A stretch of 64,000 nucleotides of DNA from contig NIVC01000512.1 of assembly GCA_002269645.1 (NCBI GenBank), positions 265,967-329,966 of the forward strand, written 5' to 3'. The translations under genes were made by a program, and so were the position numbers. The notes below the pieces were generated by a model, which saw nothing but the letters and a program-made list of their open reading frames with translations, was not told the DNA's origin and ran no database searches. Shown here one piece after another: positions 1 through 64,000 of this stretch. The DNA is from Macrostomum lignano. Taxonomy: Eukaryota. Each line of letters opens with the position of its first letter. Positions within the stretch are counted from its first letter, which is position 1.

Positions 1-841
1 AGCAGCGGGGGCAGCCCCCCAAATCGGCGACAGGTCGAGAACGGTGGGTCTGGCGCGGCTGGCGGCCTGGACGAACAGCTGCTGGAGGCGGAGAAGCGAA
101 TCCGTCTGCTGAGGCTGCGCAAAGAAGAAGCGCAGCTGGAATCCGAGTTCGCGCAGCTACGGGTCGGCCGTTCTGAGGCACGTGATGTACCGGGTGAGTT
201 GCTAAATTGCCTAACTGGATGTGTGCAGCATGAAGTTGGGCAGCAGCATGAGAACATGGGAGCCTCAGGGAGAAGTTCCAGTAGCGTCTACCGAATCGTT
301 GACTTCGTCAGCAAGCGCAAGCAGTGTCTTCTAGGCCAGAGTAAGTCTAAAGAAGTGGCGGTCGAGGCGCTGTCGTTAGGCGATTGGGTGACGGGCAATG
401 CGCAGGCGATGCTTCAGATGCTGACTGACGGGCGTCTAGTCAGACTGGATCAGCATGGTCGATTGGATGTGGCAGAGCTCAGAGACTATCTCAGGTACAC
501 CGCACGCATTGGCGAGTTGTTGGACCTGGGCTTCAACAAGAGCCGTGTCATGAGATTTGATGACGAGTGCCGGCTCAGCCAAGCGACTGATGGCAAGTGG
601 GAGTCGCACAGCTCGGACCTGAGTCTGGTTGCGGCGTACCTCATGGCTCCCCAGAAGCAGCAATGGGGGGGGTGGTGCCCAGAAGCGCAATCAACTGGTT
701 TGCTTCGACTACAACAGGATACGCGGGTGCGAACGCAAGAGCTGTCGGTTCCTGCATCGCTGCCGAAGATGCGGCCTGGCGCACTCTGAGGCAGCCTTCC
801 ACCGCGACGAATCGAGCGGTGAGGAGAAACCGCAACACTGA
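1..841 (+). CDS. gag-like ORF1 of the YR retrotransposon (5'-partial, frameshift in G-run near 665)
   Basis: Frame 1 is open from base 1 (EQLLEAEKRIRLLRLRKEE...). After the G-run, another frame gives the zinc finger CFDYNRIRGCERKSCRFLHRCRRC. Confidence 0.75.
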
Positions 842-913
842 CTCGATCATAGCGCGAATTTTATTCCTCCTGTTTTATCCTCTGATCTCAATCTGGCCCA
901 GTGGCAGGCGGAG

Positions 914-2421
914 TTGTCCAAGCTGGATCTTCCGCCCGGTCGGATGGCTTTTATCCTTGATGGTGTTGCTAGTGGCTTTCGCATCACCAATCGTCAGATG
1001 CATGGCAACGAGCTGGTTGAAGTGGCAAACTACTCATCGGTTTTTAAGCACCATGACAGAGTTGCGCGTCAGATTGCTAATGAGCTTCGTCTCGGTCGTT
1101 ATCGTCTCTGTGCTGCTGGTGACAAACCTCGCATAGTCAGCGCCCTTGGTGCGCTGCCGAAGTCCAACGGTGGCGTTCGCTTAATCCATGACTGCAGCCG
1201 GCCGCAAGGGAAGTCTGTCAACTCCGCTTACGAGAGCGAGCAGAGACTGCGTTTCACCTGTGTCCAGAACTTTGCTAAGAGGCTTAAGAAGAATTACTTT
1301 ATGTGCAAGGTCGATCTAAGCGAAGCCTATCGTTCATGTGGGATCCATCCTGACGACCAAAAGTTTACCGGTTTGAAGTTTCGGCTAGGTAGCGATGCTT
1401 GCGACACCTACATAGTGGACACGCGCCTGCCATTTGGTGCTGCTGCTTCCGTCACGGCTTTCTATCATCTCAGCGAGGCGGTCAAGTTGATGATGGTGCA
1501 CCGCGGCTTTGTCAATACTGAGGCCTATCTGGACGATTTTGCCTTTTGCGGTTTGCAAAACGAGTGCGAGGCCTTCTTTAATGTGTTGACGTCGCTGATG
1601 ACCAGACTGGGCTTCACCGTGAATTGGACGAAGTGTCAGCGGCCTTCGCAAAGGATGACGTTTCTCGGTGTGGAGCTCGACACCGTCAAGGGCCTGAAGC
1701 GGCTTTCAGACGAGAAAGTGGAGAAACTTTTAGAGCAACTGGACGATGCTGCTGCCAAGGATCGCATCAGCAAGCAAAGTTTACAGCAGATCATCGGCAG
1801 GCTGGTGTGGGCTTCGCAGGTGATCGAATGCGGTCGCCCCTTTCTTCAGGACCTGATTTCGCGCTCTAACAATTTGGCCGTCGGTCAGCAAGATGAGGTG
1901 GATGCGGCCCTGCGTAGTCAGCTGCGCTGGTGGAAGTGTGCTCTGCTAGCTCAAAGGTGGAAGACTCTCTGGTTCAATGGCGACTTCGATGCCGCGATCG
2001 AGTCGGACGCCTGCCTGGTGGGCGGCGCTGCCGTGCTGCGGTTGCCGGGGGCGTGAGTGACTGGCGCTACGTTAATTGGGATCTCGACGCGGATGCTGTT
2101 TTTCGGGATCTGCCTATCAATTACAAGGAGGCTGCGATACCTCTGATGGCGTTGCTGTCGTGGCGGGACCGCCTGCACAACTGTCGGCTGTGCATCTACT
2201 GCGATAATATGGCAGCGTGCTGTATTATCAACAATGGGGTCTCCAAGTGCCCTCTGGTGTTGAGGCTGTTGCAGACGGTGGCGCTGCTTTGCATTCGTCA
2301 GAACATTCAGCTGCGTGCTTACCATGTGCCAGGGCCGTTTCAAATTTTTGCTGACGCCGCGTCTCGGCTGCACGAGGGCAGTCAGTTGTTGAATTTTTGC
2401 TGCGCTTTTATGGCTCATTGA
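914..2421 (+). CDS. Reverse transcriptase + RNase H (frameshift in G-run near 2050)
   Basis: RT motifs RLIHDCS, KVDLSEAY, LPFG, YLDD, FLGVELDT. RNase H motifs ESDAC, INYKEA, YCDN, HVPG..IFADAASR. Confidence 0.9.
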
Positions 2422-2434
2422 TGCGTCTCACCAA

Positions 2435-3481
2435 TTGCTCGCTTTCCCGGCACACGCTTTCTGCTGCCACATCCGCTTTTCTCCGTTTTCAGGTCGCCAG
2501 ACTGCGCCAGACCACCTCAGCCACCGAGCCCGTGAACTACTCGGTTCCTCCTACGCGGCCCGCTCGAAAAGCGCCATCAGCTCACACGTGCGGTCCTGGC
2601 GCGCGTACTGCTCAGCCAAGGGACTCGACCCCGCCGGGTGTACTGTGTCCACGCTGCTAAACTACCTGGCTGGCCTCACGGGCACGCGCCTGCGAGCCTA
2701 CAGTAGCGTTCGCGGTCACGTCAGCTCGCTTTCACTGTGGTTTCGGCTGAACGGCGCTCAGGACCTGACGAAGCACACCCTCACCCAGCATCTGCTGCGG
2801 GGCTGCAAGCGAGCGCTGGGGCTTCAGGTCAACCAGAAGCTACCAATGTCTCCGTCGGTGCTGGAAAAACTTTGGTCTCTGGTTGACAAGGGCGACAATC
2901 GGCAACTGGCCTGCTGGGCGGTCACCATCACTGCCTGGTGGGGGATGCTGCGAAAATCATCACTCCTTCTATCGTCGCCTCAGTTGGGTAGTGGGATGAA
3001 GGTGCAGAATCTGACACCTCACCGTTGCGGCCTCCTCTTAAGCGTGGACTTTGGCAAGACTATTCAGTTCCGTGATCGAGTCCACCACGTCCTGCTTCCG
3101 AAGTTCCCCGCCTGCCCCGCGCTCTGCCCGGTAGTGGCGATTCGCCGACATCTGTGTGTCAACAAGCTGGCGATGGCCGAGGCGCCACTCTGGTCCTTCA
3201 TCGATCGCAATGGACAGCGGCGCCATCTAGCTGCTCGGGACTTGGACCGGTTTCTTGACTCTAAGCTGCAGAGGGCTGGGTGTGGCGGCAAGCTCTACTC
3301 GGCTCACAGCCTGCGTTGAGGTGGAGCCACCTGGGCAGCTCGCATGGGCCTGCCGGTGGCGGAGATCCAGCGGATCGGCGACTGGAAGAGTCCGGCGGTG
3401 GAGCGCTACTTGCCCCGCTCGGGTGTTGCCACTGCTGCGGCCTCTCTGCATTTTTCTTCCGCCCTTAGTGCTCTTTTTTGA
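2435..3481 (+). CDS. Tyrosine recombinase with in-frame TGA at 3317-3319
   Basis: SAM-like N-terminus, then WGMLR, DFGKT, HSLR*GGAT, IGDWKS..VERY. The frame continues past the TGA to 3481. Confidence 0.9.
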
Positions 3482-3990
3482 CGGTGGTCTTCCCGCTGAT
3501 TTGTTTTTAGCTCAATGCCTAGCTGCTGCTCTTATCCCCCGTTGTGTTTGGCTTTGGAGGCCTGCTTCTTTTCTGTGCCAAGTTCGTGTTTTAATTGCCT
3601 TTGTTGCTGGAAGCACTAATGGACTGGTTTGTGCGGCGAAAGTGCACAAACCGGCTTTAGTGCCCAGCGCGTTGATTGTACATCGCCGCCTGCCCCCCCC
3701 CTTGGGTGGCAGGGGTGTTTTTAAACCCCCGTCGCGCTCTACTGGCGGCTCACTTTGCCTTCTCGCAGTGAATTTTTTTTCTTTTTCGTGTTAAGTTTGC
3801 TTTAAGCCAAATATACTCGTAGATTGAAGTTCGAAACACTTTTTTATTGACGGAGGCCTGCTTCTTTTCTGTGCCAAGTTCGTGTTTTAATTGCCTTTGT
3901 TGCTGGAAGCACTAAATTATTGTTTTTGTTTAGCAAGCTTGTTGTACTCATTATTCAATTTCAAAGTAGTCGGCGCCGTTTTGATGATTT

Positions 3991-4042
3991 CTGCTGCTGT
4001 TGCTGCTGTTGCTGTTGTTGTTGTTGTTGTTGCTGCTGTTGC

Positions 4043-4119
<77 letters not shown>
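3991..4119. repeat. (CTG/TTG)n microsatellite
   Basis: Trinucleotide run visible directly. Confidence 0.95.
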
Positions 4120-4120
<1 letters not shown>

Positions 4121-4133
4121 AGCAGCCGAATGT

Positions 4134-7100
4134 GACCAAATGGGAGACTATAGTTAGGGCTCAGCCAAGCGCGCTTGTCTTCCCAAATGCTTAAGGCACA
4201 CTTCCGCTGCTGCAAAGTGTACAGTCGGTGATGGATGCTGGCAATACGATGAACAACGACAGAATGGCTGCAGAGCTCATTGAACACCCTTAGGTAGTCA
4301 CTGTGAGCCAGCTCTTTCTTAACAATGCATCCTTGAACTCCTTTGGCCTTCTTCTTTTCCGCGGCTTGGCTACTCGCCCGCCTTGAATGAGTAAAGCTTC
4401 GGCCTTAGGAGCAGCCACTCCTCAAAGCGAGCACCGGCTGCTTCATCCTTAATGCAGCCAAGTCGCACTTTTAAATCATTCGATAATAGCGCGTGCTCTT
4501 GAGGATAGTTTGAAGTGTCGAGCAGCTGCTTCGACTTCAACAGCGGTAGAACTTTAGACTGAACGCTCATGTTGCTGATTGAGAGAAAGAAAGAATCGGT
4601 ATCACCACCGCATAGCTTGATGACACCTCCATCGTTCTCTATCCAGGGCTTCAGTTTGTCGTAAAACAGCTCGTACATAATCATTTTCGAAAAGTCTAGG
4701 ACGCATTGCCCGATAAAAATAGGCCGATCGAGCTTTAATTTTGTCTTTTGCAGTTCCAAAACGCTTAGTGAATCAGTAATTATGATAAAATTGGTAATTG
4801 TCGGCTTGGCAAGCAGTACCTTTACCTTTTCCACGTTGGTGCAGACTCGAATATCACGCCGCTTTCGCACATTCTCCATAGTTTTGCCGAACAGCGCATT
4901 ATTCTTTAACTTGTAGAAATCCTTTTCGAAGTTGGTTTTCGCTGCAGCCCGCTTCTGGCTATTTTTCTCGACGTAGGCAGCAAAGAGAGGCTCTTGGTGA
5001 AACTCAATCATGCGATTGATGCGTCTAACCCGCATTCCATGGTTCAGGTAGAACGCCAAAATAGAGGAATGAACCACATAGGAAGGCTTATCGTGACAAG
5101 TGAGCATCAGCTTCTCTGTCGGATGATAGGTGGAGTTCTCCGTACCGACCTTTTCCCACAGCTGCTGCATGTATTCAGGAAATTCCCTGAAATTCGGGCA
5201 GCCTTTTCCGGTGCAAATGGCAGGTCTTCGGTGGTTTCGTGAATCTCTGGGGGATACTCAAGGTTAACATCAAAGAGGTAGGCGAGTGGATCGGTTAGCT
5301 TGAGTCCTCGAATGCGATCTTCAGTCCACAAAAGCAGCTCATCATCGTCCAGCCAACGGAATCCTCCGACTGGTAAGTTCATAGTGAGCGCCTGTCCATA
5401 CAGGTTGTTTGCATCCACAGCAAGAAGCTCGGTGAGGCCAGCATAAATAGTAGGAGTGCCACCATCAACATCCTCGTTGCTGTCAACACCAGTGCTGGCG
5501 CCCGCTGCTGAGGTAGCCTGCACTTTGTGGATGTTAACAAACGACATGCCGCCGCGAATGCCGCGCTCAAACAGCGAATACATCTGCGCATCTGTTAGCA
5601 GTTCAATCCCTGACTTGATGGATTTCAATGCCGAAGCGAATGATAGACCTGGTGTCGAAATAAAATGGACTGGATCAAGGCCATCCTCTTGCATGCTGAT
5701 CTTGCGAAAATTTTCAAAAATATCAGCTAACTGCCTGATGTCGAGCTCGAGGTAGCACAGCATGTACTCTTTTAGATTTGAAACCTGAAATTCACGCCAG
5801 GCGCGTTGAGCATGCTCATAGTCAGAGTTGGTGCAGTGGCTCTTAGTCAGAGCATTGTAGAAGCTCTCTTGGCTGGGAAGCACGGCATCCTTCAGCACGT
5901 CTGAATTTTTAAGATGGTCATACGGGAAAACTCCCTTGCTGAAAAGCACTTCGGATGATAGCAGTGGGAATCTGCTGCGTAGGCGACTAGTGATACGACA
6001 TTCAGCCTCTGGTAAATTTTTGATGAGCTGTGAGAGGCTGGCATTAAGAAATTGATTCGAATCAATGAACTGAATAGTAAAATTTAGGGGCTTGATCTTG
6101 CCCTCACTCTCATACTCGCCGATTTTAAATTCGATTTTCATCGACAGAAACTGCTCTGGATTCAGAGGGATGACGGAGATTTTCCAACCCTCCATCAGAC
6201 CCAAAGCGGATGACATCATGAGATGGAGATCGTACCCCTTGAAATTGTGGAACACGACGGGAAGGAAAGACCTCTTTAGTCTGGCCTTCATATTACAATC
6301 AGCACATGCAGCTCCCCGAAATTCTCCGCTGAGGTGGTCGTGATCCCAATGTTTATTGGACCCTTCCGTGAATTCGCTTCCACAAGCAGAGACAGTCGAC
6401 AAGCAGAGAAGCTGTGGCTTCTCTGAACTGTCGCCCTGCCATCTCTGATCTTATCGCTGCTTGTCGACTGAACTCCGTGTTCCAGCCGTAAACTTCACGA
6501 GCGAGCTTCTCCAGCGATTGCAGGAAATCGGAAATGCACTTATTAGGATCGTCGCTGACAAAAGTGCTCACTTTATCATCCGCTCCTCTGGGCGCTAGAC
6601 CAGTCATCCCTTCTCTGTGCAGCACGATGTAGCCAGCAGCAACAGCAATGTGCTCAGTTAACTTCTTCGTTGCTATACCAGCAATCGAATCTTCTTGGCA
6701 TGGAGCATTCAATGCTTCGAAGTCGGCGTAAACAACAAATGGCGGACTGATTGTTTTTTCCCATGATGAGAATCGGAGAATATTATTCCTTTCATCCGGC
6801 AACTCTTCCTTTACGTTGATCACTCCAGGTTGACAAGGAGCTCGGCTGTGTTCTTCAAAGGCTGCATCACTATGAAAGGGCAGCAAGCAGCGCTCACACC
6901 AGTTCCGCCGATGCAGAGCTGCCTTGCTATTAAGAAGCCTGTTGATGCTTGAAACAGCACACCAATGACCCGAGGCCTCGTCTTCTGATGGTGGAATAAA
7001 TAAGAGTAGAACAACTTCTCGATCTTTAATTGTAGCTGCAGTAGGCAAGCGGAGGACTTGAGCGCTCTCTTTCTCCCAGATGAAAACCGTGAAGCAAAGT

Positions 7101-7869
7101 CTCGGGTTCAGTCTCTCAACAATGGAAAGGTCAGTGACATTGATTGGCAAGTCAATTCCACTCATGTTATGTTCATCCAGCCAGTCAGTGTAGGAAGACT
7201 CGCGTTGCGCTGATTTCTTTATTTTGTTGTCTTCCTTGTGCAGAAAAGCAAGGCATGCGTAAAGAAAGCAATTTACACCATTGCTTGGAGGACAAATAAC
7301 CGCCTTCTTCCGAAGAAGTGGAGTCGGTAGAATAAATTCCGCAGCATGCCCGGTGTAGTAGGAAACTCGTTCGACGAGAGCTGAGTAAAGTTCAAAAAAA
7401 TTAATTTTTTCAATTATCCAGCCACTACCGTTGGTGTTGTAGACATCGACTTTGCGCTCCAGCTCTGTAAACTGCTGTCTCCACCAATCATCAAACTCCT
7501 GTATATCTACCACCAATCCGAGTTGTGTGCTCATCCATTTATCCTCCCCTTGACAGCTTCTGACGCCTGCACTCTGACCATGCGCAAATTCAGTTTGATC
7601 TGAGCTTTAACAGAGCAATTATCCGAAGAGTCGAAGCGAATTTCAAGACACTGCTGTACTGCGATTTTGCAGAAATCGAGAAACTCGAATGTTTCAGTGG
7701 CAGCTCCAGGTGTAAATCGATGAACTTGAAGAACATCTTCGTGAGCGCTGATTTTTAACGCCAGGGTGAATGAAGGTCCTACAATTGAAGAAGGGAAGAT
7801 ATTATTAAAAATATTATTGGAAAGTGGAAATGATGAGACATGTCTCTGGGAGTTATGGAAGTCGAACAT
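4134..7869 (-). pseudogene. Protein-primed family B DNA polymerase, split by about 4 frameshifts
   Basis: DHDHLSG.FRGAAC..CN (endonuclease VII-like), FHNFKGYD, FIDS, KGVFPY, GIRGG, DANNLYG, KLKNNALFGKT, GDTDS, and C-terminal ALSIWEDKR...LPFGH across ORFs 7531-7869, 6353-7534, 5107-6402, 4370-5170 and ~4134-4290. Confidence 0.92.
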
Positions 7870-8985
7870 TTTATTACCCTTTTTTACACTTACGAGTATA
7901 CTATTTATCCTACTACCTTATATCTAGATTTAATATTTTTTATTAATGAATACGAGCTACGTATAAGTGTAAAAAAAGAATTTGAAGAGTTATTATTGAA
8001 GAAATAGATAGAGTTCTGCTTTCGCATTTTTGTCAATTCATCTAATGAGGAATAAAAATGTCTCATTATTGTGAGTTCTCCGGCTTAATCCTGTTGGGAA
8101 CCATTTGGGAATTGTTGTGTAGGCGAGAAAAATATAAATAATTCCGTTGCTAAGAGACAGGAATGCAACAAACAGAAATGCATGAGTTCATAAAACCAGC
8201 AATGGAATGAAAAAACTTACCACTCGGTCCAAATTCGTGGCTGACAGCTGGGTCCACCGGCTCGTCCTCTTGACTCGATGAGGTGGCCATTACAGATAAT
8301 TAATATTAGAAATAGAGCGACATTTAGTGAAGAACTCAATGCTGCTGAAATTCCAGTGTAAAAGTGTTGTTTGATAAATTTAACCCAAGAGCAATTCTGT
8401 CAGAGATGTAGTGGAGTGATAAATTTCCAGCATTCAGAGCTCTATGGAGCAGAAATTGAATCTAACCAAAGTCATGCTTGACAAACCAAATTCATGTCAT
8501 TCTAAACATTGGGTATCATAGATCATCAATCCCATATTATACTCATAGAGTTGAGTAGATGCTGTGAACCTAACGGTAATTCTATAAGCCAGTGAACTTA
8601 TAACTTCTTCGAAGATATTCATGTTTGAAAAAAAACAAGTAATGAATTCAACAAAGTCCAAGAAAGTGCAAAAGCTTTCATTAAAAGCAACCATCAATCC
8701 ATTATATTTCTGGTAAAGCATTTCGCAATGCAAAAAATCATGCTCGTTAGTCATCCTACTAATTAAAGCTGCTTATTAAAGCTTTATTATAAGAATAAGT
8801 TTAAATAGTAAGCCCAAATGATTTTCTTTTTCACTTTGTTTATGATATTAATGAGAAACCTGTATGAGCACGATGAGGTGCAACGTAATTAGTTAATATT
8901 TATGCAGGGTTGAATGCATTGGTTTTCCCCTAAAAATCTACAAATCTCGTTTCCCCTACTTTTAAATACTTTGAACTGGGACACT

Positions 8986-10343
8986 TTAAGAGCTACTTAA
9001 GCGAATGCGAGTTCCTCCCCCAAGGTCAATAAAATACTCGCCCTCGACTCTGCTCGGTAGTACCAGCTGAATGCAGACTGACGGTGGCATCGGTGGCATG
9101 GCTTCTACGACTGGGATGTCACCGGTTTGGATTTCTGGTGCGGCCGGTGGAGTAGGAGGTTCGAATTCTCGCAGGAGATCGGATAGGCTTGCTTCTGCCA
9201 TCATTCTGGCTTGCTCCATATTTTTTCCTGCGACTGGAACAGGCCTGTAGGGTGGCATCTGTTGCTGCTCAGCTTCTTCATTTGCCAGCTCAACAGGCTC
9301 CAACTCGATATCCTCGAAGAAGGCAGTATCCAACTCCGAAGGAGCTGCAAAACCAGTGGAATCGTCAGCCGGGTGGCCGGCATCAGCAGTTGGAAGGCCG
9401 GCACCGTCAGCCGGGTGGCCGGCATCAGTAGTTGGAAGGCCGGCACCGTCAGCTGGGAGGCCGGCATCAGTAGTTGGAAGGCCGGCACCGTCAGCTGGGA
9501 GGCCGGCATCAGTAGTTGGAAGGCCGGCACCGTCAGCTGGGAGGCCGGCATCAGTAGTTGGAAGGCCGGCACCGTCAGCTGGGAGGCCGGCATCAGTAGT
9601 TGGAAGGCCGGCACCGTCAGCTGGGAGGCCGGCATCAGTAGTTGGAAGGCCGGCACCGTCAGCTGGGAGGCCGGCATCAGTAGTTGGAAGGCCGGCACCG
9701 TCAGCTGGGAGGCCGGCATCAGTAGTTGGAAGGCCGGCACCGTCAGCTGGGAGGCCGGCATCAGTAGTTGGAAGGCCGGCACCGTCAGCTGGGAGGCCGG
9801 CATCAGTAGTTGGAAGGCCGGCACCGTCAGCTGGGAGGCCGGCATCAGTAGTTGGAAGGCCGGCACCGTCAGCTGGGAGGCCGGCATCAGCAGCTGGCGC
9901 AGCGGTTGAACCAAAAAATCTGATTGCTGCTCCACAGCGGCAAGTGCAGCGGCAAGCAGATCAAAGTTTGCGTCGGTAGCGTGCTGAAAATCTTCATCAG
10001 GCTGCTGAAAGACGCCCTGAATTGCCTGGCTGAGTGCGCTGACCGGTGCTCGACTGCGCTCGATAATGTTGAGCTGCTCTTGACGCTGGGCAGCCTCCAA
10101 GGCAGCAAAGCGGGCTCGTTTTAAATCTCCAGGTGAGCTCCAGTTAATAATAATGTGGTTTTTGTGAGCTCGAACTTGCTGGCGCACATTAAAGAGCTCA
10201 CGCGTCTGGCACTCGTGGCAAAGCATCCAGCGACTGACATTGCAGCTGCTTTTCATTTTGTGACGTTTTAAGCCACCGAGCTCACAGGAGTTGCAGGAAA
10301 TGCACACCTCGTACACATATGAAGGGCAGCGCGATTGATTCAT
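8986..10343 (-). CDS. Uncharacterised ORF (Cys-rich N-terminus, 14-aa repeat, acidic C-terminus), probably one gene with a frameshift near 9915
   Basis: The LPTTDAGLPADGAG frame of the repeat runs into ORF 8986-9333. The upstream ORF joins it by a -1 shift at GATTTTTTGG. Confidence 0.5.
9362..9895. repeat. 42-bp tandem repeat, about 13 near-identical copies
   Basis: Unit GCCGGCACCGTCAGCTGGGAGGCCGGCATCAGTAGTTGGAAG. Confidence 0.95.
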
Positions 10344-12241
10344 TCCAAATTTTTAAATCTTTGAGTAGAAAAATCAAATTCAAATTAAATTCAAATTAGA
10401 AGTAGAAACTTATGTCCCGTATTCAAGTATACGGTGTCTTATATACCTCGCTTATTCGAATCTGTGTTAATAAAAACATAGCCGCTATGTTTACAGCTTA
10501 GCTATGTTTACAGTCAGTAACCCAGCCGTCTCAGAAACCGGTTTTTTTAAATAATTTTATTAGAAAACCCAGGTACAGAGCCTCTATTGAAAGCATACAT
10601 GTACAAAAGTTCCTTTGCACTTGCCGCCAACTGGAACTCCCGACCAGACTGGGGAGCAATAAAACTGATAACTATTGAGCGTCCAATTCCATTTAGCAAC
10701 ACACCCACCACCCCAAGAAAGAGGGAGATGCTTGGCTATTATAATCTTATTAAAGCAGCATCTTGTTATTGAAACTTTTGCCTATAATAGGCAAAAGTTT
10801 CAATAAATTCCAAAATTCCAAAATCCTTAAATTCCAAAATCAAATGATTTTTCAACAGTTGGTAGCTCAAATTTTAGACATGAATTGCAAATTGATTTTA
10901 TTGTAATCATTGAAATAAAGACACGCCCCTCCTCCTGTTACGATACCCGATGGAATATTAAATGTCATTCAGAAGCAAAGTATTGCCTGGTTTTATGAAC
11001 CGAACCGCCTGTGTCCGTCGTAGCAGAACACGCATTTGCCAATACTCATTCATTGCGGTTAACGGAATTCCCGCGGAGCCCCACCCCATTCGCAAATACT
11101 TTCACCAATGTACTCTCACTAGGAGGTCTCACGGAATTTCCATGGCCTGCCCTGCGGCAGAGTCGCTCAATGGATTTACATAGGGCCGTATGTTCACTCA
11201 CTAGGGCCCATGGCTTTTCCACGGAAATTCCTGCGGCAGAGTTCTGTTATCCCATACTACTGACTTCAATTAAGAAACCAAGGACCTACAGTCTACTACA
11301 GTGGTCCATGTAAGAAACATTGGGAACTATTTTTAAACAGCAGAGAAATTTGTGGTTTATAATCAGCTTCGCATTGCTCGTTTTAAGTTTTTCTCGTTCC
11401 ATGGTCGCCAGTGCATTCATGTATTAATATTTTTGTGAAGTCACTTGAAATTCGACTATACTACTAACAGTAAAGTAAGCTGTTCGCACGAAACAGTTTA
11501 AATATTGTGGCAAGTTCATGCAAGGAAACCTTCGCAAGATTTTGCTTAAAAGTGCACTAAGCTCAAGATGAAAAATTATGTAAAGCTATCATGCAATTTC
11601 TATGCAATGTATTTGACAGAACTTGAAATTTATGTTCTCACCTTACTGTGCATAAATATTCGCAGGATATTTCTATTGTCCAATGGTTTTTTTAATAGAA
11701 AAATCAAAGTAGAATTAGGTCGCACCATTGTTTTAGTTACACATTACTATTGCATTTCCCACATTTGACTGTTAAGGCCCTGGCTTCTGTATCCAGATCT
11801 GATAGCTGTCTATAATCCACGGGTTCATGGGAGAGACCTGTGACGGATAAGCAGAGTTTGACTGCTTGGATGTGCTTGATACACTGATAGCTATGCATGT
11901 AGGGCAGTTTTCCGCCTCACTTGCCGGGCCCCTCGAGCAGTCAGGCCCCACGGGAACCGCAGGCGAAACTCCCCTAAAAGCAAGTAATCTTGTTTTTTCT
12001 TCCACTCGGAGCAGACCGGCGTGCTGCTGTTTTGGGAAGCCTTTCTATAAAACCCGTATTTTCATTTTACGATCGAATGCCTCAGCATCGGAGACTCAAA
12101 GATCCATAACTGTCTTCTCTGATACTGCCGCAAGTGGGCCATCAGATGTATTGATCATTTATGGGGGGATTTGATACGGGGTCCTCGAAGCTCCTCCAGC
12201 GCTGAGAGCCTGCTTGCTAAATTATAGAATGACTGAGGACT

Positions 12242-12452
<211 letters not shown>

Positions 12453-13068
12453 AGCCAGTTCATTTCAGGACAAAACATTCTTCTGCAGCCACCAGGCAGT
12501 CCATAATCCATGTCGAATTCTAGATTGCCCCAAAATACAGCAAAAGCCGATGTCACACGTGGCTGGAAATTTCAATCCGATTCCCCCAAAGCACAATTTT
12601 TTAGCAGCGGCAACCTGCAGTCCTGATCAGTTCTGACATCTGATACAAGCCTCGAGACATCAGCGATTTGTGCAAGAAATAACTGCTTCTCTGTCAATAC
12701 GCCTACCTCCTCATGCTTTTAGTCGGGTGCAGAAATTAATATTTCTCACCCAGCTACCTAAAACCGGCTAAAAATGCTTCTACCCACGCCGGTCTCAACT
12801 ACCCCCTGTTTTCTGTGCCCCCTCCCCAATTTCTGCTCCGTGAACGCATTGCTGCAATCTCTGGGAGGCCACTGGGCCGCAACGCACTGGCCAATCAGGC
12901 GGGCTCACAACAGTTCCCGAGGTTCCCGAAGAAGTTCCACCGTTATCGGTCAGTCTACATTTATTGCTTATTTTGTTCTGCCTCATCTCGCCAACAGCTG
13001 GCAGCTGGCAGCTCCGGCGAGCAGTGTAAAAATTTTACTCCCCATCCTGCAGCAGCAGTTCTTCTGCG

Positions 13069-13455
13069 ATGCGGCTGCTGGTGCAGCTGGTGCTTTTTCT
13101 GCAAGCCTTCGAGGCGCAGCAGCAGTCGCCGACGCCGCTGAAGTCGCTGAAGACGCTGATGGTGCTGGACATGTCGCAGCTGCGCCAGCTGTCCCCAGAG
13201 AGGACCGAGTTCTACGCCAGGTTTCTCACCAAGCGAGTTCGCGATCTGCAGCACGCGGTCGGGGCGGAGTTCCAGCCCGACTCTGTCCTGGTGCCGGACA
13301 GCGAGCTCACTAATCTTGTCAGCGTCATCGATTCGCAGTCTGTGGTGGCGGTGCTGTCGCCAACCATGTCCGCTCAGCTGGTGCTCGCCTGCAATCTACT
13401 TCGCGTTGTCTGCGTTGGCAACCGGCTGGTGGACTTGCCGAACTCGGCCGAGCTG
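13069..13455 (+). CDS. GluN3-like NMDA receptor gene, amino-terminal domain exon (true start may be upstream)
   Basis: Coding-like codon usage. The donor ctg|GTGAGA is phase 0 and joins the next exon in frame. Confidence 0.6.
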
Positions 13456-13554
13456 GTGAGACATTGGCAAATCTTCACTTTTGCTCACACTATACATAAT
13501 ATATTCCTGAATTTTCATAGAGAAGTGAGGAATCTTAGAGCTAGATTCTCGAAC

Positions 13555-15110
13555 ATTGGGACATTGAGACACTGAGACACGGGACACTGGGACACTGGGG
13601 CACTGGGACACTGGGACACTGGGACACTGGGACACTGGGACACTGGGACATTGGGACACTGAGACACTGGGACACTGGGACACTGACACATTGGGACACT
13701 GGGACACTGAGACACTGGGACACTAGGGCATTGAGACACTGGGACAGTGGGACATTAGGACACTGGGACACTGGGACACTGGGACACTGGGACACTGGGA
13801 CACTGGGACACTGGGACACTGGGACACTGGGACACTGGGACATTGGGACACTGAGACACTGGGACACTGGGACACTGACACATTGGGACACTGGGACATT
13901 GAGACACTGGGACACTAGGGCATTGAGACACTGGGACAGTGGGACATTAGGACACTGGGACACTGGGACACTGGGACACTGGGACACTGGGACACTGGGA
14001 CATTGGGACACTGAGACACTGGGACACTGAAACACTGAGACACTGGGACACTGGGACACTGGGACATTGAGACACTGGGACACTAGGGCATTGAGACACT
14101 GGGACAGTGGGACATTAGGACACTGGGACACTGGGACACTGGGACACTAGGACATTGAGACACTGGGACACTAGGGCATTGAGACACTGGGACAGTGGGA
14201 CATTAGGACACTGGGACACTGGGACACTGGGACACTGGGACACTGGGACACTGGGACACTGGGACACTGGGACATTGGGACACTGAGACACTGGGACACT
14301 GGGACACTGACACATTGGGACACTGGGACACTGAGACACTGGGACACTAGGGCATTGAGACACTGGGACAGTGGGACATTAGGACACTGGGACACTGGGA
14401 CACTGGGACACTGGGACACTGGGACACTGGGACATTGGGACACTGAGACACTGGGACACTGAAACACTGAGACACTGGGACACTGGGACACTGGGACATT
14501 GAGACACTGGGACACTGGGACACTGGGACACTGAAACACTGAGACACTGGGACACTGGGATACTGGGACATTGAGACACTGGGACACTGGGACACTGGGA
14601 CACTGGGACACTAGGACATTGAGACACTGGGACACTGGGACACTGGGACACTGGGACACTGGGACACTGAGACACTGGGACACTGGGACACATGGACACT
14701 GGGATACTGGGACACTGGGACACTGAGACACTGGGACACTGGGACACATGGACACTGAGACACTGGGACACTAGGGCATTGAGACACTGGGACAGTGGGA
14801 CACTGGGACACTGGGACACTGGGACACTGGGACACTGGGACACTGGGACACTAGGACATTGAGACACTGGGACACTGGGACACTGGGACACTGGGACACT
14901 AGGACATTGAGACACTGGGACACTGGGACACTGGGACACTGGGACACTGAGACACTGGGACACTGAGACACTGGGACACTGGGACACTGAGACACTGAGG
15001 CACTGGGACACTGAAACACTGAGACACTGGGACACAGGGACACTGGGATACTGGGACATTGGTACACTGGGACATTGGGACACTGGGACACTGGGACGCT
15101 GGGACACTGG
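13555..15110. repeat. Intronic 8-bp satellite (GACACTGG)n
   Basis: About 190 units with variants. Confidence 0.97.
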
Positions 15111-15172
15111 GCAAACTCTGTCATCAAACGATCCTACGTAACATAACACTGAGTGAAATGTTTAAATTGCAG

Positions 15173-15948
15173 CAAAAGCACTTCCAATACGTCCCCGTGG
15201 AGGACAACACCTGCAACGATGCCCGCGTTCTACTCGCCTACCTGCTCAGCAGAAGGCGAGTCTACAAGTACGTAGCAATAGTGGCCTCCGACTGTTTCCA
15301 ATTAATTAGCAGACACCTGCAGCGACACCTGTTCAGCCACCAGGTTCGCGCATTCACTGGAGATCCAGTTGTTGACATGCGAACGCGGGCTAAGCTGTTA
15401 TCATCCGAAGCTGTGGCGGATGAAGATCGGGTAGAAGGTGATGCTGAGGATGAGGAGGACGGCTCGGAGCTGCAGCAGTTCGTGCTGTTCCACATCGGAG
15501 CCGCACACCTGGCCACCACTGCGCTGGACGCATTTCGACGTCAGCTGAAAATTCCAGCCGACGAACGGTTGCACGTGTTCGTGGAGTCATCCGCGATGGA
15601 GGCGATGTTCGAGACGACCGCCGGCCAGATGCAGCTGAGGTACTTCAGCAGCAGCCCCAGCACTGTGGCACACGTGTTCGGGCCGCACGTTGACGAGCAG
15701 AAGCAGGAGCAGTACTACGATGAGCAGAAGAAGCACATTAGTAAGCTCAGCACCCTGGTGTCCGTGCTGCTGCTGAAGTTCATGGCCAGCTCCCAGCAGC
15801 TGCACATCGCCTATGCCAGGGCGAGGCAGCTGGAGCTGAAGGAGCTGAAGGAGGAGGCGGCGACAGGTCAGCTGCTGCCGGCGAGGTGCTCGGAGGATTT
15901 GGCGACTTGCCGACGGTTGCTGAGCAAGCATTATGAGAGCACCATCAG
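15173..15948 (+). CDS. GluN3-like gene, amino-terminal domain exon
   Basis: Acceptor ttgcag|, open frame QKHFQYVPV...HYESTIR, donor ag|GTGAGG. Confidence 0.65.
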
Positions 15949-16062
15949 GTGAGGCTGGTGCTGGTTGAGTTTGCACGTCTGTGGCAGTATCACGAGTCTA
16001 GCAGTATAAATTATGATTCATAATCCTAGTCCCCTTGTCTCACTTCATCACTAACTGTCAAG

Positions 16063-16190
16063 CAATTCTCTCTTGTGCACGTTCGGCCCCTTCACGTTCT
16101 GGTCGCCTGGCTACAAGCTGGGGAAGGAGAGAGACAGAGTGTTGAAAGACTCGCCTGCATCTGTTCGGGTTCAGAGTAGAAATGAGTCAA
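16063..16190 (+). CDS. GluN3-like gene, possible small exon (3' end uncertain)
   Basis: ctaac branch-like site and AG. The phase-2 join gives RSNSLLCTFGPFTFWSPGYKLG. Confidence 0.35.
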
Positions 16191-17156
16191 AAATGGACGG
16201 GGCTGAATATTTTTACTAAGCCATACACACGCGTTTCGCCTCAGAGAACCTGTACTAGATACATGTCACAGGATCGCATTAGTGCACAAGTATAAGCTGG
16301 TAAAATATCATATTTGTTCAATCAACAGGTTTCGATTGGAAAATCTTTCAAATGGGAAGCGGTAGGACCATGAGATTTGCAACGCAAAGAATGCTTTATG
16401 TAAGGTTTCGCTCAAGGACCACTCCAGTATATCAGGACGCAACACTCCATTTTTACAAAGAATTATATTTGTAATAAAAATGTTGCATGCAGGCAACAGG
16501 CTCTTAAGCCTGCAGGCTCTTAAGCCATTATTGTGGGTGTAATTCTATTTCAATCCCATTCAAATTTGCAGTATACAATATTAAGAAGAATAATTGGAAA
16601 ATAAAGTAAAAAGCGATATGAAAATAAAACTTTCACTAACATCAGAGTAACATGCTGTCCATGCTAAATTAAAAGAGTGATAATCTTCAGCATCCCAGAT
16701 CAAATGCGATCATTGTTTTTGTGACGAAAAAAGGATTATTTCCTATCTCCGCGGTGTATTTTTTCGTGAAAATCGGCCTTCAAAAATTACACGATATTTA
16801 AGTGTAGCGTCCTGACATACCGGGTAGTAGTCCTTTGGTTTTGCATTGCAGATACTTGCGAAGGCGACTCTCGCACACTAATCAAATTTATCCTGTTTGA
16901 TGGATGTTGGCTGGCCAGGAGGTCAGTAGTGCAGTCGCTTTCTTCTGGGACCGTTGACCGATGTCCAATTTATAGAACATCATCACTTTTGTGGAATAAA
17001 TTATGCTTATATAGAATCAATTTCAACTGGCCATTCAACTGACATTGCTAGGATGAATCCATATTTCCATATCGACAAAAGACTATTACTATAACCCTTC
17101 ACAGAGCATTCAGCTGCCCAAAGTTTGCCTGCAATGCGAGTGCAAGATCCTCGCAG

Positions 17157-17726
17157 CAGCAGCCGGTGCTGCCCACCGGGTTCTACAACCTGCGCAAGCT
17201 GCTGCACGGGGTGGCACTGCCGCAGAAGTACGACCAACCCATGGCTGGCCTGCGCTGGATCGCTACTCTGGAATTTGAGGCCACTTGGTCCAGCACTCAC
17301 CGAGGCGCGGTTCAGGTCAGGCAGAAGAATATCGAGCTGGTGTTCACCCTCAACGAGGAGGACCCGCTGGTCCGGATCAAGGAGTTTAGCGGCGAGCCGA
17401 GCGAGTCGCGCTGGGAGTGCAAGCACGGCATGGCCTGCACTCTGCTGCGTCCGAACGGCACCGAGGAGCCGCGGCAGCGCTGCTGTTTCGGCATCGCCAT
17501 CGACTTCATCTACCTCAGCATCCAGTTCCCTGTGCAGCTGCAGTGCGAGAAGATGTTCAGTCAGAAGGCACTCCAACAGCAGAAGGAGCTCTGCGACCAC
17601 CTGCCCACCGTCATTCAGGTTGCCGACGTGCGCGTCTTTCCAAAAGGTGGCTGCTGCGTCTCCGCGGACAACTGCCTGGCGCAGGAGCTCAAAAGCGAGA
17701 GGGCCAACATTGCTCTCGGGTCAAAG
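17157..17726 (+). CDS. GluN3-like gene, S1 ligand-binding exon with NMDA loop 1
   Basis: ELVFTLNEEDPLV...C..GMAC...CCFGIAIDFI resembles the NMDA-type CC.G..ID motif. Ends LAQELKSERANIALGSK|GTTTGT, in phase with the exon at 21628. Acceptor position is ambiguous (cagcagcag). Confidence 0.8.
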
Positions 17727-18363
17727 GTTTGTGCTGTGGCACTGAGTTTGTGCTGTGGCACTGAGTCTGTGCTGTGGCACTGAGTTTGTGCTGTGGCACT
17801 GAGTTTGTGCTGGGGTACTGAGTTTGTGCTGTGGCACTGAGTTTGTGCTGGGGCACTGAGTTTGTGCTGGGGCACTGAGTTTGTGCTGTGGCACTGAGTT
17901 TGTGCTGGGGTACTGAGTTTGTGCTGGGGCACTGAGTTTGTGCTGGGGCACTGAGTTTGTGCTGTGGTACTGAGTTTGTGCTGTGGCACTGAGTTTGTGC
18001 TGTGGCACTGAGTTTGTGCTGTGGCACTGAGTTTGTGCTGGGGCACTGAGTCTGTGCTGGGGCACTGAGTTTGTGCTGTGGCACTGAGTTTGTGCTGGGG
18101 TACTGAGTTTGTGCTGGGGCACTGAGTTTGTGCTGGGGCACTGAGTTTGTGCTGTGGCACTGAGTTTGTGCTGTGGCACTGAGTCTGTGCTGGGGCACTG
18201 AGTTTGTGCTGTGGCACTGAGTTTGTGCTGTGGCACTGAGTTTGTGCTGTGGCACTGAGTTTGTGCTGTGGCACTGAGTTTGTGCTGTGGCACTGAGTTT
18301 GTGCTGGGGCACTGAGTTTGTGCTGTGGCACTGAGTTTGTGCTGTGGCACTGAGTTTGTGCTG
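17727..18363. repeat. Intronic 19-bp satellite starting at the splice donor
   Basis: Unit GCACTGAGTTTGTGCTGTG. Confidence 0.95.
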
Positions 18364-19419
18364 GGTTCTAGGCATTTTCAATAGGTCCTAGGTTTTTCAT
18401 GGGGTACCTACTGAGTTTGGCCTTGACCTCTAGGTTTGTCCCTGGGTAACAAAGTTTGGCCAGGGGTACCAAGTGTTTCCGTGAGTTTAAGGCTTGTCCT
18501 CGAGTCCTAGTTTTTTATCAGGACTCCAGGCTTTAAGTCAGCTTTAAGATTTTCGTGGAAGCCAGGAAATTTGTCTTACTGCATGAGGATTCTACCGGTG
18601 ATCAGTAATTTATTTAAGCTTCACAGCTACGAGTATCCACACTCTGTATCAAAAATATTCCATTAGTCATGAATTCTGCCAGGATATTGTTTAATCTGCG
18701 CCATGATTTCATTATTCATACGGGAATGTTAACTTCTGCCTGGCAACTCTGAGTTGGGAGTATGTATGGCTCCCAGTTCCATCTCAGTCATCGGCAATTT
18801 CTGACCGAACTGACTGCAGGACTCAAGCAGCTTGATCTGCTCACCCCTATGCAACACCCAAGAAGCTCTATTGCCTGAGCGCTCACTGAAGACGCGCTCT
18901 GGAGTGGCTTTTTATTTCCTTTCCAACCCCCGGCCAGGATTCAAGGTTGGGCCGACTCGAATAGAGAGAGAGAGAGAGAGAGAGAGAGGTAGAGAGAGCT
19001 CGAATATTAAATAGCTCTACTATACGTAAAGCAACGGAAAATTTGAAAGCTCTGAAGCAGCCAGTTGCATGGAATAATTATAATTAATAATTCTGTTAAA
19101 GCAATCATTCTCAGTTATATTGTGCAGCAAACTGCAGCAATATAGCGAGGTGTGACAAATGGGTAAGCTGGGCTGCACATCTGAGCTCAATCTGGCCAGC
19201 GTTGCTTTTGTCTCATTTAATCCTCTGGCCAAGTTTTCCAGTCAGCTCGACCCATAGACAAACAAGTTGTTAGCCTAAACCATGGACCCCCTCTCTAGCA
19301 AGCATCTGGACAGGAAGGTTTCCTCCTAGTCTATAGTATTTTTCCTGGCATCCGCTCGTCTTGCTTCAAATATACAGCTCCGCATACTTGATTGGGCTTA
19401 CTTGAATCGTATCTTGAAT

Positions 19420-20055
19420 CGTATCTTGAATCGTATTTATTACTCTCTTGGGCCAAGCCATAGACTACAGAATCGTATTTATTACTCACTTGGGCCTGGC
19501 CATAGACTACAGAATCGTATTTATTACTCACTTGGGCCTGGCCATAGACTACAGAATCGTATTTATTACTCACTTGGGCCAGGCCATAGACTACAGAACC
19601 GTATATTTATTCCTCACTTGGGCCGGGCGATAGACTACAGAATCGTATTTATTCATCGTTTGGGCCAGGCCATAGACTACAGAATCGTATTTACTCCTCA
19701 CTTGGGCCAGGCCATATACTACAGAATCGTATTTACTCCTCACTTGGGCCAGGCCAAAGACTACAGAATCGTATTTACTCCTCACTTGGGCCTGGCCATA
19801 GACTACAGAATCGTCATTATTACTCACTTGGGCCGGGCAATAGACTACAGAATGTATTTATTCCTCACTTGGGCCAGGCCATAGACTACAGAATCGTACG
19901 CTCGTATTTATTCCTCACTTGGGCCAGGCCATAGACTACAGAATCGTATTTACTCCTCACTTGGGCCAGGCCATAGACTACAGAATCGTATTTATTCCTC
20001 ACTTGGGCCAGGCCATAGACTACAGAATCGTATTTACTCCTCACTTGGGCCTGGC
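19420..20055. repeat. 42-bp minisatellite
   Basis: Unit CATAGACTACAGAATCGTATTTATTACTCACTTGGGCCTGGC. Confidence 0.9.
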
Positions 20056-20859
20056 CAGCACTATCTTCAATGACATGACAGTGGTCAGTGTCACTCTGTT
20101 AGCTACTCTTCGATCAGAGCTAATGGGACAGGAAAGGCTCTGCATAAGCTAGAAGTTTAACCTGTCTCACCCAATAGGCTACTAAAATAATATCTGCTGC
20201 TATAAGGATATCAATCAGTCAAGAACAATTCTGCCAACCATCCGGCAGCTTGAAGCTAAAGTTCGCTAAATAAACATGAATCAATACTAAGACACTCGAA
20301 CTCGACAAGATTAGCACGCTCGAAATATTTAGCTAAAAGACCGCGCGGCAGCTCTTCCTGCCTTTCCGGCCCGGGGTGACCTTACAGACCAGAAAAAGAG
20401 TTGTCCGGCCTGGGGTGTTTTTCCAAGGCGAAGAATCTTGCCTATCCCACAGTCATAACGGCAGATGAGGCGATAGGAGTCCTTCTAAACACCCAGGTAC
20501 AGCTGCAGTTTCCGACTCAAGCTAAATTGCCTTTCGCCTCAGCTCGGAGGACGCCATGCAAGATGAGGATGAGGCAGCAAATTCTTGAAATTATCATCCC
20601 TCAACTTATCCCAGTAAGGCCTCGGGGCTTCCGTAAGTTTCCTGCCTGAAATTTTATAGACAATCGCTTTTTGCTGAAAGCATTTACTATCTCTCCGTCC
20701 AAGGATTAATAGCACAGTTTTAAATTGTGTAATAAAACTGCTGTTATAAAATTCCTTTCTCTCACGTGATACCTGGCGTATTGCGTCGCGCGATCTTGAA
20801 GTACACCTACTATAAGTATTTAGTCCCACGATGCTAAAAAGAACTAAATCTCACAGACA

Positions 20860-21595
20860 AGTCAAGTGAGGTTAAAGTACACACTACAAGATCCGAGTAA
20901 ATCAATTCAGTTATGTTAAAGTACATACTACAAGATAAATCAAGTCACGTGATGTTAAAGTACACACTCCAAGATAAATCAACGGGCTTTTCATATTACT
21001 AATTCCAGAATCAGAATCGGTTCGGATCTTCCAAGAAAAACAGCAGTATAACTATTAAATTCTGTTAAATGTTTGACTGCCTTAACAGCCTCACTTTGCA
21101 CAAATTTTCACTTTCTTCTTGGCGATTGTCATTCAATAATAAAAACGTTATAGCACGTATCTCCCTCTAGTTATGGAGACAAAAATTTATACTTCACAAA
21201 TTGGTTCTGGTTCTGGAACCAGAACAAGCAATATGAAAAGGCCCCAAGTCGCCTGATGTTAAAGTACATGCTCCAAGACAAATCAAGCCACGTGATGTTA
21301 AAGTACATACTCCAAGACAAATCAAATCACGTGTTGTTAAAGTACATATTCCAAGACAAATCAAGTCACGTGATGTCAAGGTACACACTCCAAGACAAAT
21401 CAAGCCACGTGATGTTAAAGTACATACTCCAAGACAAATCAAGCCACGTGATGTTAAAGTACATATTCCAAGACAAATCAAGTCACGTGACTTTTAAGTA
21501 CATGCTCCAAGATAACACTCAAAAACAAATCAAACCGCATGAGGTTTAAGTACATACCTGAAGACAATTCAAGTCACGTGATGTTAAATTACACC
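20860..21595. repeat. 39-bp minisatellite, interrupted
   Basis: Unit CAAGACAAATCAAGTCACGTGATGTTAAAGTACATACTC. Confidence 0.85.
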
Positions 21596-21627
21596 TCAAA
21601 TAACATTAAAGTCGCGCGACGTTTCAG

Positions 21628-22095
21628 GTGGTCAGCAACGCAAACTGGCGCCGCGACTTTCTCACCTCAGACCCTTACCTGCTGACCTCGGTGTCAATCG
21701 TGGTTAACCGAACCGAGAAGCTCAGCGGCCGGGCGACCAGATTTGGCTTCCTCTATCCCTTCGACCTGTTCATGTGGATGTGCATCCTGGCCACCGTCCA
21801 CGTGGCCGCCGTTGCCGCCGTCATCTACGAGTGGCTCAGCCCGTTCGGCCTGACGCCCTACGGCCGCAATCGGCGCCGGGTGTTCAGCTTCCCAAGCGCT
21901 CTGACCCTCACCTGGTCTGTGCTGTTCTCGCACACGGTGCAGACTAAGTCGCCAAAGTGCTGGAGCGCCCGCTTCCTGCTGAATATCTACGCCATGTTCT
22001 GCCTCGTCTTCATTGCCAGCTACACCGCCAACCTCGCCGCCTTCATGGTCGGCGAAGGCGAAGCGTCTGACATCGTCGGCATCCACGACAGCCGG
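21628..22095 (+). CDS. GRIN3-like: GluN3-like NMDA receptor, M1-M2-M3 exon
   Basis: YEWLSPFGLTPYGRNRRRVFSFPSAL, KSPKCWSARFLLN and SYTANLAAFMVGE...GIHD closely follow vertebrate GluN3A as recalled. Canonical AG/GT. Confidence 0.92.
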
Positions 22096-22104
22096 GTGAG
22101 TCGC

Positions 22105-22340
22105 CTGTCACTCTACAAGTCTGTCACTCTATGAGTCTGTCACTCTACGAATCTGTCACTCTACGAGTCTGTCACTCTACGAATCTGTCACTCTACGAGT
22201 CTGTCACTCTACGAATATGTCACTCTACAAATGTCACTCTACGAATCTGTCACTCTACGAATCTGTCAATCTAAAAATCTGTCACTCTTACGAATCTGTC
22301 AATCTACAAAACTGTCACTCGACGAATCTGTCACTCTAGC
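22105..22340. repeat. 16-bp satellite next to the donor
   Basis: Unit CACTCTACGAATCTGT. Confidence 0.9.
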
Positions 22341-22864
22341 AGTCATCGAAAATGTCAATTATTTTCCGATTTGTTCTTTTTCTTCATATTTGTTAATCAA
22401 ATAGCATTTTCATGCTCACGAGACTGTGTATGCGAAAGGCACAGCAGTAAAATTTTACAGTAAAAAGTGTTCTGATGAAATGCTTTAAATTTCACCAATT
22501 CCTTCAACTCATTCTGCAGCACAATTCAAATTAATTGCGCCGATTTTTGGCTGAACAAAACTTTCTCAAAACCCCAGTTTAGCAGCCAGCTGTGCCCTGC
22601 AATCAAATCCGTGCCGCTGTCTGCGAATTAATTAGATTTGCAGACTTCCAAGCCTCACAGCTCGGGCTTCTGTTCCTTCTCTTTCCGATTCTCAGCCTCA
22701 AGAGAGTATCCTGTCGCGAAGTGAAGAGAATTTACTTTGAAAATTTTGCATTCCTAACATTTACCAGTGTTTGCGTTCTGCTTGCATATGACTCGTAGCA
22801 TCACATTTAGGAGAAATTTTCTGTCCCGGTTTGGCAGCCCTGCAGCTTAGGTAGGTTAGATGCA

Positions 22865-23030
22865 GATGGGTGAGACAGAGGGAGAGGGAAAGAGGGAGAG
22901 ACACACAGAGACAGACAGAGAAGGGGAGACAGAGAGGGGGAGAAGAGAGAGAGGGAGACAGAGAGGGGGAGACAGAGAGGGGGAGAAGAGAGAGAGGGAG
23001 ACAGAGAGGGGGAGACAGAGAGGGGAGACA
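22865..23030. repeat. AG-rich low-complexity repeat
   Basis: GAGAGGGGGAGACA-type units. Confidence 0.85.
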
Positions 23031-23419
23031 GCCGGGCAAACCCAGACGTGTTTCGCTAATCTAGCAGCTATAAATGGATGCAGATCCTCACACAGTCCCA
23101 TATGACAGCCTTCATGGAGGCAAAGCTCAACAAAAAACGCATTTTAAGTTAGTATTTCAAAATTTCGGATAATAAAATTGGCAAATTATTGATTTTTTTA
23201 TTTGGCAACACAATTTGCTGGGCAGAAAATTTTCTTGCATTGTTCTGCGCCGCATTGCCTTTTTAAACAATTTTAATAATTAATACCCATTTTTGGAACC
23301 TCGCTTTAATCTGAAATCAGGAAAGTGAATGCGTGAATTTTCATTCCTTCATTTTGCCCCCGCCACCTGCTCTCACACGAGGATTTTGCCAGAAATTTAT
23401 CAGCAGAATAAATTGCTGT

Positions 23420-23612
23420 TGCTAAATACAATCTGTGGGTGAATGGGCATAGTTTGTAGGGTGAATGGGCATAGTCTGTGGGTGAATGAGTATAGTGTGT
23501 GGCGTGAATGGGCATAGTCTGTGGGTGAATGGGCATAGTCTGTGGTGGGGTTAATGGGTATAGTCCCGGTGAATGGGCGTAGTCTGTGGATGAATGGCAT
23601 AGTGTGTGGGCA
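23420..23612. repeat. 21-bp minisatellite
   Basis: Unit GTGAATGGGCATAGTCTGTGG. Confidence 0.85.
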
Positions 23613-23847
23613 AATGATCATATTCTACTGGTCTGGTTTGTATAAAAGCGTTATTTTGATAACAAATGCTGCTCGAAGTGAGAAAAGCGATAGTTCCAGA
23701 TAAAAATCAAGCTTTTCCTTTTCATCTACTGTTGAGTGGCTATCCATGTTACTGCAGTTTAACTACATACTGTACTCTAACTTACTATAGTACTGCAGCG
23801 TCACTCACTGCACTGCCTCTGACCTCCAGTTGCCCGAATGTTTGCAG

Positions 23848-23981
23848 ATTCAGAGCGGCCAGATCAGTTTGGGCACCGTGAGGGGCAGCGGCACAGCGAT
23901 TGAGCTGAACAGAACCTACCATCACCTGGTGAAGCACCTCAGCTTCTTTGACACCGCTGAGGAGGCCATGGTGGCCCTAGG
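23848..23981 (+). CDS. GluN3-like gene, S2 exon
   Basis: IQSGQISLGTVRGSGT resembles FGTVRESS. The phase-2 donor matches the next exon. Confidence 0.8.
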
Positions 23982-24029
23982 GTGAGAGTAGGCATCCAGT
24001 GCCTGTCTTTTGGGTTGCGCATTGGACAC

Positions 24030-24708
24030 CTCCAATGGCTTCTAACGGTTGTGTTTTGGGGCGGCGCAGTGGACACCTTTGTGACTTCCAATGGCTTTTG
24101 ACGGTTGTGTTTTGGGGTGGCGCAGTGGACACCTTTGTGACTTCCAATGGCTTTTGACGGTTGTGTTTTGGGGTGGCGCAGTGGACACCTTTGTGACTTC
24201 CAATGGCTTTTGACGGTTGTGTTTTGGGGTGGCGCAGTGGACACCTTTGTGACTTCCAATGGCTTTTGACGGTTGTGCTTTGGGGTGGCGCAGTGGACAC
24301 CTTTGTGACTTCCAATGGCTTCTAACGGTTGTGTTTTGGGGTGGCGCAGTGGACACCTTTGTGACTTCCAATGGCTTTTGACGGTTGTGTTTTGGGGCGG
24401 CGCAGTGGATACCTTTGTGACTTCCAATGGCTTTTGACGGTTGTGTTTTGGGGTGGCGCAGTGGACACCTTTGTGACTTCCAATGGCTTTTGACGGTTGT
24501 GCTTTGGGGTGGCGCAGTGGACACCTTTGTGACTTCCAATGGCTTTTGACGGTTGTATTTTGGGGCGGCGCAGTGGACACCTTTGTGACTTCCAATGGCT
24601 TTTGACGGTTGTGCTTTGGGGTGGCGCAGTGGACACCTTTGTGACTTCCAATGGCTTTTGACGGTTGTGTTTTGGGGTGGCGCAGTGGACACCTTTGTGA
24701 CTTCCAAT
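24030..24708. repeat. 56-bp minisatellite
   Basis: Unit GGACACCTTTGTGACTTCCAATGGCTTTTGACGGTTGTGTTTTGGGGTGGCGCAGT. Confidence 0.95.
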
Positions 24709-24831
24709 GACTTTTTCAAAAACCTATTCAATATGCACCGTGTATTAATCGATTTTCTCTATCGAGAGGAAAGTCGGGTCAATCAGTATAGTAAAAATAA
24801 CTACAAGATGTGACGACTTTTCACCCTACAG

Positions 24832-25102
24832 AAAAGGCAGCATAGGGGCATTCCTATACGACACTGAGCTGCTGCAATACCTGCTGCGAGTCAACCACAC
24901 CTACAATGTGGAATTGGTTGGCAAACCGTTCGGCAGGGTCGGCTACACGGCCGCACTCAGCAGGGAGCTGCGAGAGGCAGGCCAGGACCTGACCGCCACC
25001 CTCACCAACCTGCTCGGCACCAACGATTTCACCGACCAGATGAAGCAGAAGATCGATCTGTGGACCAAAGTGGTGCCGGGAAAAGACAAGCGGCCTCACG
25101 TG
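24832..25102 (+). CDS. GluN3-like gene, S2 exon
   Basis: GAFLYDTELLQY...VGKPFGRVGY...WTKVVPG resembles DAFIMDKALLDY...VGKPFAIEGY...WYRVVPC. Confidence 0.85.
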
Positions 25103-25944
25103 GTGAGAGCAGAGCGTTGCTATGCTATGTGTCAGTCACGACCTTTGCAACTACTAGACATGCGAGATGCGGCAGGTGGTTGCCAGGAGGGTGGGGTTGT
25201 TGTGCGATTCGCAGCCATGAGGGCCAACCCCCAAGGCACAGAGAGTGTACATGCTTGACCATCAGAAAGTCAGGGCTGCTGTACACCCTGTAAGACCGAA
25301 AAATGGAGTCCCTTATTACGAGGAAACGGAAGAAATGAGCCATTCCTGTCTCCGTAGTGATTTTTTTGAGCTAAGCCTGCCTTCAGAGAATTTCTAAGAA
25401 ACAAGATCACCCGTTCTTCCAATTAAAGCGTCAATGCTAAAAATTTGGCATTCGATAGATTGATTTTTCAACTGTCATATTGTTCGTCAGATTGCTGCTC
25501 AGGAGCCCGGCTCTGCTAGCTACTAGCTTAGGCACACACGAACACAGAGAGAGAGAGAATGAGCGAGCAGGGGGATGTTCCAGAGGAGAGGCGGATGATG
25601 GGCAAACACATATTTCCCGAGTCCGCTGGCCTCTCTTCTTCCTGGCGTGCTGTTAAACTGAAAGTTCTTCAGCAGCCTCGACAGCTGGCGGCGGGGGGAA
25701 GGGGCCGACGAAATTCCTGAAGTTTGCCGCCCAGCAGTCGCGGGCCCGAGGCTGGCGGGCATCATGGGAGAGACTTGAGCTGCAGTCGCTGTGTTTGCTG
25801 GGCCTTGCTTTGTTTACCGAGAGCGACAGGTTATGAGGAGTTGGAGCTGGTCAGCTGCCGGGCGGACCGCTGGGTGCTTCTCTGTGTGCTCAACCGGCTG
25901 CTTGAAACTCGACCTTGAATATTTCCGAGTAACTGTGCTTCGGC

Positions 25945-26800
25945 TTGCAGTGAGAATGTGCTGGAGTCACAGTGAGAATGTGCTGGAGAAGGTGAGGGAA
26001 TGTGCTGGAGTCACAGTGAGAATGTGCTGGAGTCACAGTGAGAATGTGCTGGAGAAGGTGAGGTAATGTGCTGGAGTCACAGAGAGAATGTGCTGGAGTC
26101 ACAGTGAGAATGTGCTGGAGTCGGTGAGGGGATGTTCTGGAGTCACAGAGGGAGTGTGCTGGAGTCGGTGAGGGAATGTGCTGGAGTCGGTGAGGGAATG
26201 TGCTGGAGTCGGTGAGGGAATGTGCTGGAGTCACAGAGGGAGTGTGCTGGAGTCGGTGAGGGGATGTACTGGAGTCGGTGAGGGAATGTGCTGGAGTCGG
26301 TGAGGGAATGTGCTGGAGTCGGTGAGGGAATGTGCTGGAGTCGGTGAGGTGATGTGCTGTAGTCGGTGAGGGAATGTGCTGGAGTCACAGAGGGGATGTG
26401 CTGGAGTCGGTGAGGGGATGTGCTGGAGTCGGTGAGGGAATGTGCTGGAGTCGGTGAGGTGATGTGCTGTAGTCGGTGAGGGAATGTGCTGGAGTCACAG
26501 AGGGGATGTGCTGGAGTCGGTGAGGGGATGTGCTGGAGTCGGTGAGGGAATGTGCTGGAGTCGGTGAGGTGATGTGCTGTAGTCGGTGAGGGAATGTGCT
26601 GGAGTCACAGAGGGGATGTGCTGGAGTCGGTGAGGGAATGTGCTGGAGTCGGTGAGGGAATGTGCTGGAGTCGGTGAGGGGATGTGCTGGAGTCGGTGAG
26701 GGAATGTGCTGGAGTCGGTGAGGGGATGTGCTGGAGTCGGTGAGGGGATGTGCTGGAGTCGGTGAGGGAATGTGCTGGAGTCGGTGAGGGGATGTGCTGG
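25945..26800. repeat. 22-bp satellite ending just before the acceptor
   Basis: Unit GGAGTCGGTGAGGGAATGTGCT. Confidence 0.95.
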
Positions 26801-26825
26801 AACCCACCCCCTCAACCACCCGCAG

Positions 26826-26996
26826 AATAAAGTCCGCCTTACGCCCACCAACTTCGCGGGTCCGCTGCTGCTCTTCTGCTTCGGAGTTCTGCTGTCTGGT
26901 GCCACAGCAGCCGCGGAGTTCCTGCTGTACTTTGCCCTGTTCCCCCTGCTGCGCAAGGTCAGGGTGAACCCCGCCTGCTGCCTGCCAATCAGCCAG
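26826..26996 (+). CDS. GluN3-like gene, M4 exon
   Basis: LTPTNFAGPLLLFCFGVLLSG...AEF, hydrophobic M4 helix, phase 0 at both ends. Confidence 0.85.
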
Positions 26997-27184
26997 GTTC
27001 GTGGAGGGTCAGCTCTGGGTCATCCTGATTTAGCACTTCGCATGCACTTTCCCTGGGGGGGGGGTGAGAGATGTTGCCAAATCTGGAGTCAAAATTTACT
27101 TTCTTTATCCATTTTCTTTTGCTTGATGGATTTTCTTAGATGCGTCAGAGATAAACCAATCGAGCGATAGATAGGGCTACGGAG

Positions 27185-27672
27185 AGACAGTGGAAGAGGG
27201 AGGGTGGGGACTAGGGAGAGGAAAAAAGAGAGGGAGATGGAGAGGTAGCTAGGGAGAGGGAAAGGGAGAGGGAGCGAGAAAGGGAGCTAGGGAGAGGGAG
27301 AGGGAGATGGAGAGGTAGCTAGGGAGAGGGAAAGGGAGAGGGAGCGAGAAAGGGAGCTTGGGAGAGGGAGCGGGAGAGGGAGAGGGAGCTAGGGAGAGGG
27401 AGCGGGAGAGGGAGCTTGGGAGAGGGAGAGGGAGAGGGAGAGGGAGCGGGAGAGGGAGCTTGGGAGAGGGAGCTTGGGAGAGGGAGAGGGAGAGGGAGAG
27501 GGAGCGGGAGAGGGAGCTTGGGAGAGAGAGCGGGAGAGGGAGCTTGGGAGAGGGAGCTTGGGAGAGGGAGAGGGAGAGGGAGAGGGAGCGGGAGAGGGAG
27601 CTTGGGAGAGAGAGCGGGAGAGGGAGCGGGAGAGACAGGTAGGGAGAGGGAGCGGGAGAGGGAGAGGGAGAG
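27185..27672. repeat. Polypurine (GGGAGA)n-like tract
   Basis: Nearly pure purine strand with GGG every 6 nt. Confidence 0.9.
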
Positions 27673-28314
27673 GTAAATTGAGTAGCGATGGTCTGGTGAA
27701 GCAGCAAGCTGGCGGACCAGTCCTGGAAAATAATTGCACGATCCGAAGGTGTGATTGAAGATATCTGTGACAGCATGCAATCTAATTGTGTTGTAGCAGC
27801 CCTATGTTTAACTTTCTGGCATTTTGCTACAGGTAATGTAGTAGTGTAACAGAATATTACAATAAAAATGAATACAAAAAGTAAGAGATAGATTATGTGA
27901 AAAAATCAAAGCTCGAATAGCTAATAATTAAAATTTGAATTTGGTAAAGCAAAAAAAACGATGAAAAACGGTCCAAAAACTTCAGCCAATGCTTATAAAA
28001 CTCAACATTTCCCCGGATCCCTGATGCATTTTCATAGCTAATAGCTCAATTCCGATTTCCTATAAATGATCTATTAGCCAACGGATTTTTTTCAGTTAAC
28101 AATTTTCCACCACGTACTTCCTTCTATCTGCCATGTGGATCCTCGAACCTCAGCATTTTTTATGTAGAGAGGATTTTTCTAAATAAGCAGACACCCTTGA
28201 TTTGACTCTTGAAACACGGTGAAACGGTGAAAACACGATTTAGATAGCTTCATGACAAAGACGCGGAATGAAAATGTCTATCTTGCCTACGGCTCTCTGG
28301 AGATTCCCTTGGGG

Positions 28315-28770
28315 AATTCCGCTAGGGGGATTCCGTGGAATTCCAGTAGAGGGTTCTACAAGGGGGATTTCACTAGGGGGTTCCACTATAGGGGGTTACA
28401 CTAGCGGGTTCCACTAAACGGTTCCACTAGGGCCGGGATTCTACAAGGGGGTTCCACTAGGGGATTCTACAAGGGGGTTCCACTAGGGGATTCTACAAGG
28501 GGGTTCCACTAGCGGGCTCCACTAAACGGTTCCACTAGGGGATTCTACAAGGGGGTTCCACTAGGGGATTCTACAAGGGGGTTCCACTAGGGGATTCTAC
28601 AAGGGGGATTCCACAAGGGGGTTCTACAAGGGAGTTCCACTAGGGGATTCTACAAGGGGGTTCCACTAGGGGGTTCTACAAGGGGGGTTCCACTAGGGGA
28701 TTTCACTAGGGAAATTCCAAATGGGGGTTACACTAGAAAATTCTATTAGATGATTCCATTAGGCGGTTCC
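28315..28770. repeat. 26-bp G-run minisatellite
   Basis: Unit CTAGGGGATTCTACAAGGGGGTTCCA. Confidence 0.9.
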
Positions 28771-28901
28771 ATTAGGGAACTCTGCCAGGGTGATTTCTGG
28801 GTAGCTCCCTTCTTGGCACAAGTGTATATGAGTTAGTTCTCGAGCTAGTTTTCCCCGAATGGCCAGGGCCCTAGCAACTCTTTCCCCCAAACGCCTTGCA
28901 G

Positions 28902-28984
28902 AGGGTCTACCGCCACCTGGTCCGCTACCGGGAGGCGCAGGAGAGGCGGCGGTGCAATCGCGACGCGCTGCCTGTGGCGCTCAG
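28902..28984 (+). CDS. GluN3-like gene, cytoplasmic-tail exon
   Basis: ISQ|RVYRHL resembles GluN3A TSQRLHRA. Sites ttgcag| and ag|GTGAGT. Confidence 0.75.
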
Positions 28985-29289
28985 GTGAGTGGCAGCAGTT
29001 GTTGTGACAGCAATGTGTTTTCTTTCGAATTATAGCCTGTCAAGTTGACGGGCAGCGCCAGCTAGGCGAGTGCAACTTGGCCATTGATGGGCCTCTTCAG
29101 AGTCAGAGAATTTCTACTCTCATGTTCAGGAGCTGCTGCTTTCCAAACACTACACTGCAAAGCATATCGATACCTCCGCAGCCACTCTACACTTCGTCTC
29201 TTATGCCTCTGTTATGCCCTGCACTGTAACCTCTTGGATGTCTCATTTATCACTGTCTCCACTTCTCATACTTGACCACTTCTCTTAAC

Positions 29290-29690
29290 GTCAACTCTCT
29301 CCCCATCTCACATCTCCTCTCCCTCCCTCTACACATCTTCTCCCTTCTGCACATCTCCTCTCCCTTCTTCTACACATCTCTTCTCCCTTGTTCTGTACAT
29401 CTCCTCTCCCTTCTTCTGCACATCTCTTCTCCCTTCTACACACCTCATCTCCCTTCTTCTACACACCTCATCTCCCTTCTTCTACACACCTCCTCTCCCT
29501 TCTTCTACACACCTCATCTCCCTTCTTCCAAACATCTACTTTCCCCTTCCCTCCCTACCTCTACACATTTCTCCCTTCTACAAATCTCTCCCTCCTTCTA
29601 CACATTGCTCCCCCCGTTTCTCATCTACTATTTCTCACCCATCTCCTATGCCTCCGTTTCTCATCTCCCCTCCCTTCCCTCTTCCCATTT
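29290..29690. repeat. CT-rich degenerate repeat
   Basis: CTCCTCTCCCTTCTTCTACACA-like units. Confidence 0.85.
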
Positions 29691-30186
29691 ACGTATATAG
29701 ATACTAATTTGTCAGCGAAACATCACTAATGTGAAATAAAAAACGGTTCAAAAAACCCAGGCTAGAATTTTGTAACAGAAAAACACAAATAAAAGTGGAA
29801 TTGACTTTTCAGCCAAGCTGCTGAGGAAGTAAATCCCACATTTAGCAAGCTCCCAGTAGCGATTCGTGAATTGGATTGCCCGGTTTCCTAATGGTCTCTG
29901 ATGAGGCTGCGACTGCGAAGCTGGGAAAGTACTGGACAGGGGAGAAGGGAAGTTCGAGGGGAAAATTGAAATCTGTAAGTTTCGAGCAGATCAGCGCTGC
30001 GGTTAGAAATTTTCTTTCGGACAAGTCAAAGCCAAAGCGGCTGCTTTGGCCGGATAATTCGAGATGATAATTGCAATTTAAGACACGTGCCGAGACTTGG
30101 GTGCAAATTTGTGGCCCACATTTTGGTGCAATTCTATCACTAAACTGTGGGACTTCTGTGTGACACTCATGCAGCTGAGGTTCGAT

Positions 30187-30838
30187 GCCATTCTCTGATT
30201 AAGCTGTGAGACTTCAGTGCCATTCTCTGATTAAGCTGTGAGACTTCAGTGCCATTCTCTGATTAAGCTGTGAGATTTCATTGCCATTCTCTGATTAAGC
30301 TGTGAGATTTCATTGGGTAAGAGACTAATTCGACACTCTAAGTCACGGTAAGAGACTAATTCGACACTCTAAGTCACGGTAAGAGACTAATTCGACACTC
30401 TAAGTAACGGTAAGAGACTAATTCGACACTCTAAAGTAACGGTAAGAGACTAATTCGACACTCTAAAGTAACGGTAAGAGACTAATTCGACACTCTAAGT
30501 ACGGTAAGAGACTAATTCGACACTCTAAAGTAACGGTAAGAGACTAATTCGACACTCTAAATAACGGTAAGAGACTAATTCGACACTCTAAAGTAACGGT
30601 AAGAGACTAATTCGACACTCTGAACTACGGAAAGAGACTAATTCGACACTCTGAACTACGTAAGAGACTAATTCGACACTCTGAACTACGTAAAGAGACT
30701 AATTCGACACTCTAAAGTAACGGTAAGAGACTAATTCGACACTCTGAACTACGGAAAGAGACTAATTCGACACTCTGAACTACCGTAAAGAGACTAATTC
30801 GACACTCTGAACTACCGGAAGAGACTAATTCAACTCTA
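30187..30838. repeat. ~32-bp satellite that switches to its complement at 30316
   Basis: GCCATTCTCTGATTAAGCTGTGAGACTTCAGT up to 30315, then GGTAAGAGACTAATTCGACACTCT..., which is the exact complement read in the same direction. Confidence 0.95.
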
Positions 30839-31017
30839 AAGAAGAACCTAACCGAAGACCCCGACAACCTATGAGCATATTAACCTTGGTTTTTTAATTT
30901 GAATCGACGGAATTTCTTCAAAGTTATGAACTCGGTACGAAAGCTTATTCGGTATGGTAGCGATGTCACACTTAGCGTATTAAAGTGTTAAAGGTAGTTG
31001 TATTTAGCGAGCGCGTC

Positions 31018-31466
31018 CGACGTTTTCATGTGGTCGCTGTCCCTGTCAGACGAGTACAGCGACCCTCGGCTAGTGAGCTCCTCTGGGCTGACGTGCTGGT
31101 AGTCGTAGTAGTCGTTGTCGTCGTCCTGCGTCGGCGTTACTACGATAACTTGTTATAGCGACACGTCTGTCTGGACCTCACGTCGTAGTCGAGTGTCGAC
31201 CTCTCGCATCTGGTCCGGTAGTCCCGGTTCTCGACGGTCAAGTTGGCCCTGTACGCGGTGTACGCGCTCGCTTAGCGCTTAGACGATTCTCTAGCCCTTT
31301 AAGATCACGCTGCGAACGTTGCAAGCTCCCGTTTAGGTTCCGCCTGTAGCTCAGGCTCGACGACCTCTGTCGGCGAAGTTGCCCGCCGCGGTCGCCGTCG
31401 CCGGCCCCGTATCTCGACTGCGTGTCCTTAGACGACCTGAGCGATCGGTTTGGCGAACTGAAAATT
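31018..31466 (+). CDS. Probable last exon of the GluN3-like gene, readable only on the complemented sequence, with probable indels
   Basis: The complement gives cgcgcag|g ctg caa aag tac (RLQKYTSDRDSLL, in phase 2), a long frame ...HQQQQQDAAAMMLLNNIAVQTDLE...RERIANLLRDRE, and a third frame ending KPLDF*. Confidence 0.6.
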
Positions 31467-31974
31467 ATTAATTAAATAGCGTCATTAATTAAAAGAGAAC
31501 TGGTACAAACGCTTGAGCTAGTATTTTAGTATGAATATCTCATACGGTGAAGAACGAGCGAATCTCCGATCCCCCGCTAAGAGGGTTACTTTTACCATGG
31601 ATCCGGTTTTTCGCGGTCAGTATTAAGTCTCAGCAACGTCTCCATTGTGTCAATTTAATCCTTTCTTCACTGAGATCTGTTGACTTTGCTACTCTACAGA
31701 GCCATTCGATTTTCAGCAGTCTCAGTGTATTCTAGTTAATTTCGAAAAATAACAGACGCTGAGACCCCGCGAAGATCTGAGACCCCGGCATCTGAATGAA
31801 CATAGACTCCACACGACATGAGAAAAATGCTAGGACGTTGAGTGCACTACGTGAACAGTAGAGTGGCAGCTTAACGTCAGTAAATTTAGTAATTTCTCAG
31901 CTAGGTCACTGCAATCTCAGTGATTCATAGTACAACCGTTACTGCATCGCTAAGAACGGTGCCATTGTAAAAGT

Positions 31975-33512
31975 TACCCAGATGACCCAATCCCCGCTAA
32001 GAGATGTGACCCAGTCCCCGCTAAGAGATGTGAACCAATCCCTGCTAAGATGTGACCCAATCCCCGCTAAGAGATGTGACCCAATCCCGCTAAGAGATGT
32101 GACCCAATCCCCGCTAAGAGATGTGACCCAATCCCCGCTAAGAGATGTGAACCAATCCCCGCTAAGAGATGTGACCCAATCCCCGCTAAGAGATGTGACC
32201 CAATCCCCGCTAAGAGATGTGACCCAATCCCCTAAGAGATGTGACCCAGTCCCCGCTAAGAGATGTGACCCAATCCCCGCTAAGATGTGACCCAATCCCC
32301 GCTAAGAGATGTGACCCAATCCCCGCTAAGAGATGTGAACCAATCCCCGCTAAGAGATGTGAACCAATCCCCGCTAAGAGATGTGACCCAATCCCCGCTA
32401 AGAGATGTGACCCAGTCCCCGCTAAGAGATGTGACCCATTCCCCGCTAAGAGATGTGACCCAATCCCCGCTAAGAGATGTGACCCAATCCCCGCTAAGAG
32501 ATGTGACCCAATCCCCGCTAAGAGATGTGACCCAATCCCCGCTAAGAGATGTGAACCAATCCCCGCTAAGAGATGTGACCCAGTCCCCGCTAAGAGATGT
32601 GACCCATTCCCCGCTAAGAGATGTGACCCATTCCCCGCTCTAAGAGATGTGACCCATTCCCCGCTAAGAGATGTGACCCAATCCCCGCTAAGAGATGTGA
32701 CCCAGTCCCCGCTAAGAGATGTGACCCAATCCCCGCTAAGAGATGTGAACCAATCCCCGCTAAGAGATGTGACCCAATCCCCGCTAAGAGATGTGACCCA
32801 GTCCCCGCTAAGAGATGTGACCCAATCCCCGCTAAGAGATGTGACCCAATCCCCGCTAAGAGATGTGACCCAATCCCCGCTAAGAGATGTGAACCAATCC
32901 CCGCTAAGAGATGTGACCCAATCCCCGCTAAGAGATGTGACCCAGTCCCCGCTAAGAGATGTGACCCAATCCCCGCTAAGATGTGACCCAATCCCCGCTA
33001 AGAGATGTGACCATCCCCGCTAAGAGATGTGAACCAATCCCCGCTAAGAGATGTGACCCAATCCCCGCTAAGAGATGTGACCCAATCCCCGCTAAGAGAT
33101 GTGACCCATTCCCCGCTAAGAGATGTGACCCAATCCCCGCTAAGAGATGTGACCCAGTCCCCGCTAAGAGATGTGACCCATTCCCCGCTAAGAGATGTGA
33201 CCCATTCCCCGCTAAGAGATGTGACCCAATCCCCGCTAAGAGATGTGACCCAGTCCCCGCTAAGAGATGTGACCCAATCCCCGCTAAGAGATGTGACCAT
33301 CCCCGCTAAGAGATGTGACCCAGTCCCCGCTAAGAGATGTGACCCATCCCCGCTAAGAGATGTGACCCAATCCCGCTAAGAGATGTGACCCAATCCCCGC
33401 TAAGAGATGTGACCCAGTCCCCGCTAAGAGATGTGACCCATTCCCCGCTAAGAGATGTGACCCAATCCCCGCAAAGAGATGTGACCCAATCCCCGCTAAG
33501 ATGTGACCCAAT
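31975..33512. repeat. 24-bp satellite inside the complemented block
   Basis: Unit CCCCGCTAAGAGATGTGACCCAAT as written (corrected: GGGGCGATTCTCTACACTGGGTTA). Confidence 0.95.
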
Positions 33513-35019
33513 CTAATATGTCCGTTCATGTTCGTAACACTCGTCGCGCCGGGGTTCGGACTTACGTCAATATTAAAGCTGGCGTTTGTTTTTATTTAGA
33601 GCTACGTTTTTACTTCAGTCTTTCTTTTCGAAAAAGCAACTTGAAGGTAGGACTGTCAAGCAGTTGATTCCTTCGAGAGAAAGTTCACGTCTGTCTTCAA
33701 AACTATAATATAATAAATATAATGATATCGATCTTTCTCATGTGTTCGTCGTTAGTTCTTTCGTTGTCAATATTCTGAGACGATATGTCCTTTTTGTCGT
33801 TTTGTCCACTAGACTATTTTTATAAATATTATAACCAAACCTTCTTTACAGGAACGACATTGAATGAGGTACAAACGCCTAATTATAAAAATGTGTTCTT
33901 TTACACGTCGTTGAGACTGCGTTCCTATTTTAGTGTCTTTCCGACAGAATATCTTGTTGCCTCTTAGAAGAGTCTTACGTTACACCTCTGTCCTCGCTCT
34001 CGCTTATAGACTCGGGTCAATGGCCCTGCTACTCTTGGTTACTCGTATCTCGAGTGAACTCCTTACTTGCTATCAATCTACTATTTTCGTTACGTTATTT
34101 TACTCTGTTCTAGACTACTTTGTACAAAACTTAAAATGATGAAACATATTGTTTAAACTTTTCGTGGCCACACACATTTAATTTTGTTTGTGCCCGTCCT
34201 CCATACTGTAGACGACTTCCATTGACCCCGATACCGCCGATTAGTGAATAATAATATAGTATATATGACCCCGACGCCACTTATTTGTTTGTGTCATTTT
34301 TATAATTTTGAGAAGTTTGAGATGACGTCGCGCTTTGGGTCTTCATCATAGATGTCAAACACTGTTACTTTTACACAGTTAAATTTTGTTTTATTGTCTA
34401 TTGAGACTCGTTCGTGGCTAGGTCGACTGGTCTGGGTGTCTTTGCGTCTGTGTTCTTCTGTGTGTTCTTCCTTTTCGTAAGCGAGGTTTTCCACTAAATT
34501 TATTTATAAGAATGCTTCTCACCTTCTTATTTATAGTTAGATACATTATTTTATTTGAACGGAAATATATATCGCACTTTCTCGCGTCCTCCGCTAATCT
34601 AATGTGCTTCGTCTATACGCGCGTTTTTTACTTATAAACAAAACGAAATAGTGAAGATGATTATCATCGTGGTTTAAATATTTTAATATTTCAGTGAACA
34701 AACTATAAGTATACGGTTTATCAAAGTTCCTATCAAAACGCCTAGAATTTTGTGACGCTCCATGACACGAATAATGTGTGAACGTGTACGTTAGAGAGAC
34801 CGGTAACTAAAGACGAATTGCAGCTATGAAACAATACAGTACGTGAAATCCCTTTAAAGGCTTTTCAGAATACCGATGTAAGATGTGGTAGACACCAAAC
34901 ATAATTGGTAACGAAAATTATTTGTGTTGGGTTCTCACACTGTCAGCGATTTCACACTTTTTGTTGCTTTGTTTGTTTTTAGTTTCGACGACCTCGTGTG
35001 CTTGTCTCCCGGTTAACCG

Positions 35020-35850
35020 AGTGACGTAAGGTCACGACCTGACTCGCCCGTCGTACCAGACCCGGCCGAATTTAGAACATGTCCGGAAGAAGGTCGCCGT
35101 GACGCACGTGGTGTAAGAGGCCAATAGTTGCGGTATTTAAGCCGCCGTAAACGGCGCGCCGCTGTCGCCGCAATCGCTCCGACTCCTCCGCAGCGGCGGT
35201 CTCTTGCTCCTGCTGTTACTGCTGCCGCCCCAGTGCCGGTCGTCGACAACGCCCAGAAGGCCCGGCGGCGGACGTGGCGGCGGAGACGGAGGCGGCGGTC
35301 AGCTTTGCCGGCCTCCTCCTTTGCTTTTGCTCCTGCTTCGGCTGTCCGCTTTGCCGCTCTGCCGCTTCGGCGGTTTTTTACGCGGTGAGGGCCGCGGCTG
35401 CAACTGCGACTCGCCGTTCCGATTTGACCGCGTCGTCTGACCTCCGCCGCGCCTCCCGCCCCGTGACGTCGACATGTACACGTCTCGGACGACGACGACG
35501 ACGCCTGCGTTAGCGCCGCCTAGTTCGCGAACCAAACGGGGTTAACCACAGCTCTTAGGTTGTCGCGCTGAGACTACGACGCCTACGACGACCGACCGGA
35601 GCTACAGTTAAAGCTTAAGCAGGAGCAGTCGTAGCAGGCGAACCGACAAGAGGCGTCGAAGTCGGCGTCGCCGCCGAAGCCGTTGTCGCGCACCGTCCGT
35701 TAGCCGGTCCGCCGCGTGTCAAACTTAGGCCCGCGGTCTGCTGTCGCACTCCGACTGTTCGTGTCTCAGGTCGAGCCCTAGCGTCGCGAGATGCTACGGC
35801 TCCCGCAGGAGCGGAAACATTTGATAGTGATGAAGCAGCGGTCCGACGTA
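35020..35850 (-). CDS. 276-aa C-clamp zinc-finger protein, read right-to-left WITHOUT complementing (minus strand of the corrected sequence)
   Basis: Uninterrupted ATG-to-TGA ORF of 831 nt: MQPGDEVVIVYKGEDALGIVERCDPELDSVLV...[35 protein letters not shown]...MQ*. Matches the ZNF395/ZNF704/SLC2A4RG C-clamp KCRKVYGME.RD.WCTACRWKKAC.RF. Confidence 0.9.
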
Positions 35851-36130
35851 CGATCTAACTTATTTAAGAATGATAGTTACGTGGAACCGAATCCGTACTT
35901 TACGATATCGACTTAGCCGGTCTAACCCGACTTTTTCCAACCTATTACTTGTATTGAGGATATTTTTCTTGAATGATAGGTAAAAATGTTTGATGAATTC
36001 GGATTCTGTTACTTATCGATTTACTGTAGAAACCGTTCGTCACCTAACCGATACCTCTTGGGTACGTGACCAGACGAACTACATTGTTTACATTGTTGTT
36101 TAACTGTTGGTACTACTGTACGTGTACTTC

Positions 36131-38336
36131 ATGTTCCCGACGAATTATTTATTCAAACACCTTTTTCTGTGAAGACTTATACGAAGGTGAATTTTTTAAT
36201 GAACGTAAATAGGGGTGAATTACTCTGAAAAGTTGTATCAAAGATCTATCTAACTACGTAAAGAGGTAGGATATCTTGGTACGATGTTTTGTCAGGGAAT
36301 TAAGGTGGATTCACTGTCGAAGGTCGAAACGAAAGTTCCGGAGAGGTTCGAGGAACGCACTCAGTTTCGTGAAAGGGAACTCTAACAAGAACTAGAAACC
36401 TTTCTTCTTCAGTCGACCTCGTTCCAACCCGTTTATCCGACCCATACCGTCGTCTGAGTCAACTCAACTATGGTCTTTGAGGATACAGTGGGACCGAACC
36501 ATTCGATCTTGTAACAATACCATGTCCTTTTACCGTACCATAGATGATAAACCGGTGAGAACTAACTCCTTGACGTCGTGGATCCCGTTCGTTTGTGAAG
36601 TCATGTTTACTGGTCAGTGACACCGTGAAAGAAACTCATCTTATCCGTCGTCCTATAGTATGATGGTCTTCTTCTGATGACAATACTGGAACGGTTATGA
36701 AGAGAGTGTATCCTTAAACTATCTCCTTAGGAGAAGTTTTCGTTAGGTGACGGATGAGATCCTAAAACATAGATCCAGTATTTTCATTTGGATTCAAAGT
36801 AGGGGATAATCCTATAACAGATGGTTAAAACTTCGAGGACGTAGTTAAATAACTCGTACTTCAAACGTTTGAGTTGTGTTCGAACGTAGATCCAACCCAA
36901 GTTCACTATCCCGTAGATCGTACATCTGTGAAAGGAGTACGGATCTACTAGTACGTCCTATCTTTACCACGAACTTAGACTTTAGGGTTGTACAAAGAAC
37001 TAAAGTACTTGATAGTAAATAATTAGAAGTAACTAGAAACCTGTGTTCGGTGACAATATAAACATTATCGGTTTAAATCTATCAGAAACACAAATAATAG
37101 TAGATCGAGGTCCGTCGATCTTGTTTTAAACGGTTTGGTGAACATGTGGTAACAGACCCTGACCCCACTCCGAAATAGTAGATTACGAAAAACTTCATAG
37201 ACGTTCGTGAGTTTCCGTCTAACCGGTTCAGTTTTAACTTGTTCCTAACGTTGAACAGACAGTGTAACTTGTAACAGTTAACGTTCCGTTCCAGATCTCA
37301 GTATAGTGAAAAAACTGGTAACGTAAAATCGTAAAATCAATCTCCGACTTTTAACTGTATTTTCTACAGTTAAAGATATATTTTTCTTTACGGTTTATTT
37401 TATAATAAAATAAACATGTTTTCTTTCAATCTAAAAGGTGTTTGACTAATCCGTCACGAATAAATCGACCGTGACCGGTTTATTCAAACGATGATAAATC
37501 GACCGTCAGGACGGGGTGACGGTCATTTTATTCGAACAGTGATAAATAAATCGGTCGTTAGGACGGGGTGACGACCAGTTTATTCGAGCAGTGATAAATC
37601 GGTCGTTAGGACCGGGGATTACCGGTGCGGTAATATATATAAATAAATTCTATAAATTTGAAACCCGTTATGTTTCATCCATATCACTTATATTTAGTTA
37701 CATCTAAGTCATGTTAAATAATAAACGGAAATTCAAACAAATTAACAAAGACCTTCAGAACGTATAAGGCTTTTAATAAACATCGTCGTCTTTTGTATAT
37801 TTGTTTAATTTTTAATTAATACGTATAAAATGAAAGTGAAATTAGAGATTTAGTTTTGGTGAGTAATTTCGGTTTTTGGTGATGTTTGTGGAAATAGTTT
37901 TTTGAGGTTTTAACATTATATTTATTAATCGAACATCATACAATTTAATAATTAAATTCCAGTACTGTTCGTCACGCATATATATTTATATATATTTACA
38001 TAAAACTGATCGTACGGTAACCCCTTAAGGAGATCATTATCACTCACTTGTCCCTTCTTGGATTGTGGTTTAGGGAACCGCGTCCAGTTGTCCTTTACAC
38101 CACAATCGGTTCTAACGGCCGATTTATCACTGCTCGAATAAACTGGCCGTCACCCTGTCCTGACGGTCGATTTATCACTGTACGAATAAACTGGCCGTCA
38201 CCCCGTTCTGACGGTCGATTTATCACTGTCCTAATAAACTGACCGTCACCCCGTCCTGACGGCCGATTTATCACTGCGCGAATAAACTGACCACGACCGA
38301 TTTATTCGTGACGGTTAAATAATTCGTTGGGAACAT
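36131..38336 (-). mobile_element. Degenerate mariner relic inside the complemented block, with a MITE in its right TIR
   Basis: Corrected ends TA-CAAGGGCTGCTTAATAAAT... and ...ATTTATTAAGCAACCCTTG-TA. Decayed transposase with an HTH (QSAFECLQILQKAL...VYKWF) and PYPAYLPNLAPADFFFPKIKNNLKGKCF. About 1.34 kb without the MITE. Confidence 0.8.
37451..38314. mobile_element. MITE/foldback element (~860 bp) with subterminal tandem repeats and AT-rich core
   Basis: CCGTCACGAATAAATC at 37451 and its reverse complement GATTTATTCGTGACGG ending at 38314. The repeat arrays at both ends are inverted. Confidence 0.75.
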
Positions 38337-40817
38337 TAATACACTTTATCAAAAAATTTAAACCTTGGGTTAAAATTTTTCATTTTATTTATGAGACAAG
38401 CTTTTTCTTTAACGGTACTTTATTACCCCATCCGGATTGAATTCTCGACCTATTTTTATTTTCATCCGGGATTCTTGATCTTCATTATGATAATGATCCG
38501 GATTTGTTGACTAGACATTTACAGTGTATACAAACAAAACACACCGAACGTGTAACATTTGAAACAGGTTTAAGATAATCCGGATCCGGATCATGAAGAA
38601 CAGTCGACACTGTTTATAGGATCAAAGAAAACCAGCTAAAAGCAATAATTTTTTAAATCTGGAAGACTCCGAATAGTTCTGTTATGCTTCCAAAATAACC
38701 ATAATGATAGATTTCCTTTATTTCCTAATCTGTTTTTCAGTAATCTGCTTTGTTGTGTGGGATAGATTTCCTGGCCTAGCATATCTGAATCTAATTTGCC
38801 AACTGCTCGAAGCCGTATATTTGATTAATAGGCCTATCTATGACGAGAAATAACTTATTTTAGCATGTCATAGCTTAGTTTTCGCAGAATCGCAGTAGCT
38901 AAGGGATTGTCTTTAAGGCGGGCAAAGAACAATACCAGAGCACGCACGCACGCAGAGAAGCGTGCGTTAAGCAAAGAACAGCTAGCATTTGATAATTTAG
39001 TACTGACTGTTGTACTGTAAGCCTACTGTCATCTGTTGTACGCTCGCTTTACAACAAAATGATTTCAAAATTTCATTATTGAGATACACGTAAAACAAGT
39101 TTTAATATAACTTTAAGTATTAATTTGGTTCAATTAGATACGTTAGATTATTAAATAAGGTAAAAATTTGAATGCCAATTTTATCTAAAATATATATAAA
39201 GTAGCTGTGTCCCACTCGTGAGGCCATTCTATCCTCGGAAAACACGGCCTTACAGACCAGTAATGAATGCAGCGCTGCATGTAGCTTTATTTTGTTGTAT
39301 TGAAAACATTTGCGCACGCATGCACCAGCCTTGTATAGAGAATACAAATGACTCCAAACTCCCATTTTAGGCCTAGTTTTGTGGATAATTGGAAGTAAAG
39401 ATTGTAAAGAATCAATAAAGATTGATTTAAGGATTTTACTAAAGTTCAACAAGGTCGATAAAGTGCTACTAGGCCTATATTGAATTTTTTGTTTTGAAAA
39501 AAATTGATAGGCCTATATTGAATTTTTTTGTTTTGAAAAAAATTGATAGGCCTATATTAATTGAATTTTGAAATATTATAAACTGTTAAATTTAATTTTA
39601 TACATTATATGTATAATTGTTTAATTATTATTAAACTAAATAATTTAAAATCATAAAATGTAGGCCCCTATAATACATACAACTTAAGACAAAAAAGTCT
39701 CTTCATCTTTGTATAAATTGGTAGGCCTAGAACTTTTAAATTAGGCCTATGCTTTGTCTAGGCCTGTATCAATGAAATATGATAGGCCAAAGATTTTTTT
39801 ATTGTTATTTAGGAGAGAAGGGAAGGCAATCTTTTGGAATACTATCGACAACAAGTAATGTGATAATCTGCTAATCAAATTTAACAACTGCACTTGATAA
39901 ACCAATGTTTATTGTACTTTATAAGCCAATGATTATTGCACTTGATAAGCCAAGGATTATTGCACTTGATAAGACAATTATTATTGCATTTGATGTGTAA
40001 AGGATTATTTTACTAGATGAGTAAAAAGATTATTGAATTTGATGGTGCATCAATTATTGCACTAGATGATCAGGGGATGCCTGATATTGGGAAAGCGAAA
40101 GGCTGGCTCTTAGGAGGGGGTACATGCCATCATGCTTGGGCACAACCTTGGGATTCATTTGGCCGTTTCAATTGGCAACATACACATGTAAGTTGCTATT
40201 GGACAGAATAGTAATCACGTGACTGCTCTCAGCCAATAGCGACTTACATGTATGTGTTGCCAATAGAAACGGCCAGGTGATTCCTAAAGTTTTGCATGTA
40301 TGCATGCCATCTTGGAGTATACTATCTGGGGGATGCTTGCCATTGTATTTTGGGGATTTTGCTATTGTATTTGGGGGGGGGTACTTACTTTTGTATTTGG
40401 GTATATGTTTGCTATCTTGGAGGAAGGGGGTAAGGATACTTTTCTGCTTTTTTAATAAATACCAACATCAAAAAGTCTATGAAAGCTTAGTATATGCCTG
40501 TGTATACTAGTATATGCCAGAATGTAGCTTTGAGATAAATTTTGTATGCTAGTATACACTAGCCAATGCTTTGTATGCTTGATTAATCTTGAATTTTCTG
40601 CATTATCGACCTTATTGCATAGGTAAGCCTTGTAAAGGATTATTCTCCTTTAGGTTAGTAAAAGCAAAATCAAGTTTATAGAAATATAAATTTCAATACT
40701 GCATAGACACAAGCTATTGGCTTCTTTACAAACTAGCAATCATTATCTAGAACATTTTATTTAAACTTCAATTGAGTAGAGCAAGATTAATAGCATTTTG
40801 CTGGCTCATGCTTCCAG

Positions 40818-43800
40818 ATGCGCAGTGAATCTTGGTTAATGCTGCTTTGTGCTCTGTTCTGTTCGGCATTTGTGCCAGCCCAGTTCACGCAAGAGTGCCG
40901 TTCCGATACCTACCCACCCCCAAGCAGCTCAGAGGTGGAGTGGTTTGATGTCAGCTTAGACGAAGCTCCAATTATTCGCTGGCGCCATGTGGTAGCGCGC
41001 CGTCAATCCCAGATACGCGACCTACTGTTGCAGTTTAAAAATTTCATTCGGCAACTGACCGGCTCGAGTGTGTACTTTAACCTTGTTGCGCGGTCTCTGA
41101 CTCTTATTGCGCCCACTGTGCCGCAGCCCTACCAGGACGAAATGGTTGGCATTAGCACAGTGACTGGCATTCCATTGGGCGAGATTTTGCTTTACAATAT
41201 CTTCTACGAAGCCACTAACCTGTGCACGTCTGTGTTGGCTGAGGATTCCAAGGTAGATATAATATTTACTATCTTCTTAGTGAGACTTTCTGCTCAAGTC
41301 TGACAACACAACAAAAACAACAAAATACGCTGTCAGGATGGCAAAAGTCAGCGTCGCAGGGCGCGCTTCATGGCTTGGGCGCGAACAAAGGCCGCGCCAC
41401 CGGCAGTGTCCGGGGCGCCGGCGTCAGCCAGCAGACAGTCGACGTAACGCCGAGTTCGCGCTTGACCTCGCCGGTAGGGTGCCTGCAGTGTGAACAGCAG
41501 CACCTGCACCGGCTGTGGGCAGTACGACTCGGCGCAGATGAGATGGCCTGCGAGCTGGAGTCGCCGACGGCGCAGTAGATCGCTTGGACGTGGCAGGCCA
41601 GCGCGGCGATAGAGTGCCGCGTTGGTGACTCGCTCGACGCCGATGTTGAAGGCGGCGCGCAGCAGGCCAGCGTGCGCCGCATCGACTTGCTGAGACTTCT
41701 CAATTCTAAGACCCATTGAAAACGATACTCTACGGCCCCAGAGTCACTATAGAAGCGTCCGAGAGTAGTTTCAGAGTCGCAGACAATAAAGCATCTCAAA
41801 TTGGCTCTTAGGCCATCCTTTTTGGTAACTTGCGCCGTGCCGTGACATCTCGTCGTTTTGGACTCGTCTAGAGTCACTTCTTTCGTATTTACCTGTGTTA
41901 TCTGCAACAACTCTGGGGTGACGCAATTGACGGAAATGGCCCGAATGCCCGATTTTTTTAAGGGTGGCCCGAATTTATGTGTAGCTAATGGGCCTGATTT
42001 TTCCTCACTAATTCTTATTCTCTATTGACGAAGTCGTGAGAAGGACAGCCTTGCAGCCTTGGATTGCTGACCATCAGGGCACTTGTTGTATCACAATCGT
42101 GTCTGGTGGCTAAAGGTTGGGCTGCTGCCAGTCTGTAGGTCTCACCAGACTCAAAGAATTTGTGCGCCAGTGCCTATGCTGTATGCCGCTGGCAGCTGGA
42201 GGAGGAAAGATGATAATAACGTAAGAAAAGGGAGAAGCTGGAGAAGAGTCACGTCAGATATCCAAAATGAAAGTAGAGCCAGCAAGAAATACACCGACTT
42301 GGAGAAGTTGGTTCAGTAGACGCCCGAGCAGATTAGGGAGAAGCTGAAGCAGAGCAACTGTTGTTGGAGACGACAAAGGCCAAGGAAGCAAAAAAGTGCG
42401 GCCCGAAAAAACGGCTACCCCTCCCTCCCACAACTGATCGGGAGCTTTTTTGTGCGTATTTTTATTATTAATTCTCATTCTTATACCATGTACTCGTTAT
42501 TGATCATCGTTTCCATCTTGTCAGGGAGTCCTTTACCACGCTCGCAATCTGGATTTCGGTCTCTTCTTTGGCTGGGACAAAGCCAAAAAGACTTGGCTCG
42601 TCACCGAGTACCTTCGGCCAACCATTGTGAACATCCGGTTCAAGAAGTCCGGCCAGACGGTGTTCATGTCCACCCACTTTGCCGGCTATGTTGGCATTCT
42701 GACCGCCCTGAAGCCGGGCAGGTTCAGCCTCACCGTGAATTCTAGAAATAGTCTCGATGGCAGCTCGACTCTCGGCATCATCGAATGGATTCTGGGCAAG
42801 AGGGACGCCGTCTGGATGGGCTTCCTAACTCGCAGAGTCATGGAGACGGCCGACAGCTACGCCCAGGCCAAGCAGATGCTGACGGGCACCAAGATGCTGG
42901 CACCGGCCTACTTCATCTTGGGTGGCAACAGCACTATGCAGGTTCGTGAGTTACTAAAATTAGAATAATCGAAAGAGTATCCGATTTTATTAGTGACTGT
43001 ATTGTCAGATAAGGCTAGCTAGGCTTCCAAGGGGCTCTATGCACTGCTAGGTTGACTCAGCTGCAGAGGGGGGGGTCCGAGCATCCGGATACAACAGGGA
43101 AAGCCCCGGATACACCCCGGCAAGCACAGGCAGCTGGTGTTGCCGTGTCCGCAGCGCGGTCCCCCTCCGGGGAGTCCAGGAGGTGGATGGTCACTCGCCC
43201 GGTAGCTTTTAAGTAGCGGACGAGCTGGCAGAGATTCTCGGGCCTGAAAACGTCGAAGAGGTCCGAGTTTGTGCCGAGGTAGATGAGCCTGTCCTGGGTA
43301 AAGACGGGGCATTTGCAGGTGAAGTGCTCCGCATTCTCAACACCTAAGAGGCAGAATGGACATTCCTCACTGCTGATTTTTCCGTGGAGGTGACGATGAC
43401 TTGCAAAACAGCCATGACCCGGGAGGGCCATGGTCACCGCCCTAGTGTCGCTGCGGCTTTACATAGGTTAGATAGAACTTTATAATTGCTCACACAACCC
43501 TGCGGATTAGATCGAGTCTAAGAATTCTGTAGTCTAAACTTTATATATTTATAAATATTTGATATTCAAAAGTTAAAAGTCTCGAAATTACACTGTCCGA
43601 CAAGCCAAATCTACTACAAATCAAATGATTCTAATCTCCTCCCGGCTGCACTGGCGCAGGGCTGCATCATCACCCGGTCCCGAAACGCCGCCATCGACGT
43701 GTGGGAGCGCTCGGCGGCCGCCAACCACACCTGGTACCTGCTGCAGACCAACTACGATCACTGGAAGCCACCGTTTGTGCTTGACGACAGGCGAACCCCC

Positions 43801-43980
43801 GGCAACAAGTGCATGATGGCCAAGGGTCAGGCTAGCATGGGGTTCAAGGAGATCTTCAATGTGCTGAGCTCGATTCCTGTGCTCAACAAGCTCACAACTT
43901 ACACGGCTCTGATGCGGGTGGACACGGGAGAGTATCACAGCTACCGCCAGACCTGCAAGGACCCGTGTCCGATTTGGTAG
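40818..43980 (+). CDS. ASAH1: Acid ceramidase paralog 1; exons 40818-41252, 42525-42941, 43660-43980
   Basis: Signal peptide, YEATNL-CTS autocleavage Cys, [42 protein letters not shown]-terminal CKDPCPIW. All joins are phase 0. Confidence 0.92.
41300..41716 (-). mobile_element. 3' fragment of an RTE-like non-LTR retrotransposon in ASAH1 intron 1
   Basis: LRAAFNI...TNAALY...RRRRLQLAGH post-RT motif, followed by a TTG-rich tail. Confidence 0.7.
43020..43445 (-). mobile_element. 3' fragment of a CCHC-bearing LINE in ASAH1 intron 2
   Basis: GHGCFASH...CPFC...ENAEHFTCKCP zinc knuckle typical of I/R1/Jockey-group ORF2 ends. Confidence 0.65.
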
Positions 43981-44267
43981 ATTGGCATTAAACTGACTCA
44001 ATTTGTGCTTGTTTTATAAAGCAGATTTTAACTGCTTTGGTGCGTGGCTTTCAATTTTGTTTTTTAAATTCCATTTTCACTAACTTCCTGCATTCAGAGT
44101 TTTTTAATGCACTTTTACAATATTTTCTATCTTCCGCAATAGTCAGTTGTCTTTGATCGCTTTTAAAAAATATAATATTTTGTAAGCTCGATTGAAGCTT
44201 TGCTTGTCACTATAATAAACTATTTTGTTGATCCTGATTTTTTAATACTTGCTAGCTGATTCAAAGA

Positions 44268-44830
44268 CTTAGGGAGCGGAGAGGCAGATTCAAGGACTTA
44301 GGGAGCGGAGAGGCAGATTCAAGGACTGAGAGAGCGGAGAGGCAGATTCAAAGACTGAGGGAGCGGAGAGGCAGATTCAAGGACTGAGGGAGCGGAGGGG
44401 CAGATTCAAGGACACTGAGGGAGCGGAGAGGCAGATTCAAGGACACTGAGGGAGCGGAGAGGCAAATTCAAGGACTGAGGGAGCGGAGAGGCAGATTCAA
44501 GGACTGAGAGAGCGGAGAGACAGGTTCAAGGACTGAGGGAGCGGAGAGGCAGATTCAAGGACACCGAGGAAGCGGAGAGGCAGATTCAAGGACACCGAGG
44601 GAGCGGAGAGGCAGATTCAAGGACTGAGGGAGCGGAGAGGCAGATTCAAGGACACTGAGGGAGCGGAGAGGCAGATTCAAGGACACTGAGGGAGCGGAGA
44701 GGCAGATTCAAGGACACTGAGGGAGCGGAGAGGTAGATTCAAGGACACTGAGGGAGCGGAGAGGCAGATTCAAGGACACTGAGGGAGCGGAGAGGCAAAT
44801 TCAAGGACTGAGGGAGCGGAGAGGCAGCGG
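44268..44830. repeat. 29-31-bp minisatellite
   Basis: Unit GAGGGAGCGGAGAGGCAGATTCAAGGAC(AC)T. Confidence 0.92.
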
Positions 44831-44967
44831 AGGGAACTGGGGAAGTAGCCAGACAAGGAGGAATTTAGACAAACTAACAACTAGTGGATGCTTGTGCTAA
44901 ATTATTAAATCTATTATTTCCCGATTGCAGCTCATTGATTTGTCCACTGATTGCATTGCCAACAAGC

Positions 44968-46398
44968 ATGAAGCTGACGCCCGAGCTTATACAGAACTCG
45001 GTGCAGACCACTAATCCGCTGGGTGACCGCGAACTAGATCTGCGAGGATACAAGGTGGCTTTGTTAGAGAATCTCAGCGCTACTCTGGACCAGTTTGATA
45101 CCATCGACCTCACAGATAATGAGGTATATATAATGCTTCCATTGCAACACTATCATTGATGTACTCTCAGCTTGATGCATCACTCTCTGTTCGTTGTTTG
45201 GCCTAGCTGATATGCATGTACTCTCCAATCTCACTTTCTCTTCCTCTTAACAAACTGCCGGAACGGAGAGACAGATTCTTCCTCTAACAAACTGCCATTC
45301 TTCCTCAAACAAACTGCTATTCTTTCCCTAACAAACTGCCATTCTTCCTCAAACAAACTGCTATTCTTTCCCTAACAAACTGCCATTCTTCCTCAAACAA
45401 ACTGCTATTCTTTCCCTAACAAACTGTCATTCTTTCCCTAACAATCTGCCATTCTTCCTCAAACAAACTGCCATTCTTCCTTCAACAAACTGCCATTCTT
45501 CCTCTAACAAACTACCATTCTTTCCCTAACAAACTGTCATTCTTTCCCTAACAATCTGCCATTCTTCCTCTAACAAACTACCATTCTTCACCTAACAAAC
45601 TACCATTCTTCACCTAACAAACTACCATTCTTCACCTAACAAACTACCATTCTTCACCTAACAAACTACCATTCTTCACCTAACAAACTACCATTCTTCA
45701 CCTAACAAACTACCATTCTTCACCTAACAAACTGCCATTCTTACTGCCCTAACAAACGCATTCTTCCCACGAATCGGCAGATCCGCAAGCTGGACGGCTT
45801 CCCCCACCTGCCCCGGCTGGCAAACCTGATGCTGAACAATAACAAGGTGATGCGCATTGGCGACGGCCTTTCAAGCAGCCTGCCGCGCCTGTCGACCCTC
45901 CTGCTGACCAACAACTGCCTGCAGGAGCTGGCGGACTTGGAGCCCCTGACCGCCCTGAAGCGGCTGCGCTTCCTGTCCCTGCTGAAGAACCCCGTCTGCA
46001 GCCGGCGCAACTACCGCCTACACGTGGTGCACAAGCTGCCCAGTCTGCGCTTCCTCGACTTTCGACGCATCACCGACGCCGAACGTCGACAAGCGGCCGC
46101 GCTGTTTACCTCCGGTGGCGTCGGGGATGTCGCCGATAAATCGGCGGCGAGCTTGAAGTCCAAGCCTGCCAAGACTTTCACGCCCGGAGCGCCAGTGCCG
46201 GCGGCTGCTGCCGCTGCGTCGGCGCCTGTCTCGGCAGCCGGCGGCCCGACTTCCGCTGACCTGCTGGCTGTGCGCGAGGCGATCCGGCGGGCAAACACCC
46301 TGGACGAGGTGGACCGGCTCAACCGGCTGCTCACTACAGGAAACTATGCCGGCTTTGCTAAGACTGGCGGCGGAGGCGGCGGAGAGAAGCAGGCCTGA
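44968..46398 (+). CDS. SNRPA1: U2 snRNP protein A'; exons 44968-45123 and 45781-46398
   Basis: MKLTPELIQNS..TNPLGDRELDLRGYK...DQFDTIDLTDNE|IRKLDGFP, leucine-rich repeats, YRLHVVHKLPSLRFLDF, C-terminal AIRRANTLDEVDRLNRLL. Confidence 0.95.
45240..45765. repeat. ~22-bp intronic satellite in SNRPA1
   Basis: Unit TACCATTCTTCACCTAACAAAC. Confidence 0.9.
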
Positions 46399-46504
46399 CT
46401 GTCTGTTGTTATTGCATTGCTCTGTCTGCCGTGACGCGTTCTGTACTCTGCTTTTCTATTAGTCAATTGTTTCATTCATTGGCCTCATCAGCATGTTTAA
46501 TTAG

Positions 46505-47065
46505 GTGCTCCATGGATGGCTCCTTGCCCCTCACTGAAGCCATGGATGGGTCCTTTGGTCATTCCCCACTCACTGAAGCCATGGATGGGTTCTTTAATTG
46601 GTCAGCCATTTCCCCTCACTGAAGCCATGGATGGCTCCTTTGGTCATTCCCCACTCACTGAAGCCATGGATGGGTCCTTTAATTAGTCAGCCATTCCCCC
46701 TCACTGAAGCCATAGATGGGTCCTTTGGTCATTCCCGACTCACTGAAGCCATGGATGGGTCCTTTAATTGGTCAGCCATTCCCCCTCACTGAAGCCATGG
46801 ATGGGTTCTTTAATTGGTCAGCCATTCCCCCTCACTGAAGCCATGGATGGCTCCTTTAATTGGTCAGCCATTCCCCCTCACTGAAGCCATGGATGGGTCC
46901 TTTAATTGGTCAGCCATTCCCCCTCACTGAAGCCATGGATGGGTCCTTTAATTGGTCAGCCATTCCCCCTCACTGAAGCCATGGATGGGTCCTTTAATTG
47001 GTCAGCCATTCCCCCTCACTGAAGCCATGGATGGCTCCTTTAATTGGTCAGCCATTCCCCCTCCC
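46505..47065. repeat. 46-bp minisatellite
   Basis: Unit TGGTCAGCCATTCCCCCTCACTGAAGCCATGGATGGGTCCTTTAAT. Confidence 0.92.
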
Positions 47066-47477
47066 TGAAGAAATAAAGGTGATCCCTTGGTCGGCCATTG
47101 TGAAAGAATTGGGATTGGGATATTGGCGAAGTGCGGTTTTTATTAGGCAAAATAAATTTTATACTATGCTGCACAAAAAGACGCTGACGCATTCATTCAT
47201 TTCCTACCTACCGTTTAATACTGTGGATGACGCATTTCCTTCGTGTCGGTGGGCTCTTGAAAGAGTCGAAGCGATTTGTGTTTTTTTCCAGTTTGATCAC
47301 ATTGGCTGGATTTGACTTGTTCCTTTTTTCTTAAATTAGTATCTTATTCTTAGTTAAACTCATCGTAACAATTAGGTAATTAGCTTGATGAATGTCGTAA
47401 ATAGGACTTTACGCATCTGAATTTCAAATGTCAATTTTGTTGTTAAATAAAAAAATATTTTTCATTCTTTCAACTTA

Positions 47478-47850
47478 GGGCGGCCGTAGCCCAGTGGTCC
47501 AGCGCGGCGCTCTGGTGTGCCAGCGGCCCAGGCTCGATTCCCAGTGCAGTCACATTAATTTGGGGCTAAATTGGAATCTCGGCTTGGCTCTGCTCGTGCA
47601 ATCAACGCCCTTGAGGGTCAACCCCTATGGCACAGTGAAGTGTACATGCCTAACGAATAAAGTTAGGGCCGCTGTGCACTCCTGTGTGTGCCTGTGCGTA
47701 TGACTGCGTACGTATCCGCGCGCTTGTGTGCCTGCTCAGGGGAGTCAGCGGAATGGGCAGTAATGCCTCTCGCCGGTTGTGTGACCATGTCGCTTAAATG
47801 CACACAGACCCTGTCTCTATTAATAAATGCTTCAATTTAACCTTAAAAGA
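47478..47850 (+). mobile_element. Putative tRNA-derived SINE
   Basis: A-box TAGCCCAGTGG (47487) and B-box-like GGCTCGATTCC (47531), non-tRNA body, AT-rich end. Confidence 0.55.
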
Positions 47851-48090
47851 ATTAGGATACTAATGTTCTTGATTTAAGAACACAAAGTTACAGATTAGAG
47901 AAAGAAAGAAATTGTAGGAAATCTTCAAATAATCAATCATAGGATATCTATATAAATGACTTATTACAGATTATTAAATACTAAAATTTTCAGCCAACGT
48001 TGAGCCCGTTGTCAGGGGACAATTAAAAACTTCAAAGAATCCACTGAACTGAAATTTCCTGACTAACGAAAGCATCGATAAAAAGTAGGC

Positions 48091-49016
48091 ATGGCATCCG
48101 GTGTATCAGTTGATCCTCAGGTTGAAGAGCACTTCAAAGCCATCAAGATCGGGCACAGGTATCGCTACATTGTGTTTCACATAGTCAACGATTCCACCAT
48201 CACCACGGAGCGCATTGTTGAGGAGAGCAGCTACGAAGATTTCGTTGATTCCTTGCCTAGAAACGATTGTCGCTACATTATTTACGATTACGCCTACACG
48301 CTGGAGGATGGCGGCAAGCGGGAGAAGCTGCTGTTTATTCACTGGGCACCGGATGTGTGCAAAATTCGCTGCAAAATGATCTACGCCTCATCCAAGGTTT
48401 GTAGTGCTAAGCTCTTAAGCTTCTTGATTTATACTTTAAAACACTTATGGTTAGCAAATATCAGTTTTGTTCTTAATAAATTGTTCCGGTCGGTTGCTAT
48501 GGTGATTGGTCGTGGTTGCTATGGAGATTAGTGATGGTTGCTATGGTGGTTCGTCATGGTTGCTATGGTGATTGGTCATGATTGCTATGGTAATTGGTCG
48601 TTGCTGTTATCGTGATTGGTAATGGTTGCTATGGTGATCGGTCATGGTTGCTATGGTAATTGGTCATGGTTGCTATGGTAATTGGTCATGGTTGCTATGC
48701 TGATTGGTCATGGTTGCTATCGCAATTGGTCCTTGTATCTATGGTCATTAGGCCCGGTAGCAAGTATATTAGGAAATATTACGCTATTTAGATTGAAGCA
48801 AAGTATCGTAGAACAATCCAAGTGGTAAGTCAATGTGGGTTGCTATGGTAAATTTTTTCAAACGAAGCTTAACAATCGCATGATTATAATTTTCAGGACG
48901 CCATCAAGCACAAGCTGCGCGGCGTGGTGGAGATTCAGGCCAACGATATCAGTGAAGTGGCCGAGGACTGCATCCGCGATCGGCTGAAGGCCGCCGGAGC
49001 CTCCGGCGACAAGTGA
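48091..49016 (+). CDS. CFL/ADF: Cofilin/actin-depolymerizing factor; exons 48091-48396 and 48897-49016
   Basis: MASGVSV, RYRYIVFHI, LPRNDCRYIIYD, LLFIHWAPD...KMIYASSK|DAIKHKLRG..EIQAND; 141 aa. Confidence 0.95.
48495..48745. repeat. 22-bp intronic repeat in cofilin
   Basis: Unit TGGTCATGGTTGCTATGGTAAT. Confidence 0.9.
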
Positions 49017-50280
49017 AACCTGTTGGTTGATTTATTGACAAATCTATTGCAGAATGAAAGGATAGAATTAACTGGTTGGCATGCAGTTGTGCACCTACGG
49101 ATAAGGGGCTTACCTTTATTTGGACTCTTCTTTACAGTTGATTTCTTGTATTGAAAGCGATACTTTATTTCTTGCTTGTCAAATATTTTCCAACACTAAA
49201 AACCAAGATAGAGTGAAGCATATCGAGTACATTGCGCTACTACGCATTGCATGCCTTCTCAAAAGCTTTCCGAGTACTCCCATTGTCCCAGATACGAGTG
49301 CACACTCGAAATTTTTTGCTTGATGATAATTAGATACACCCTGCTGCATGGCTTTCTACTTACTTTTTGAAGTGACAGTGGACAGTAGTAGTATAGTTAG
49401 TACTTGCTGTGCTAAATTTATTTTATTCTCCTCACCTCTCACAGTAAGGCATCTATTTGCATCAATTTTTTACAGTCCTTTTCTATTCGACTATTCAGCA
49501 GTATTTTTTTCAGTCCTTTTTAGTGTTGCTATTTATCACTTTCAATTTCTAGTCGTTTTTTTGTTTTATTTTCCCCGCCCACCTACCTGCCGTCTTTGAA
49601 GTGCTAATGCTCGCTAATAACCTGGCTAAAATAGTACACGCCTTTGATTTACCTAATTCTACTCAAGCATCGAGTATCTGTCATGTTTCTGTTTGATTAC
49701 TGAAATTTATTAATTAGTGAGCATATAGGAGGCAATTAAATTTGGTTTGCCTTTTTTACAGTGACGATGCGCCAGTCGGCAGTTGAGTAGAGCTCATATG
49801 AGTAGCTGCTTTACTGACGGATGTGCAATACACCCTATCTGAAGCGTTTGATTTTTGCCTTTTTCATTTGAACCGTTTTAGAGGCTTTAGAGGCCAGTAT
49901 CCATAGTCTAGTGGTCTTGGTCTAGCTTATTAATCTGGCGCCATTTAGGGACTTGTCTGGCTACCGGGTCGGGAAACGAACCCGCTTCCACCCAAAAAGC
50001 TTAGTTCCCAGTTCTCATACTTTGCAGGTACAGGTAACAGTAATAAGTAGACCGTATTAAGTATAGTTGGCATACTTAGTATATTGTAATGACTAGCACA
50101 CTTTTTGGGACTTAAATGAAGTTTTAAAAGTATAATCAACATTTCATCACAGTTTTGCACAAGTGCTGTGTTAATTGCATACATAAATTCGCATGATTCA
50201 CAGTTAACCAATGGCCCTGATACGCTTAGACATCAAGGCAGACAATTAAACGGCCTGTTGCGCATTTTTTCGTCACTTTG

Positions 50281-51632
50281 TACATCGGCTGTCCGGAAAG
50301 TCGTGAGATTGTATTTAAAAAAACCAGTCAGAACTATCAGAAAACACGATAACAGCACTAGTTGGTAATGTAATCTCCCCTTGCGTTGATTACAGCTTGG
50401 CAATGGTCAACGAGTCGCTGAACCTCTCTTTTCAAGCAATCTTCGTCAAGGCCTCTTGCCCATTGCAATGCAGCTTCTCGAACTTCATTGTGGTCGCTGA
50501 ACACTCGCCTGGAGAAATCAGTCTTCATCTAAATGAACAAAAAATGGTCGCACAAATTGAAGTCTGGGCCGTAAGGACTCTGAAACACCAGCTGAACTCC
50601 ACGGGACTCCATGTACTGCTGCACAGAACGGGCTACGTGAGGTCGCGCATTGTCCCACTGCCAAAGAACATCCGACAGATGAATTGGCCTTGACCTGAGA
50701 GTACGCCATAGATCTCCGGTGTGCCGAATGAACTCAACTATGCCATTTGCATCAGCAGTTTGCTTTGGGGCTGTGGATTCAATGGAGAAGCGCTTGTTTG
50801 GAGTAAAAGCAACCAGAAGCATTGTCTTTGCATTGCCGACTGAGTGCCTGACAACCTAGGGCCGATGATCCCCTTGGCCAAGCCAGCACCTGTTGTTTTG
50901 CTTTGTGCCAGTGTTGTTCAGGTACTCCCACGTCTCATCTTCCACCACGTACTTGTCGCAAAAGTTTTTCATGCCCTCGTAAAAAAGCCCGCGAATTTGC
51001 TTGGCACAATTGATGCGAGCAGTCTTGTTCTCCTCGGATAGAGCATGCGGAACCCAGACAGCAGAAACGTTTCGAAGGTGCAAATCCTCAGTCACAATTT
51101 CGCGCACTGTTGTTTTTCCAACTTCCAAAAAGTCAGCGAGGTCTCGGACACTAACTTTTGGATCCTCTTCAATAAGAGCTCGGCAGGTTTCGATCAGTTC
51201 CGCTGTCCTTGTTGACCGTGGCCGGCCAGTCCGAGGAGCTGAGACCGGGGGAAATGCTTCGTCACGGAACTTCGAATACCATCTGTAAACCGTTGACTGA
51301 CCTGGTGCAGCATCTCCATAAACTTTGAGCAGCTCGTCATGGCAGCTGATAGCGGAGATTCCAAGACGGTATCTAGCATAGGCATAACCCTGGAAGTCTT
51401 CCATTTTGAAGAACTCGCTGTCAAAATTTTCAAGCTTGATCACCGCGTTGCATTTGTTATTGAGCACTTTATACTGAGCTCGCCCCTGCCCCCCAATTTT
51501 GCTACTAGAATAACAAGAATTTTCACCATTGACATATATGAGTCTATTATTGAAAATTTATGTGTGCCACGTCAACAGCTTGCTGCTTTCTTGCTTAATT
51601 GACACATTCTCATGACTTTCCGGACAGAAGTA
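50281..51632 (-). mobile_element. Mariner-type transposon with frameshifted transposase
   Basis: Imperfect TIRs (CTGTCCGGAAAGTCGTGAGA at ~50289, TCTCATGACTTTCCGGACAG at ~51608). Transposase has an HTH, WVPHAL, EDETW, WDNARPH and SPYGPDFNLCD, with a frameshift near 50860. Confidence 0.88.
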
Positions 51633-52475
51633 CATCAGTAGTGCAATTTGATGGCACTTTAAACGAGCTACTACTACTAATTAAGACGCTAAAACAAGTT
51701 TACGTGTACCAAGTAAACCTATACTAAACTCTACTCTAATTTTTATCAAATGAACGGGGTATTTTTATGTTCATTATGTGCTTACAAGTGCTAAAATGTT
51801 CGAATTCGCACCAGATTTCTCATTGACTTTGCTTGTCTTACAATGCTCTCAAAAACCTGTTTAATAAGAACAACGTCGGTGAAATTTGAGCAAGAAGAGA
51901 GCAATTGCTCATTTCCAATAGTGCATATGCTCCGGAACACAGTTTTGTGACCTCTAAAACAGACGCGGTGGCTGACAGGCGTGTCATGTGCTTTCATGCA
52001 GCTTACTTTGAAAACCTAGATGTACACTTTGTACATCAATTGGTCTAAATAATCAGTCCATACTTTGTGTACGACGGTCAGATGTGAAAGTTCGTGCTTC
52101 ATGGACGGATTATCATCTGTTTTAGTTGGGCGTACGCGCTCATTATCGAGAGTGATAGCATCACCTGGCAGAGATGAAAGCAGCCTATGGGCCTTGCCAA
52201 TCATAAGTTTATTTATGTTAGAATAGTTCATATATAGGGTCCATAATAATGCCTTATCAACTGCAATTTGCGTCATATTTCAAAGTGACTTTCTCTCTTA
52301 CCGTGTGCGTGCCTGGTGCAGTTGGTTTTATCTCTAGCTTTATCAAGTAAGTGGCCGCAGCCAGTATAGCGAACTTGTCTGTTATAGTTGTGGCATAAAA
52401 CTGACCCAACCCACCAGAGAGCCCGGGTGCAAACTTAGGTTTGGCGTACTGTTTCTATCTCAGAGTTTCGCAGCC

Positions 52476-55400
52476 ATGACTTGTCAAAGCCGCCTCACGC
52501 CACTGCTGCTGCTGCTGCTGCTGGCTTGTCTGGCAGCGAACAGCCAGGCTCAGATTCCGACTCAGTGCCGGTCGGACGCCTACCCGCCGCCTGCCGATTC
52601 CGAGATCGATTGGGTTGATGTCGACCTTGACGAGGCTCCCCTCACCCGCTGGCGCAACGTGGTGGCCCACCGCGGGCCCCAGCTGCGCGCCCTCATCGCC
52701 CAGTTCAGGATCTTCGTGCGCAACATGACCGGCTCCGAACTGCTCATCAATCTGGTGGACAAAGACCTGACGCCGCTGGCGCACACTCTGCCGCAGCCTT
52801 TCCGCGACGAGATTGTCGGCATCGCCAATATGACCGGCATTCCGCTGGGCGAGGTCACTCTCTACAACATCTTCTACGAGATCTTCACCGTGTGCACTTC
52901 TATCGTGGCTGAGGATCAGAAAGTGAGCACATTTCTGCTTTCTGCTTTCAGTTTCTGGGAAGGGGTTTTAGAGTTTTTCATGATCGGTGCCAAAATTTTC
53001 AAGTTCCCAAGCTAGCACCTCTGATGGGACTTGTAGTTAACTAGCGTTGATATGCATATAATATATGTGTGCTTCAAAAGATACTTTTATCAAATGTTTT
53101 AAATGGGTTTCCCTCCAGCTAGGGGGGCAGGTGAGGAGGCAAGCTAGGAAGCTGAGGCGAGGAGGCAAAGGGGAGCTGAGGCGAGGCGAGACAAGGTTGA
53201 GCTTCATTCTCACTGAACGCAAGTATATATATAATTTCTACAATGCACTTCATTGGTGTTCGCTTCACACAAAAGGATCTTTTACTGCCGAATTAAGGTC
53301 AATTCACATGAAAACTTGGAATAAATAATGCCAATCTCGAATTTTATTGCGAATCACTATGATTTGCATTCTAAGATCCAATGCTAAGAATAGGATATAA
53401 TTCTGGGTGCTCACAGACATTTTAATGATCACTCAGTGCATTTTGAAACACTCGGACCATTAGGGAGTCCTTTACCACGCTCGCAATCTGGACTTCGGCC
53501 TGTTCCTCGGCTGGGACCTCGCCAACAGCACCTGGCTCATCACCGAGTACCTCCGTCCGGCCATTGTGAACATCCGGTTCAAGAAGTCCGGCCAGACGGT
53601 GTTCATGTCGACCAACTTTGCCGGCTATGTTGGCATTCTGACCGCCCTGAAGCCGGGCAGGTTCAGCCTCACCATGAACGAGAGATTCAACGCTGACGGC
53701 GGCTACATCGGCGTTATCGAATGGATTCTGGGCAAGCGGGACGCCGTCTGGATGGGCTTCCTGACTCGCAGCGTCATGGAGACGGCCGACAGCTACGCCC
53801 AGGCCAAGCAGATGCTGACGGGCACCAAGATGCTGGCACCGGCCTACTTCATCTTGGGTGGCAACAGCACTATGCAGGTTCGGAAAGTAATTGTTCAACT
53901 GGTTGCCACAATCTATCCTGTATCGTGATATGGGTTCGAGGCTGCTGAATCCGTTTATTTAAATTCGTCTTTTTGAATAAGAAAGTTTATGAAAGAATGA
54001 TAAACGTACCGTACAGGTTGGCAATGGCAACGATGTATCTCGCAAGCTATTACATTTGACAGCAAAGCTCCATGGGCAATTTGGTTGGTATAACTTTTGT
54101 CGCGCCATGTGGAACAGTGGGCATGCAACACGGAATGGCCCATTAGAGTTCTATGCCCAAGCGTTTGAATTAACTCGAGAAAGTAAGCCATGATAACTCA
54201 GTTTGTCACGCAATATGGAACGATGAGACAGAATAGAAGAGGAACAGTTTGAGTTTTATTTACAGAAAAAATAGAAACTGGCATTCAATAAAGCATATTT
54301 TAAGTCCCAAATCGAAAGCATCAAAATTTACGAGAGGTCAACTTTTTAAACAGATGTCGCTGCAAACACGGTTCAAACAATCTGTTGCAGCGCAACTCCC
54401 AGCCAGCGCACTTGTCAACAGCCTCTCGCTCGAGTAACATGAATCCCCACTGTGCATGCGTCACTCCCTCAAGATTCTTGCTGAAGTTCTGTTCCAATGG
54501 TTCTCTGGGATCTTCGTACCCTACGGTGGAAATTTGTGCCATCCATAAAAAACCCTGTTTCCGTTAGGGTCCAGATGATCAGTCTGCTAAGTGGCAGCTT
54601 CCAAACCTGCCGGCTTGTTTCAATGTTGACCGAACGCGGTGAACAGAATAATTGGATACTCTTAAAAGCACTGATACCCTTCATCAACAGCCCACGTAGT
54701 GCAAGGCGGTGACGATACGCTGTCGATCGCGTACTGAAATTTCTGGACCCATTAGAGCTTAAATCGATTAACCGATAGAAAATGAAAGCATCTTGTTGTC
54801 TCTGTGAAAAGCTCAAACCGTTCTTTATATGTATATGGCTTTCTTTCTCGAGTTAATTCAAACGCTTGGCCATGGAACTCCAGTGGACCATTCCGTTTTG
54901 CATGCCCAAGTTGAGAACTAACAAAGCTGATGATGAAATACGGAAGCACCTTTAGCAGCTTATGCAAGTGAATCCCTTTGCAAATTTAAAACAGATTTGT
55001 GCTGATGTCTATGGCCGAATTATCAACTTGCTTGTCTTTTTTCCGCCTATGTCTATGCCTTAACTGTCAACTTGGCTGACACAAGCCAATCCAAAGTGAG
55101 AATCCTGCCTACGCTGACTGCGAAGGGCCTGGCTGCGTGCAGCCTTAGTCTATGGGCCATAGACAATAAAGGACAAGCAAAGTGATAAAAAGCCATCCAA
55201 TATGAGAATCGATTGGTCTATGCGTCGTATTCTTTTATTTTTATACCTTCTGAGCCATATGACTAGCCAATAGCTTGAACGGAATAACGGAAACAGGAAC
55301 ACACTGGATGATGTCTTTTTAAAACTTTGCTTGTCCTTTATAGTCTATGGCTCATAGACTAGGCTGGACGCAGCCCGGCCCTTCGTATTCAGCGTAGGCA

Positions 55401-55919
55401 GGATTCTCACATTGGATGGCTTTTTATCACTTTGCTTGTCCTTTATTGTCTATGGCCCATAGACTAAGGCTGCACGCAGCCAGGCCCTTCGCAGTCAGCG
55501 TAGGCAGGATTCTCACTTTGGATGGCTTTATTCTCAGTTAGGCTGACAAAACCAATACTGTCCTCTGCATGAGCTGCCCCATCACACTCCATAAAAAGGG
55601 CTGCATCATCACCCGGTCCCGAGACGACGCCATCGACGTGTGGGAGCGCTCGGCGGCCGCCAACCACACCTGGTACCTGCTGCAGACCAACTACGATCAC
55701 TGGAAGCCGCCGTTTGTGCTTGACGACAGGCGAACCCCCGGCAACAAGTGCATGATGGCCAAGGGTCAGGCTAGCATGGGGTTCAAGGAGATCTTCAATG
55801 TGCTGAGCTCGATTCCTGTGCTCAACAAGCTCACAACTTACACGGCTCTGATGCGGGTGGACACGGGAGAGTATCACAGCTACCGCCAGACCTGCAAGGA
55901 CCCGTGCGCGCCCTGGTAG
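52476..55919 (+). CDS. ASAH1: Acid ceramidase paralog 2; exons 52476-52922, 53464-53877, 55599-55919
   Basis: Signal peptide, [56 protein letters not shown]. Closest to the canonical sequence. Confidence 0.95.
55083..55528. mobile_element. Foldback/MITE-like element with ~118-bp inverted arms and an internal third copy, in ASAH1 paralog 2 intron 2
   Basis: 55083-55200 is almost the exact reverse complement of 55412-55528. A diverged copy lies at 55325-55420. Confidence 0.75.
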
Positions 55920-56864
55920 CCCCTTGCCTCTTCTTTAATGGCGCAAGCTGCCTTACGGGACGCTATCTCAATAAATCAAAGTTCGAAGCACTTTCCAATA
56001 GTATGCAAGCGATCCGTTACAATATAATTTAATCAGATAAATTTATCCCGAATGCCTTCCGGTTGTTTACTGGCCTAATATTTTTCCGAACTCGCGCTTC
56101 AATTTTCATTTTAATTTGGTAAAAAGTTCGGAGAGAATAAACGGGAAACCGGCAGAATCTATAATTATATTTTGAACAAATTGTCGAAAATTATTCTTTT
56201 GCGCCAAATTTATTATGTGAAATAAACTTTACGTGAGAAATGATTTTCGTTAACAAAAAAGTTCGTTAGTCTTATGCAGTTTTATTTGAGTTCTAAAAAA
56301 GGGTAACCTACTAATCGGGCTAACCTTGGCTACCTACCTTTTATTTAGGAAAGCTGAACCAATTCCAGTTGGCTTTCCCAAGCGTAGCTAGCAAAGTATT
56401 CATAAATATCAACGTGCACTCCAGACATACAAAGTAACCAGAAATCCGTCTGTAAGTGTCTCGATTCACCTACCGTTTTTATTTCTGCTGATAAACTACT
56501 TTATTAGGGTTTGTCTGAAAGCAAACTTATATGTATGGATATGAACCCCGCGTTTGCTTGATGTGATGTAGGTCCCATGCGTCTAAGACTGTACCATTGT
56601 AGAGTACCTACGACTCTAGGTAACTAACTAGCTAGATGCGTGCTTGAACGAGAGCCCTTCATTTGGAATACAGCATTTTGGCTTTATCTGCAACTGGTTC
56701 CATACATATCTGTAGGCTAAGTGCCACTTGGCTTCTTGTCTCGAACTTATTAGCTGTAGCAAATCTCTTAAGTAAGATTCTGGGTAGTTATGAGAATAAT
56801 GATGAAGGCACAAGAAAAACTTCGGCAGGTATTTACTCTTACTCCTACTCCTAGATGATGCAGG

Positions 56865-57935
56865 TACCTATAGACCTGCTGCAGTTTCTGAATAGATGAT
56901 GCAGGTACCTAGAGACCTGTTGCAGTTTCTGAGATGCAGGTACCTAGAGACCTGCTGCAGTTTCTGAATAGATGATGCAGGTACCTATAGACCTGCTGCA
57001 GTTTCTGAATAGATGATGCAGGTACCTAGAGACCTGCTGCAGTTTCTGAATAGATGATGCAGGTACCTATAGACCTGCTGCAGTTTCTGAATAGATGATG
57101 CAGGTACCTAGAGACCTGCTGCAGTTTCTGAATAGATGATGCAGGTACCTAGAGACCTGCTGCCGTTTCTGAATAGATGATGCAGGTACCTATAGACCTG
57201 CTGCAGTTTCTGAATAGATGATGCAGGTACCTAGAGACCTGTTGCAGTTTCTGAGATGCAGGTACCTAGAGACCTGCTGCAGTTTCTGAATAGATGATGC
57301 AGGTACCTAGAGACCTGCTGCAGTTTCTGAATAGATGATGCAGGTACCTAGAGACCTGCTGCAGTTTCTGAATAGATGATGCAGGTACCTAGAGACCTGC
57401 TGCCGTTTCTGAATAGATGATGCAGGTACCTATAGACCTGCTGCAGTTTCTGAATAGATGATGCAGGTACCTAGAGACCTGCTGCCGTTTCTGAATAGAT
57501 GATGCAGGTACCTATAGACCTGCTGCAGTTTCTGAATAGATGATGCAGGTACCTAGAGACCAGTTGCAGTTTCTGAGATGCAGGTACCTAGAGACCTGCT
57601 GCAGTTTCTGAATAGATGATGCAGGTACCTAGAGACCTGCTGCAGTTTCTGAATAGATGATGCAGGTACCTAGAGACCTGCTGCCGTTTCTGAATAGATG
57701 ATGCAGGTACCTATAGACCTGCTGCAGTTTCTGAATAGATGATGCAGGTACCTAGAGACCTGTTGCAGTTTCTGAGATGCAGGTACCTAGAGACCTGCTG
57801 CAGTTTCTGAATAGATGATGCAGGTACCTATAGACCTGCTGCAGTTTCTGAATAGATGATGCAGGTACTTATAGACCTGCTGCAGTTTCTGAATAGATGA
57901 TGCAGGTACCTAGAGGCCTGGTTGCAGTTTCTGAA
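56865..57935. repeat. 41-bp minisatellite
   Basis: Unit GATGATGCAGGTACCTAGAGACCTGCTGCAGTTTCTGAATA. Confidence 0.95.
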
Positions 57936-58906
57936 GTTCCTTTCTATGTGTCTGTCGTTCTTGAACGCACTTGATGTGTATCCATGCCCAATCTGCAGTT
58001 TAGGGACACTTTGGAGACCTAGCCAATAGTTTTCGACATTGGAAGCTGCAGTGACTCACAAGTTCCTTCTTGCTAGTACCGCCACATTCGGTCAAGAAAG
58101 TGGATCGGCCTAGCTGCGTAAACACTCTAGGACTGGAAGGCGGCGTATTTTTTGTTCCCATTTTTAGTCCCATTATTAAAGAATCCTGCATCTATTAGTG
58201 TCGGTGAATTGGTATACATTGTGAAGTTAAATCGGGATTGGCATCGTCTGGCATTCCGGAGCTTCTAAAGCGTACGAAAGCGACATTTCACTGTCGATCT
58301 TGATCTATGCGGATTTGGGCAGCCGCGTCATCCACTCGGACCCAGACTGGCCAGCCGGCCGTGTTTAACCTTTCCGCAGTCGGCGGCAGACTGGACAGCG
58401 CAACACCCGAGGCCAAGATGAATCGAGAGGCGTGTCCAAGGCGGGGGGTTGCAGACTTTTCGGGGGAATTTTCCTGCCTTCTTTTAGAAGGATTGGCGCG
58501 AGTTGACACAACACTGTACGCGCTGCGCATATGCGACTGCTGTATGCTGCTTTGCGAAAGAATCGCCAAGCAAAAAGGAAGCATCGATGCGACGCTTCAG
58601 CATGACTAAAATTGCGGAAACTCTGCAGCACCAATCCCTGCTCGCGGGAGGGCGGGTTGATGGAGGCAGCTGTAGGCCTGGGTTTCGTGTCGGGAAGAGG
58701 CGCAATTGTTGCTAGAGCCCTTTCGTACCTTGGCCTTCCCAATCCAATCCTAGCGAAACCATTACTTAATTCTGTCTCTGCCCTTCATCCTGTCTCTGAT
58801 CTAGCAATTCTGATTTCTTTTTGCCTATAGCGTCATCGTCTGTTCCAGCAGATTGCCCTTCATGAGCCACTAACTAACTCTCTTGCTGCTTTGAAGTACC
58901 AGTCGG

Positions 58907-59109
58907 ATGGAGCCAACTCCCAAGCCGATTTGTCAGCTGATCGCTGGCAAGACCGTGTGCAGCTACCACGGCTCGCTTCTGCTTACCCAGCTGCTGCTCA
59001 ACATTACAACGCCGCGACAGTCGGCCGCGGTCACCCCGGCCATCAGGGGCGAGCATGGCAAAGAGAATCACGTCGATTTAGTGGACGACCTCAGTAGCTA
59101 CATCGGGCG
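58907..59109 (+). CDS. Possible upstream exon of the collagen-like gene
   Basis: Coding-like codon usage (MEPTPKPICQLIAGK...SYIG) and a GTGAG donor, but the phase does not match the exon at 60021. Confidence 0.3.
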
Positions 59110-59394
59110 TGAGCTGGGTTCTGGTGAATCGCTGCATTTTTGGGCCTGCATAGCACCAGAATGATTTATGTTGAATGAGCCTTCAAGCAAGTTTAGATGA
59201 TTTACTAGCAATCTGGCGCCCAATAAGCGAGAGACAAAAATTATTTATGAGAATCCTTTAAAATGAGAGCACATTTTCTGTAAAGCATTCCTATTTCCGT
59301 TTAAAAAATCACCTTTTCGAGTAAAATTGTTCAAAGAATGGGATAAAATTTTAGGAATAACTACATGTAGCTCGTAGATTCTGACCTCTCAGCC

Positions 59395-59865
59395 TCGATA
59401 TCTCAGCATTTCCCCCAGTAAGCCTCGACATCTCAAAATCCCCCCAGTAAGCCTCGACATCTCAGCAATTCCCCCAGTAAGCCTCGACATCTCAGCAATT
59501 CCCCCAGTAAGCCTCGACATCTCAGCAATTCCCCCAGTAAGCCTCGACATCTCAGCAATTCCCCCAGTAAGCCTCGATATCTCAGCAATTCCCCCAGTAA
59601 GCCTCGACATCTCAGCAATTCCCCCAGTAAGCCTCGACATCTCAGCAATTCCCCCAGTAAGCCTCGACGTCTCAGCAATTTCCCCAGTAAGCCTCGATAT
59701 CTCAGCAATTTCCCCAGTAAGCCTCGATATCTCAGCAATTCCCCCAGTAAGCCTTGACCTCTCAGCAATTCCCCCAGTAAGCCTCGATATCTCAGCAATT
59801 CCCCCAGTAAGCCTTGACCTCTCAGCAATTCTCCAAGTAAGCAATGACGTCTCGGCAATTTTCCT
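59395..59865. repeat. 30-bp minisatellite
   Basis: Unit CTCAGCAATTCCCCCAGTAAGCCTCGACAT. Confidence 0.95.
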
Positions 59866-60020
59866 AGTGAGCCTAGACGGATAGCCTAATTTATTTAGCA
59901 TCGGGGGTCACGTTACTGATAGATTAAGGATCAAGTGACCCAGCAAACTAGTCAATAGTCTGAGGGTCTTTTAGTGCAACTCCAGTACAGCTGATCTTAT
60001 TTTTGTCTTTCTTGGTTCAG

Positions 60021-63000
60021 TACCAGCTGTGCAAAGCCACTCGATACTCGATAGGGAGAAGATACCAGGGATGCCGCAGGTCAAAGACCGAACCATTTCT
60101 CGACGATATTGTCTGCGCATTCCAGGCAATCCCAACTCTGGAGGCGGACGGTCGGCTGGCGGAAAACCAATCAGCTTCACGACGAACACTGAGGTGACTT
60201 TTGGGTGATGATAGGGGTGGAGGGAGGAGGAACGACAAGAAAGTTGAGGCTTAAATCTACCTGTCCAAGTGTTAGCCAGTTTCATAAGGCATCCTAGGGG
60301 AGCCATGTGCTACTGCCACTCCAACTGTATCCTTCTATCGATGCTGGAGTCCCGTTCCAGCAACCCACCTTTCCCTAATTGATGCGCTTAGCCCCAGTGA
60401 AAAGTCTAAGAAATTGTCCTTCCTTCGATGCTGGCCATTAACAAGTAGCTAAAACACGTAGCTTTCATGTAATTTTTTTGTTGTAAACAACTTTTGCGTC
60501 TTTCTAGCCGGCCCTGACGACTCCTAGCTCGCGGATGTACATTACTCCCATGGTGCGCAGGGGAGAAAAGGTAAACTGCTTCACTTCTGGGACTGTAAAA
60601 TAACGTGTAACTTAGTTGCAATTTTCTCACCTGAATTCGCAGGGTGACACAGGTGCACCGGGACCTCCGGGCGTGTGTCCGGACTGCCGACAGTTAGATT
60701 TCAAAGGAGATCCGGTGAGCCCATCTCTGCCAGGTGTCTGAATGAAGCAATCCGTTCACAACAAGCAATTCTCTGTTGCATAACTTTTGCAGGGACCGCC
60801 TGGACCAAGAGGACCACCCGGATGGAAGGTAAAACTAGTGCTCAATTTATAGGGCAGCTGAAGCAGAAGGCCGATGCACTCACAATTCGTGCGAATTCTG
60901 CTGGGGGAGTTTTCAGTTAATTAGCACTGAGTTCTCAACATCTCAACCTAACGGTGCACTCGCAAGTTTATCAAGTTAGTTTCTCATTAATTTCTATTGA
61001 AGACAATCCTTGCAAAATTCGTAAAATCCTTGCAAAATTTGCAAACTGCATTTCGAGCGGTGCCGCTCTCCGATAGATATTTGAAACTTTTCTTCATAAA
61101 CTTGTGAAACAACCTTGTCAAACTGGCTTGTAAAGTTTCGAGCTAGTGATGAAGTTTCGAGCTTGTGAATTTTCGAGCTTGTAAAGTTTCGAACTTGTGA
61201 TGAAGTTTCGAGCTTGTAAAGTTTCGAGCTTGTGGAGTTTCGAGCTTGTGAAGTTTCGAGCTTGTGAAGTTTCGAGCTTGTGATGAAGTTTCGAGCTTGT
61301 GGAGTTTCGAGCTTGTGAAGTTTCGAGCTAGTGATGAAGTTTCGAGCTTGTGAAGTTTCGAGCTTGTAAAGTTTCGAGCTTGTGGAGTTTCGAGCTTGTG
61401 AAGTTTCGAGCTTGTGATGAAGTTTCGAGCTTGTGAAGTTTCGAGCTTGTGAAGTTTCGAGCTTGTGATGAAGTTTCGAGCTTGTGAAGTTTCGAGCTTG
61501 TAAAGTTTCGAGCTTGTAAAGTTTCGAGCTTGTCAAGTTTCGAACTTGTGATGAAGTTTCGAGCTTGTAAAGTTTCGAGCTTGTGAAGTTTCGAGCTTGT
61601 AAAGTTTCGAGCTTGTGAAGTTTCGAGCTTATAAAGTTTCGAGCTTGTAAAGTTTCGAGCTTGTGAAGTTTCGAGCTTGTGAAGTTTCAAGCTTGTGAAG
61701 TTTCGAGCTTGTGATGAAGTTTCGAGCTTGTGAAGTTTCAAGCTTGTGAAGTTTCAAGCTTGTGAAGTTTCGAGCTTGTGAAACGCCCATGGCCGAAACA
61801 CGCACTTACTCTATTTGCAATTCCAGATGTTGAAATATTTTCAATTCAGTATTTAGCAGCGAAATATGCACTATTTGCCACTGCAGCACCTTCTGCTCCA
61901 CTTTGAAGTATGTTCAAAATCTACTTTAGAAATTTAACTACTAACCATTCTACTACTGCTACTTAAACGCAGTAGACAGTGCAGAGTTTTTTAGTGTTCA
62001 GAATGCAGTCACATAGAGCAGCTGGCATTCTCCACAGGGCGAGCCAGGCACAGACGGGCAGCGGGGTCCTCCAGGGACCTGCCAGCCCGAGCAGTGCCTC
62101 GCCGCCTCTGCTGGTCTCAAAGGCGTCTCGGCGATTCGTAAACTCGTGCGCGAGGAGCTGCAGGTGACCGCGAACGGGCCCAAGGGCGACAAAGGTGAAC
62201 CAGGCTATTGTGGATCTTGCGGCGGTAGGACGGTGCCGTCAGGACGGACAGCTGCTGGTGCCAGTGGACAGGCGCTGGCTTCAACTAGCGTGGTAATGCA
62301 ATTATGTCGCAAGTCTGCTTTTAAAACCCCTCATTATGGAACTCACTGCGATTACTGCTTTGACTCAGCACAGTTAGCTTTGTAACTTGGTCTAAACTTA
62401 CTCACCCTTTCCAAATTGCCTACCACACATTGCTCTCAATTGTGCCGATGTACACACACAGCTTATACCTCTTGGGACTTCACCTCGCTCCGACTAGTCC
62501 CAATGTACGCAGTAACCTCTACCCCCTCGAGAATCCACCTCGCTTCGACTAGTCCCAATGTACACAGTAACCTCTACCCCTCGAGAATCCACCTCGCTCC
62601 GACTAGCCCCAATGTACACAGTTACCTCTATCCCCTCGGGAATCCACCTCACTCCGATTAGCCCCAATGTACGCAGTAGCCTCTACCCCTCGAGAATCCA
62701 CCTCGCTCCGACTAGCCCCAATGTACGCAGTGAATCAAATTGAATTATAGCTATGACTGCTCACTTCATTAGTTTTTTCAAGCTTAAACCTTGTGGGAAA
62801 TAAAAAAATTCAAAAACAAATTTCAGCGCGTCATCGCAACGTATCAAGCTTTCGAGGACATCGCCTACGCTTTCGAAGAAGGCACCCTGGTGTTCACGAA
62901 GGACGAGAAGATTTTGTATTTGAAAACCGACTACCAACTGAACCAATGGATTGAAGTCGCGAACTACATTGTAAGTTTCGCTGCATCCAATGCTTACAGC

Positions 63001-63255
63001 TAATAAAGTACGAGTAATTGTTAACATATTACATATTTAAGAACGATTTTCATTCAAGGTGAAGCCGAAACTTCTGCTCGGGTTTCCGGTAATCCATTTT
63101 TTTAAACTTTGCCATTTAATTTTGCCTAGTCGAAGTTGGTACATGAAAAGTAGCGATTATTGCTGAATAATATATTTTAGACCACAACGGCGAGTCCCAG
63201 GCTGCGCTCCATGGCGCCGCAGCTGTTCCTGCCCTACGTGGTATCTGGCAAGAAG
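60021..63255 (+). CDS. Multiplexin (collagen XV/XVIII)-like gene, partial; exons 60021-60193, 60561-60570, 60643-60714, 60793-60828, 62038-62292, 62827-62970, 63181-63255
   Basis: Spliced Gly-X-Y GEK|GDTGAPGPPG..KGDP|GPPGPRGPPGWK|GEPGTDGQRGPPG and GPKGDKGEPG. A trimerization-domain-like exon reads IATYQAF..IAYAFEEGTLVFTKDEKILYLK....W. All splice phases are consistent. Confidence 0.7.
61125..61785. repeat. ~16-bp satellite
   Basis: Unit GTTTCGAGCTTGTGAA with TGA insertions. Confidence 0.92.
62470..62735. repeat. ~54-bp minisatellite
   Basis: Unit GAATCCACCTCGCTCCGACTAGCCCCAATGTACACAGTAACCTCTACCCCTCGA. Confidence 0.85.
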
Positions 63256-63464
63256 GTCAGCATGCTTTCACCTTTGCTTTCAAGCGAGTTCAATTCTTTA
63301 CAGCTAAATTTTCGTTACAATCTGGAGAATAGGTTCTGGTGAAAAGAAAAAATTCACTGAGGCAAATTTTTATCAGTAGGCACAATAAACAAATACAAAT
63401 TATCACAATTGCACTTTGCACTTTCTAATGTTAGCTTTGCAACATAGATACTTTAATAAATTAG

Positions 63465-63720
63465 GCACTTTACAACTTTACAATAGTAGACACACTATGA
63501 CATTAGGGACTTTACAACAGTAGGCAAATTATAACATTAGGGTCTTTACAATAGAAGGCACATTATGACATTAGGGACTTTACAATAGTAGACACATTAT
63601 GACATTAGGCACTTTACAATAGTAGACACATTATGACATTAGGCACTTTACAATAGAAGGCACATTATGACATTAAGGACTTTACAGCAGTAGGCAAATT
63701 ATAACAATAGGCACTTTACA
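63465..63720. repeat. ~33-bp minisatellite
   Basis: Unit CACATTATGACATTAGGGACTTTACAATAGTAGA. Confidence 0.8.
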
Positions 63721-64000
63721 ACAATGGGCACGTTATACCGTTAGGAACATTGCAACATTACTCGTAGGCACAATAGGCACGTTAAGGTACTTTATACAAT
63801 ATTAAACACTTTTCAACGTTGAACACTGTAAAACTTCCGACACATGACCATAAAACTGACGAAATTTCATACTTTCAAATTTCTGCACACCTCACTACTA
63901 TCCAGACGCTGCAAAAACCCTAGGAAAAAATGTAAAACTCACGCTACTCTTTCCTCATTCCATATCAAGTTTAACTTCCAAGAAATTTGGCCCCAACCCA

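Follow-up and report, generated by a model that had tools for sequence, protein, structure and literature searches.

Mis-oriented DNA in genomes and sequence databases

Chromosomal inversions and inversion misassemblies affect a discrete internal segment bounded by two sharp breakpoints and disrupt the genes that cross these breakpoints. Templated DNA synthesis and strand rejoining keep the antiparallel 5'-3' polarity, so that a real rearrangement gives the reverse complement: the order of the segment is reversed and its bases are complemented, its genes remain readable on the other strand, and it matches references on the minus strand. Reversed-only or complemented-only sequences also occur as database submissions, mainly as short Sanger or amplicon records; half of the reverse-complementation has been applied to them, and their homologs are undetectable until the other half is applied. 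Mirror-polarity DNA is further known from synthetic regulatory controls described as "reversed but not complemented", which provide a composition-matched null in which the biological information is destroyed. A literature search with this phrase and its variants returned only such deliberate synthetic controls and no report of errors of this kind in assemblies.

The window analyzed here, a stretch of 64,000 nt from contig NIVC01000512.1 of the Macrostomum lignano assembly Mlig_3_7 (GCA_002269645.1), contains a block that resembles each of these systems in part. It shares with inversions the discrete internal position, the two sharp breakpoints, and the disruption of breakpoint-crossing genes. 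In contrast to an inversion, however, the order of the block is unchanged while its bases are complemented, no match is obtained on either strand, and its internal genes are unreadable. With the submission orientation errors it shares the application of one half of reverse-complementation, but whereas those errors hit whole short records, the block takes up 8.5 kb within a long-read contig of 407 kb and has natural flanks. Unlike the synthetic controls, which are designed on purpose, it is presented as natural sequence in a genome assembly.

Extent, polarity, and consensus quality of the block

Between its two junctions, the block consists of natural Macrostomum lignano sequence whose bases are complemented in place with their order unreversed (Table 1). 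Both ends were placed by alignment to the sister contig L001. The first-pass annotation had drawn the block from 30316 to 38700; its left end agrees with the alignment to L001 to the base, while its right end falls 72 nt short of the junction at 38772. By inference, with the window placed at 265,967–329,966 on the plus strand of NIVC01000512.1, the corresponding positions of this contig are about 296,282–304,738.

Comparison with the sister contigs establishes the nature of the transformation. As written, the block yields no blastn HSP against L001 or L002 with both strands searched; once complemented, its positions 1–8457 match L001 15569–7081 at 99.3% (blastn). The restored window and L001 form a single colinear alignment of 19,431 columns (window 25467–44827) that spans both junctions, and the 40-mers at both junctions are identical to L001 after restoration. 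L003 was compared by exact junction search only, and in this search the restored 35-mer at the right junction is found a single time in each of the three independent contigs L001–L003, the as-written right junction in none of them. The earlier claim that the block is the complement and not the reverse complement of natural sequence is therefore upheld by three independent sister contigs, which align only after complementation. Relative to L001, the complemented block has the same direction and order as its flanks, and the contig is otherwise continuous with a near-identical sister contig across both junctions. Neither junction shows an N, an overlap, or a loss, both being seamless to the base; the right one falls inside a palindromic AGGCCT, which it splits as A/GGCCT (38772/38773).

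Repeats crossing the junctions record the same operation. TRF splits the 32-nt tandem array at the left end into two arrays with mutually complementary consensus units, and the phase of the array is preserved across 30315/30316 only with in-place complementation from 30316. Since the array is in phase only in this way, and since the complemented block keeps the order of its flanks, plain in-place reversal is excluded. At the right end, the first-pass annotation had reported that a local motif is spelled differently inside the block, and the palindromic cluster bears this out: the four copies inside, at 38430–38584, are written ATCCGGAT, and the seven copies just outside, at 38829–39742, all read TAGGCCTA.

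The mirrored polarity is also readable from k-mer composition. In bins of 2 kb, CG exceeds GC in all four bins between 30 and 38 kb, while AC+GT exceeds CA+TG in three of the four and TA exceeds AT in those same three, the exceptional bin (32001–34000) consisting mostly of the 24-nt tandem array. In the other 28 bins, CG is below GC and CA+TG above AC+GT throughout (28/28), and TA is below AT in nearly all. When every k-mer is scored by log-odds against its own reversal, with the flanks as training sequence, the most negative segment is 30315–38615/38631 (k = 2, 3, and 4), which places the left end within 1 nt and the right end about 150 nt off from the window alone. Averaged over 500-nt bins, the polarity score is +31.5 outside the block (sd 16.8, n = 219) and −31.7 inside it, so that the block departs from the mean of the flanks by about 15 standard errors, with the 24-nt array scoring near zero. 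Polarity is mirrored nowhere else in the window, and the putative systematic error class of the first-pass annotation is represented by this one block in the roughly 120 kb examined, a second mirrored block not being found. The bins of lowest polarity outside the block, at 21.2–22.5 kb, belong to a tandem repeat adjoining a normally oriented glutamate-receptor exon and are not mirrored.

These comparisons bear directly on whether the block could be a genuine feature of the genome, either a real mirror segment of paralogs or a true inversion, a reading whose probability is practically nil. Its presence in the assembly is the only point that can be cited for it, any base string being physically possible as DNA. 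A true inversion is refuted: it would give opposite-strand matches to the sister contigs, and blastn on both strands finds no match of the block as written to them. For a real mirror segment, no known mechanism of replication, repair, recombination, or transposition copies in parallel polarity, an identity of about 99–100% to the complemented block over 8.4 kb cannot be convergence, and the CpG/GpC and other polarity k-mer biases are mirrored, not equilibrated. The first-pass reading of the block as non-biological is thereby supported.

The block is of the same quality as its surroundings. Window-specific indels number 2 in 6,080 nt of the block, compared with 2 in 2,715 nt and 3 in 5,245 nt of the flanks; since they are as rare inside as outside, the block represents a consensus of multiple reads, as opposed to a single raw read pasted in. 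A haplotype switch at a junction and an excess of uncorrected indels within the block were looked for as clues to the pipeline stage, and neither was found.

Genes and elements hidden by complementation

Restoring the block makes readable the intact 831-nt ORF with a known domain that the first-pass annotation had predicted, located at 35020–35850 on the minus strand. Its product is 100% identical, over 100% of its length, to P0001 (PAA46165.1, M. lignano BOX15_Mlig021442g2). Searched with tblastn, this protein has no match in the window as written and a 100% identical one at 35850→35023 after restoration. The ZNF704_C domain is assigned through the precomputed Pfam entry PF27556 (ZNF704_C, DUF4772) of this identical database protein; local Pfam scans of the 276-aa ORF gave no match, the recent PF27556 model being presumably absent from the copy used. 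As a DUF4772/ZNF704_C zinc-finger protein, the hidden protein belongs to the ZNF395/ZNF704 family, and it has a C-terminal motif of 27 residues. Arthropod ZNF395-like proteins are 65–81% identical to it in a C-terminal Cys-rich motif that spans the final ~10% of the query (E values from 4e-5 to 3e-6). Only this short C-terminal domain is conserved with ZNF395/ZNF704/SLC2A4RG-type proteins, the remainder being low-complexity and Macrostomum-specific. Judged by its sequence, the hidden ORF is a fourth, unannotated copy of the M. lignano gene Mlig021442, of which the annotated copies g1, g2, and g3 lie on three other contigs. The gene index of NIVC01000512.1, a source independent of the compared DNA, lists the ceramidase, LRR_9, and cofilin neighbors and calls no gene at the position of the ORF. 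The predicted invisibility of the block to annotation is thus what is found, the ZNF704_C gene being missing from the annotation of the source contig and annotated on three of three sisters.

The restored block also contains a mariner-like element of 2.2 kb with a broken ORF, which is a relic. The earlier claims of mariner terminal repeats and transposase motifs agree with a terminal inverted repeat of ~29 nt and with a transposase similarity that is clear only in a frame-stitched translation, which matches Mos1 (PDB 3hos) at E = 4e-13 and SETMAR at E = 4e-9. In Pfam, the stitched translation gives weak, sub-threshold matches (Transposase_1, 0.013; DDE_3, 0.054); a scan of the raw restored frames, with stops as X, shows no mariner match, the hand-stitched translation being needed. 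A TA target duplication was not seen at the element.

The splice acceptor and coding exon proposed by the first-pass annotation are plausible from the sequence. The putative exon has an AG acceptor at 31016–31017 and an open terminal frame running to a stop at 31464–31466, features that agree with the proposal. The window copy lacks one nucleotide near 31078 and another near 31317 compared with the sister contigs, and the 149-aa translation has no homolog among 5.8 billion proteins, with sub-threshold Pfam matches only. In the sister contigs, the frame is open for 149 codons and is likewise unannotated.

As written, the block offers little to a gene finder, in agreement with the earlier statement that it holds no sensible ORFs: long as-written ORFs are confined to the 24-nt tandem repeat and to GC-rich stretches. 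The Pfam match of a 269-aa ORF in the 24-nt repeat to Ice_nucleation (E = 8e-9) is a spurious, periodic low-complexity artefact.

Table 1. Features of the block and its junctions, in window coordinates
Feature	Position	Strand	Remarks
Complement-only block	30316–38772	.	8,457 nt; placed by alignment to L001
32-nt tandem array, unit TGCCATTCTCTGATTAAGCTGTGAGAYTTCAK	30186–30841	.	Cut by left junction 30315/30316
Putative 3'-terminal coding exon	31018–31466	+	Visible only after restoring
24-nt tandem array, about 64 copies	31983–33513	.	Inside block
Intact single-exon ORF, 831 nt	35020–35850	−	276 aa and a stop codon; unreadable as written
Degenerate mariner-like element	36122–38344	−	Visible only after restoring
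Transposase relic with stops and frameshifts	37196→36227	−	Located by tblastn
Terminal inverted repeat, ~29 nt	36122–36151 and 38316–38344		Ends of mariner-like element
Internal inverted 48–52-nt tandem arrays	37473–37617 and 38115–38289		Within mariner-like element
Palindromic TAGGCCTA cluster	38430–39749	.	Straddles right junction 38772/38773

Origin of the error and its consequences

The first-pass annotation had left two alternatives, an error in the public record or altered data, and alteration of the window alone was at first favored here. This was overturned by the identity of NIVC01000512.1 to the window as written, which is 100.000% over 23,160 nt with 0 mismatches and 0 gaps and covers 7,952 nt of the block plus the right junction, the compared portion starting 505 nt to the right of the left junction, at position 30821. 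Two ORFs of the flanks had no exact match on record. The evidence thus favors an error carried by the public record over alteration of the window, the latter being disfavored by the 100% match over 23 kb.

A related possibility is that the bases were complemented only after the sequence had left GenBank, whether as a deliberate control or through an accident, with the change shared by the window and the locus compared with it and the true public record being natural. Such a change would fit the seemingly arbitrary block ends, of which the left one interrupts a tandem-repeat unit and the right one lies in unique sequence, the absence of any N, overlap, or coverage signature at the junctions, and the lack of a known assembler behavior that yields a complement-only block; altered data were also among the options named at the outset. 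It is nevertheless quite improbable, as the GCA_002269645.1 locus, obtained independently via protein look-up, equals the as-written block and right junction, and as it would not explain why the ZNF704_C gene is missing exactly here while its neighbors and sister copies are annotated.

Very probably, therefore, the block is an in-silico artefact in public Mlig_3_7, in which a finished contig stretch of consensus quality was complemented with its order kept. That DNA is not complemented without reversal in any biological process points to an in-silico origin, the consensus-level accuracy of the block indicates that it is not a raw read, and the seamless junctions point to an in-place operation on finished sequence. 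The result is the same as if a piece in reverse-complement orientation had been reversed but not complemented. The operation would have acted on the assembled sequence, at a point between consensus and annotation, and not on reads or contigs prior to joining.

The first-pass annotation had preferred a mis-flip during scaffolding or gap filling, of which the raw-read version is contradicted by the consensus accuracy and the version with a piece flipped before joining is disfavored by the seamless junctions. In its general form, this account holds that a contig or reads, for example a mis-converted read set or one gap-filling read, underwent reversal but no complementation by the stage of assembly, scaffolding, or gap filling at the latest and were then joined to normal sequence, for which there is only a very slight chance. 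Reversal of a minus-oriented piece does give exactly the complement, rev(rc(B)) = comp(B), and the left end lies in a tandem repeat, a frequent site of contig ends. A mirror sequence, however, has no overlaps to normal reads, so that base-perfect colinear joining at both ends would be impossible, and the junctions bear no Ns, duplications, or losses. Moreover, the accuracy of the block equals that of its flanks, unlike a raw PacBio read, and the contig otherwise runs continuously with a near-identical sister contig over both junctions.

The published pipeline of Mlig_3_7 comprises Canu, Pilon, and SSPACE (PMC5730564). Candidate steps for an in-place operation on finished sequence would be Canu 1.4, Pilon 1.20, SSPACE 3.0, or a custom or submission step that is not described. 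A plausible but speculative route is a reverse-complement routine acting on 2-bit-coded sequence, of which only the complement (XOR) half may have been run. Against an origin as an artefact, we know of no published step (Canu, Pilon, SSPACE) that emits complement-only segments, and to our knowledge none obviously edits an 8-kb internal interval. It is unlikely that the block is one case of a recurrent fault, in which a reverse-complement routine sometimes applies one half of its operation to an internal interval. If it were, its source would be some tool in wide use at the time (Canu 1.4, Pilon 1.20, SSPACE 3.0, or a converter for submissions or formats), and mirror-polarity blocks would be scattered in Mlig_3_7 and other public assemblies, where genes would be silently lost from annotation and from the mapping of reads.

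A complement-only error escapes the usual checks, as base composition, GC content, and repeat periodicity are preserved, and its content cannot be recovered by six-frame or both-strand searches. Such blocks are nonetheless easy to screen for, either by a log-odds score of k-mers against reversed k-mers or by aligning the complemented assembly to transcripts or a second assembly. Because it is an artefact, the block has no biological significance of its own, its value being that of an erratum and a quality-control case. Its consequences for M. lignano arise from the use of Mlig_3_7 as the reference for the genomics of this species: 8.5 kb of NIVC01000512.1 would be unmappable by any read or transcript, and the contig hides the fourth copy of Mlig021442, a putative terminal exon, and a mariner relic. 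In a neopolyploid genome, in which paralog counts matter, this would distort analyses of copy number, expression, and subgenomes.

Complementation without reversal and its exact ends

Complemented in place, the 8,457-nt block matches L001, the locus from NIVC01005020.1 (GCA_002269645.1), the contig coding for the Macrostomum lignano protein P0001, at 99.3% identity from its first through its last base. The window thus restored forms a single unbroken alignment with L001 (19,431 columns, 98.6% identity). As written, the block yields no blastn HSP on either strand of L001 or of L002, a second sister-contig locus (word size 11, E≤1e-5). This rejects a true inversion, since such a segment would align to the minus strand; the sole resemblance to one lies in two sharp breakpoints, and the minus-strand match that defines an inversion is missing from the block (blastn, L001/L002). 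In-place reversal alone is likewise rejected: it would have flipped the order, whereas the complemented block keeps the order of its flanks relative to L001. The first-pass annotation had proposed a complement rather than a reverse complement, as the alignment bears out; its left end (30316) is exact, but its right end (38700) stops 72 nt too early, the true end being 38772.

At the restored right junction, L001 is identical over 40 nt on each side, and L001, L002 and L003, loci on independent sister contigs, each contain the restored 35-mer a single time; the as-written junction is absent from all three. At the restored left junction, L001 is identical for 40 nt before and 26 nt after, beyond which tandem-array copies differ. 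The 32-nt array reaching 30315 stays in phase from 30316 only with bases complemented in place, and TRF calls two arrays there, the consensus unit of one being the complement of the other's. The cluster of the palindromic motif TAGGCCTA lies partly inside the block, where its four copies are written ATCCGGAT, and seven TAGGCCTA copies follow just outside the right junction, confirming that the local motif is complemented within the block. The left end cuts a tandem array and the right end a palindromic AGGCCT (A|GGCCT, 38772-38777) inside the motif cluster; both ends thus sit where the local sequence is repetitive or palindromic, which may hint at an operation driven by alignment or be coincidental.

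Coordinates of the mirrored block, its contents and neighbouring features in the window
Feature	Position (strand)	State	Match or detail
Left flank	25467-30315	as written	L001 20399-15570, alignment
Block	30316-38772	complemented	L001 15569-7081, alignment
Right flank	38773-44827	as written	L001 7080-1066, alignment
Intact ORF	35020-35850 (-)	restored	831 nt, 276 codons; visible after base-wise complementation
Degenerate mariner-like element, transposase relic	37196->36227	restored	frame-stitched translation
Mariner-like element, TIR	36122-36151 / 38316-38344	restored	about 29 nt
Putative 3'-terminal exon	31018-31466	restored	AG acceptor before it
Motif copies inside block	38430-38584	as written	4
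Motif copies beyond block	38829-39742	as written	7
Reverse transcriptase ORF	842-2053 (+)		RVT_1
Type-B DNA polymerase ORF	4373-7606 (-)		DNA_pol_B_2, Endonuclease_7
Lig_chan exon	21610-22097 (+)		ends at GTGAGT donor
Minisatellite arrays	25954-29605; 44267-45768		periods 13-32 nt
First acid-ceramidase gene	40794-43977 (+)		PAA81805.1 (P0129), 389 aa
Second mariner-like transposase ORF	50472-51557 (-)		HTH_48, HTH_32
Second acid-ceramidase gene	52338-56000 (+)		PAA81808.1, 397 aa

Mirrored k-mer polarity

The ratios CG/GC, TA/AT and CA+TG/AC+GT swap under complement-only or reversal-only change, which are equivalent here, and are unchanged under true reverse-complementation. In dinucleotide counts across the 64-kb window, each of the 28 two-kb bins lying outside 30-38 kb has GC>CG and AC+GT<CA+TG, and nearly all have AT>TA; at 30-38 kb, three of four bins show all these inequalities inverted, CG exceeds GC in all four, and bin 36001-38000 holds 5 GC versus 101 CG. 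A polarity score, defined as the log-odds of a k-mer versus its own reversed form with strand-symmetric training on the flanks, is positive in all 1-kb bins outside the block and negative inside it in all but one (k=2, 3) or in all (k=4), with 30315-38615/38631 as the most negative segment at k=2, 3 and 4. With leave-out training, 500-nt bins average -31.7 in the block versus +31.5 outside (sd 16.8, n=219). Two tandem arrays lie within the block, and near-zero polarity there is confined to bins of a 24-nt array. In the block, the polarity-sensitive biases are an exact mirror image and show no adaptation to the genome; the scan picks out the block, in line with the earlier proposal of a dinucleotide profile fitting only after complementation. 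About 120 kb of Mlig_3_7 examined contained one mirrored block. The lowest scores outside it fall in 39-nt and 22-nt arrays flanking the Lig_chan exon, which encodes the channel region of an ionotropic glutamate receptor.

Contents of the block and its neighbourhood

At 100% identity and 100% coverage, the restored ORF matches the hypothetical protein BOX15_Mlig021442g2 (P0001), which carries Pfam PF27556 (ZNF704_C/DUF4772), and is thus the intact ORF with a known domain that had been predicted. By tblastn, its protein finds 100% identity in the restored window and nothing in the window as written, so the gene is indeed hidden from six-frame translation. Annotated Mlig021442 copies g1, g2 and g3 occupy one sister contig each.

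A mariner-like terminal inverted repeat and a transposase relic were also recovered, in line with the prediction: the frame-stitched relic matches Mos1 transposase (PDB 3hos, E=4e-13) and SETMAR, with sub-threshold Pfam matches only. The normally oriented transposase ORF elsewhere in the window shares about 20% identity with this relic. The proposed splice acceptor and coding exon are plausible. The AG is present and the frame is open over 149 codons in sister contigs, but here single-G deletions at 31078 and 31317 relative to both sisters disrupt it, no homolog appears in the protein database, and the sister contigs carry no annotation for it. These deletions are residual long-read homopolymer errors left after polishing, and the segment is a possible, unconfirmed terminal exon.

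The flanks as written are normal, with Pfam matches to RVT_1, DNA_pol_B_2, Lig_chan, Mos1-type HTH and NAAA-beta. The two tandem ceramidase genes (ASAH1/NAAA-like, CBAH + NAAA-beta) share about 80% identity and enclose an LRR_9 gene and a cofilin/ADF gene. The mobile-element ORFs include the reverse transcriptase and a protein-primed polymerase that suggests a Polinton/Maverick-like or similar element. Minisatellites are unusually dense, in keeping with the 15% of tandem repeats reported for the genome (PMC5730564). NIVC01005020.1 (28 kb) is an almost mismatch-free duplicate of window 25.5 to about 41 kb, where differences outside tandem arrays are nearly all 1-nt indels; past 41 kb (comparison to 53700) mismatches rise to about 10-20 per kb. 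The contig appears to be a redundant one or a haplotig within the same assembly, which fits an assembly larger than the genome (PMC10733133).

Origin of the error and its probable place in the public record

The window does not derive from L001's contig, which is just 28 kb long and shows indel differences, nor from the two contigs bearing g1 and g3. A fourth contig, NIVC01000512.1 (407,097 bp), carries P0129, from the M. lignano cluster of the neighbouring acid-ceramidase homolog, and its locus L004 (record 296,787-319,946) equals window 30821-53980 as written (100.000%, 0 mismatches, 0 gaps, 23,160 nt). This identity starts 505 nt right of the left junction and spans 7,952 nt of block sequence as well as the right junction, and so places the window in NIVC01000512.1 and the mirrored block in the copy of that record used here. 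From the L004 range and ascending protein accessions, the block would occupy record positions of about 296,282-304,738. The deposited annotation independently agrees: ceramidase, LRR_9 and cofilin are called on this contig, whereas ZNF704_C, called on three sisters, is absent at the restored ORF's place. The error very probably sits in the public record, and the evidence supports the earlier view of an artefact that escapes annotation.

Replication, repair, recombination and transposition copy or join DNA antiparallel, and real rearrangements yield reverse complements. We know of no natural origin for an 8.5-kb segment 99-100% identical to its paralogs' unreversed complement; the block is not biology and not a real genomic feature. 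At both junctions the sequence is colinear and exact to the base: neither Ns nor overlaps, duplications or losses occur, and divergence from L001 is unchanged across the junction. Indels specific to the window, with a third contig used to polarise them, number 2 in 6,080 nt of the block against 2 in 2,715 and 3 in 5,245 in the flanks. They are equally rare in both, so the block is a multi-read consensus, not a raw read. The first-pass annotation had invoked a contig or read reversed without complementing during scaffolding or gap filling; an artefact it is, but the consensus-level block and base-perfect junctions disfavour a flip at that stage. Since mirror-polarity sequence cannot overlap normal reads, an in-place complement of finished sequence is the simplest reading. 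The finished sequence would have been edited before annotation, either by complementing a correctly oriented interval or by reversing a reverse-complemented one, with identical resulting strings. Canu, Pilon and SSPACE are not known to output complement-only intervals. Mlig_3_7 was produced with Canu 1.4, Pilon 1.20 polishing (Illumina and RNA-seq reads) and SSPACE 3.0 scaffolding (PMC5730564).

The same half-operation, as reversal without complementing, is used deliberately in synthetic regulatory genomics to provide null controls. Complement-only or reverse-only forms are known for whole short database entries; a literature phrase search returned no published report of one inside a long-read reference contig. 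The public M. lignano assemblies number two, ML2 and Mlig_3_7 (PMC10733133). The biological interest of the block is low; it is of value as an erratum to a reference in wide use and as a case on which to test an inexpensive screen.

Follow-up and report, generated by a model that had tools for sequence, protein, structure and literature searches.

Inversions and strand switches in satellite arrays, some of them centromeric, change a sequence abruptly from one base to the next and can leave a multi-kilobase block in an orientation that differs from that of its surroundings. Joins of the SSPACE type and overlap merges are assembly artefacts that are likewise able to place a junction inside a repeat. 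Half-applied reverse-complement errors, finally, leave an exact plain complement of equal length with character-exact edges, which reads normally once it has been complemented; such errors usually hit whole records, primers or contigs.

The locus described here lies on contig NIVC01000512.1 (407,097 bp) of the Macrostomum lignano assembly Mlig_3_7 (GCA_002269645.1), within a stretch of 64,000 nucleotides (positions 265,967 to 329,966 of the forward strand) that we call the window and whose numbering is used unless a record is named. A block of 8,457 bp in this window matches other copies of the same locus only as their plain complement. As in an inversion or a strand switch, the change takes place from one base to the next and concerns several kilobases that differ in orientation; but inversions give the reverse complement, whereas here only the plain complement matches and the block is colinear with its paralogues. 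It differs from SSPACE-type joins and overlap merges in that there is no N, no base is lost or duplicated, there is no repeat at the right edge and the orientation is one that overlap detection could not have yielded. With half-applied reverse-complement errors the block shares the exact plain complement, the equal length, the character-exact edges and the normal reading after complementation, but it is an internal substring of a 407-kb scaffold, without a gap or a case mark. We consider it very probable that the block is an error of the sequence record, in which a substring of NIVC01000512.1 was plain-complemented in place, and that it corresponds to no biological structure.

Results and discussion

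A satellite array continues as its own complement

Tandem Repeats Finder (TRF) reports a 32-bp tandem array at 30186–30312 (unit TGCCATTCTCTGATTAAGCTGTGAGACTTCAG, 97% matches) and a 31-bp tandem array at 30316–30841 (unit GGTAAGAGACTAATTCGACACTCTAAAGTAAC), and the downstream unit is the letter-by-letter complement of the upstream unit. The left part of the satellite, which is correctly stored, occupies 30186–30315 (TRF period 32, 4 copies), with degenerate copies extending back to ∼ 30127; it matches NIVC01005020.1 as given, inside a 4,855-column alignment of 99.4% identity. The remainder, stored as the plain complement, occupies 30316–30841 (TRF period 31, ∼ 17 copies).

The k-mers of the upstream and downstream arrays were compared in direct, reverse, complement and reverse-complement modes with k = 8 to 20. 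Of the 45–57 upstream k-mers, 40 were found again downstream as complements, whereas in the direct, reverse and reverse-complement modes none were. BLAST behaved in the same way: the complemented downstream array matched the upstream array with 97.7% identity over 128 bp (E = 3e-54) and 95.7% over 140 bp (E = 4e-58), and the downstream array as given did not match it. An inverted repeat or a strand switch within the satellite is thus not what was found, since the two arrays share no reverse-complement k-mers (k = 8 to 20) and no BLAST match.

When 30186–30315 is joined to the complement of 30316–30841, a single array of ∼ 656 bp results whose phase is unbroken, so that the restored 30186–30841 is one head-to-tail array of 31–32-bp units in ∼ 21 copies. 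The complemented part continues the upstream array in phase and also matches the public paralogous contigs, in which the homologous satellite arrays run uninterrupted across the equivalent point. The flip to the complement at 30315/30316 is far beyond chance, and biologically the satellite is one ordinary continuous array.

These results bear out most of the initial annotation of this DNA. It had described the satellite as turning into its own complement with phase and base count preserved, and here k-mers, BLAST and the paralogue alignment agree; its base-exact left boundary at 30315/30316 is reproduced by NIVC01005020.1, whose aligned coordinates abut at 4830/4831; and the true array, proposed to be one continuous repeat of ∼ 650 bp, is indeed in phase when restored and continuous in the paralogue. 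The annotation had also named a direct or reverse-complement match between the two arrays as evidence against itself, and the four-mode self-comparison found no such match.

A block of 8,457 bp begins at the junction

Alignments to paralogues, together with the direction statistics given below, show that the satellite junction is merely the left edge of a complement-only block of 8,457 bp at 30316–38772 (∼ 296282–304738 in record NIVC01000512.1). As references we used the three further copies of the locus that Mlig_3_7 contains, on NIVC01005020.1, NIVC01003816.1 and NIVC01000511.1. With all three, the window aligns as given as far as 30315, as the complement alone from 30316 to 38772, and as given once more from 38773; the as-given block aligns to none of them. 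In NIVC01005020.1, positions 1–4830 match 25467–30315 as given (99.4% identity), positions 4831–13319 match 30316–38772 as the plain complement only (99.3% identity), and the sequence from 13320 matches that from 38773 onward as given (97.7% identity). NIVC01003816.1 is 98.6% identical to the complemented block, and both switch points fall exactly as with NIVC01005020.1. NIVC01000511.1 aligns to the complemented block in four pieces, with the right switch exact and the left within one repeat unit. The block is colinear with its paralogues, its left-to-right order being unreversed, and, measured against the three copies, neither edge shows an extra or a missing base. Un-complementing 30316–38772 restores a single alignment of 20,478 columns to NIVC01005020.1.

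At the left edge, all 45 of the 45 bases compared leftward match NIVC01005020.1 as given; rightward, the first 26 bases match in complement mode, after which a 1-base difference in unit length shifts the ungapped register. The right breakpoint, 38772/38773 (…TTTCCT/GGCCTAG…), lies in unique sequence, where TRF finds no tandem repeat and the coordinates of NIVC01005020.1 abut at 13319/13320. Here 45/45 bases match leftward in complement mode only and 45/45 rightward as given only. By BLAST, no repeat copies within the window cover this edge, and external references were therefore needed to place it. An earlier bound had come from two 48-bp tandem arrays that are inverted relative to each other (37451–37616 and 38153–38314; TRF, with an inverted BLAST match of 82.5% over 166 bp): because they are mutually reverse-complementary they must share one state, which already implied, ahead of the alignment to references, that the right edge lies past 38314. 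The two arrays, which are ∼ 540 bp apart and both inside the block, are arranged like subterminal repeats in a small foldback or MITE-like element. The 64-kb window contains no Ns, and BLAST within it found no direct or inverted repeats that pair or flank the two edges.

NIVC01005020.1 (28 kb) duplicates the window from 25467 to ∼ 53900, and the block lies inside this redundant stretch. The two sequences differ almost exclusively by 1-bp homopolymer indels, with 0–1 private substitutions. To judge from this pattern, the assembly appears to contain one paralogue in two versions, and the redundancy over the block hints at some local assembly difficulty.

An inversion of 8.5 kb, either real or made by the assembler, that was later flipped by reversal only would leave exactly the string that we observe, because the reverse of a reverse complement is the complement; on the string itself this history and a plain complementation of the substring coincide. 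It has the attraction of explaining the choice of these particular coordinates, and the redundant contig NIVC01005020.1, which is of the same haplotype and covers the block, hints at reads that do not all fit the main contig. However, two events with identical breakpoints are required, the edges lack flanking inverted repeats that could cause an inversion or give the appearance of one, and the published methods describe no inversion-correction step (PMC5730564). We regard this history as improbable and prefer a single complementation of the substring.

The statistics of reading direction are reversed inside the block

Plain complementation exchanges CA/TG with AC/GT, TA with AT and CG with GC. 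Dinucleotide biases measured in 2-kb bins are of the usual sign across the window and are inverted only at ∼ 30–38 kb; inside the block CA+TG is lower than AC+GT, TA is higher than AT and CG is higher than GC. A strand-symmetric 4-mer model, with the flanks as training set, was also used to score every position, as given versus complemented, in 1-kb bins. The log-likelihood ratio was negative in all eight of the 1-kb bins inside the block (8/8) and in none of the 145 bins of normal sequence in all the material examined (0/145). The cumulative score reaches its maximum at 30314 and its minimum near 38630.

The complemented block restores an intact gene

As given, the block has open frames that are repeat-derived only. 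Its complement contains a 282-aa open frame on the minus strand (35023–35868) that is absent from the as-given reading, and in the restored sequence a match to PAA46165.1 defines a hidden copy of Mlig021442 at 35020–35850 on the minus strand, with a single-exon CDS of 276 aa plus stop. The restored protein is 100% identical over the full 276 aa to PAA46165.1 (BOX15_Mlig021442g2, Macrostomum lignano; E = 2e-178). Because complementation restores a frame with this identity, the complement is the true sequence of the block. PAA46165.1 carries a ZNF704_C/DUF4772 domain (PF27556, from database-precomputed matches), and among its named relatives zinc finger protein 395 is the closest; our own Pfam search of the complement-derived frames of the block gave no match at E ≤ 0.01. 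Judged by its predicted product, the hidden gene is an intact fourth copy of Mlig021442, ZNF395-like. The annotated copies are g1–g3 only, on three contigs, none of them NIVC01000512.1, and the annotation of that record has no gene calls in the part that corresponds to the block. The ZNF395-like gene was left unannotated because the block now reads 3′→5′ and is unrecognizable to gene finders.

A 24-bp satellite of ∼ 1.5 kb (31983–33513, ∼ 64 copies), stored in complement form, matches the arrays of NIVC01005020.1 and NIVC01000511.1 only once it is complemented. This satellite yields long spurious open frames on both strands, in the as-given as well as in the complemented reading. In the complemented reading only, 30982–31410 on the plus strand contains an open frame of 143 aa whose C-terminal part is coiled-coil-like; it has no Pfam match, and the paralogues have no annotated gene at the corresponding position.

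The block was probably unreadable by the time of annotation

Positions 296787–319946 of NIVC01000512.1 are identical to 30821–53980 of the window as given, at 23,160 of 23,160 bases. This comparison starts 505 bp to the right of the left edge and takes in 7,952 bp of the block and the right edge. A further part of the record, 308430–329966, is identical to 42464–64000. The block is thus present in the record at ∼ 296282–304738, as seen in the database copy compared, which covered 30821–38772 of the block.

The window and the compared stretches of NIVC01000512.1 were drawn from one source, and the breakpoints and the length of 8,457 bp look as arbitrary as those of a synthetic perturbation would. 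One could accordingly suppose that the block is absent from GenBank and arose only in the copy of the assembly used here, planted as a control, for instance, or caused by faulty storage. The depositors' annotation speaks against this. They called the ZNF395-like gene on the three other contigs and not on NIVC01000512.1, where the ceramidase, LRR_9 and cofilin genes next to it do have calls, as they do on all copies; yet the restored protein equals that of g2. A missing gene call is expected if the block was unreadable already in 2017, and not after a recent local change; a local origin is thus improbable. Since the gene is missing on NIVC01000512.1 alone while its neighbours are called, the block was very probably unreadable by the time of annotation (2017), and this evidence is independent of the stored DNA.

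The genes annotated to the right of the block, all on the plus strand, are an acid ceramidase of 389 aa (40821–43980), an LRR_9/ANP32-like protein of 268 aa (44935–46398), a cofilin/ADF of 141 aa (48091–49016), a second acid ceramidase of 397 aa (52464–55919) and an Endostatin-domain gene that begins at 63211 and runs off the window. The ceramidase–LRR_9–cofilin group is found again on NIVC01000511.1, in two places, and on NIVC01005020.1.

Cause and timing of the error

The plain-complemented substring would be the product of half a reverse-complement operation: either a correctly oriented substring was complemented, or a substring that needed to be reverse-complemented was merely reversed. 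We envisage a late, character-level error of string handling that acted on a substring of an already contiguous, finished sequence. It would be because the operation acted on the characters of such a sequence that both edges are exact to the base, that nothing was gained or lost and that the array was cut in phase.

The timing was approached through differences polarised by the four-way alignment, with tandem arrays masked. Short indels private to the window occur at 0.79 per kb in the left flank, 0.85 per kb in the block and 0.58 per kb in the right flank (only 2, 5 and 3 events, respectively), and the block has no private substitutions. It is thus of the same finished quality as its flanks, which argues that the flip came after polishing, as a block already complemented could not have received short reads and would be expected to look clearly poorer. 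From these small indel counts (2, 5 and 3) we infer that the flip was later than consensus and polishing but earlier than annotation.

One culprit that we have considered, but do not assert, would be a Perl scaffolder whose complement routine was case-sensitive or alphabet-limited and was applied to a substring in lower case. The stored FASTA is wholly upper case and carries no case mark around the block. The Mlig_3_7 pipeline used Canu 1.4, Pilon 1.20 and SSPACE 3.0; the mitochondrial scaffolds were then replaced and the assembly was formatted for submission (PMC5730564). None of the published steps should complement a substring (PMC5730564), and this counts against our explanation. A literature search that took in the Mlig_3_7 paper (PMC5730564) and the 2023 MBE re-analysis turned up no mention of blocks complemented without reversal, either here or in other assemblies; the re-analysis states only that the assembly 'contains a number of errors'.

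The initial annotation was right to see in this feature an artefact of sequence production, given the complement-only homology with exact edges. The cause that it proposed, two contigs joined inside the tandem array by an overlap-based merge, did not hold up. The left edge does sit in a tandem array, where spurious overlaps are common, and SSPACE, which was part of the pipeline, can merge overlapping contig ends. Overlap detection, however, relies on direct or reverse-complement matches; a complement-only contig shares neither with its neighbours and could not have been placed in this way. In addition, the right edge at 38772/38773 lies in unique, non-repetitive sequence, the two edges have no repeat in common, the window without Ns offers no scaffold gap, and the block is exactly colinear with the three paralogues with not one base gained or lost. 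A merge is therefore very unlikely, and the phase-perfect satellite junction is better seen as a consequence of a character operation on a substring than as the sign of a join.

That the genome itself holds the satellite and the 8.5-kb segment as the same-polarity complement of its paralogues can be dismissed: beyond the sequence as stored nothing supports it, templated DNA synthesis, repair and recombination all yield antiparallel (reverse-complement) copies and offer no route to a same-polarity complement, for which we know of no process, and it is only once complemented that the block becomes 98.6–99.3% identical to its two closest paralogues and contains an intact conserved gene, its dinucleotide biases being reversed as given.

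Extent of the problem and consequences

About 190 kb of the assembly were examined (the window, the three paralogous loci and three further stretches), and one clear complement block was seen. A negative direction score at ∼ 330464–331212 of NIVC01000512.1, past the right end of the window, falls on a 20-bp satellite of 37 copies. We do not count it as a second block: a satellite built from a single unit, with no comparison copy in any mode, probably produces this score as a composition effect. We raise, as a doubtful but not negligible possibility, that a late step of Mlig_3_7 or a widely used tool may have complemented substrings of many scaffolds, or that software mangled a real inversion polymorphism of 8.5 kb. 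If the error were systematic, it would hide genes and distort the copy-number and paralogue analyses that rely on Mlig_3_7. Further blocks, in Mlig_3_7 or in other assemblies, could be detected cheaply, by aligning an assembly to its own plain complement or by a k-mer score for the direction of reading.

For the present locus, 8.5 kb of the reference of a regeneration model are uninterpretable to an aligner, a read mapper or a gene finder, and the annotation therefore lacks one intact copy of Mlig021442 (ZNF395-like). Over the block, the locus would be counted one copy short in copy-number and paralogue analyses that rest on self-alignment of this assembly.

Other features of the window

Transposon genes occupy the left part of the window (842–7606). 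They comprise a reverse-transcriptase ORF (RVT_1) on the plus strand at 842–2053 and a run of long ORFs on the minus strand at 4373–7606, of which the ORF at 5110–6450 (minus strand) has type-B DNA polymerase and Endonuclease VII domains that suggest a Polinton/Maverick-like element. Three further tandem arrays fit the high satellite content reported for this genome: a strongly G-over-C-skewed array in the ∼ 26–27 kb region (25948–26801), a CT-rich array with a 23-bp unit (29295–29612) and an array with a 29-bp unit whose copy number varies between the paralogous contigs (44255–44849). The normal right flank contains, a short way upstream of the ceramidase gene, an imperfect palindrome of ∼ 156 bp (40140–40295), which is ∼ 80% identical to its own reverse complement.

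Follow-up and report, generated by a model that had tools for sequence, protein, structure and literature searches.

How does a stretch of DNA come to hold a complete protein sequence that neither of its strands encodes? In the window, by which we mean the whole 64,000 nucleotides of Macrostomum lignano DNA analysed here, translation of the plus strand read backwards, from position 35850 to position 35020 in frame 0 and without complementing, gave an ATG-initiated open reading frame of 276 codons plus a stop, the product of which begins with MQPGDEVVIVYKGEDALGIVERCD and carries a C-clamp in its C-terminal part. This backward frame had been put forward in an earlier note, and translating the reversed segment confirmed it. 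On both real strands the longest ATG-, GTG- or TTG-initiated ORF overlapping the same interval is 86 aa long, and no Pfam match was obtained for the real-strand ORFs in the interval, nor for a stop-free minus-strand stretch of 168 aa. In the window as written, no gene exists at 35020-35850 on either real strand.

The product of the backward ORF was compared with known proteins, and its coding sequence with three native copies of the locus: L001 (contig NIVC01005020.1, which holds the PAA46165.1 gene on its plus strand, at 10001-10831), L003 (contig NIVC01003816.1, a second independent copy) and L002 (a further native copy). The protein is 100% identical to M. lignano PAA46165.1 (BOX15_Mlig021442g2) over 100% of its length with an E value of 2e-178, and the 831-nt CDS read backwards from the window shows 0 mismatches to L001, one to L003 and two to L002. 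The length of the open frame by itself is just mildly unusual for DNA of 64% GC. The idea that the frame is open by chance and its C-clamp likeness coincidental in GC-rich, low-complexity DNA could draw on the 10 of 2000 dinucleotide shuffles of the segment (0.5%) that gave at least 276 open codons, and on the many long stop-free, repeat-derived frames found in all orientations of the window, but next to the identity with a database protein, the perfect nucleotide match to the native CDS and the C-clamp shared by 399 library representatives at E<=1e-3, its probability is practically nil.

Judged by these identities, the backward ORF is a real, already annotated C-clamp protein gene of M. lignano. 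Assembly GCA_002269645.1 annotates Mlig021442 three times, as g1 (PAA49675.1), g2 (PAA46165.1) and g3 (PAA81832.1); each model is 276 aa long, they differ by at most two residues, and all represent the identical gene, with the sequence recovered from the window being 100% identical in protein and identical in CDS nucleotides to g2. UniRef names the protein 'DUF4772 domain-containing protein'. The sequenced DV1 line is known for large duplications, and the three annotations fit these. In the orientation of the window, the native gene lies at the same coordinates, on the minus strand, as a single uninterrupted CDS, and an in-frame stop is found six codons upstream of its ATG. The GenBank gene models of GCA_002269645.1 were built from genome-guided transcript assemblies (PMC5730564), and transcription of Mlig021442 is therefore implied.

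Mlig021442 is unreadable in the window because the block at 30316-38772 has been complemented in place. As an explanation of the whole, we consider it almost certain that this block is the base-by-base complement of natural DNA holding the C-clamp protein gene; unlike the GenBank copies of Mlig021442, the window has the 8.5 kb of the gene's neighbourhood complemented with the order of the bases kept. Comparison with native DNA spans window positions 25467-44827, and the remainder of the window was judged by Pfam matches and an internal repeat test. By blastn, L001 1066-7080 aligned with window 44827-38773 in ordinary reverse complement at 97.7%, and L001 15570-20399 aligned with window 30315-25467, also in ordinary reverse complement, at 99.4%. 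The intervening L001 7081-15569 found no match in the window as given, and was matched at 98.8% by window 38772-30316 once the latter had been complemented. The junction coordinates are contiguous, with 7080/7081 of L001 facing 38773/38772 of the window and 15569/15570 facing 30316/30315, so that no base is lost or gained. Viewed base by base, the window switches to the complement at 30315/30316 and back to the same bases at 38772/38773, and the identical two breakpoints were recovered by blastn against L003. Overall, the window is 98.2-99.4% identical to the three public copies and base-identical to none of them, the differences comprising a few SNPs and mostly indels in repeat length; the window was therefore probably drawn from another assembly or another copy of this locus.

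The left edge of the block provides an internal proof of the artefact for which no outside sequence is needed, as it falls within an array of ~32-bp units that switches to its own complement at 30316. TRF described the array as two, which divide at 30312/30316 and have consensus units complementary to each other. When the 64-kb window was compared with its own complement by blastn, no second flipped block was found. A GA-rich simple repeat at 27166-27677, which reads nearly equally forwards and backwards, mimics a reversed match; this is an effect of composition and not a second artefact. A further tandem array, of 24-bp x 64 at 31983-33513, falls inside the complemented block.

The strands of DNA are antiparallel, so that an inversion gives the reverse complement, and we know of no biological rearrangement that yields the complement without reversal. 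The block is colinear in order with its flanks and its bases are complemented; it is therefore a product of sequence handling or a deliberate control, and the complementing may have originated in either a handling error or such a control. Under this explanation each base of natural M. lignano DNA at 30316-38772 would have been swapped computationally for its complement with the order unreversed, after which the coding strand of Mlig021442 would be recoverable solely by reading the plus strand backwards, a reading that would be impossible for a polymerase or a ribosome.

Two biological accounts of the block were weighed against the in-place complement. That the window is faithful to a real molecule, with a hidden gene expressed through an unconventional 3'-to-5' reading, is scarcely credible: the perfect protein obtained on backward reading is the sole point for it, while all known transcription and translation run 5' to 3', the sequence in normal orientation is present in three public contigs, and the block of exactly 8,457 bp has base-sharp edges, cuts a tandem array in mid-unit and extends far beyond the gene. 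An equally low probability is given to a natural inversion in the chromosome, or a rearrangement of another kind, that would set this copy apart from the reference contigs. The genome of M. lignano, a neopolyploid, contains many duplicate blocks that have been rearranged (PMC5730564), but an inversion would have made the gene a normal plus-strand ORF, where no real-strand ORF is seen, and it would have reversed the order of the block relative to its flanks, where the order is colinear and the bases alone are complemented; the reverse complement with reversed order that marks a natural inversion is absent from 30316-38772. Reversal of the whole window was also considered and rejected: the counts of stop-free frames are alike in the four orientations, flank ORFs have Pfam matches on real strands, and native contigs align normally with the flanks.

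With the in-place complement as the preferred explanation, the main value of the locus is one of quality control, in that 30316-38772, as given, is not natural DNA and any other finding inside it requires equivalent re-reading. Real coding sequence can be recovered from such a mirrored block, and the recovery should not be called a 'hidden gene'. The earlier note had presented it as a gene beyond the reach of standard annotation, a claim that fails since GenBank has the native gene annotated three times and it is unreadable here merely through the complemented block. The coding sequence, the C-clamp and the single uninterrupted CDS, which the same interpretation contained, all stood. The features of the window are collected in Table 1.

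Table 1. Features of the 64,000-nt window, with the complemented block and the protein gene image inside it (positions of the window; ranges within the protein in amino acids).
Feature	Position	Strand	Evidence or remark
RVT_1, 404-aa stop-free frame	842-2053	+	Pfam; retroelement remnant or copy
DNA_pol_B_2 and Endonuclease_7, 447-aa ORF	5110-6450	-	Pfam; organellar/viral type B polymerase
Lig_chan exon	21610-22131	+	Pfam
~32-bp tandem array over the left junction	30126..30841	.	Units to 30315 natural, from 30316 own complement; TRF, blastn of window against its complement, junction view
8,457-bp block of natural M. lignano sequence complemented base by base, order kept; artefact	30316..38772	.	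blastn against native L001, L002 and L003
Image of the Mlig021442 CDS, 276 codons plus stop	35020..35850	-	Translation; 100% identity to PAA46165.1; 0/831 nt mismatches to L001 10001-10831
C-clamp, aa 234-260, Cys235/248/251/257	35071..35151	-	PDB 7dta_A, spider ZNF395, invariant columns, precomputed PF27556 ZNF704_C
N-terminal beta-hairpin region, aa 1-34, like the last third of DUF4772	35749..35850	-	Sub-threshold Pfam, BLASTP, low-confidence model
NAAA-beta and CBAH exons	40794-41300, 42504-42965, 52338-53012, 53464-53925	+	Pfam
LRR_9	45706-46395	+	Pfam

The C-clamp is defined as a 30-residue zinc-binding motif of four conserved cysteines, in which 12 residues separate Cys1 from Cys2 and Cys3 follows closely on Cys2; the residues between Cys3 and Cys4 include basic ones, which are required for binding to Helper sites (PMC3896468). 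In the flatworm protein the motif lies at the C-terminal end of the 276 residues, and its cysteine spacing, C235-x12-C248-x2-C251-x5-C257, fits this published definition. Between Cys3 and Cys4, the stretch CRWKKAC provides the basic residues R252, K254 and K255, which are invariant or conserved in the alignment. Residues 233-260 match the solved chain of the SLC2A4 regulator (7dta_A) with an E value of 4.8e-9, the C-clamp is 78% identical to that of spider ZNF395, and the product carries a precomputed match to Pfam PF27556 (ZNF704_C). The C-clamp recognised by the first reading of this DNA is thus genuine, with the spacing, the RWKK basic stretch, the 7dta match and PF27556 in agreement.

Outside the C-clamp, little of the Mlig021442 protein is predicted to be structured. 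Residues 1-34 align with profile positions 78-111 of the 112 of DUF4772 (PF15997) with an E value of 0.046 and 14.9 bits, below the cut-off of 27, and by BLASTP the N-terminus matches residues 73-121 of spider ZNF395 with an E value of 9e-5. A helix is predicted at residues 39-72, and residues ~75-230 are of low complexity and predicted to be disordered. The AlphaFold2 model, computed from a 4-sequence alignment, has a mean pLDDT of 48 and a pTM of 0.23, and the sole N-terminal structure that it contains is a two-strand hairpin with strands at residues 7-12 and 15-21 and a pLDDT of 65-74. An SH3/Tudor-like barrel had been suggested for the N-terminus; a beta hairpin was modelled at moderate confidence and the barrel is not established at this mean pLDDT. 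No HMG box was found in the protein by Pfam at E<=1, and no C2H2 finger by pattern search or Pfam, the finger columns being a gap in the family alignment, in agreement with the earlier reading that both domains are absent. A 16-aa tail (aa 261-276, window 35023-35070), which that reading had omitted, follows the C-clamp.

Judged by its sequence, the protein belongs to the ZNF395/ZNF704/SLC2A4RG (Glut4EF) family, in which it is divergent. The non-TCF C-clamp proteins compared were ZNF395 (PBF/HDBP2), ZNF704 (GIG1), SLC2A4RG (GLUT4EF/HDBP1) and Drosophila Glut4EF, with which it shares the C-terminal position of the C-clamp, equal cysteine spacing, the basic stretch and 65-81% identity in the C-clamp segment. 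Its N-terminus has a partial, sub-threshold match to the end of DUF4772, and the flatworm protein lacks the C2H2 finger. With 276 aa it is also smaller than its ZNF395-family relatives (320-560 aa), and most relatives stop two residues past ...ACTRF, whereas the flatworm protein continues into its 16-aa tail. Among named relatives, the nearest are the ZNF395/ZNF704-like proteins of a mosquito, a chiton and vertebrates, which have a C2H2 finger. TCF/Pangolin and the TCF1E/TCF4E isoforms carry a C-clamp of matching motif type, but the flatworm protein has neither their HMG box nor a beta-catenin-binding region.

The closest parallel in layout is an uncharacterised protein of the soft coral Dendronephthya gigantea, XP_028405853.1, which has a Tudor-like N-terminus, a C-clamp, a short tail and no recognisable C2H2 finger. 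It differs in its length of 365 aa, in a different and more complete N-terminal domain and in its low similarity outside the C-clamp. As the soft-coral protein is also finger-less, the minimal architecture is not unique to the flatworm, and the likeness suggests that the ZNF395/ZNF704 family may have an old or recurrent stand-alone form with this finger-less layout. By regular expression, 92 of 145 C-clamp relatives have no C2H2 finger, an uninformative share given that the short representatives in the library are mostly fragmentary predictions.

The canonical ZNF395-type protein has DUF4772, a C2H2 finger and the C-clamp in this order, and the question arises whether the 276-codon ORF is one exon of a longer gene of this type, with a full DUF4772 and a finger. 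Just the last third of DUF4772 is recognisable, so that the rest could sit in an upstream exon, and incomplete gene models can occur in this assembly. The reading frame itself makes such a gene improbable: its ATG stands six codons past an in-frame stop, it closes with a stop of its own, and both ends of the protein lie in one uninterrupted frame with no finger between them, where the canonical C2H2 position is. In addition, all three transcript-derived models are 276 aa long, and a tblastn search of the native contigs with spider ZNF395 yielded no other exon-like match in the 10 kb on each side. A stand-alone C-clamp with no C2H2 finger, the architecture described in the earlier note, has survived these tests.

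With regard to function, the C-clamps that have been studied each bind a single zinc ion, and in TCF/Pangolin and HDBP1/2 the C-clamp suffices for binding to GC-rich Helper-like sites (PMC3896468); by analogy, the C-clamp of the Mlig021442 protein is predicted to bind zinc and GC-rich Helper-like DNA sites. Since studied C-clamps have these properties, the flatworm protein would most likely act as a sequence-specific DNA-binding regulator through its C-clamp. A fuller proposal, in which the natural gene would encode a minimal C-clamp regulator that consists of a half-Tudor-like hairpin and the C-clamp, has no C2H2 finger, and binds Helper-like sites through the C-clamp only, at sites that could overlap those of TCF, is made tentatively and we regard it as rather doubtful. 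Putative competition with TCF at Wnt Helper sites is a possible, speculative extension. The underlying gene is already known from GenBank, and a finger-less C-clamp protein is a minor variation in a known family; the mild biological point is the absence of the C2H2 finger from a member of the ZNF395/ZNF704/SLC2A4RG group in a flatworm. Should its gene model be confirmed, it would offer a convenient natural test of the activity of a lone C-clamp.

The flanks of the block carry ordinary genes on real strands, as seen by Pfam on the ORFs of the window, and outside the block the long stop-free frames in mirrored orientations are tandem-repeat translations throughout. Long tandem arrays were observed at 13500-15200, 25900-27050, 31983-33513, 56750-58000, 59330-59900 and 61000-61850; they contain stop-free frames of 150-500 codons in four reading orientations and are a source of false ORFs. 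The 447-aa ORF with DNA_pol_B_2 overlaps a 417-aa ORF without a Pfam match, and the region that they cover on the minus strand (5110-7606) may belong to a mobile element that carries polB. An ionotropic glutamate receptor gene is the probable source of the Lig_chan exon. On the plus strand, an NAAA/acid-ceramidase-type hydrolase is present as two tandem paralogues, at 40794-44000 and 52338-53925, with the LRR_9 gene between them, and these NAAA/CBAH and LRR_9 neighbours are also called on the native contigs.
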